Assembly (NCBI GenBank): GCA_032718475.1 | Contig: JAUCBJ010006269.1 | Location: 1 to 44,620 of the forward strand | Reading direction: 5' to 3' | Source of the DNA: Nemertoderma westbladi | Taxonomy: Eukaryota > Animalia > Xenacoelomorpha | Length of the DNA: 44,620 nucleotides | In this document: piece after piece, positions 1 to 44,620 of the stretch | Layout: each line of letters opens with the position of its first letter | Numbering within the stretch: the stretch's first letter is position 1 | Notes under the pieces: generated by a model | Seen by the model: the letters and a program-made list of their open reading frames with translations, nothing else | What the model was told of the DNA's origin: nothing | The model's database searches: none | Position numbers and translations under genes: made by a program

Positions 1-170
1 CCACCCCTACCTTCGCACCTTCGAGTAGTCAGCTATCGAAAGAGGAGCCCTCGGGTCGCCTCCGGCTTCGGTCGACTGTTTGCTTGCTTGATAATTATGA
101 ACAGCATAAAAGTTAAACATGAAAGTTACACGGTTATTGTTCAGAATAATTTGTTTCAAATTCCGCTCAC

Positions 171-308
171 CTTTATAGTAATTTGGCGCGTTCTTCACAA
201 CGACATGTAACAATTTATCCACAATATCATCTATATCAGTTACTAACGCAGCTAAGGAACTGGCTACCTTCGCGTCATTCACCTTGTCATAAATCCCAGA
301 AAGTTCTC
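171..308 (-). CDS. Exon 2 of C16orf89/UPF0764 (DUF4735)-like secreted protein; the gene is expected to continue beyond this exon
   Basis: Acceptor ttttcacgtag|GA and donor AAAG|gtgagc; phase 1 joins exon 1 in frame. Translates (G)ELSGIYDKVNDAKVASSLAALVTDIDDIVDKLLHVVVKNAPNYYK, resembling the C16orf89 segment ...RSLHYLKLSDPKY as I recall it. Confidence 0.65.
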
Positions 309-1737
309 CTACGTGAAAATAATAATACGGTTCAAACGAAAACAGTAAAGATTACTTTCGTGAATATATTATTTTTGTTAGGAATTGCATATCATTTAAT
401 ATGATATGCATTAAATAAGTTGAATATTTAGTAATTCATGGCATATCGTTTCAATCTCGAGTTATTGAAAGGGGTTGTTTGTTGTTTTCATATTTATAAA
501 AATATAATATACTGACGAGGTTTTATTGAGCGACTCACACTAAGTGGTAAGTCGTTAGACAGGTCAGGCTGTTACCATCCTTTTACTCAGCACTTTAGTA
601 CAGGTAGCCACTGGGAACGCCTAATGCACTCGATAAAAGAGTAACAGAGAGATGGGCTTTTATAGTACTAATTGTACTGTACAAAGTAGATTAATTGTAA
701 ACAATTAACTATTTATTACAAAGAAAACAAATATGCTTTCCGCTGACACTGAGGTCCAATAAAGGAAATAAGCTGTAATACGTAATTTTATTCCACGAAA
801 TTTCCTTTCACCTCGCCTTTACGCCTTTTAAACTTCCTATTACTCGCTGAACAATAGTCCTGCGTAGAAGAGGATATCACATTCGCCATATGTGTGGTGT
901 GTCTGGTAGCACCAAGAACAGACAGAATGTCGACTTGAGAGTGAGGAAAAAGTGGTGCGCAGCCCTCCCTTAAATACCTTCTCAAGAAGGGATCTATTTG
1001 GGTAGCCAAGGAGACTGCTGAGTGGCCAGTTAGTTTGTCACTTTTTGATCCAAAAGGTGGGAACACTCTCGCTAGGGGTGTGTTACCAATAGAGTGCTGT
1101 AAAGATAGCAGATTACTTTTCGATCTGAAAGGGTGAAGCTTCCCTCTAGGGGCACATATAAAGTGTTAAAGAAAAACTGTTGAATTTAGCTGTTAGGTCC
1201 ATCGACAACCTGGCGATTATTTACAATGTTAATGGTTGAACTAACAAGTTATATATACAGTACGTACCGTTTAGTATAATTAACCTTTCCTGTTATAAAC
1301 TCGTTGTTCAGTGTAAACATAATTTATATCTAAAAATCCTCTATTTTCTCACTTAATTTTGTAGAAAACCATGCATTTGCTAAACACAATTATTACATTC
1401 TAAAGTTTAATTTTGTGATAGAAAATCGTTGTATTACTAAAGTTATTTTTAAAATGTGCAAAAAGCCAGCTCAGCTGCCACACCTCTGACCTTTAAGTAA
1501 AAAAAGAGATCTCCATGGCAAATTTGACTCACATGAAAAATTTTGGTTTATTGTTTTGGTTAGAAAATAACGCCACCGTAACCTGTTCCTTTCCCTTAAC
1601 GTTTTAAATTAAATTAAGAATTTAAACCCACTAAACTCATATTTGGTGTTCGCAGTCATTTTAAGTGCCATTAACTCCTTCAATATATATTGTGGGTTTT
1701 GTTCTTGGCAATTTAATTCTGATCAACTCCAACTTAC

Positions 1738-1942
1738 CTTGTGCTGCCCGTAGTCCTATGATACCATCCACAATAAGTTGCTCTCCATGATTATTTGTAT
1801 ATTGTACCAGCCTATCAAGGGCATCAATAACAATGGCCGCGAGATTATTATCTACGGGGGCATAGCCTTCCTGAGATAAACAACGATTACTTGCTAACAA
1901 TAGCAAAAACCACCATACTATCTTAGTCAATAATATTACCAT
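1738..1942 (-). CDS. Exon 1 of C16orf89/UPF0764-like secreted protein
   Basis: ATG at 1942, hydrophobic signal peptide (MVILLTKIVWWFLLLLASNRCLS), then IVIDALDRLVQY...LIVDGIIGLRAAQG, resembling C16orf89 LILSALER...INLDGMVGVRV. Strong donor CAAG|gtaagt. Confidence 0.7.
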
Positions 1943-2284
1943 ATCAACAATTAATTAGAAGTTTTCTAATTATCACCTTTACCTAAACTTCAATTAAAAC
2001 TGCAGTATATTTCTTAGACAATGATAATTATTAGTTGCTATAAGATAGGCTTATTAGAACAGGAAATTTAATGACTTGAATGTTTATAGCAGGTTTATTA
2101 CATTAATGGGTATTAATAATAACTATTTATTGCATTGTAAATAATAATGTTGCAGTATTATATTCATCGAATTTAATGTAGTGAGTATCCTATAGTGACA
2201 CAAAAATAGCAAACCTGCATACAGTTTCTTTCACACTTAACTATTCTGAAATCGAATCTGGAAGAATCTGGAAAGGGAACTGCA

Positions 2285-2346
2285 GGTGTAGAACCCACGA
2301 CCTTTGGAGTGGTGTGAATGCAAGACAATGGATTCAACCGCTACAA
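2285..2346 (-). mobile_element. Degenerate tRNA-derived SINE head
   Basis: Minus strand TGTAGCGG...TTCACA...GGTCGTGGGTTCTAC shares sequence with the copy at 37192-37259; A and B boxes are degenerate. Confidence 0.4.
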
Positions 2347-2582
2347 TGCACAGAAAATATCGAATATACTTGTATTAGAACACGATTCGTAGAAAATGTC
2401 CAAATAATACTTACACTTTATACTGTTGTTACGTTCAATATGCTCAAAGTAACAATAAACACAATATTGCAATGTTCTAGATACGGACAAGGGCGAGATC
2501 GCCCAAAGGTCCGCGTCTACTAACGCAGGTGCTGTCTCCTTGAATGGCACTTAACAATCTTACTAACAGAAAACTTCAACGG

Positions 2583-2645
2583 AATGTGGGGATTGAACTA
2601 GGGACCTAGAGATTCCAAGTACCACGCCCTACCAAGTGATCCACT
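2583..2645 (-). mobile_element. Degenerate tRNA-like/SINE remnant
   Basis: Minus strand GTGGATCACTTGGTAGG...AGGTCCCTAGTTCAATCCCC has A-box-like and B-box-like motifs at tRNA spacing. Confidence 0.35.
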
Positions 2646-3827
2646 TCGCGCCATATGAAGCCTTAAAACCAAAACCCAAGTGGAAATTAATATCAACAAC
2701 ACCAACAACAACAACGGAGTGAATACAAGAGGTCTCGCTACGCGGACCTACTAACGTAAGTGAGGGCATCGCACACACCACTACGCTAAGGCTCACCTGG
2801 AATAAGTGACTCGCCCCACACTCACACATGAATGGCAGCCATATTTCAATGGATACTTAATGTAAATTTCTGGAGTACATAACCATTAAAAACACGGCAG
2901 ATACTATTACTATACAATTTCCTTCTATCATTACTCTTCAACTAACTAATCAGAATTGAGATGAAAATATGTTTTGTCGAAATCCTTAAAAAATCACGTT
3001 ATTGTGATGTATAGAGTGTAAAATGATGTTCCACATAAATGTTTTTTCGTACTTTTTAGACCACATTATTGGCCAGTTATGACGAAAACGATCGGAGAAT
3101 ATCTCCCGGTATTACAGTACCACTAGTATTACACGGGACTGTTACTACAAATAAAGGCTAAACTGAATCTTTGTCCTATAATAATGCAATTAGAAAGGAA
3201 AACCACAACAGTTAGTTTAGGCTCATCGCGTAACTTCGCTTTCATATAAAGTGAAATAAAATGAAACCGGATATTTAAAAGGAAGGTGATGAATGGGGCT
3301 CCCTGTTTCATTGGCCGAAAGAAGCTGTAAACAGCCACACACTGATTGCATTATCAATCAGTATTTAGCCGGCGGTTAAAAGATCGTTAGGCAGTCCGCC
3401 CCCGCCGAGAAAACCAACAGTTTAATCCCAATAGCGCCTAAAGTCAGCCACAAAGGTTAAAAGGCGAGCAAAAGTATACTCATTAGAGGAAGGCAATGGT
3501 TTCCATTACATCCACCGGTAGTGTATTCTCTCATTCAAACCACAGTCTGAATGTTAATTAAGTCAGGAATGAATTTTAATCAAATCCCTGTGAGAGCACT
3601 TTTGAATCGTACTTTATTGCGACTTGCCAGAGTACATGAGATAAAATAAGTCTGTCCAAATTACTTTCAGTTTCGAGCGGTTGTTTAAAATGTCTTCAAA
3701 ACCGCCTATTTCGCCACCAGGTACGTCCTGAAACAAGTTTGACACGATAATTGCGTAATGGACTGATCTCAATGATATCTCCAACTTTGTTCCAACTTTG
3801 ATCTTGTATTCGTACTTCAGTTCCAAT

Positions 3828-4836
3828 TCATAATGGTTGGAGGTCTCTCGCACTTGCGTTATAAAGGGTTACGGTTTTGTTTATTGTTTCATCAGCAATT
3901 TTCCACCACTTGGGGTCAAACGCTGTATGGTGTATTGGAACCTTGGAACCTATATGACGACCGAACACAATTTCGTTAGGCGATATCCCAGTGTCAGTTC
4001 GTGGGGTGTTACGGAGTTCCATTAACCCCACTTGGAATTCCTCGGCGTTTATATCAGGTTTATCCATTTTTGCTAGCATATTTTTAATTTGTTTCACATA
4101 TATGGTGAACTTGTAGTTAATTCTACGGGATCTACGCCCCATCGGTTTAGCAGTTGTCAGAAACTTGCTGCGTTATATTGGGGCCCATTGTCACTTCGGA
4201 ATTTAGTTGGTATTCCCAGTTCGACAAAGAATTTCCTGACTACAAATCCAACTTGCTGGGATGATGGGTCGTGTTGCCACTGAGCAACTAATGGATAGCA
4301 TTAGTTGCATTAATGTTACTGACGCTCACTGAAGTCCCCGTGTTTGGGTCGTCTACTGGTGACCGACTGAGACAATCTGCTATGAGATTTTTTTTTCCTG
4401 GTTGCCATTTAATAGTAAACTGATATTTAGATTGTAGAGTTGCTTTGAAACGTTGCAGTTTAGCGTTGTCTACGTGGTTTAACGTATAACTATTAGATAT
4501 GGGTAAAAGTGGTCTATGGTCTGTTATAACTACGAATGGGGGTAGTCCGGCAAGGTAGATATGGCATTCAGAGATCGCATATTTAATTGCTAATGCCTCG
4601 AGTACGAGTTCTATTACCACCCATTGTAAGGTAAGAAATCGACTACCACATGTTAAACCGCCATTCGTTGTTGTCCCTTTGTAATAGGCTGTACCCGAGT
4701 GTAGATGGCTGGCGTCGGTTTCCAGCCGAGTTTCGCGGGAGGGATCGAATATCACCAGTATCTGAGGTTTACTTAATTTGTCTTTCGTATTATTAAATGC
4801 CTCGGTATGGTTTGCATGGATATTCGGTATGGACAA
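3828..4836 (-). mobile_element. Decayed Ty3/gypsy LTR retrotransposon pol fragment (RNase H and integrase)
   Basis: RNase H motifs LETDAS, LEALAI, VITDHRPL, WQPGKKNLIADCLSR; integrase motifs GIPTKFRSDNGPQY (about 4175-4235) and LRNTP..GISPNEIVFGR. Frameshifts and internal deletions; no LTRs found. Confidence 0.9.
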
Positions 4837-4847
4837 TTGGGACTACC

Positions 4848-5243
4848 CACGACTTACTTCCACGTTCGTACAACTTCATAACATGTTCACAAGACTTACT
4901 AACTCGTTCGCCAGACTTACTAACATGTTGCAACGACTTTCTAACTCGTTCGCTAGACTTACTAACTCGTTCACTGCACTACAAACTCGTTCGCACGACT
5001 TACTAACACGTTGCTACGACTTTCAAACTCATTCGACAGACTTACTAACTCGTCCACTGGACTACTAACTCGTTCACACGACTTACTAACATGTTGCTAC
5101 GACTTTCAAACTCGTTCGTCAGACTTACTAACTCGTCCACTGGACTACTAACTCGTTCACACGACTTACTAACATGTTGCTACGACTTTCTAACTCGTTG
5201 GTACAATTTACTAACTTGTTCGCCAGACTTACTAACTCGTCCA
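4848..5243 (+). repeat. 21-bp tandem array (consensus about GACTTACTAACTCGTTCGCCA), about 19 diverged copies
   Basis: Visible 21-nt periodicity; lies between the gypsy fragment and the 71-bp satellite. Confidence 0.9.
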
Positions 5244-8200
5244 CAACACCTAACGGTGGGTTACCCTTACACTCTCTCTCATTGACGCTAGTACCCCCCG
5301 CAGCACCCAACCAAACACCTAACGGTGGGTTACCCTGACACCCTCTCTTATTGACGTTAGTATCCCCCCCCCCCCCAGCACCCAACCCAACACCTAACGG
5401 TGGGTTACCCTTACACCCTCTCTCATTGACGCTAGTATCCCCCGCAGCACCCAACCAAACACCTAACGGTGGGTTACCCTGACACCCTCTCTTATTGACG
5501 TTAGTATCCCCCCCCCCAGCACCCAACCCAACACCTAACGGTGGGTTACCCTTACACCCTCACTCATTGATGCTTAGTATCCCCTCCCCCTCCCAGCACC
5601 CAACCAACCACCTAACGATGGGTTACACTTACACCCTCTATCATTGACGACGCTAGTACCCACCCCCCCCCCCCCCCAGCACCCAACCCAACACCAAACG
5701 GTTGGTCACCCTTACACCCTCTCTCATTGACGCTAGTATCCCCTACCCAGCACCCAACCCAACACCTAACGGTAGGTTACCCTTACACCCTCTCTCATTG
5801 AAGCTAGTATCCCCCCCCCCCAGCACCCAACCCACCACCTAACGGTGGGTTACCCTTACACCCTCTCTCATTGACGCTAGTATCCCCTCCCCAGCACCCA
5901 ACCCACCACCTAACGGTGGGTTACCCTTACACCCTCTCTCATTGACGCTAGTATCCCCCCCCCCAGCACCCAACCCACCACCTAACGGTGGGTTACCCTT
6001 ACACCCTCTCTCATTGAAGCTAGTATCCCCCCCCCCCCCAGCACCCAACCCACCACCTAACGGTGGGTTACCCTTACACCCTCTCTCATTGAAGCTAGTA
6101 TCCCCCCCCCCCCCAGCACCCAACCCACCACCTAACGGTGGGTTACTCTTACACCCTCTCTCATTGACGCTAGTATCCCCTCCCCAGCACCCAACCCACC
6201 ACCTAACGGTGGGTTACCCTTACACCCTCTCTCATTGACGCTAGTATCCCCCCCCCCCCCCAGCACCCAACCCACCACCTAACGGTAGGTTACCCTTACA
6301 CCCTCTCTCATTGACGCTAGTATCCCCTACCCAGCACCCAACCCACCACCTAACGGTGGGTTACCCTTACACCCTCTCTCATTGACGCTAGTATCCCCTA
6401 CCCAGCACCCAACCCACCACCTAACGGTGGGTTACCCTTACACCCTCTCTCATTGACGCTAGTATCCCCTACCCAGCACCCAACCCACCACCTAACGGTG
6501 GGTTACCCTTACACCCTCTCTCATTGACGCTAGTATCCCCTCCCCAGCACCCAACCCACCACCTAACGGTGGGTTACCCTTACACCCTCTCTCATTGACG
6601 CTAGTATCCCCTACCCAGCACCCAACCCACCACCTAACGGTGGGTTACCCCTACACCCTCTCTCATTGACGCTAGTATCCCCTACCCAGCACCCAACCCA
6701 CCACCTAACGGTGGGTTACCCTTACACCCTCTCTCATTGACGCTAGTATCCCCTCCCCAGCACCCAACCCACCACCTAACGGTGGGTTACCCTTACACCC
6801 TCTCTCATTGACCCTAGTATCCCCTCCTCAGCACCCAACCCACCACCTAACGGTGGGTTACCCTTACACCCTCTCTCATTGACCCTAGTATCCCCTACCC
6901 AGCACCCAACCCAACACCTAACGGTGGGTTACCCTTACACCCTCTCTCATTGACCCTAGTATCCCCTCCTCAGCACCCAACCCACCACCTAACGGTGGGT
7001 TACCCTTACACCCTCTCTCATTGACGCTAGTATCCCCTCCCCAGCACCCAACCCACCACCTAACGGTGGGTTACCCTTACACCCTCTCTCATTGACCCTA
7101 GTATCCCCTACCCAGCACCCAACCCACCACCTAACGGTGGGTTACCCTTACACCCTCTCTCATTGACGCTAGTATCCCCCCCCCCCCCAGCACCCAACCC
7201 ACCACCTAACGGTGGGTTACCCTTACACCCTCTTTCATTGACGCTAGTATCCCCTCCCCAGCACCCAACCCAAAACCTAACGGTGGGTTACCCTTACACC
7301 CTCTCTCATTGACGCTAGTATCCCCTACCCAGCACCCAACCCAACACCTAACGCTGGGTTACCCTTACACCCTCTCTCATTGACGCTAGTATCCCCTCCC
7401 CAGCACCCAACCCACCACCTAACGCTGGGTTACCCTTACACCCTCTCTCATTGACGCTAGTATCCCCTCCCCAGCACCCAACCCAAAACCTAACGGTGGG
7501 TTACCCTTACACCCTCTCTCATTGACGCTAGTATCCCCCCCCCCCCCCCAGCACCCAACCCACCACCTAACGGTAGGTTACCCTTACACCCTCTCTCATT
7601 GACGCTAGTATCCCCTACCCAGCACCCAACCCACCACCTAACGGTGGGTTACCCTTACACCCTCTCTCATTGACGCTAGTATCCCCTACCCAGCACCCAA
7701 CCCACCACCTAACGGTGGGTTACCCTTACACCCTCTCTCATTGACGCTAGTATCCCCTACCCAGCACCCAACCCAACACCTAACGCTGGGTTACCCTTAC
7801 ACCCTCTCTCATTGACGCTAGTATCCCCTCCCGAGCACCCAACCCACCACCTAACGGTGGGTTACCCTTACACCCTCTCTCATTGACGCTAGTATCCCCC
7901 CCCAGCACTCAACCCACCACCTAACGGTGGGTTACCCTTACACCCTCTCTCATTGACGCTAGTATCCCCTACCCAGCACCCAACCCACCACCTAACGATG
8001 GGTTACCCCTACACCCTCTCTCATTGACGCTAGTATCCCCTACCCAGCACCCAACCCACCACCTAACGGTGGGTTACCCTTACACCCTCTCTCATTGACG
8101 CTAGTATCCCCTCCCCAGCACCCAACCCACCACCTAACGGTGGGTTACCTTTACACCCTCTCTCATTGACCCTAGTATCCCCTCCTCAGCACCCAACCCA

Positions 8201-11200
8201 CCACCTAACGGTGGGTTACCCTTACACCCTCTCTCATTGACCCTAGTATCCCCTACCCAGCACCCAACCCAACACCTAACGGTGGGTTACCCTTACACCC
8301 TCTCTCATTGACCCTAGTATCCCCTCCTCAGCACCCAACTCACCACCTAACGGTGGGTTACCCTTACACCCTCTCTCATTGACGCTAGTATCCCCTCCTC
8401 AGCACCCAACCCACCACCTAACGGTGGGTTACCCTTACACCCTCTCTCATTGACGCTAGTATCCCCCCCCCCCCCCAGCACCCAACCCACCACCTAACGG
8501 TGGGTTACCCTTACACCCTCTCTCATTGACGCTAGTATCCCCTCCCCAGCACCCAACCCACCACCTAACGGTGGGTTACCCTTACACCCTCTCTCATTGA
8601 CGCTAGTATCCCCTCCCCAGCACCCAACCCACCACCTAACGGTGGGTTACCCTTACACCCTCTCTCATTGACGCTAGTATCCCCTCCCCAGCACCCAACC
8701 CACCACCTAACGGTGGGTTACCCTTACACCCTCTCTCATTGACGCTAGTATCCCCTCCCCAGCACCCAACCCACCACCTAACGGTGGGTTACCCTTACAC
8801 CCTCTCTCATTGACGCTAGTATCCCCTCCCCAGCACCCAACCCACCACCTAACGGTGGGTTACCCTTACACCCTCTCTCATTGACCCTAGTATCCCCTCC
8901 TCAGCACCCAACCCACCACCTAACGGTGGGTTACCCTTACACCCTCTCTCATTGACGCTAGTATCCCCTCCCCAGCACCCAACCCACCACCTAACGGTGG
9001 GTTACCCTTACACCCTCTCTCATTGACGCTAGTATCCCCTCCCCAGCACCCAACCCACCACCTAACGGTGGGTTACCCTTACACCCTCTCTCATTGACGC
9101 TAGTATCCCCTCCCGAGCACCCAACCCACCACCTAACGGTGGGTTACCCTTACACCCTCTCTCATTGACGCTAGTATCCCCCCCCCCCCAGCACCCAACC
9201 CACCACCTAACGGTGGGTTACCCTTACACCCTCTCTCATTGACGATAGTATCCCCCCCAGCACCCAACCCACCACCTAACGGTGGGTTACCCTTACACCC
9301 TCTCTCATTGACGCTAGTAACCCCTCCCCAGCACCCAACCGACCACCTAACGGTGGGTTAGCCTTTCACCCTCTCTCATTGACGCTAGTATCCCCTCCTC
9401 AGCACCCAACCCACCACCTAACGGTGGGTTACCCTTACACCCTCTCTCATTGACGCTAGTATCCCCTCCCCAGCACCCAACCCACCACCTAACGGTGGGT
9501 TAGCCTTACACCCTCTCTCATTGACGCTAGTATCCCCTCCCCAGCACCCAACCCACCACCTAACGGTGGGTTACCCTTACACCCTCTCTCATTGACGCTA
9601 GTATCCCCTCCCCAGCACCCAACCCACCACCTAACGGTGGGTTACCCTTACACCCTCTCTCATTGACCCTAGTATCCCCTCCTCAGCACCCAACCCACCA
9701 CCTAACGGTGGGTTACCCTTACACCCTCTCTCATTGACGCTAGTAACCCCTCCCCAGCACCCAACCGACCACCTAACGGTGGGTTAGCCTTACACCCTCT
9801 CTCATTGACGCTAGTATCCCCTCCCCAGCACCCAACCCACCACCTAACGGTGGGTTACCCTTACACCCTCTCTCATTGACCCTAGTATCCCCTCCTCAGC
9901 ACCCAACCCACCACCTAACGGTGGGTTACCCTTACACCCTCTCTCATTGACGCTAGTAACCCCTCCCCAGCACCCAACCGACCACCTAACGGTGGGTTAG
10001 CCTTACACCCTCTCTCATTGACGCTAGTATCCCCTCCCCAGCACCCAACCCACCACCTAACGGTGGGTTACCCTTACACCCTCTCTCATTGACGCTAGTA
10101 ACCCCTCCCCAGCACCCAACCGACCACCTAACGGTGGGTTAGCCTTACACCCTCTCTCATTGACGCTAGTATCCCCTCCCCAGCACCCAACCCACCACCT
10201 AACGGTGGGTTACCCTTACACCCTCTCTCATTGACCCTAGTATCCCCTCCTCAGCACCCAACCCACCACCTAACGGTGGGTTACCCTTACACCCTCTCTC
10301 ATTGACCCTAGTATCCCCTCCTCAGCACCCAACCCACCACCTAACGGTGGGTTACCCTTACACCCTCTCTCATTGACGCTAGTAACCCCTCCCCAGCACC
10401 CAACCGACCACCTAACGGTGGGTTAGCCTTACACCCTCTCTCATTGACGCTAGTATCCCCTCCTCAGCACCCAACCGACCACCTAACGGTGGGTTACCCT
10501 TACACCCTCTCTCATTGACGCTAGTATCCCCTCCCCAGCACCCAACCCACCACCTAACGGTGGGTTACCCTTACACCCTCTCTCATTGACGCTAGTATCC
10601 CCTCCTCAGCACCCAACCCACCACCTAACGGTGGGTTACCCTTACACCCTCTCTCATTGACCCTAGTATCCCCTCCTCAGCACCCAACCCACCACCTAAC
10701 GGTGGGTTACCCTTACACCCTCTCTCATTGACGCTAGTAACCCCTCCCCAGCACCCAACCGACCACCTAACGGTGGGTTAGCCTTACACCCTCTCTCATT
10801 GACGCTAGTATCCCCTCCCCAGCACCCAACCCACCACCTAACGGTGGGTTACCCTTACACCCTCTCTCATTGACCCTAGTATCCCCTCCTCAGCACCCAA
10901 CCCACCACCTAACGGTGGGTTACCCTTACACCCTCTCTCATTGACGCTAGTATCCCCTCCCCAGCACCCAACCCACCACCTAACGGTGGGTTACCCTTAC
11001 ACCCTCTCTCATTGACCCTAGTATCCTCTCCTCAGCACCCAACCCACCACCTAACGGTGGGTTACCCTTACAACCTCTCTCATTGACGCTAGTAACCCCT
11101 CCCCAGCACCCAACCGACCACCTAACGGTGGGTTACCCTTACACCCTCTCTCATTGACGCTAGTATCCCCTCCCCAGCACCCAACCCACCACCTAACGGT

Positions 11201-11942
11201 GGGTTACCCTTACACCCTCTCTCATTGACGCTAGTATCCCCTCCCCAGCACCCAACCCACCACCTAACGGAGGGTTACCCTTACACCCTCTCTCATTGAC
11301 GCTAGTATCCCCTACCCAGCACCCAACCCACCACCTAACGGTGGGTTACCCTTACACCCTCTCTCATTGACCCTAGTATCCCCTACCCAGCACCCTACCC
11401 ACCACCTAACGGTGGGTTACCCTTACACCCTCTCTCATTGACCCTAGTATCCCCTCCCCAGCACCCAACCCACAACCTAACGGTGGGTTACCCTTACACC
11501 CTCTCTCATTGACGCTAGTATCCCCTCCCCAGCACCCAACCCACCACCTAACGGTGGGTTACCCTTACACCCTCTCTCATTGACCCTAGTATCCCCTACC
11601 CAGCACCCAACCCAACACCTAACGCTGGGTTACCCTTACACCCTCTCTCATTGACGCTAGTATCCCCTCCCCAGCACCCAACCCACCACCTAACGGTGGG
11701 TTACCCTTACACCCTCTCTCATTGACCCTAGTATCCCCTCCCCAGCACCCAACCCACCACCCAACGGTGGGTTACCCTTACACCCTCTCTCATTGACACT
11801 AGTATCCCCTCCCCAGCACCCAACCCACCACCTAACGGTGGGTTACCCTTACACCCTCTCTCATTGACGCTAGTATCCCCTCCCCAGCACCCAACCCACC
11901 ACCTAACGGTGGGTTACCCTTACACCCTCTCTCATTGACCCT
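5244..11942 (+). repeat. 71-bp tandem satellite, about 93 copies
   Basis: Unit TCTCATTGACGCTAGTATCCCCTCCCCAGCACCCAACCCACCACCTAACGGTGGGTTACCCTTACACCCTC, near-identical copies with a variable poly-C tract. Confidence 0.98.
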
Positions 11943-13322
11943 CTCTCGTATCGCACCAAAGAAACAATGTATAATTTCGTTGTTTCCGTTATATTACTTT
12001 TGTTGAAATGCGCAGCACGCCATTTATTAGAATGTCAAGGAAAATTCTTCATATAAATAAATACAAATAGCAACAGAACCACCGCCACCAGTCGTGAAAT
12101 AAAATAAAGAAATCATATTAAAATTGAATTTCAAAGATTCTCAGCAAATAATATTGTGAAGTAACTTTACCACCATAAACATATATATAGGGTAAATTAT
12201 TGGCAAAGGCAGATGTAAGTAAATACAGTGATGAGTGCATTACCGGCGTTGCCAAAATCAACAGATGATACATTGAGTGAAGAATAATAAACGACTACAT
12301 AAATAGATAGTTACTGGGGAATTCTAATCGCAATCATAAACAGCAACAAATGGTACCGGTGGTCGGTAGAGGCCTACCATCATACGTACTACGCTTAAGC
12401 TACACCTTAGAATTTGCGATTGAATTTATTGTAAAATTAAATTTGCTACTTCTACTTCTACGTAATATGGTATAAGTAATGAATGAATGAAATCGTTTTC
12501 TCGTTAAATATGATTTTGTTTCAAATATTCAAATAATACAGAATGATATAGTATTTTTAGGAATCCAGCTCAACTATAGATGGTCCCAAAACGGCAAAAC
12601 AATTGTTGAATCATGAACATTCTTGTGTTATAGTTATTTCGTGAAATATCCATAAAAATAATTCACAAAAATATGGAAAAAATTAAAAGTTGGCTGATGC
12701 TGGACTATCAGGGGTTTTTTGCGCCCGGGCCGGGGGGGGGGGGGGGCGGGGTGAGCCCACTGGACCTCTACGTCCCCCACCCCACCCAACAAAATGTTAC
12801 ATAAAATTTAAGGAGTTAATTATTTAAAAAAAATAGGTCTATTTATAAAATAACAAATTTGTCAAAAGATCTTTCGCAGCTTGTATATGGTAACTGATAT
12901 TCTAAGAAGAATTTGTAATGCGACACGCAGGTTAGTAAATATATCTATTATCTCCATAAAGATATGATATGGTAATTGGATACACATTTACTAAATGAGG
13001 TTGAATAATCTCTAAATTTCCCGCGTTTTTATATATTTTCTATAGTGCTTAAATTTTGCACCTCCTGAACCCCCCCCCCCCCCCCCCCCCCCTAGCGCCG
13101 GTTCTGGACACTATTAGTAGTTTTGCACACCATGTGAACGCAAAATCGAGGCTCGCCCCATCTTCGGATCTGGCCCAGATATCATCTCTAAATAGGGCGC
13201 CTTGAATATTCATAAGATACGGCATCGCTCTGGAGTCATTCCAACCAAATGTAAACACTATATTTTTAAAGCAAAAATAAAATTGTTTTAGTAAATTAAG
13301 AGAAAATTAATGAACTAAGATA

Positions 13323-16300
13323 TTAAGAAGTCTGCTGAGTAATTTTATAATTGTGAAGGCTACCAGCAGTAACTCCTAAAACCTTCTTAGCAGCAAACTT
13401 TCGACGAAGTTTATGGGGAGGGAGAGAGACTCGATGAGTGGAACTAATCCCATAGCCACCACCACCTGGCGACTCCATAACGAACGTGTCCCCCGGCCCG
13501 AGAACCAACGATCTCTTCCCGCCGATATTCACGACTCTCCCGTCGCTAAAGACCACAGTGTTGCGACCCCGCTCACCCGGAGAGCCGCCGTTCATCCCGT
13601 ACGGCGCGAAGGATCTCCGTTCACTCAAAATACTCAGGGTCATTGTCTTCCTAAAGAGCAATTCCCGAATAATTCCATCTCCTCCGGTGAACTCACCGAC
13701 GCCTCCCGTGGCGAGGTTCACCTCAAATCGCTTCAACACAATCGGGTAGCGTTTCTCTAAGACCTCCGGATCGGTTATCCGCGTGTTCGTCATGTGGCAA
13801 TGAACGGCAGATCGGCCGTCCCATCCAGGCCCCGCACCCGCTCCTCCTCCAATCGTCTCGCAGTATCCCATCTCCTCGTCGCCTAGGGTTACAGTATTCA
13901 TACAGCCTTGCGAAGCTGCGCAGACAGAAAACGCCAAGAATATGACGTCACATAGACGTTGACTTGTCGTTACATTAGCACCCACGACGGCAGCCCCGGG
14001 GGAAGCACTCAAAATGGAGTTGGGGGGAATGATAACTCGGATTGGGTTCAAACAACCCTGATTGAGAGGCATCTCCTTACCAACCATAATGCGAAGGCAG
14101 TATATTATTGCAGCCATGGTTACTGCTCGAGGGGCGTTCGTATTCCCATAGACTTCAACACCAGTACCAGTGAAGTCAAAAATAGCGTCACCTGTATCAC
14201 AGTTTATTGAAACCTTCAAATTTATTGGAGTGCCGTCGTCCATATGGTCACAAGCGCTGAAATGAGATGCCCCTCTTTGAAGCAACATTTTTCTTCCAAA
14301 ATCCTTCAGCATATCTCTAACAAAGATCTCGGCATTTGACCTGATGTGGCTCATGTAAGCCTGAACCACATCCAACCCATACTCGTCTATCAAATCGCAT
14401 ACGAGTGCTATGCCCCTTTCATTCGCTGCCACCTGAGCATGGAGGTCGGACAAGTTGTCTTTGAGATTTCTTGTGCCACTACTGCCGGGATTGTCACCAG
14501 GAGAAAGTAAACGGGCGACAACTTCCTCCTCGCGGAAAACACCATCGACAACTAGTTTAAATGACTCAAAAACCGCCCCCTCTTGAGATAAAGCAGTTGA
14601 ATGGGGGGGCATAGACCCGGGTGAGATTCCGCCTATATCCGCGTGGTGTCCACGGTTTGCGACAAAAAATACCGGTTCTGGACTCATTTTATGATAAACT
14701 GGCGTGATGACAGTCATATCGGGTAAGTGGCTGCCACCACAGCGCGGGTGATTGCAAAGAATGACGTCACCTTCTCTCATACCGCCACTGACGTGTTTAA
14801 TCTGATACTGAACGGTTTCCTGCATTGCGCCTAAATGCACTGGTATATGAGGGGCGTTTGCAACAAGCCCTCCGTCTGGCCCAAAAATAGCGCATGAAAA
14901 ATCCAGTCGTTCCTTAATGTTGGTAGATATAGAGACACGTTGTAGGACTCGGCCAGTCTGTTCTGCTATACTCATAAATCTATGAGAGAATATAGACAAC
15001 TGAATGGCATCCAATTTCGTACCAATAACATTTGCACTTCCAGATCCTACTGATATGGTTAGGTTCCCGCTTTCGGTAATTTCAGCTTTACACTGAGGTT
15101 CAATAACAATTGTATTGTTGTCATCAACGATTATGGCTGGACCATTCATTTCCTGACCATAAGAAAGATCTGCTAATTTATAAATGTTGGTATCAACAAA
15201 CCCCTTCTCGAAATAACACTGGTTGATAGCTACGGATTTTGGTGGCGATATTTTTCTTAAAACTTTGTTGGGTTTTTGTATATTTGTGATTCCAGCACCA
15301 CGAACCCGAATATCGTCAATAACTAGGGAACGGTCTTTAACAATAAAACCGAATTCTCGTTTATATGAACGGAGAAATGATTGCAAATAATCATCATATC
15401 CACTGACGTTCATAATAGAGCCGCCAGATGGCGCGGAATTTCCACAAATCATCAACGCATGATCTGTACCAACATACCTCATATTTAGGTAATAATTGAA
15501 TCTCATATCGAACTTTTCAGAAAATCCGTATTCTTTAAGCGCCACCACGCATTTTAATTTCAAACGTAAAAACTCCTCATCAATAGAAGACATATTTGAC
15601 TCATTAAATGTGAAAGACGCCGGGGACTGTGCCTCATGAACCACATCAGCCAGTCCCATACCGTAAGCCGAAAGAATACCAGCATATTTATGAACCGTTA
15701 TTTTTTTCATCCCCAAAGTGCGAGCAATATCGCAAGCGTGTTGGGCCCCAGCGCCCCCGAAGCAAGCGAGAGCATGGTGAGCCGTATCGAATCCTTTGGC
15801 TTCGGTGAGGTTACGAATCGGTCGACACATTGTTTCGTTGGCAACCTTGATGAATCCAAGTGCAACATCTTCACTGGATAACAAAGGGTGATTAATTTGG
15901 TTGTCCGTGTAGAAAGAGTTTATTGCTTCCGCGAGACTCGATAAGACATTTAAGGAAGCCGCAAGGTCTAGGGGTTGGTTCTTTGTTTCGCCGAATATTT
16001 TCGGGAAATACTCCGGGATTAAACGACGTAACACGAGGTTGGCGTCGGTTATGGTTGCGGGGCCGCCTTTCCCGTAGCACGCGGGTCCGGGGTCTGCCCC
16101 TGCCGACTCCGGTCCGACTACGAACAGACCGGAGCTGAAGAACAGTCGCGATCCGCCGCCGGCCGCCACCGTGTTGATGTCGAGTTGCGGCGCTTGTATC
16201 GCGACCCCCGCTAGTGTCGCATCGAACACGTGTTCGAACTCACCCGCGTACCGCGACACGTCCGTGGACGTACCACCCATATCGAACCCGATTACAGGTT

Positions 16301-16750
16301 GACTCCCGTCGTAACTGGTAGCTGCGAACCCAACTACGCCCCCAGCGGGACCAGAGAGAATCGCACGGCATCCAGTAAAGTCGCGCATTGGAGTCAAACC
16401 ACCGTCCGACTGCATAAAGAGAATATTGGACTCATCCATATCTTTAAAACTTCTAGAGAAACCGTTGACATACTCTTTGATACAGGGGGTTAGATAGGCG
16501 TCAGCGCAAGCGGTGTGACCCCTTGGTACGATGCGGAACATCGGCATAACCGAACTCGATAGGGAAATGTTAGTAAATCCTATCTCCGCAGCTAATTGGC
16601 CAATCGCCCTCTCATGCTGAGTCATCGAATAGGAATGTAATAAGACGACAGCCAGACTGCGAATGCCTTTCTCAAACACTTCATTCAGATCTCGATATAA
16701 TTGGTCTAGTTTAATATCACCTTGGATGATAAATTCTTCTTGCGTAGTGC
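13323..16750 (-). CDS. OPLAH: OPLAH exon 5 (3428 nt, terminal)
   Basis: Acceptor tacattacag|GC; one open frame from GTTQEEF to ...KITQQTS*. Confidence 0.97.
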
Positions 16751-19700
16751 CTGTAATGTAGAAATATAACTAACATTAATTTAAACATTGTGAACCATTT
16801 CATAATTAAATCCACAAAACAATCAATACATAAAATATATTGCGACAGATAGTGGATACAACTTTAGATTTGCCTTTTCTTATGTTAATCAAAATCACGG
16901 TAGATGTATGTTATGTCTTCCAAGATAAATATTCTCAAATGTATTTTTCCCCAATTTCAACATTACTTAGCGAATCTTTAGTATTAGAATAATAAAGTAC
17001 ATTACGCCACTGATGATACATAGTGATACATGTTACTCCACTGATAACTCTAAAAGTAAAATAAAGTTTTCTTCAGCCGTTAGGCCAGAGACTACTTAAT
17101 GGTTTGTCTTAACTATTACAGTTTACTAGGAAAGTTTCAAAAGCAATCGTTTTCTAATAGCTAAATTTGGTAATGGTGTAGTGTAGTGAAATTTATACAA
17201 AACTTTGGCATAGCACTTTGTGTAATTATGTGTAATCTATTTTTTCCAAAATTGTAACATTACTCAACGCCGTTAGTATTAACACCGAGTTGTTATTTAG
17301 CACTTTACACATTTAGGGGACATTACAGCGTTGTATTGGCCTGTACATTTAGTATTGTATTTGGTGTTATCATTTAAGTAATGTCCCCTTAGTGGACATT
17401 ACTTAACGGATAACACCAAATACAATACTAAATGTACAGGCCAATACAACGCTGTAATGCCCTCTAAAGTTGTAAAGTGCTAAATAACAACTAGCTGTTA
17501 ATACTAACGGCGTTGAGAAATGTTACAATTTTGGAATAAAGTTAGTTATTCAATGTATTTTCTTGGCTGGAACTTGAAATTAATATGGTGCGATATACAA
17601 CTAAATTCTCGCTGCTAATATTAATGGGTAAAAAAATATTATCGAAAAACAACTATTCCTAATTGGTACAACGGTACTGCGCAGGTAACAAAATATATAC
17701 GTTCACTCTCTATGTATAAAATCTCACTTTTGTGTAGAATAGTATAACTATAATCAACCTTTGACTAATTTTCCAGGTATATCTAGAGTAGAATGATCTT
17801 GTTTGGGTACAACTCTGCAATCAACTTCTACCACTTCAGAGTACAACAGATCGGGCGATCGGATTTCTACATCAAATATATCTTGCCTATAAAGGATAAA
17901 TAGGAAAAAATATTATGTGGAATACACAAAGTTTACGATGTTATTACTTATTATTATTTATAGAGCATTGCAAATATAGTACGCATCTCCAGCTATATAT
18001 GAATAATATGATTGTATACATCAATTAAAAATAACTCGCAAACTAATTGTGTCTCAGAATGATCAAATAAATTCGATAAGATCATAAGTATTTTTTATTA
18101 CATCCGAGAAATACAGGAAGATGGATGAACTTTAAATTATTGATAATAAATTAATTGTAGTGGGGTGAGTGACGGTGAATTAAATATATATAATATAATA
18201 GAACAATATGATAATGCTCTCTATAGCGAAATATATCAACCGACCCTATTGGGGCTCGAACCCGGTACCAAGGTTTCAAAGTTCCGGTTATCATTAGCCG
18301 GGTTTGTGTCTATGACAACTGAGCTACCTGGACGGATGAAGAATTTATTCGCTATGGAGTGGGATATCATATTGTGAGGAACAGCGCAGTTGGGAGAGAG
18401 AGCACGCGATCGATCCGTCGGGTGAAGTGATAGGGCTATTCGACAACTCCCGTTAAGAATTGAAGTGAACCAACTGTATGTAGGAAGTTGAGAAAACTTA
18501 AGAATTTGAAGTGAACTGCCAGACTAATCAGTTTATTATATAATTATTATCAATAAGTAGATTATTAAGTGCACAAGGTTCAGAAATTACAGAAATTGTA
18601 TAAATACTAATTACAAATAAAAATGCCGCTATAAATATAAAAACGTTTACTGTTGTAAAAGTCAGGGGTTTCCGCTGGCAGAGGGTGAAGATGCAAGAAG
18701 GTACAGAAAGTGACGAAACATCGCCTTTTATAGCCAGACATCATGCAACTCGGGATCGAAACGTCTGAATGTTGATTGGCCGTAGCTCGTCACTGATTGG
18801 TCAGAGCTACTGGTTGGCCAAACAGTCACGTTTCGATCCTATTACACATATGAGCTGGTGAGAACTGGGGTCAATGACATAGAACGTATTATAGCGTGTG
18901 GCAAAGCAAACGTGACCCAATTGGACAAACTTACACGAGATTATTCACATATTGTGGGATTTTTCCAATCACTGAAAGGAAAGAACAACGCGATTCCTGT
19001 ACTCTCCAGTGAGTATTTCAGACAATCAACCAATCACAGTCGAAAGAATTTAGTGCCGTTGATTCGAACGACTACTCTGCGTTGCGCTGCTGGCTTGGGC
19101 CTGATCTTACTTTACCTTAGCCGCTCTTTGGAGTTGTTTCCCAGGTTGCGGATAGGGATATCATTTCACACCAATTTTATCACTAATTGTGATTGTGATT
19201 TCTATGCTTTGACTAAGTATTACATTAGATAGGAGAGAGTTTGTTTGGTTAATTCAAATCATTCTATTGCATATGAAGTGTCAAAAATGCAAGAAACCGC
19301 TATCTACAACAACTGTACTTATAGGGATGGTGAAGCATTATTTAAAAAAAACAGATGCTCCTGAGTTATAATGTCAATTCTTTGTTTAGACAGTAACTGG
19401 AGTTTCAATATCGCACATTATCTATTGTCATGCAGCCGGGATTTCCACCACTCCATCATGTTTGTTGCAGTACTAACCACAGCACTCAAAACCTCGACAT
19501 TAATGGTAACAGCTTGATATTAAATTATCCGTGAATTAACTAGGTTGCCATATTTAAAGTTTCGTTTCAAGCATAATATTTAAAAATAGTTACTACCCAT
19601 CCAATAACTTTAAGTTTAGAGTGTTTTCCATGCAAGAGACAAGAAGATGACCTAGTATATTTGCTATTGTTGCGCGATAAAGTTGAACATGTCTATCCCT

Positions 19701-22700
19701 AAATCTATTGAAATAAGAAAAATCGAGGCTGGTGATTTACCTGCTGTTAGAGAGATTGTTTACAATTGTCTTATGGAATTAACTGAACTCTACCATAAGG
19801 ATATTATTTCTAGAACGACCTTCTATGTGCCAGTGTTTGCGGCCTTTCTCATTCTTCTGACCTGCTACTCAACCCTATTTGCGATCTTAGTTTTGATCGC
19901 GGCTCCAATCCTATTGTATTTTTGGGTGAAATTGGTTTGGCACCATTTCATTACTACACGATTTTTCGATGGAAAACTCAACAGTTGGGCTGACGTTACT
20001 TTTCGTTACCTCGAGAAGGGTGGCACGTTTACTGTGGCCGTTCGTGGCGGTCACGTCATTGGCTGTGTGGGATTAGTTGTAGTTAATGACGTCATCGGTG
20101 CGGCTAAATTGGAAGTATTGAGTGTCGACACGAGATGGCGTAAGTCTGGAATTAGGAAAGAGTTGCTGAACCAAATTATCCAGGAAGCAGAAAGTAGTGG
20201 ACTTCGGGAACTGTTTCTTACTGTTTCTGTGTGTCGAGTTGCCGCCATATCTATATACAGGAAAACTGGTTGGAAGGAAGTAGCTTCGTTTCAGGAACCC
20301 AGGAATACGTGGACCTGTTAGCAACCAGTTCTAGTATGGGTATTCTATGGCGGTTCCGGAGATTCAAACCCCCAACCTATCGATCCAAAACCACAAATAT
20401 CGGGATCCAGATATTAGTTTATCCACTGGGAACTGTTCGGCACCATTTGAAGAAATTTGGCGCTTATATGAAAATCCGCACAAGGTTGCGTGAGCAACGC
20501 TTGTTCGGTTAACACTCGGATTGTCACGTTGAAAGGGCTACTTTTCCTACAGCGATGTAAATAGCTATTTCCGAGATATTCGGATAATTCAAACGTATAT
20601 TCAAACGTGTAAATTGATCAAATCATAATGCTTATTTACTATGTTCTAGAATGGTTATTAAGCTAGCGTTTTTAGAATACCAGTACAGTAAAAATAACAA
20701 CCACATGCCAAAATTCGTAACCTTTAATTGAAATATATAGATATCTGTATAATCAAATATACTTCCATTTCAATAGATCGAGTTATGTTGTTTCCAGAAA
20801 AACAAAACGAGGGCCGTAAAAGCTTTAAAGTTCTAATTGTGAAAAATAGAGAATCGAATTTCATTTATTTGTTATTAATAGTATTATAATTACTTATAAT
20901 AAAAATAATAATTATTATTAATAATAGTATTATTAACACTATATGCACTTCGACTTTCTAGAACAACCTTGTAACATGAAAGCTTGACATGTTAATTATA
21001 AACACAATTAGCGTAGTGAATAACGCGTTGGGTTATGAATGTGAAGGCCGCTGGTTCGATTCTAACTTATATCAATTTTGTAAGTTTAAAATTGTGTAAT
21101 AGTTAGTGTCTATTCGACTGACGGTGATGATATTTAGAATGTCGGGGTGACACACTGGACAATGTGGACATATATAGTAAATGTATGGAGTAGAGACATA
21201 CTGGGAAATAAAGTCGCACTGCGATATAAAGTTGGAAACTATGAAGCAGTGGGCGATTTGATAGTGCGAAATTAATTCCATAAAAATTGTTAGCGAATTC
21301 AATTCCGCCAACCACCCCCTAAAGTTGGCCAAGCAGGGCCTTTGAACAATATTGGGAGTACGAGGTTGATTTCCAATCAACCTCGTATCACCCCAATAAA
21401 CGGGGACAACAGGCCCCAAAGGAACACACACACAGCGGGGGTCAGAGGTTACACCCCCGGGAGGGAGAGAGTGACAGTAGCGGGGGGAAGCACTCCCAGA
21501 GAGATGGGAGGGCGAGAATTGGGTTATTAGCCAATGGGGGGCAGGCATCCACTGAGTGATGTAATACGGCCAACCAGTGCAATATATTACCAGTTACTGT
21601 TCCTCATTTATTCACTTAGTTAGTCAGTTTAGTTAGGGCAGAACGGGAACTCTTATTACCGTCCACTGCCGCCATCATCTTTCAGCTATTTACTGGTACA
21701 CTTACTCAACATTCAATCAACTGTGTTTATACTTTATTCAATTATATTATATCCCATATTTATACATACCGATCAACAACCCAGAACTCTTTTCACACAC
21801 AAACGGTGGGGACGCGTAGATAAGATAACCAACCGGATAAATCGGGGTTCTCGGATCCCGTCACAGTAATAAGATCTTATCTGCCCTAAGTAATAGAAGA
21901 AACTGTGACTGCCAGCCACCGACAGATAAAGCTAAAGATGAGTCGGGAAGGAGAAACGACACCGCCGCGGACCCTGGACGGCGACTTAACGATCCGCGAG
22001 GCCGCGACATGACGGTATCGACCCATGACGCCGGATCCATCGATTACAGGAGATCCGGCAATCCAAGAGGAGGGGGGCCGTCTACAGCAAGAGGACGAGT
22101 CGAAAGAGGGGAGAGACGAGTCGACACACGACGGCGGTCGACGTGCCGATGTCGCCGGCCAGCCACAGGCCGAGGGCGACGGACGGCCCACCGGAACGGC
22201 GACGGTGGGGCCGCCGGTACGATGCCGGACACGGAGGGATAGAGGAGACATCGGCGACGAGGACGTCGGGGTCAGCGACTGGCTCCGACGAGCCTACAAC
22301 GCGACCCGAAAGCAACTGAGGGAAGCCAAAGGAGGGGCCAAGATAGACGAGGTAAAGCTAGAGAAGCGGCTAGGTGAGTCGAATAAACATTTTGATTATT
22401 TAGTGCGCTTTGGGCAGGGAGAACTAGCCGATGAGAGAGCGAGAGGGGTTGCCACCGAACTGTTTGAATTGTGGGAATGTAGGGGCATGGAGCCTGGCGT
22501 AGTGTACGTAGTGCCATACTTAGTTGATGCCCGGGGAATTAAGTTGGTGGGTTGGAGAGGGCCGCAGGAGGGCGAATCCAAGGTTAACCCCGAGGATTCG
22601 GTCTCGTCGGTCGGCAAAAGTTTCAGGAAGCGGGGGAAAGTTAGTAGGACGGGAAGGCGATGGGAGTCCGTCGCGACCGATAAGTCTGCTACATCCTCCG

Positions 22701-25700
22701 CGAAAGTAAGACGGGTGATGGAAATAGATCTGGCGTGCCAGCTCGATCTGGCGGCGCTAGACCAGAGAGAATTAGAGAGACAGTTGGAAGAAGGGAGTGC
22801 GTTATTAGAGAAGGAGAAAGAGCTGGCTAGAGAGAACAGAGAGAGAGCCGAAAAGGTCGCGAGAAGTTTTAAGGAGTGTGAGGAAATAGGGAGGATAGAA
22901 AGGAAGGAGATAGAAGAGCGTGAGGCGAGAGAGCAGAATAGACGTGTAGAGCGTGAGGCGAGAGAGCAGAATAGACGTGAAGAGCGTGAGGCGAGAGAGC
23001 AGAGTGAGCGAAAAGAGTGCAAAGCGAGACGACTGGAGAGAGTTGTGAGAGAGGCGGAGTTAGCCGATCACAGTTCACGAGAGGATAGAGAGAGAGAAAT
23101 AACGGGAAAGCGTGTGTGGGATGATATGCACGCCCGGTTGAGGGGGCTTATGCAATATCAAGCCAAACAGAAGCGCCGACTAGAACTGGCGCAGATGGGG
23201 CTGTCAGAGAGCGAGGCTGGCTCGAGTAGTATTTACGAGGAGCCAGGAGTTCTGGAAACATTTATTAATACCCCACTTACAGGGACCGGACGACAGACCC
23301 AAGACTGGTGTGACCGTACGGGCGGGGGGGGGGGGGGGGTAATAATGATAATAATACAGTAAATGACGTTAATATTAATAGTACCGTAGTGGATAATTCT
23401 AACCAAACTTTCATTGCAGGAAATAATATTTTGCCCGACGGTAGTAATTTAAATCCGAATGATTCTAATAGAAATGTACAAAGTAGTCCGAATAATTTAA
23501 ATAATAGTCTAAACCCGAATATACAAAATAATTCAAATAATATAATTACGCAAAATAATTCAAATAATTTAAATTTAAATACACAAAATAATTTAAATAA
23601 TAATCCCGTTTCAAATTCTAATAATTCTAACAATTTAATTGATTTGGAGGATTTGATTGATTTGACAGATAATACTGGTAATGGTGCTATTAATATGAAC
23701 GTGGCGGACGTGCATAGCCCGGAAAATGAGGGCCTGGTAGGCCACGTAGTCAGTAGGCAGGAAGTGGCAAGGTTGAGTCAACCCAATGAGGGCCTGGTAG
23801 GCCACGTAGTTAGTAGGCATGAAGGGGCGGTGTTGAGTCAACCCAATGAGGGCCTGGTAGGCCAGGTAGTTAGTAGGCAGGAAGTGGCGGGCCTGGTAGG
23901 CCACACAGTAGCAGAGGGAGAGGGAGGCGGGGGTGAATAGACCCAGCTGCAGTAGGGTTAGTGTGTCGACTAGAGAGGGGTGTAGAAACGAAGTGAGAGA
24001 TAGTGAACTGATAGGTGGCGAGTGGGGGGGCGGGGGGGCTACAGGAGCCCCACAACGAGAGATTAGCGGCGAGAGGGGGGGGGGAGGGCAAAGAGTGTCC
24101 CACAAGCGTCGGCGGATAATGCGCGGGGCGAATTAGGTGAACCGAAACACCCGGCGATGGAGAATAGTAGGGGGATTACGAGTATTCCCAGCGGCGTGCG
24201 ATCGAGCAGAGAGAAGCAGGTTGACGTCACAAAAGGGCGAGCGACAAGACGTCGAGCCCAATCAGAAGAGGGAAGAAGAACAGTGGAGTTTAACCGGGAG
24301 GTCGACGAGAGATCTCATGACCGGGGATACTGCACTACAGAGAGAAGAAGGGAAGAGGATAGAAGAAGTGTCGTCGCGAATGACAGGAGAGCGAGGACGG
24401 ATAGCGAGCCGTCGGTAGTAGAGATGGAGACGGAGAGTCAGTGGGGTCGAACTCCGGGAGATTGCCGTCGCCCCGGGGAGACGCGACCTGACGAGGCGTA
24501 CTACGCGCAGAGATAAGGGTACAGGATGTACCGGTACGAGGACGAGAGCAGTAGAGGGGGTCGAAGAGAAACTTCCCGACGGGATCTGCCTAGCGATCGA
24601 GAGTACGGTAGCCACGGGGAGGATTATTCGAGAAGATTAAACTTTGATCCCGAGCGACACATACAGACTGCAGGACATACTGTAGGCCTTACTGCACATA
24701 CCATAGGCCATGCTGGGAGAGATAATGTAGGCGATAGGATAGCGCGGACGACGGGATTAAACCCGGAAGTTGCAGAGTACATACCGGCAGGTAGGCCAGA
24801 AGTAGATAGGCCTATACCGGTACCAGCACAGCAGTATGACTACAGCATGCAGGGACATAACATATATCCAGGGGAGGGGAGAGTTATTGCGGATAGGTGC
24901 ATGGGCCCCAATATATTAACATCAACCCCAGTATTAAACATACCGGTGGGGGGGGGGGGGGGGGGACAGGGTGACATTCCCCCATCACAATATCAACAAT
25001 ATATCCCAGTAGGAATAAGATCATCGAACCCCTTGGACGAGAATAGATCGTGCGACACCGAAATATGGAAGGGGCCGCTACCCCCAATGATATATCCAAG
25101 TCAAAGGAAAGCGGCAGACAGGACGAACGGACCGCACCCAATGGGAGAATCTATACAGCATCCATTGAACCCATTGGAAGCACAAGCAATGTGAATGGCT
25201 ACACTAATCGATGCATTAAGAACTAGGATCGAGTTACCACCCGTGGAACCGTTCAAATTCGATGGAAGTAGGCCGGAAGAATACCTGCAGTTTCGGCGCA
25301 TGTATAGCAATGAAATATTAACGAAGAATTTGACACAAGCGGAGTGCCTAAAGTATCTGCAAGTATATACAGGAGGCCCAGCATACGACATCGTGAGGCA
25401 ATAACAGGGCATTGAGGGTGGCTTCACGACAGCATGGCGGGCACTAGACAGGGAGTATGGGCACCCGGCCAAGATCATCCGGCAGACCCTGAGAGGTATA
25501 ACATCGGGTGGCCTACAGGATAACCCCGTTAGCATAAAGACATTCGCTAACAAAGTTGAGAAGGCGCTAATCGTGCTAAAGACACTGGACGCACCATACG
25601 AACTCAACGCATCCAATAACATCACCACGATAGCGCAGGCACTGCCGATGTGGTTGCGCAACAAGTGGAGGAAGATTGCTTTCTCCACTCGAGGCAGAAA

Positions 25701-28700
25701 GGGTGCGGAACCGGGTTTAGAAGAAATGTCGAGCTTCTTAAACTATGAAGCCGAACTAATAACGGACCCAGTCTATAGCGAGGATAGCCTGGGAAAGGGA
25801 CCAAAGACCGATTACCACAGGCCGAAACCAGAACACAATGCGTCGAACGCATTGCCAAAGCTCAGACAGTCACTGCCGTACGCGGCGATGCAGGGGACTG
25901 CTAGTCCACAAGTAGCCGGGGGTAAGACCACATCATGGAGCGGACAGGGGAAAAATAACAACACAAATAAACATAACCCCAGCACGCCCAGTAGGCCGAA
26001 CCCAAGCAATAAGAACAATAGGGACTTTGGTACGAACGCAAGTGCAATACGCAGCGCACTGTATAAGGACGGCTACAACCCAAAGAACAAATGCCAATTA
26101 CATACAAATGCACTTCATCAGACCATGAACTGCAGGTATTGGCAAGCGCTACCCAGGGAAGATCAGGTAGAATATGCGAGGAGAAATGAAATCTGTTCGC
26201 GATGTGTGATGAGTGGACATAGAGCTAACCAATGCAAGGAAGCGCCAATTAAATTCGGTCAAAGTAAAGGTCAGACAATGGCAACGAGCACCGTAGGGGC
26301 AAAGAAGAGAGGAACGGTACTACTTGGGGTAGTACCAGTGCGAGTGATTGGGGAAGGCAATCGATCAGTGACCACACTGATGCTGGTCGACAGTGGAGCA
26401 GCCTTCACGCTGGTTGAGGATTGGGTGGCCAAAGAGATAGGATTGAGAACGAGGCCAAGTAGAATGGTGGTAACAACCATTTCCAGCAAAGATGAGGTCC
26501 TGGAGATGAGGACCGGACGGTGCGCGATAGCAGCGATAGCACCGGGATGCGACTATGGGGCGACCATCGACCCCAGAGGTGATAGAGTCGATAGATATCA
26601 ACGCCAGGTGGCCAACCAACATCGAGGTCGAACAATACAAGTTCCTGGACAGTATCGACTTCTCAATCCCAGAGGTGGACGTTATGAAGGTATCCATTAT
26701 AGTAGGAATGGACTGCCCGACGGCCCACGAGAGAATGCGAACGGTCTTTGGCGAAGACAGGCAGTGTGACCCGGTGGTGATTTTAACACCATTCGGGTGG
26801 ACGCTGAGCGGCTCAATCAGGAGCAAAATACCGTTTAGGATGTCGGAGACATCAGGATGCATGTTCGCGGGAACTATGCGAGAAATGGGAGATGAGGGAG
26901 CGGAGGAGCAGCTCAGGAGACTGCTCAGGCAGGATTTTGAGGGATTGAAAGAGACCGGGGTCGGGACCTCGGTAGAAGACAAACAGGCTTTACAAAGTGT
27001 GGAGGAATCGATGACATGCGGTATACCATAGGGATGGTATGGAAGCTACCGAAGCTACCGCTACCCGACAATAAAGGAATGGTACTCAGGAGGCTTCGTA
27101 AGTTGAAGCAGACGCTAAAACGGAGCCCCGAGAAGAATGAGTACATTCACAAGACGATTAAGAAGTATGTCGAGAAAGGATGGGCCATAGAGTTACCGGT
27201 CGACGAACCAAACACGGACAGGACCTATTACCTGCCACTCCACGTGGCTCTAGACCCGAAGAAAGGTAAACTGCGGATGGTAGTTGACGCATCGGCTAAG
27301 ACCAACGGCAAATGCCTAAATGATTATCTGCTGGAGGGTCCCAACATCTACAACTCAGGGATCGAGGTCCTACTCAGATTCAGGAATGGGAAACACGCTT
27401 TCACCTGCGACATCGAAGGCATGTTCAACCAAGTCCGTGTAACGGAAGAGGATAGCGACAGCCAGCGCTTCCTATGGTACAACTGCGACGAGGAACCGTC
27501 GACCATACCGATGTATAAGATGATAGTACAGAATATGGGAGCCAAGTCGTCTTCATTTACGACGACTGTGGCCGTAAGAGACACGGTAAAAGGGAAGGAA
27601 GATAAATATAGCGCCAAAGCCGTCGATATGATTCGACGCGGCTTCTATGTAGACGACGGGATGGAGTCTGGAAATACGGTTAAGGAACTACTGGATACCG
27701 GGCGCGAGGTTCGCAACATCCTAAAAGGATCCGGGTTTAACCTAACCAAGTTACAATGAGGACAGGAGGCCAGAGTCAACCATGGATAATCCCACGACAG
27801 CCAAGGGACAGGACATGGCGAACAAGAGAGTAGAGTCCCAACAGAAGGCACTAGGGATTGTGTGGAACCGAGAGACAGACGAGTTGAAATACCAGTTGAG
27901 TCAGGAGGGCGCAGACATCCACACAAAGAGGGGCTATGTTTCGTATATAGCGAGGATATACGATCCCCTAGGCCTAGCATCCCCATTACTAGTCACGGGG
28001 AAACAGATACTCAAGAAAGTATACAAACTGAAGGAGGATTGGGACACAGAGGTCCCGGAAGAGATCAGCAAGCAATGGAGCAAGTGGACAGAGAGTTTAG
28101 AGCAGATGGGAACATACAGCATGCCACGCATATATTTCCCAGATGGGGACATGACGAATCTGGATCTGCACATGTTCTCCGATGCATCATTAGAGGCATA
28201 CGGAGCGGCACTCTACTTAGTACAACAAGAGGGGGCTCACAAGCCCAGACTCGCATTCAGCAAGGCAAAGTCGACGCCGCCAGATTCAGCATCAGTTCCG
28301 AAACTCGAGTTGACAGCTGCGAGGTTAGGAGTTAGGGCCACAGCCTACTTGATGGACGCTATTCCAAACATAGTGGAAACACACTACTGGACGGACTCCA
28401 TGGTAGTGCTTGGTTGGCTACACAATGAGAGGACGAGATACCCTATATTTGTCGCAAATAGGGTGGACGATATAAGAGCGACGACAGAATTGGAAAGGTG
28501 GCACTACTGCCCAACGGACGAGAACCCCGCGGACTTGTTATCGAGGGGCGGAGCACGCCACACTTTCTTAAAAAAGGAAGTATTGTGGCAGCACGGGCCG
28601 CAATTTCTGAACGATAGAACAGCCTGGCCACCGATGAGGAAGGTGGACCCGGGCTCAGGGGAAGTAGTATTAGAGGAAGAGGGAGGAGATTCAGAAGGTG

Positions 28701-31700
28701 AGGAGATATACAGCCAGATGGTGAGGGAGATAAGGGACGTGCAACTGAAACCGGAAGAACTGTGCGATAACCCGACGGACAAACTCCTTAGCTACAGCTC
28801 AAGTTGGTACAAGACCAAGAAGTTAGTGGCGTACTGTAGAGCCTTCGGGGACTTCCTTAAGGGAATCGGTAAAGACACAAAAGGTAAAACAACCGTCGAT
28901 CTGGAAGGGGCGGCCAAGGCCGTCATCCGCTACGAACAGCGGAAGAATTACGGCGACGAGGTGGAATGCGTCGGTAAAGAACAGCATCTCCGACGGGACA
29001 GTGAGCTGATCGCGCTGTCGCCACAACTCATTGATGATGGAATCTTAGTAATGAACTCTAGGGTGTTGAACAACAACAGTATCATCATTCCGCCAAAGCC
29101 CATCATCATCCCTAATGGATCGCCGATGGTCCACCAGATCATTTGGGACTCCCATAAGTCGATATTGCATGGGGGCACCAACCGAACCCTCACGGAGATA
29201 TGAAGGACCTTTTGGGTCAAAAAGTTAAGAAAGAAGGTAAAGGCGGTAGTGGGGCAGTGCCAGACCTGCCGACGAACGAAGAAGGAGCGAGCCATACAGG
29301 AGATGGCGCCACTACCGGCCAGTAGGGTGAGACAGCACGACCCGCCATTCACGCACTGTGGTGTGGATATGTTCGGGCCGATAGAGATTAAGGTGATGCG
29401 GCACACGGAGAAGCACTACGGCATTATCTTCGTATGTAACAACACGCGGGCGGTAGGGATAGAACTCGCCCAAGATGCAACAGCATCGGCATTCATCAAT
29501 GCCCTAGAGAGGTTCAGAGACCGCAAAGGTGGGACGATCGCAGTAATATACTCCGACAACGGAACCAACTTTGTGGGGGCAGAGAACGAGCTGGCGGATG
29601 CCTTGGACATCATGGAAGGGGAAGAAGTCAGGGCAGCCATGAGAAGACGACAGGTGAAGTGGGAGAGGAGGACGCCGTATGCTCTGCATACTCTAGGATG
29701 CGCCAAGAGACTCGTGGGTAGTTCAAAGCGTCTAATGACGAAGTTGATGAACACCCACATGGTAACAGAAGACGTACTGAGGATGGTACTAGCAAAGTGT
29801 GAGGGTATCATTAATAGCAGACCGCTATATCCAGAAAATGATGACCCAGAGTCATTAGATGTGCTGAAGCCCAGTCACTTTCTAATGGAAAGGCCGGCGA
29901 CCATCGACATGCGGGGTGTAGACCCAGACGATATACACTCCCGCCTAAGTTGGAAAGTCGCTAAGGCGATAAGTGCAGAGTATTGGAGGAGGTGGGTCGA
30001 GGAATATCTACCCACGCTTCATAGGAGAAGCAAGTGGAGAAATACAAACAGGGAGTTAAAGGAAGGTGATCTGGTGATCGTCACGGACGATACCATCATC
30101 AACAACCAATGGCGATTGGCGAGAGTCGTGGGCACTTACTCCGATGAGGACGGAAGAGTCCGATTGGTAGAAGTGCGGATAGGTGGCAAAATAGGAGCGA
30201 AAGATAGAAAGACCTACAGGAGGGCTGTAGGTAAGTGCTGCCTTCTGGAGGGAGCACCATAGTGTTTAGTCATCCAAGTTTTGGACTGAGGGGGGTGGGA
30301 TTGAGGGCGAGACGCACTTCCCACACAAATAAAAAATAATAATATAAAAAGAAAGAGAAAGTAATAGCACATAATAGGTACGCAGTAAGTAGGCAGATAG
30401 AAGTAGTAAGAGGGTACGTAGTACCGTTAGTTAGTTAGCAGTAAGAGGGTACGTAGTACCGCTAGTTAGTTAGTAGTAAGAGGGTACGTAGTACCGCTAG
30501 TTAGTTAGTAGTAAGAGGGTACATAGTACCGCTAGTTAGATAGTTAGTTAGTAGTAAGAGTGTACGTAGTACCGTTAGTTAGATAGTTAGTTAGTAGTAA
30601 GAGGGTACGTAGTACCGCTAGTTAGATAGTTAGTTAGTAGTAAGAGGGTACGTAGTACCGTTAGTTAGATAGTTAGAGGTTAGTAAGAGGGTACATAGTA
30701 CCGGTTAGTATGAGAGAGTTAGAGGTTAGTAAGAGGGTATGTAGTACCGGTTAGTAGGAGTTAGTTAGAGGTTAGTAAGAGGGTACGTGGTACCGTTAGT
30801 AGGAGTTAGTTAGAGGTTAGTAAGAGGGTACGTAGTACCGGTTAGTAGAAGTTAGTTAGAGGTTAGTAAGAGGGTACGTGGTACCGGTTAGTAAGAGTTG
30901 GTGGAGTTAGAAGTTAGTAAGAGGGTACGTGGTACCGGTTAGTAAGAGTTAGTGGTAGAAGGGTATGTATAATATAAATATTAGTTAGTAGTGAGTAGCG
31001 AGAGGGGGGCATGTGAGTACAGCTGGATAAATCGTGTAGGCCACGCGACCCATACTGTTATACTGCACAAGCCCACAGAGTAGGCCAGAATGTGGATTAT
31101 AGAATAGAATAATCCATTGGCGGAATAAGTAATAGCACAGTAGTAGGATTGAATTAAATTAAAAATAGTATAAAAGGTAGAAATTAGACAAATTATGGTA
31201 ACAGTAGGGAAAATATTCTGGAACATAATTAAAGTAACGGACAAAATTGCAAAATTTAGTACAATTCGGTAGTTTTAGAAAATTAGTTAGGAAAATTAGG
31301 CTATAACTTAGGTTTCTGGGAGAAGTAGGCCATTATCGAACTGAATAAACCATCCTAACGTTATCACTCATCTGTAAAGCGCCTTGGCAAGGCACCACCT
31401 TACAGGTGAGTGGGTGAGAGAGTTCGAAATGGCGGAGAAACTGGTCAGAAAGAGAAAGGCGGAGTTAGGAGGAAAGGAGATACTGGTGGATTTCACCGAG
31501 AGGCATCCGGAAGAAAAGACGAGGGGATACTACGAGCGGTTAGAGAGAGGTCACAAAGCGCGAGCGCTACAGGACCATTTCAGGGAGGTGCACGAACAGC
31601 GGCTGGTCGGGACCTACGGGATGCCGTCGCTGGACAACGCGATCTTCGAGCATTTCCACTACGTGGTGAAGGGAGACGAGGCGAAGTTTGGGATTCCGAA

Positions 31701-34700
31701 GTACGCGAAGGAACCAGGAAAGAGGTTCGTAGAGTCCGTGAGCAGGGGAGGATACATGGTCCTAGACGATGAGGGGACCGTGGAAGACGAGGAAGGTTCG
31801 AGGAGAGGATCGGCGGGGTCGGCCAGAACCATACTCCTACATTTGGCCACGCCAAATGGGGATATATTCCTATTCGATCTAGGGACGTATGGAAAGAAGA
31901 ATGGGCCGAAGTTGAACCGGTTGCCAAAGGCGGTGCAAACCCTAGTGAGAGAGAAGTCAACGACGAAGGTGGGATCGGCGATCCGCGACGATGCGGAGAG
32001 AATCATCGGTCCGGACACCCCCAACCTCCTGGACATGCAGACGGTCTACATGGCTATGACAGCACCAGACGGGTAGGGACTAGTGGAGAACACAGGCCAT
32101 TGTGGAGCGGTGGTGATGGGCCAGCTAATGGGGCTCGTGTGTCACAAACCAATGGACTGGAGTAAGTTCAGAGAGGAGTACGGAGCGGAGTTGGCGAACT
32201 CGCTGAAGTGGGGAGCGAGGCCAGGGAGACAAGAGGTGTATCAATTCCGGAGAGGAGCGATAAAGGTATATCAGAAGCGATATATCCTGCAGGAGGACTG
32301 GATAATGATGGGTTTGCTTAACCTATTCATGACCGTGGTTATCGAGAGGGAACCAACGGCATTCCTATTATCGGGATCACCCCTGAACTACAGAAGAGCC
32401 TTCAAGACGGCTTCGAGGGTCTGGTAGACCACCCGGGGCTGAAGGGCGAGTTGGTGTACTATAACTGCCGACATCTGGTAGACGGGGAGGTGGATACGCC
32501 GTATCAGAGATGGGAGCAGCTAGAGGCGGATAGACGAGAAGCGAAGCGATTGGAAGAAATCGCTAGGCAGGAAAGGAGAGAGGCAGAGGAAAGGGAGGAA
32601 GAAGCTAGAGCGCAGAGCTACAGCTTCGAGGAACAGGCGGCCTTAGACGAACTTCGTTGGACGTCATCAGGGAGTTCGGGGGAGTCTCTAGGGCGAGAAT
32701 TAGGGTGGACGGTGGGATCACCGAAACAGTCGACATCGGGATTGCAGACGACGCCCATACCAGCGGGCGCCGAGGGCGATCACCCGCTAAGGAGGCTAGG
32801 GGAGCTGGAAGGATGGAAAGTCACGGGCGAGAGCCAAGGTGGGAAGGGACGCAGTGGGTCCACCAGGATACCAGGGTTGGAGCCAATCCCAGTGGAGGAC
32901 GAGGATGACGACGAGTTCGGAGAGATGCCGCCCATTGGGAGGATCGGCCACTCGGACACGGACTGGGTTGGCGGGAGGGTGGTGACGGCCAGTGGGGCGA
33001 GAGCCTTCTGGGATAGACCCGGCAAGCGGGCCTGGGTGCATGAGGAGCCGGCGATGGATTTCGCGGGGAGCACCATCAGGTTGGGCGAGCAACCGGGAAC
33101 GGCACCACGGGTAGTATTCGGGGAGACTATGCCCGGGAGGGGCGAGGAGATAGACGTGGACAGGGACGCTAACGTCCAAAAGTTCGCTTACCAGCGACTC
33201 TACAGACTGCGGAGATCGCTTGGGACGATAGACGACGTGGGGTGGGAGACATTGGTGCTCGGCTGCGATTACTGTGGGAGGCAAACCCACCAGGAAAGGA
33301 GCTGTTTGTACCGGTTCCAGAAAGGGACTAGTTGTCTCTACTGCCGCGAGTCGAGCCACAGGATGGGGGCGTGTCCACGGTTGCACAACCAGTGTTCGAA
33401 GTGCAACTTCCGGGGGCACTACAGACACCAGTGCGACTGGATGGACGACGAAGAGAAGTTTAGGATCTTCGAGGAGTGGGCCGATGTCGGGGCCATGACT
33501 CGGCAACGTATGAAGGCCCAGGAGTTCCGGTGGGCCTTCTTTAATATCAACCAGGAGGCCCATTTGGAGATTATCAAACGGAGACTTCCGTTTACCTACC
33601 AGGAGGTAGCGACGGCGGCGTCGTATGCCGGGGTGATAAATACGCAGAGGTATTTGGACAGGTGGACGCCACAGAACAGAGGATAGTTCAGAGATTTCTT
33701 GGCGGAGTATGTGCCGCGAGCGATGAAAGTGATCCTATGGGACGCCACCAGGGGGAGACAACAGGGCCACTCGGAGGGGCCACCCGCGAAGCGATATCGG
33801 GAGCTAATAACACCAGCGCCCAAGGAGTCGACGACCGGGATTAGTAGAGAGGTGACAGCGAGGGTCAGGAGCCTGAAGGGAGATAAGACCAAGGGAGCGG
33901 CAGCGGCCAGGAAACGACCAAGAGAAGAGGACGACAGAGGGAAGGACTTGAGATGGTTCCCAAAGTCAGGTGGAACGATCTAAGACTTCGATGTGGCATG
34001 CCTGGAAGGCACCACGTGAGACGTGCGAACTCCTAAGTACAAATTCAAATAATTTAAATAATTGAAAAGTGCAATTAGTATGTACGTACGTAACAATCAC
34101 TAGTCTAGTAAGTAAATATAATCAAAGTAAGTACTATAGCCATATAACCTTTTTCCAATTAGCTACTGGGACTGGGACCAATTGACTATGGTACTGTGAA
34201 TCACAAACGAGACATTGGACGACATCACACTTCTTGAGTGCGACGGCACAGGAGGGGGGTGAGACTCGTCAGGAGTGAGTGGGTGAGATAGGGGTCGAGT
34301 GATAGCGCGAAAAGAGTGCGGGTACAATTCAAGTGTGGGGGGGGGGGGGGGAGGAGGAGTAAGAGGCCAGAGTGAGGGACTAGGAGGTCCGAGAGTTAGA
34401 GCGGAAGTGAAGAGAAGTAGAGGAGAGTGAGAGTAGAGTGGAGTTAGAGTGGCGAGAGTGTTGGGGAAACAAAAATCGTGTGAGAGAAAGTCACGATCGG
34501 CCCGACACGGGACGCCAGAAAGACGGGGTAGCGATATCATACCCATAGGGAGCAGCCTGGAAAGCCGGCTCCGAAGAAAATAATTCCACCCCACACCCGA
34601 TAGTAGATCGGGAATTGTAGCGCACTAGAGGTGGATGCTATCTTCTCACCAGGAAGATAGCATGGGGGGGGGGGGAGTGTTAGCGAATTCAATTCCGCCA

Positions 34701-37700
34701 ACCACCCCATAAAGTTGGCCAAGCAGGGCCTTTGAGCAATATTGGGAGTACGAGGTTGATTGCCAATCAACCTCGTATCACCCCAATAAACGGGGACAAC
34801 AGGCCCCAAAGGAACACACACACAGCGGGGGTCAGAGGTTACACCCCCGGGAGGGAGAGAGTGACAGTAGTGGGGGGAAGCACTCCCAGAGAGATAGGAG
34901 GGCGAGAATTGGTTTATTAGCCAATGGAGGGCAGGCATCCACTGAGTAATGTAATACGGCCAACCAGTGCAATATATTACCAGTTACTGTTCCTCATTTA
35001 TTCACTTAGTTAGTCAGTTTAGTTAGGGCAGAACGGGAACTCTTATTACCGTCCACTGCCGCCATCATCTTTCAGCTATTTACCGGTACACTTACTCAAC
35101 ATTCAATCAACTGTGTTTATACTTTATTGGTGTAATATTATGGGTTTGTTCAGAAGTGGAAAAAATTTATTTATACTTTATTCAATTATATTATATCCCA
35201 TATTTATACATACCGATCAACAACCCAGAACTCTTTTCACACACAAACGGCGGGGACGCGTAGATAAGATAACCAACCGGATAAATCGGGGTTCTCGGAT
35301 CCCGTCACAAAAATAAATAAAATACCTGTGAACACAGTCCTACAAAAAATACCTAAAAAATAATAATAATTACCTGAACAGAGAAACACTAACCTGGTTT
35401 GATTTCCAATATAAAGGAGGTCCCGAAAACCTTTATTTATTACTAGAGCTATTGACGCCCCCTTACGTTCGAGTAAAGCATTGGTTGCTACGGTTGTACC
35501 CATACGAATCCATTCTATCTGTTAAATAAATTGTCATTAACTCATTAAACGACACTAATTTTCATTATTTTGGATAAAATTACACTCTAAAACTTTGTTA
35601 AGGGGGGGGGGGGGGGGGGGGGGGTACACCATTTTGGTCCAAAATATATCGAAATTATTTTTATGTTCTATCATAATGCACCACTAAATGGTGTTTCCAA
35701 ATCTGAAAACCGCTATTTAATAGCTCTTTTAGTTTTCAAGTTATAACAATTTCCCTTTAGGGAATCCTATTGAAATTACTATTACTATGTATAATGAAAG
35801 GTCGATTATCACCAAATATTTTTTTTATGAAATTGTCAACTTCAAAATCCTACTACTTCTACAATTTTTTAGCAAATAGTCTGAAAATTTCTGTGGGTGT
35901 CTACATAGCAGCCCTGCATAAAAGTCTTAGACAATTTTATGAAATTTGTTGTTAATAAAATTTTATACTATTTTTAACAAACCTATAAAATTTGCATAAA
36001 TTTGCAGCGCCTCCTAGCGGTGCATAATTATTTTCACAACATTTCACCTGATAGTTATGTTGCCCCATCTTTGATCTATCATATAAAAAAGATTAGATTA
36101 AAAACTGTAAAAGCCTTAGGGTTTTAAGCGCAACCAAGTTTTTTTTATTGTTAACTAATATTAAATAGCGAACATTTTTGACCTGTCTGGTTTGTAGACT
36201 CTGACCTGTCATGTAGAATAGCATCTTAGGTACCAATATTCCAAATTTTAGCCAAAACCAAACAAATTTGAAACGATGAGAGTGATAAATCGAAGATTTG
36301 TCCGAAAATGGTGTACCCCTAAATTGCATTAAGGTGACCGACCTGGCTATGTAATTTATTCATTGAGTCTGTAATATATTTTATGTATCAGGGACACCTC
36401 AGCAAATGAGGTGCCATCAAACGTGATTAATTACAGGTAGAAGCAATGAATACTAATTGTACATGGCCACTTAGAAGTTTAGGCCAGTTAATTAAAAACG
36501 CCAAACTACAAAAGCTAAGAATAAAAAGTGCAACAGGTAGAAAACAAAAGGAATTGTTGAAACGGAACACAACTGATTGGTAACTATGGTAACGGAACGA
36601 TGTGGGTGGTACCAAACGGAACGAAATGGAACAATCAGAAAGAAAAGGAGTGGAACGTTATCGAACTGAACTTCAGTGAAGTTCAATAAGAACGGGAGAT
36701 GAGGCAAATGTTACCTGGCTCGTTCCTATTGGCTCATCTTTATCTATATTAACGCCAGTCTCTTCTGATATTATCCTTCGTATTGCTTCTTTAGGAGCGT
36801 CTTCATAAGAATCATCGACTGAGAGCAGTTTGTAAGAACGCACCTTTACGAATAATATAAATATAAACTTCCTTAAAAGGAATACGATACATCAGGCACT
36901 ACGTTAGATAATTTTTAAGGAGTGTCTCTCCCCACCCTCTTAAGGTACAATCACAACAACAATCACCCCCCCCCCCCCCCCCCCCCCCCCTCCACCCTCC
37001 ACCTCCCTTCCATTTCTCAGATATTTAAAAAAAAAAATTTCTTCGGCCGTTAGGACAGGGATTACGCACAAAGTCTGACGACTTATTTCCAGTGCGGTCC
37101 CCCCAAAACTATACTCCCCAGAGGACACTTCAGTACTCATTTAGCTACCACTTAAGGATGCATGGCAGAGATACCGAAACAAAAACTGCCCTGGCCAATG
37201 CGAGGATCGAACCCACGACCTACGGGAGATGTGAATTCAATGCAACCACTACACCAAGGTGGGAACTATATATTTATCCAGCAGTTTTGCATAAACTTTC
37301 GTTATTCAGTTTAAAGTTATAGTGTAAGGTAATGTTATTTTCCATCAAATATAACGGGCCCTCACAGTTACGGGGTCTCTGGGTGCCAAAGTGACGCGTG
37401 AAGAGTGGCGGTCTGCAGGTATGCACTGCACTACTGCATGCACAACGAACACGGAACTTACAGTGAACTGCACAAACACACAGACTCAAAAATCTACCAC
37501 AATGAATTGGAGGTTGTTTCATCCAATGGATTACCAGGACTGACCTCGACTTGTCAGTGTTACAGTACCCGGAGGTACAAACAGTAACACCGCATATGGA
37601 CCGATACGAGGGGGATGGGGGCGCTAACTAAAACAATAAACTATAAAGTCAATAGCAAATGTTACAGTTTAGTTTTTTCTCACAATCAATCAGCTGTTAT

Positions 37701-38411
37701 TTGCGTCGATTTTCAACTGGGGTGGGATAATTTTTGATTGCGTCGAATCCCCCCCCCCCCCCCCCCCCCCCCCCCCTTATCTTGATGGACCTTCATATTT
37801 TACCGTAAATAGCCTACAACAATACATAAATAATATATAAATCTAAGAAAGCACTACTCGGGAAGCATTAATTAGATATAGAAATAGAAATAAACACATA
37901 TATTAATTATTTATTAGTTTCATAAAAAAAGTATAATTTTTCATTATGTACCAGCGAGGTTAGCAAGCGAAAAAGAGGCATGTTTTATTATTAGTAAAAT
38001 AAAAAAAAATATGTTTGCACTATATGTATTATAAAAAAAATCAATTAAAATAAATTATGTAAGATGTAATTAAATGCGCTCTAAAATAGGAGTTACTCGT
38101 CATTTGCCAAAGGGACATAAAAAAATTACAAATAGGGTAGGCCTATATAATATTGATAAATTGGATCAAATGGTACGCACTGCATATATAAATAACACTA
38201 AGAAGTTAAGTATTGTTAAAAATTTTGAACAAAACGTATAAATTAAACTTTATTAATTGATGGCACAGGCAATGTAACATAACAAAATGGTCCACACGTC
38301 ACGGTAAATTCATAAATAATTCTTATTGTTTACCTTCCCTGAAGGACAAATAGCAAAAACATCTGTAAATGTTCCTCCTCTGTCGATTGCAAACTTAAAT
38401 TTACTCGCCAT
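13323..38411 (-). CDS. OPLAH: 5-oxoprolinase (ATP-hydrolysing), complete five-exon gene, 1295 aa: join(38334-38411, 36715-36843, 35394-35518, 17759-17886, 13323-16750)
   Basis: All four introns are GT-AG with matching phases (0, 0, 2, 1); exon lengths sum to 3888 nt. Family motifs [82 protein letters not shown]. Confidence 0.97.
17244..17536. repeat. 293-bp near-perfect palindrome (foldback/MITE-like) in OPLAH intron 4
   Basis: Arms TTCCAAAATTGTAACATT...AATGTCC and GGACATT...AATGTTACAATTTTGGAA, centred on 17390 with a loop of about 7 nt. Confidence 0.9.
17759..17886 (-). CDS. OPLAH: OPLAH exon 4
   Basis: Acceptor cctttatag|G; [26 protein letters not shown]...LVK; donor AAAG|gttgat. Confidence 0.92.
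18243..18333 (-). mobile_element. tRNA-derived SINE head or tRNA pseudogene
   Basis: Minus-strand A-box-like GTAGCTCAGTTG and B box GGTTCGAGCC; no clean cloverleaf. Confidence 0.5.
18481..18848 (-). mobile_element. Putative solo LTR
   Basis: Minus-strand order TG start, CCAAT boxes, TATAAAA (18726-18732), AATAAA (18532-18537). Flanked by TATG on both sides (18477-18480, 18849-18852), but the end would be TA rather than CA. Confidence 0.35.
19689..20321 (+). CDS. NAT8/camello-like membrane-bound GNAT N-acetyltransferase, intronless, nested antisense in OPLAH intron 3; possibly degenerate
   Basis: N-terminal IRK..D...VREI, central hydrophobic segment, [14 protein letters not shown], motif [13 protein letters not shown](R)KEL, motif [12 protein letters not shown]. 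Confidence 0.8.
   Translation: MSIPKSIEIRKIEAGDLPAVREIVYNCLMELTELYHKDIISRTTFYVPVFAAFLILLTCYSTLFAILVLIAAPILLYFWVKLVWHHFITTRFFDGKLNSWADVTFRYLEKGGTFTVAVRGGHVIGCVGLVVVNDVIGAAKLEVLSVDTRWRKSGIRKELLNQIIQEAESSGLRELFLTVSVCRVAAISIYRKTGWKEVASFQEPRNTWTC
21009..21063 (+). mobile_element. tRNA-derived SINE remnant
   Basis: A-box-like TAGCGTAGTGA and B box GGTTCGATTC. Confidence 0.4.
21288..21865 (+). repeat. 5' LTR (578 bp)
   Basis: TGTTAGCG...CGTCACA; about 10 substitutions plus one 54-bp indel relative to the 3' LTR. Confidence 0.97.
21938..30262 (+). pseudogene. BEL/Pao gag-pol polyprotein, disrupted
   Basis: Gag NPEDSVS and PFKFDG motifs and knuckle [14 protein letters not shown]; protease LVDSGA; [27 protein letters not shown]; RNase [26 protein letters not shown]; integrase GVDMFGP, SDNGTNF; C-terminal WRRWVEEYL. 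In-frame stops at 22010, 25192, 25402 and 29201 plus several frameshifts. Confidence 0.95.
23726..23905 (+). repeat. 60-bp coding tandem repeat in gag (three copies, [17 protein letters not shown])
   Basis: AATGAGGGCCTGGTAGGCCA recurs at 60-bp spacing. Confidence 0.85.
30405..30968 (+). repeat. Intergenic tandem array of 13 units plus a degenerate 14th, between pol and ORF2
   Basis: Core AGTAAGAGGGTACGTAGTACCG followed by TTAG-rich spacers; period 35-51 bp. Confidence 0.93.
31384..33983 (+). pseudogene. Retrotransposon ORF2: DEDDy 3'-5' exonuclease domain plus three CCHC zinc knuckles, disrupted
   Basis: ExoI-like VLDDEG (D at 31765, E at 31771), LLHLAT...IFLFDL, LP...LV.E....KVGSAIRDD (ExoII), LDMQ, W.ARP...Q..YILQED (ExoIII-like); three CX2CX4HX4C motifs at 33264-33434. 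Broken by TAG at 32074, a frameshift near 32400-32420 and TAG at 33684. Confidence 0.8.
34664..34677 (+). promoter_or_regulatory. Polypurine tract (plus-strand primer)
   Basis: G12-AG directly before the TG of the 3' LTR. Confidence 0.9.
34678..35309 (+). repeat. 3' LTR (632 bp)
   Basis: Direct repeat of 21288-21865 with 54 extra bases. Confidence 0.97.
35394..35518 (-). CDS. OPLAH: OPLAH exon 3
   Basis: Acceptor tttaacag|ATA; [20 protein letters not shown]...[12 protein letters not shown]; donor CAG|gttagt. Confidence 0.95.
35602..36319. mobile_element. Non-autonomous DNA transposon, Kolobok-like termini, in OPLAH intron 2
   Basis: Terminal inverted repeats GGGGTACACCATTTT / AAAATGGTGTACCCC, flanked by TTAA on the left and TAAA on the right; the left G run is expanded. 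Confidence 0.65.
36715..36843 (-). CDS. OPLAH: OPLAH exon 2
   Basis: Acceptor cgtaaag|GTG; [25 protein letters not shown]...PIGTSQ; donor CAG|gtaaca. Confidence 0.93.
37192..37259 (-). mobile_element. tRNA-derived SINE head
   Basis: Minus-strand A box TGGTGTAGTGG and B box GGTTCGATCC; related to 2285-2346. Confidence 0.55.
38334..38411 (-). CDS. OPLAH: OPLAH exon 1 (coding part)
   Basis: ATG at 38411; [26 protein letters not shown]; donor AAG|gtaaac. Confidence 0.95.
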
Positions 38412-38987
38412 TATTGTTAATTAATAGTTTTTATAAAGTGGTGCAAAGAAATGTCGTTTTAAACATATATATATCTGCCTATATATTATAAGAATGATAA
38501 ATACAAAAGCTGTTGATCGACTCATGTAAACCTCCCACTACAACATTAGGCCTACATACACATAACACAACCACAATTAATTATTATTGTCATATAAAAC
38601 CACCAGTTTCTGGGCAATTTCAATTTCAGCCAATAGAAATTGAGATGGAGAGGCTGTGAGGAGAGAGTAATGGGTAGCATTATAGTAGCAAGATAAGGGA
38701 GGGGAGTGTCGTAGGATGAGGGAGGGTGGAGGTTATAAAAAAATTAATTTTAAAAATAAATTTGAATTTTCTTTGTGGTAAATTAACCAAAACATCTGTT
38801 TGTACACACATGTACATCTGTTTGAGTGGATAGAAGTCAAAGTTCAATTCAACTCGTTCTATGGTTGATGTTTTCAGGCAGGCCTATTGATAAATCATTG
38901 TTTTTTTGTTGGAAAATATATTCACCTTTCCAGTTGCCGCTGTTAATGTGAAACTTTAAACGTTGTTTTGGAGGGTATGGAGTTCTT

Positions 38988-39124
38988 ATAGTTCTAATCA
39001 AAGCGTCAATAGTTCTAATCAAAGCGTCAATAGTTCTAATCAAAGCGTCAATAGTTCTAATCAAAGCGTCAATAGTTCTAATCAAAGCGTCAATAGTTCT
39101 AATCAAAGCGTCAATAGTTCTAAT
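38988..39124 (+). repeat. Perfect 21-bp tandem repeat ATAGTTCTAATCAAAGCGTCA, about 6.5 copies
   Basis: Identical units read directly from the sequence. Confidence 0.95.
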
Positions 39125-39663
39125 TGGGAAAGGCTTTAGTTACAATAGGGTTGGTGCGCGAAAAATGGTTGGGCTAGAAACAATTGAATAACTGAATACG
39201 GGGTAAAAAAGGAGTCCTGAATCGAGTAGCGGGGTGTGTTGTTTGTAAAAACACGAGGAAACGGTCGAAATGGCGGGTTTAATTTAACTAAGCGTGGGAA
39301 GCCAATTTTTAAAATCGGCTGTGATTGGATGCTACATATTTGACGTCATTACGCAGTGCTCTGATAATTTTTTATCTTGGTTTCTATGGAGAGAGATTTT
39401 CGATCGATTCAAATACACATTTAAATCTCAATCATTTGACACGTGGCTTATATCAATTGAAAGCGGAGAGTCTTGCGCGTCTTTTGATACAATACAATTA
39501 ATTAAATTCATAAAGGAGTACATTGATATAATGCTGTTTACAATTACAAACTCGGCAGATTCCCTGACCGGTATGTAAGCACTCAGCCTATTGCAGTATC
39601 TGAGTATGGCAGATTTACTTCATTAAGTAGGGTTTACCGGTGACAGGTGCGCATATTCCCTAC

Positions 39664-40094
39664 TCGACCCAGTGAACTGAGAGAAAGTCGCAAGTGGTCG
39701 GCTGGTCGGCTTATCATCATAGGTCTACAATAGACTATATGGAGGGTCGCTAAAAGTCGCAAAACTTTATATAGAGACTACAGGTGAAGCCGACTTTGCC
39801 GACCAATTCGACTCTTCCGACCACCCCTGTGCATGTATATGATATATCTAAACCGACCAGCCGACCACTTGCGACTTACCCTCAGTTCATTAGGTCGAAT
39901 AGTCGCCGTTATGCACGACCCAAGAGGTGGTCTGAAGAGTCGAATTGGTCGGCAAAGTCGGTTCCACCTATAGTTTCTATATAAAGCTTTTGAGACTTTT
40001 AGCGACCATCCATATAGTCTATTGTTGGCCTATGATGATATATGTACGCCGAACTGCCGACCACTTGCGACTTACCCTCAGTTCACTGGGTCGA
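39664..40094. mobile_element. Foldback/MITE-like element with inverted arms of about 165 bp
   Basis: 39664-39825 is an imperfect reverse complement of 39926-40094 (for example CCGACTTTGCCGACCAATTCGACTCTTC / GAAGAGTCGAATTGGTCGGCAAAGTCGG). Confidence 0.8.
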
Positions 40095-40324
40095 CTAGTC
40101 GCCTTTATACACTGCCCAAGAGGTGGTCGGATAGTCTCCTTTATAGCTGTATAACATATATAAAAATAATATAATTATCATATAAATAGTATTACTGAAC
40201 TGTAGATAAAGTACATTTAGTACTTTATTAAGAAATTATTAGGCCCTATTTAGCCGTACAATAAGCATTACACATCATATTGCCTAAAACGTGATGCGTT
40301 ATAGTTAATTAGACAAGAAGGCTT

Positions 40325-40549
40325 GCAAGTCTGCATCAATCACCTACATCGCCCTGGGTCTATAGCAATAGTGTTAACCGAAATTCCGTCCATCTTCAGG
40401 ATTTTATCTCTGGAAATGGATTGTTTTCGGCTGGAACCCAGTTCAAGAAGCGAACTGGAAAGCTATGGACTCATAGTGAACCCAGTGGTCACAAGTCCCA
40501 GATAGACCATTTCCTGTTCCGTAGGAACTACAGGAGCTCTATACAAGAT
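40325..40549 (+). mobile_element. Non-LTR retrotransposon (RTE-like) APE endonuclease fragment, C-terminal part
   Basis: Translates ASLHQ...NRNSVHLQDF...TQFKKRTGKLWTH...KSQIDHFL; its first 53 nt match 44568-44620. Confidence 0.85.
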
Positions 40550-40560
40550 TAAATAATTAA

Positions 40561-42521
40561 AAGTTCGCCTAAATTGGAACTAAATTCGCCAAAATTGGAA
40601 CTAAATTCGTTTCGATTGGAACTAAATTCGCATGAGGCGTAAATTGGAACTAAGTACGGGGAATCTATGAGTGTATTAATTGCTCATAATCGTATGATTA
40701 TTTTATTGTTAATAATATTTTAATTATTTAAATCACTGCGCCGATTCTTCTTACTATACTGTAGTATATTTTATTTTGTTACTTTCTTTTTGTAGAATTA
40801 AATTACTTAAAGTCCCGCCGGGATATACATACATACAGTGTCCCATAGAATGTTTAAAAAATAATGTTTAAAGTATTTAAAAAATGTTTAAGGTTAAAAT
40901 AATTTTAAAGTGTAGAAAGTAAATTTTAAAGGAAACTGTTAGCCAAAAGTGGATTTAAAATAAAGCAACGTCTCATTTCCATGGTAATAAATAGTAAATT
41001 ATTACTGTAGTAGGGTCTACAATTTATCTTAAATCATTCCTGAGTTTTGCGGTCGTAACGTAACGCTAGGTAAAGCCTTTTTTGAAGTAATTATTATGTC
41101 TAATTGATTTACCAATATATTTTCCAACTTTGTATCACATTCCCACATTATTTCCCAGTATGTCATTACACCACGTGTGATCCTGTACAGTGTCAGTCGT
41201 ACAGTAACGCTTTCAAATAACGTCCTATTGGATCCTAATAGGATCCTAATAGGAATCTAATAGGAAAAAAATAACCACCTAAATAACCACATAAGGAACC
41301 ATTAGTTCCAATTTACGCCTCATGCGAATTTAGTTCCAATGGAAACGAATTTAGTTCTAATTTTGGCGAATTTAGTTCCAATTTAGGCGAACTTAGTTCC
41401 AATAACTAGAGAAAAACGAAAACGAATTTAGTTCCAATGCAAGCGAATTTAGTTCCAATGGATGCGAATTTAGTTCCAATGGATGCGAACTTAGTTCCAA
41501 TGTTTCAGGTGTGGGGCGAGCCACGTAGTTTGGCGAAGAATCTGTTTAATGCCACTATTAGGTGGATGGTTAAATAATAATTGTAAATAACTAACCCAAA
41601 ACGCCCAACCTCCTAACCAAAACAATCTTATCCCAAACAACGCCCAACCTCTTAACCCAAACAATTCAATTAAATTCATTTATATTTAATCATTTAAAAT
41701 GATATTCATTGTAAAAAACAACGCCCAAGCTCTTAACCTAAACTTCGCCCAACCTCCTAACCCAAACAACGCCCATCCACCTAAACCGAAACAACTGGTA
41801 AATATTGTATTTGGTGTGGAAATGGCACAATGTGCATGACGTGAGTATATTATAATATTACAGACTCAGTCAGTCTGTATCAGTATACTCGTGATTAATA
41901 TATATTTACAATTATTGTTGACCCTGACCCACCCCAAATAGTGGCAATACGCAATAGGCTTCGCCTACTACGTGGCTATCCCTACGATTGAAACATTGGA
42001 ACTAAGTTCGTACCCATTGGAACTAAATTCGCTTCCATTGTAACTAAAATTCGCTTCCATTGGAACTAAATTCGCATCCATTGGAACTAAGTTCGTACCC
42101 ATTGGAACTAAATTCGCTTCCATTGGAACTAAATTCGCTTCCATTGGAACTAAATTCGCATACATTGGAACTAAATTCGCATCCATTGGAACTAAATTCG
42201 CATGCATTGGAACTAAATTCGCATCCATTGGAACTAAATTCGCATGCATTGGAACTAAATTCACATCCATTGGAACTAAATTCGCATGCATTGGAACTAA
42301 ATTCGCTTCCATTGGAACTAAATTCGCTTGCATTGGAACTAAATTCGCATCCATTGGAACTAAATTCGCATCCATTGGAACTAAATTCGAATCCATTGGA
42401 ACTAAGTTCGTTTTGATATTCTGGGATTGGAACTAAGTTCGCCTCGATTGGAACTAAGTTCGCTTTTGTAAAATATATTTTGGAACTAAATTCGTTTCAA
42501 TTGGAACTAAGTTCGTGCTAC
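40561..42521. repeat. Complex of 21-bp TTGGAACTAAATTCGCATCCA units in alternating orientation
   Basis: Forward blocks at 40561-40653 and about 41995-42515; reverse block at 41302-41501. Confidence 0.9.
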
Positions 42522-42830
42522 CAAGCGAACTTTTTTTTTCGATTTTTTTAGCGATTTTTTCCTAAAATTCCACCATCGAGAAGACATCAATTCTATATCT
42601 AGGTACGATTGGCAGCGTGCACGCGTTGGATAGTGACTAGTGACATATTGATAAATAATGTGTGACTTTGATTGTGATATAATTTTGAAAATATATTGGT
42701 AAATAAATAATTGTAATACAGTAATAAATTACAGTACTATTAGATATCAAGGAAGTTCCAGGCGGAAAGCGAATTCTGAGTAAGAATAGTAGCGCAAGTG
42801 CAACAGGCAAAATCATCGTATTAAATTGAA

Positions 42831-42869
42831 CCAGACGTTTCGATATATTACTTATATCATTTTCAATGG
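42831..42869 (-). ncRNA. Candidate minimal type I hammerhead ribozyme motif (Penelope-like variant)
   Basis: Minus strand CCA-TTGAAAA-T-GATATA-AGTAA-TATATC-GAAA-CGTC-TGG. Confidence 0.5.
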
Positions 42870-42876
42870 AATATGT

Positions 42877-43580
42877 TGAGAGTAAAAACCGTCTATATCC
42901 AAATCCTAAAAAAATTGAGATTAAGTTATGAATGGATAGCTGAATGTTTCACGTATCTACTGGACAGACTAAAATAGTACATTGGGTTTTTAGAAGGTAT
43001 TATATTTGCCACCAACAAAATGCAAAAATCTTCGAACATAGCACTGAATTTAAAAACCGTCTATATCCAAACACGAAATCCAGTAATGGATATAATATAC
43101 GGTTTTAAAAATTGGAATCCATTAGGCTGCCAGGTACCGGTATACTAAACGAAAATAAACTTTCAGTTTCCGCTTTTAGACTCAACTGCAACTACAATCG
43201 GTACCGGTACCAGATGTGCCTCTCATTAGTTTAACAGTTTAATCAAAAGTCATTCTAAATAATGTCCATGGAATACAGATAAACTTAAAAAGTATTCAGT
43301 TTACTAGTGGTATCTAAATATGTAAGAATGAATAGGCCTACTGTACCGGTAGAGGAAAAATCTGCATGTATTGTAGGCCTATTTATGTCTTTCAGTTGCT
43401 GACAGACTGGCAGACTGAATGCTTTGTAGATAACCGGATGGATATAGACGGTTTAAAAATTATTTTTTAAATCGTCTATATCCATCTGGATCTAGACGGT
43501 TTTAAAATTGGAGTAGCGCTCACTTAATAGGCATATATCTCAGAATGGCTGAAACTGGATATAGACGGTTTTTACTCTCA
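42877..43580. mobile_element. MITE/non-autonomous DNA transposon with perfect 25-bp terminal inverted repeats
   Basis: TGAGAGTAAAAACCGTCTATATCCA / TGGATATAGACGGTTTTTACTCTCA, with internal copies of the same motif; no target-site duplication seen. Confidence 0.8.
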
Positions 43581-43884
43581 GCCCACGGCAAAACAAAATA
43601 CAAATTATTCTAAATACTAAAGTACACTAGGCCGGTACACGGTATAACAAGTAAATTTCTATTATTTTAAATCCAATTTTAAATTATTTTGCTAACATTT
43701 TCCTTTAAACATTACTTTACACTTTAAACATTATTAAACATATATATTCTGGTGGGACTTAAATAATTAATTTAAGTTTAAGCATTATTAATAAGTAATT
43801 TAATTCAAGAAAATCAAAAAACAAAATAAAATATTCTTTCGTAAGAAACTGCGCAGTGATTCAAATAATTTAAATATTATTAAT

Positions 43885-44620
43885 CGGCCAAATCAATCGG
43901 CATCACAGGCGTCAGTTATCTCCTGACCGGCTGCCTGTCTCACCCCCTACTGGAGAGAGAGCGGCAAACAATTCTTTGAGTCCCTTTCCTGATGACCTTT
44001 CTGGCCCAAACCCTGGGTCACCAGGGAGGCCAGATTGTGAGGGGGAGAGGGATTCTGGAGCTGGAGGCTGCTCTCATGTTCCACCCCGACCAACGAAGCC
44101 ATTGGTGAATCTGAGGCAAGTCACTAGACTAGCCTCAGTAAACACCCTAACACTCGGGTCCCCAATGCGACAAGGTGAGCTGACTGCCTTAGCAGATAAG
44201 CTTTCTCTTAGTGCAGTGGGTGTTCAAGAGCACCGAATGCAGACTGGACAGACTGATGAGGTTCTGATTAATGACATGGGTGGCGGTTGGCGACTCGCTC
44301 TCGCTTCAGCAGATGATAGTGGCAATTTAATTTATTTAATTTAATTTAATTGGACAAAATAGACCAAATCTCTAACCGCATCATCCGTTGCCACTTCTCA
44401 TGTTCTGGAAGACTGGCTAAGAAGTTTCCTAAGGTGGTTCTGATTGTGTGCTACTCTCCAACTAGTGTTGCCCCTGTAGAGGAGGTGGGAAATTTCTACC
44501 AGAATCTACAAGCAGCTACTGATGGAGTGGATCAGCATGCATTCTAACATTCCTGGGAGACTTTAATGCAAGTCTGCATCAATCACCTACATCGCCCTGG
44601 GTTTATAGCAATAGGGTTAA
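43885..44620 (+). mobile_element. 5' end of an RTE-like LINE (5' UTR and APE endonuclease), disrupted; runs off the window
   Basis: RLASVNTLTL, VGVQEHR, ISNRII, IVCYSPT, FYQNL, LGDFNA motifs. Confidence 0.88.

Follow-up and report, generated by a model that had tools for sequence, protein, structure and literature searches.

Accessory genes for DEDDy-type 3'-5' exonucleases were described in 2017 in gypsy-like elements of bdelloid rotifers, where they were assigned no role and processing of the 3' ends of element RNA was proposed (PMC5408684). They are reported as ORF3 of Juno and Vesta and in Athena/Terminon elements (PMC5408684, PMC6431247). As a cellular counterpart, the Trypanosoma brucei RNase D, TbRND, carries a zinc-finger domain that boosts RNA binding and cleavage (PMC7797062). 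Self-priming elements form a third point of comparison: Tf1, Tj1 and sushi lack a tRNA-type primer site and carry, after the 5' LTR, sequence complementary to an LTR segment. These are Ty3/gypsy chromoviruses, for which the relevant sections of the descriptions mention no accessory exonuclease, and self-priming has also been proposed for some plant copia elements (PMC4600332, PMC6317226). An earlier note on the DNA studied here mentioned DEDDy extra ORFs in gypsy-type elements, which the rotifer precedent bears out. It also proposed an undescribed system, which was an overstatement: this kind of gene is published for rotifers (PMC5408684) and a DEDDy enzyme with a zinc-finger domain for trypanosomes (PMC7797062).

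The window analysed is a 44,620-nucleotide stretch of Nemertoderma westbladi (contig JAUCBJ010006269.1, assembly GCA_032718475.1). It contains an LTR retrotransposon of 14,022 bp (Table 1), whose LTRs are 1.7% apart (10 substitutions in 578 columns) and which is young and multi-copy. Pfam matches within gag-pol include DUF1759 (weak), Asp_protease_2, RVT_1 (weak), Peptidase_A17 (E 1e-42), Integrase_H2C2, rve (weak) and DUF5641 (E 9e-25). The order protease-RT-RNase H-integrase and the Pao-type RNase H PF05380, the RNase H of Bel/Pao (PMC3985635), are those of BEL/Pao, and so are the LTR ends, the target-site duplication and the purine tract; both LTR lengths fall within the 0.2-1.2 kb of BEL/Pao (Belpaoviridae; PMC8742986). 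The element exceeds the 4.2-10 kb of BEL/Pao elements, and its leader lacks their 18-nt site for the 3' end of tRNA-Arg or tRNA-Gly. As the earlier note had held, the element is BEL/Pao-type, filed by its predicted pol domains only. The 5' coding region before gag, which has no Pfam match under E 0.01, is probably a gag extension. Rfam gave 0 matches within the element, and a search of viral contigs with its integrase returned no relative.

Table 1. Coordinates of the element and of its second ORF in the window.
Feature	Position	Strand	Basis or remark
Left target-site duplication, AAAAT	21283..21287	.	identical 5 bases after 3' LTR
5' LTR, TG...CA, 578 bp	21288..21865	+	compared with 3' LTR
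LTR block, 10 bp, complementary to leader 21880-21889	21633..21642	+	complementarity
LTR block complementary to first 9 post-LTR bases; candidate self-primer end	21651..21659	+	
Primer-site position, begins GTAAT, without TGG for tRNA 3' end	21866..21889	+	sequence
Long low-complexity 5' coding region, in pieces	22013..25194	+	Glu/Arg-rich, Asn-rich, 33- and 60-bp repeats
gag-protease-RT-RNase H-integrase, in pieces	25195..30262	+	Pfam matches
43-bp tandem array, spacer between pol and second ORF	30402..30990	+	
Second ORF, about 850 codons from first ATG (31429), broken in this copy	31429..33983	+	pieces 31378-32073 and 32077-32424 in one frame, 32322-33683 and 33687-33980 in another frame
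DEDDy-like 3'-5' exonuclease domain	31750..32340	+	profile, alignment, alignment-guided model
Catalytic positions D113, E115, D188	31765-67, 31771-73, 31990-92	+	
Catalytic positions Y285, E289	32281-83, 32293-95	+	
In-frame TAG, private to this copy	32074..32076	+	codon differs across full depth in all 4 runs
Frame overlap; frame change near 32410	32322..32424	+	
Three CX2CX4HX4C zinc knuckles	33264..33434	+	strict motif; 33264-33305, 33333-33374, 33393-33434
Second in-frame TAG	33684..33686	+	absent among the 40 listed of 741 variant rows
Polypurine tract abutting 3' LTR, 14 purines	34664..34677	+	
3' LTR, 632 bp, 54 bp longer than 5' LTR	34678..35309	+	
Right target-site duplication, AAAAT	35310..35314	.	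matches left copy

The second ORF occupies the env position, between pol and the 3' LTR. An env identity was rejected because the product has no hydrophobic anchor; no 19-residue window exceeds a hydropathy of 1.32, in line with the lack of a clear membrane anchor first noted. The reported layout of four pieces joined across two TAG codons and one frame change inside the LTRs also holds; its length of about 865 residues does not, being counted from 31384, without an ATG. LTR divergence predicts about 22 post-insertion substitutions in the second ORF, which can explain the two stops and the frame change; in each of the four runs, some contigs have length variants near 32410. The spacer was scanned for splice acceptors with at least five pyrimidines and held none, so a spliced message for the second ORF is unsupported.

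The PF01612 check proposed earlier gave no match: the N-terminal half did not reach the cut-off, and only a custom profile of narrower scope matches it. A first EXD2-like profile of nine sequences ranked the second ORF first, at only E 0.1; the DEDDh-like L144, one of the nine, was left out of later profiles. A profile of 51 WRN/EXD2-type exonucleases placed the N-terminal piece first among the 839 frames of the window (21.9 bits, E 3.6e-6), 18 bits above the next unrelated frame (3.6 bits). In a shuffle control, with the piece at 21.0 bits, the highest of 5,000 shuffles scored 5.0. Thirteen true DNA polymerase I exonuclease domains scored 12.2-32.1, an interval that includes the 21.0 bits of the piece, and a DEDDh-like protein scored 0.0 bits. 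The WRN/EXD2-type profile scored best among the profiles tried; small PolA (13 sequences) and RNase D (4) profiles left the second ORF outside their top six. Because these two profiles are shallower and the comparison held no Rrp6 profile, assignment to a sub-branch is tentative.

The HMM match is confined to residues 131-192; Exo I and Exo III come from a lower-confidence alignment (hhalign probability 83%). In an unsupervised alignment, D113, E115 and D188 fell in columns conserved without exception (49/49 exonucleases), matching the D-x-E of Exo I and the D of Exo II, while Y285 fell in the Y column (46/49) and E289 in the D column (46/49). Where Exo III should read Y-x3-D, the tyrosine is present, a glutamate takes the D position, D290 follows one residue further, and Ile-Leu precedes the acid in place of the small Ala-Ala of relatives. 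The catalytic motif, as aligned, is DEDE-y. The ordered exonuclease motifs claimed at the outset stand for D113, E115, D188 and Y285; the fourth acid, E289, is not D, and W..RP is less sure, W261 falling on the family W in one alignment and on gaps in another. Order and spacing of Exo I-III resemble those of WRN exonuclease, EXD2 and MUT-7/Nibbler (PDB 2e6l, 2fbt, 6k17, 7jw2, 7jw6), from which the domain differs by its about 15-22% identity, by insertions after Exo I and before Exo III and by the Glu in Exo III.

The fold expected of such a domain is the RNase H-like DnaQ fold. An unguided AlphaFold model had a pLDDT of 32.5, and fold searches with it were uninformative. A model guided by the exonuclease alignment reached 70.3 and matched WRN at Z 13.0 (rmsd 3.1 over 162 residues), a partly circular result with no control; RNase D (12.9) and Nibbler (12.7) were tied with WRN, and the Egalitarian-BicD-RNA complex (11.6) and Exd1 (11.2) were further neighbours. 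We conclude that the N-terminal domain is likely a DEDDy-derived 3'-5' exonuclease of the WRN/EXD2/Nibbler type, as predicted from sequence. WRN, tied at the top of this search, was also the top PDB match of the 51-sequence profile, which might point to a WRN-like editor of DNA ends that trims extra bases from cDNA or proofreads reverse transcription. Exact cDNA ends are required, since the primer site and the polypurine tract directly adjoin the LTRs. We nevertheless consider such an editor very improbable, given that the rank of WRN is partly built into a profile made from WRN/EXD2-type proteins, that most LTR elements do without such an enzyme, and that the CCHC knuckles of the same ORF belong to a motif that more often serves RNA binding.

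The three knuckles were confirmed as strict CX2CX4HX4C motifs. The 89,236 six-frame codons contain just 2 more such motifs, of which one is the gag knuckle; atlas features of the knuckle region point to zf-CCHC clusters, all under 0.9. The exonuclease-then-zinc-finger arrangement is that of TbRND (PDB 7c42), which the guided model matches at Z 11.8 (rmsd 3.7 over 178 residues). TbRND, however, is a cellular gene with four fingers directly after the nuclease and U-tailed guide RNAs as substrate (PMC7797062), whereas the second ORF lies on a mobile element and its knuckles follow a long low-complexity linker. The rotifer ORF3 likewise follows pol within the LTRs, is not an env, encodes a DEDDy-type 3'-5' exonuclease of predicted function, lacks a membrane anchor and shows one D-to-E change. 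It differs in its host elements (the Juno/Vesta retrovirus-like clade, not BEL/Pao-type) and in its motif, DEED, against DEDE here, where Exo II keeps D and it is Exo III that is altered; set against the about 850 residues and three knuckles found here, the rotifer description, in the sections that cover ORF3, reports no knuckles (PMC5408684).

The earlier expectation that the second ORF would occur in other copies was borne out, and there are signs that it evolves non-neutrally. Thousands of contigs from three studies cover it (9,363, 6,394, 6,022 and 84 in four runs), with depth over 30/30, 30/30, 30/30 and 29/30 bins, and the element family is abundant in this genome. Among 36 of 741 variant rows, the N-terminal half carries 11/16 synonymous variants common to copies, compared with 0.34 expected (p 0.005), four of which bunch in codons 122-128 and are probably linked; in the same rows, changes near-private to this copy are 4/13 synonymous, and the C-terminal half shows no excess (2/6). 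These variant patterns support a gene carried throughout the family that shows signs of purifying selection.

No relative of the N-terminal half was found in PDB sequences or among metagenome contigs, phages and three bacterial records. Pfam and NCBIfam had no match for it, both halves being blank except for one match at E 0.42. Homolog searches at longer and near lengths returned 0/3,252 and 0/2,119 candidates, and six plasmid records matched at E 1-7, none of them an exonuclease. A phmmer search of 1.84 billion cluster representatives gave no credible relative, the single match being spurious (a repetitive protein, 36 residues in 8 stretches). Blank results in Pfam, NCBIfam, PDB and protein databases, the poor unguided fold and the three breaks in this copy would suit a chance motif match, or a captured or unrelated ORF riding along without function. 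That explanation has very little probability in our judgement, in view of the 16-bit gap over shuffles and the 18-bit gap over the next frame, of the synonymous excess, and of the expected substitutions, which suffice for the breaks.

The odd primer site of the first description was also found: the leader pairs with the element's own LTR, as in Tf1-type self-priming, through 9 bp anchored at the LTR end and a further 10 bp. The 10-bp pairing has a probability of 0.92-1.0 and the 9-bp pairing only about 0.47, with a competitor at 21816-21824. In null LTRs, the 9-bp pairing arose in 69/20,000 and both blocks in 0/20,000; the 277-nt fold as a whole is unremarkable (z -1.62). On visual inspection, splicing inside the LTR was discounted as a source of the primer: only 8 bases separate the two blocks, less than an intron requires. 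Priming by an internal tRNA fragment may be an alternative for this element. A TCAGT initiator-like motif at 21624 is a hint only of the RNA start.

The explanation that we prefer, tentatively and at somewhat less than an even chance, is that the product trims RNA 3' ends, its substrate being RNA of the element itself. This prediction is based on the position inside the LTRs, the profile match with four acids and a tyrosine in order, the knuckles, the many copies with a synonymous excess among their variants, and the pairing of leader and LTR in place of a tRNA site. Unbroken copies would encode one protein of about 850 residues, in which the knuckles may grip RNA and raise affinity, by analogy with the zinc-finger domain of trypanosome RNase D, and the Glu would be the fourth metal ligand. 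Trimming of the element RNA might then stop at the boundary of the LTR-leader duplex (21659), which would provide the end from which reverse transcription is primed. The LTR-complementary leader provides an anatomical hint of such primer processing. In Tf1, the primer end is made by RNase H, so an exonuclease may not be needed for priming. The full reading, a BEL/Pao lineage that dispenses with tRNA priming and finishes its own primer with a WRN/Nibbler-type exonuclease and three knuckles, trimming to the LTR-leader duplex, is improbable.

Against an active trimmer of the element's own RNA stands the Exo III acid, E where 46/49 relatives have D, which leaves activity putative. This non-canonical Exo III, the insertions and a nuclease domain of only about 200 of the 850 residues would also suit an RNA-binding adaptor with weak or no catalysis, serving the export, transport or packaging of element RNA, or a decoy for host trimming factors. 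EXD1 and Maelstrom are inactive DEDD derivatives that keep RNA binding (PMC5408684), and both Exd1 and Egalitarian-BicD-RNA are among the fold neighbours. However, a long-dead enzyme would tend to lose the four acidic positions and the tyrosine, all kept here, and rotifer ORFs with a D-to-E change are thought possibly active (PMC5408684); we put the adaptor at roughly one chance in four. About the same weight goes to a counter-silencing exoribonuclease, which would shorten or destroy host piRNAs, siRNAs or their precursors. Nibbler/MUT-7 belong to the structural class nearest to the domain, and piRNA 3' ends are trimmed by Nibbler (PMC13269885); DEDDy ORFs recur in unrelated retroelements, suggesting a general benefit (PMC5408684), and the abundance of this family would fit. 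Nibbler is nevertheless no closer than WRN or RNase D in the guided model, rotifer small-RNA coverage is reported on every ORF type with no clear link to copy number (PMC5408684), and our search found no literature joining retroelement DEDDy exonucleases with small-RNA counter-silencing.

Taken together, beyond the rotifer genes, this locus adds an independent-looking capture in a BEL/Pao-type element, predicted RNA-binding knuckles and signs of selection; the BEL/Pao literature, probed in part, yielded no DEDDy extra ORF. Since no relative was detectable among the cluster representatives, routine annotation misses such genes. The candidate substrate, the LTR-leader duplex, sits in the same element as the exonuclease gene. 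If the primer-finishing reading is true, it would be the first job assigned to retrotransposon-borne DEDDy genes and a third way of making the minus-strand primer.

Comparison of the window with itself revealed a single long direct repeat, formed by two long terminal repeats (LTRs) that both start with TG, end with CA and have AAAAT flanks; a 14-purine tract directly abuts the 3' LTR. The insertion is young, because the LTRs differ at 10 of 578 columns and by one length difference of 54 bp. Between them, Pfam places, in this order, an aspartic protease, a weak reverse transcriptase (RT) match, Peptidase_A17 (E 1e-42), integrase domains and DUF5641 (E 9e-25); Peptidase_A17 is identified in PMC3985635 as the RNase H of Bel/Pao elements. 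The element is classed as BEL/Pao-type from its predicted pol domains. At 14,022 bp it exceeds the 4.2-10 kb given for this family in the ICTV profile (PMC8742986), owing to a low-complexity coding region and a second ORF after pol.

The second ORF follows a 1.2-kb spacer that contains a tandem array of 43-bp units, and comprises ~850 codons from its first ATG. The earlier note had joined it from four ORF pieces, all of which were confirmed in place, interrupted by two stops and a frame change. The three CCHC knuckles and the lack of a membrane anchor also held: the knuckles match the strict motif, which occurs only twice more among the window's 89,236 six-frame codons, and hydropathy peaks at 1.32 with no membrane-like stretch. 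A scan of the sequence upstream detected no strong splice acceptor.

No true relatives of the protein were found in Pfam, NCBIfam, PDB sequences or two word-index homolog searches, nor by phmmer against 1.84 billion representatives, and its single-sequence fold prediction was uninformative (pLDDT 32.5). We therefore built a family profile, chosen by hypothesis. Its sources were 8 bacterial PF01612 proteins that stand alone, together with 43 relatives of greater length, among them WRN proteins from fish and elsewhere; against the PDB, the seed profile ranks WRN, MUT-7/Nibbler and EXD2 top. Under the 51-sequence profile, the N-terminal piece ranked first among the 839 frames of the window with 21.9 bits (E 3.6e-6); the best unrelated frame after it scored 3.6 bits. 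The X-read protein scored 21.0 bits, against at most 5.0 in 5,000 shuffles and 0.0 for a DEDDh-like control, and within the range of 13 true PolA exonuclease domains (12.2-32.1 bits). Correction for all 24,736 Pfam families leaves a significance of ~1e-4, and hhalign gave P 8.6e-6 (probability 83%).

In an unsupervised alignment, D113, E115 and D188 occupy columns in which the 49 other rows show no variation, Q282 and Y285 fall in matching columns, and E289 occupies the D column. AlphaFold with the exonuclease alignment as input reached a pLDDT of 70.3, and the model superimposes on WRN (Z 13.0, rmsd 3.1, 162 residues), with further matches to RNase D, Nibbler, Trypanosoma brucei RNase D (TbRND), Egalitarian, Exd1 and viral 3'-5' exonucleases; being partly circular and run without a control, it shows compatibility with the exonuclease fold only. 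The profile match and the aligned acids and tyrosine support the exonuclease-type domain of the earlier note; the fourth acid is Glu. DEDDy ancestry of the N half is very probable. Catalytic activity is rather likely, and a catalytically dead RNA-binding adaptor is an unlikely role for the protein.

Among the sequencing runs listed, five contain all or part of this stretch. Contigs covering the ORF at 80% likeness numbered 9,363, 6,394, 6,022 and 84 in four runs from three studies, most of them 90-99% alike to the window ORF; none of the contig pieces extends across the whole ORF, and depth does not equal copy number. The first stop is private to the window copy, since all covering depth in 4/4 runs differs there. 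Some of the contigs carry length variants close to the frame change, and the second stop is absent among the 40 of 741 variants listed. Moreover, LTR divergence predicts ~22 post-insertion substitutions in the ORF, which accounts for its breaks. We classed 36 of the 40 listed variants (three upstream variants and the stop excluded), one of which precedes the ATG and was not counted. Among these, variants common to copies were synonymous in 11/16 cases in the N half, against an expected fraction of 0.34 (p 0.005; four of the sites are adjacent and probably linked), and in 2/6 in the C half. Near-private changes were synonymous in 4/13, a borderline contrast with 11/16 (p 0.048). These counts are modest evidence that the nuclease half is under purifying selection; that the ORF is passive cargo is very improbable.

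The bases directly after the 5' LTR do not start with TGG. Instead, two leader blocks, the first comprising the initial 9 bases, are complementary to the LTR, and the pairing terminates exactly at the LTR edge, the required primer end. Among 20,000 simulated LTRs, 69 matched the first block and 0 matched both. The predicted fold makes the 10-bp helix near certain and gives the 9-bp helix a probability of ~0.47, with unremarkable overall energy (z -1.62). A near-copy of the primer-site sequence in U5 competes ~50:50 for the same LTR partner, and the two could form an RNA switch. Read from sequence, this anatomy is the one reported for self-priming in Tf1 and Tj1 as well as in some plant lineages (PMC4600332, PMC6317226).

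In TbRND, a zinc-finger domain is described as supplying the affinity for RNA (PMC7797062). By analogy, the knuckles would provide RNA affinity and the exonuclease domain would trim 3' ends of the element's own RNA, which is tentatively the likeliest reading. A counter-silencing role is unlikely, on a par with the RNA-binding adaptor, and DNA-end editing is highly unlikely. The most specific version of RNA trimming, in which the enzyme would finish the self-primer, is improbable. In Tf1, RNase H makes the primer cut, which counts against an exonuclease as primer finisher.

Features of the window and their positions
Feature	Position	Strand	Remarks
Gypsy-type RNase H remnant	4288-4842	-	adjoins satellite
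21/83-bp repeats	4885-5245		adjoin satellite
Satellite, 71-bp unit	5247-11939		93.6 copies, 94% matches, strong C skew
5-oxoprolinase/hydantoinase gene	13323-16769	-	uninterrupted frame, 1,148 codons
Near-perfect palindrome	17240-17540		150-bp arms, 93% complementary, 1-base gap
GNAT acetyltransferase	19689-20321	+	single frame, 210 codons, hydrophobic N-terminal segment
5' LTR	21288-21865	+
LTR partner, second leader block	21633-21642
LTR partner, first leader block	21651-21659
Near-copy of primer site	21816-21826
Second leader block	21880-21889
Low-complexity coding	22013-25194	+	~3 kb, upstream of identifiable gag domain; has charged and 60-bp repeats and an Asn-rich stretch
End of pol	30262
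CAG/GTGAGT	31403-31411		resembles consensus splice donor, also weak acceptor; ~20 bases before first ATG
Second ORF	31429-33983	+
Exonuclease-like domain	31750-32340
First stop	32074-32076
Frame change	near 32410
CCHC knuckles	33264-33434		three
Second stop	33684-33686
3' LTR	34678-35309	+
Additional bases of 3' LTR	approx. 35116-35169		54, AT-rich; begin with short repeat of following sequence
21-bp tandem repeat	38988-39124		perfect, 6.5 copies
Nested inverted repeats	40561-42516		from 21-bp units

Elsewhere in the window, an upstream exon of the 5-oxoprolinase/hydantoinase gene is likely because only the end of its N-terminal Pfam domain is present, and the nested inverted repeats are possibly foldback or miniature DNA elements.

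DEDDy extra ORFs outside BEL/Pao, which the earlier note had mentioned for some Ty3/gypsy-type elements, are on record as the ORF3s of the bdelloid rotifer elements Juno, Vesta and Athena, described by Rodriguez et al. 2017 with DEED motifs and activity not demonstrated (PMC5408684) and restated in PMC6431247. The main text of a BEL/Pao survey (PMC3118150) uses the word "exonuclease" 0 times. Literature searches, part of which did not match the slash spelling of "BEL/Pao", yielded no exonuclease ORF in any such element; their scope lay outside Repbase, Dfam, GyDB and subscription journals. In contrast to the DEED motifs of the rotifer ORF3s, the domain here is a divergent DEDE-y. New relative to known DEDDy ORFs are the BEL/Pao host superfamily, this divergent domain and the three knuckles, as is their occurrence in one element together with a tRNA-less primer site. 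Taken together, the second ORF is a real feature and probably functional in its family.
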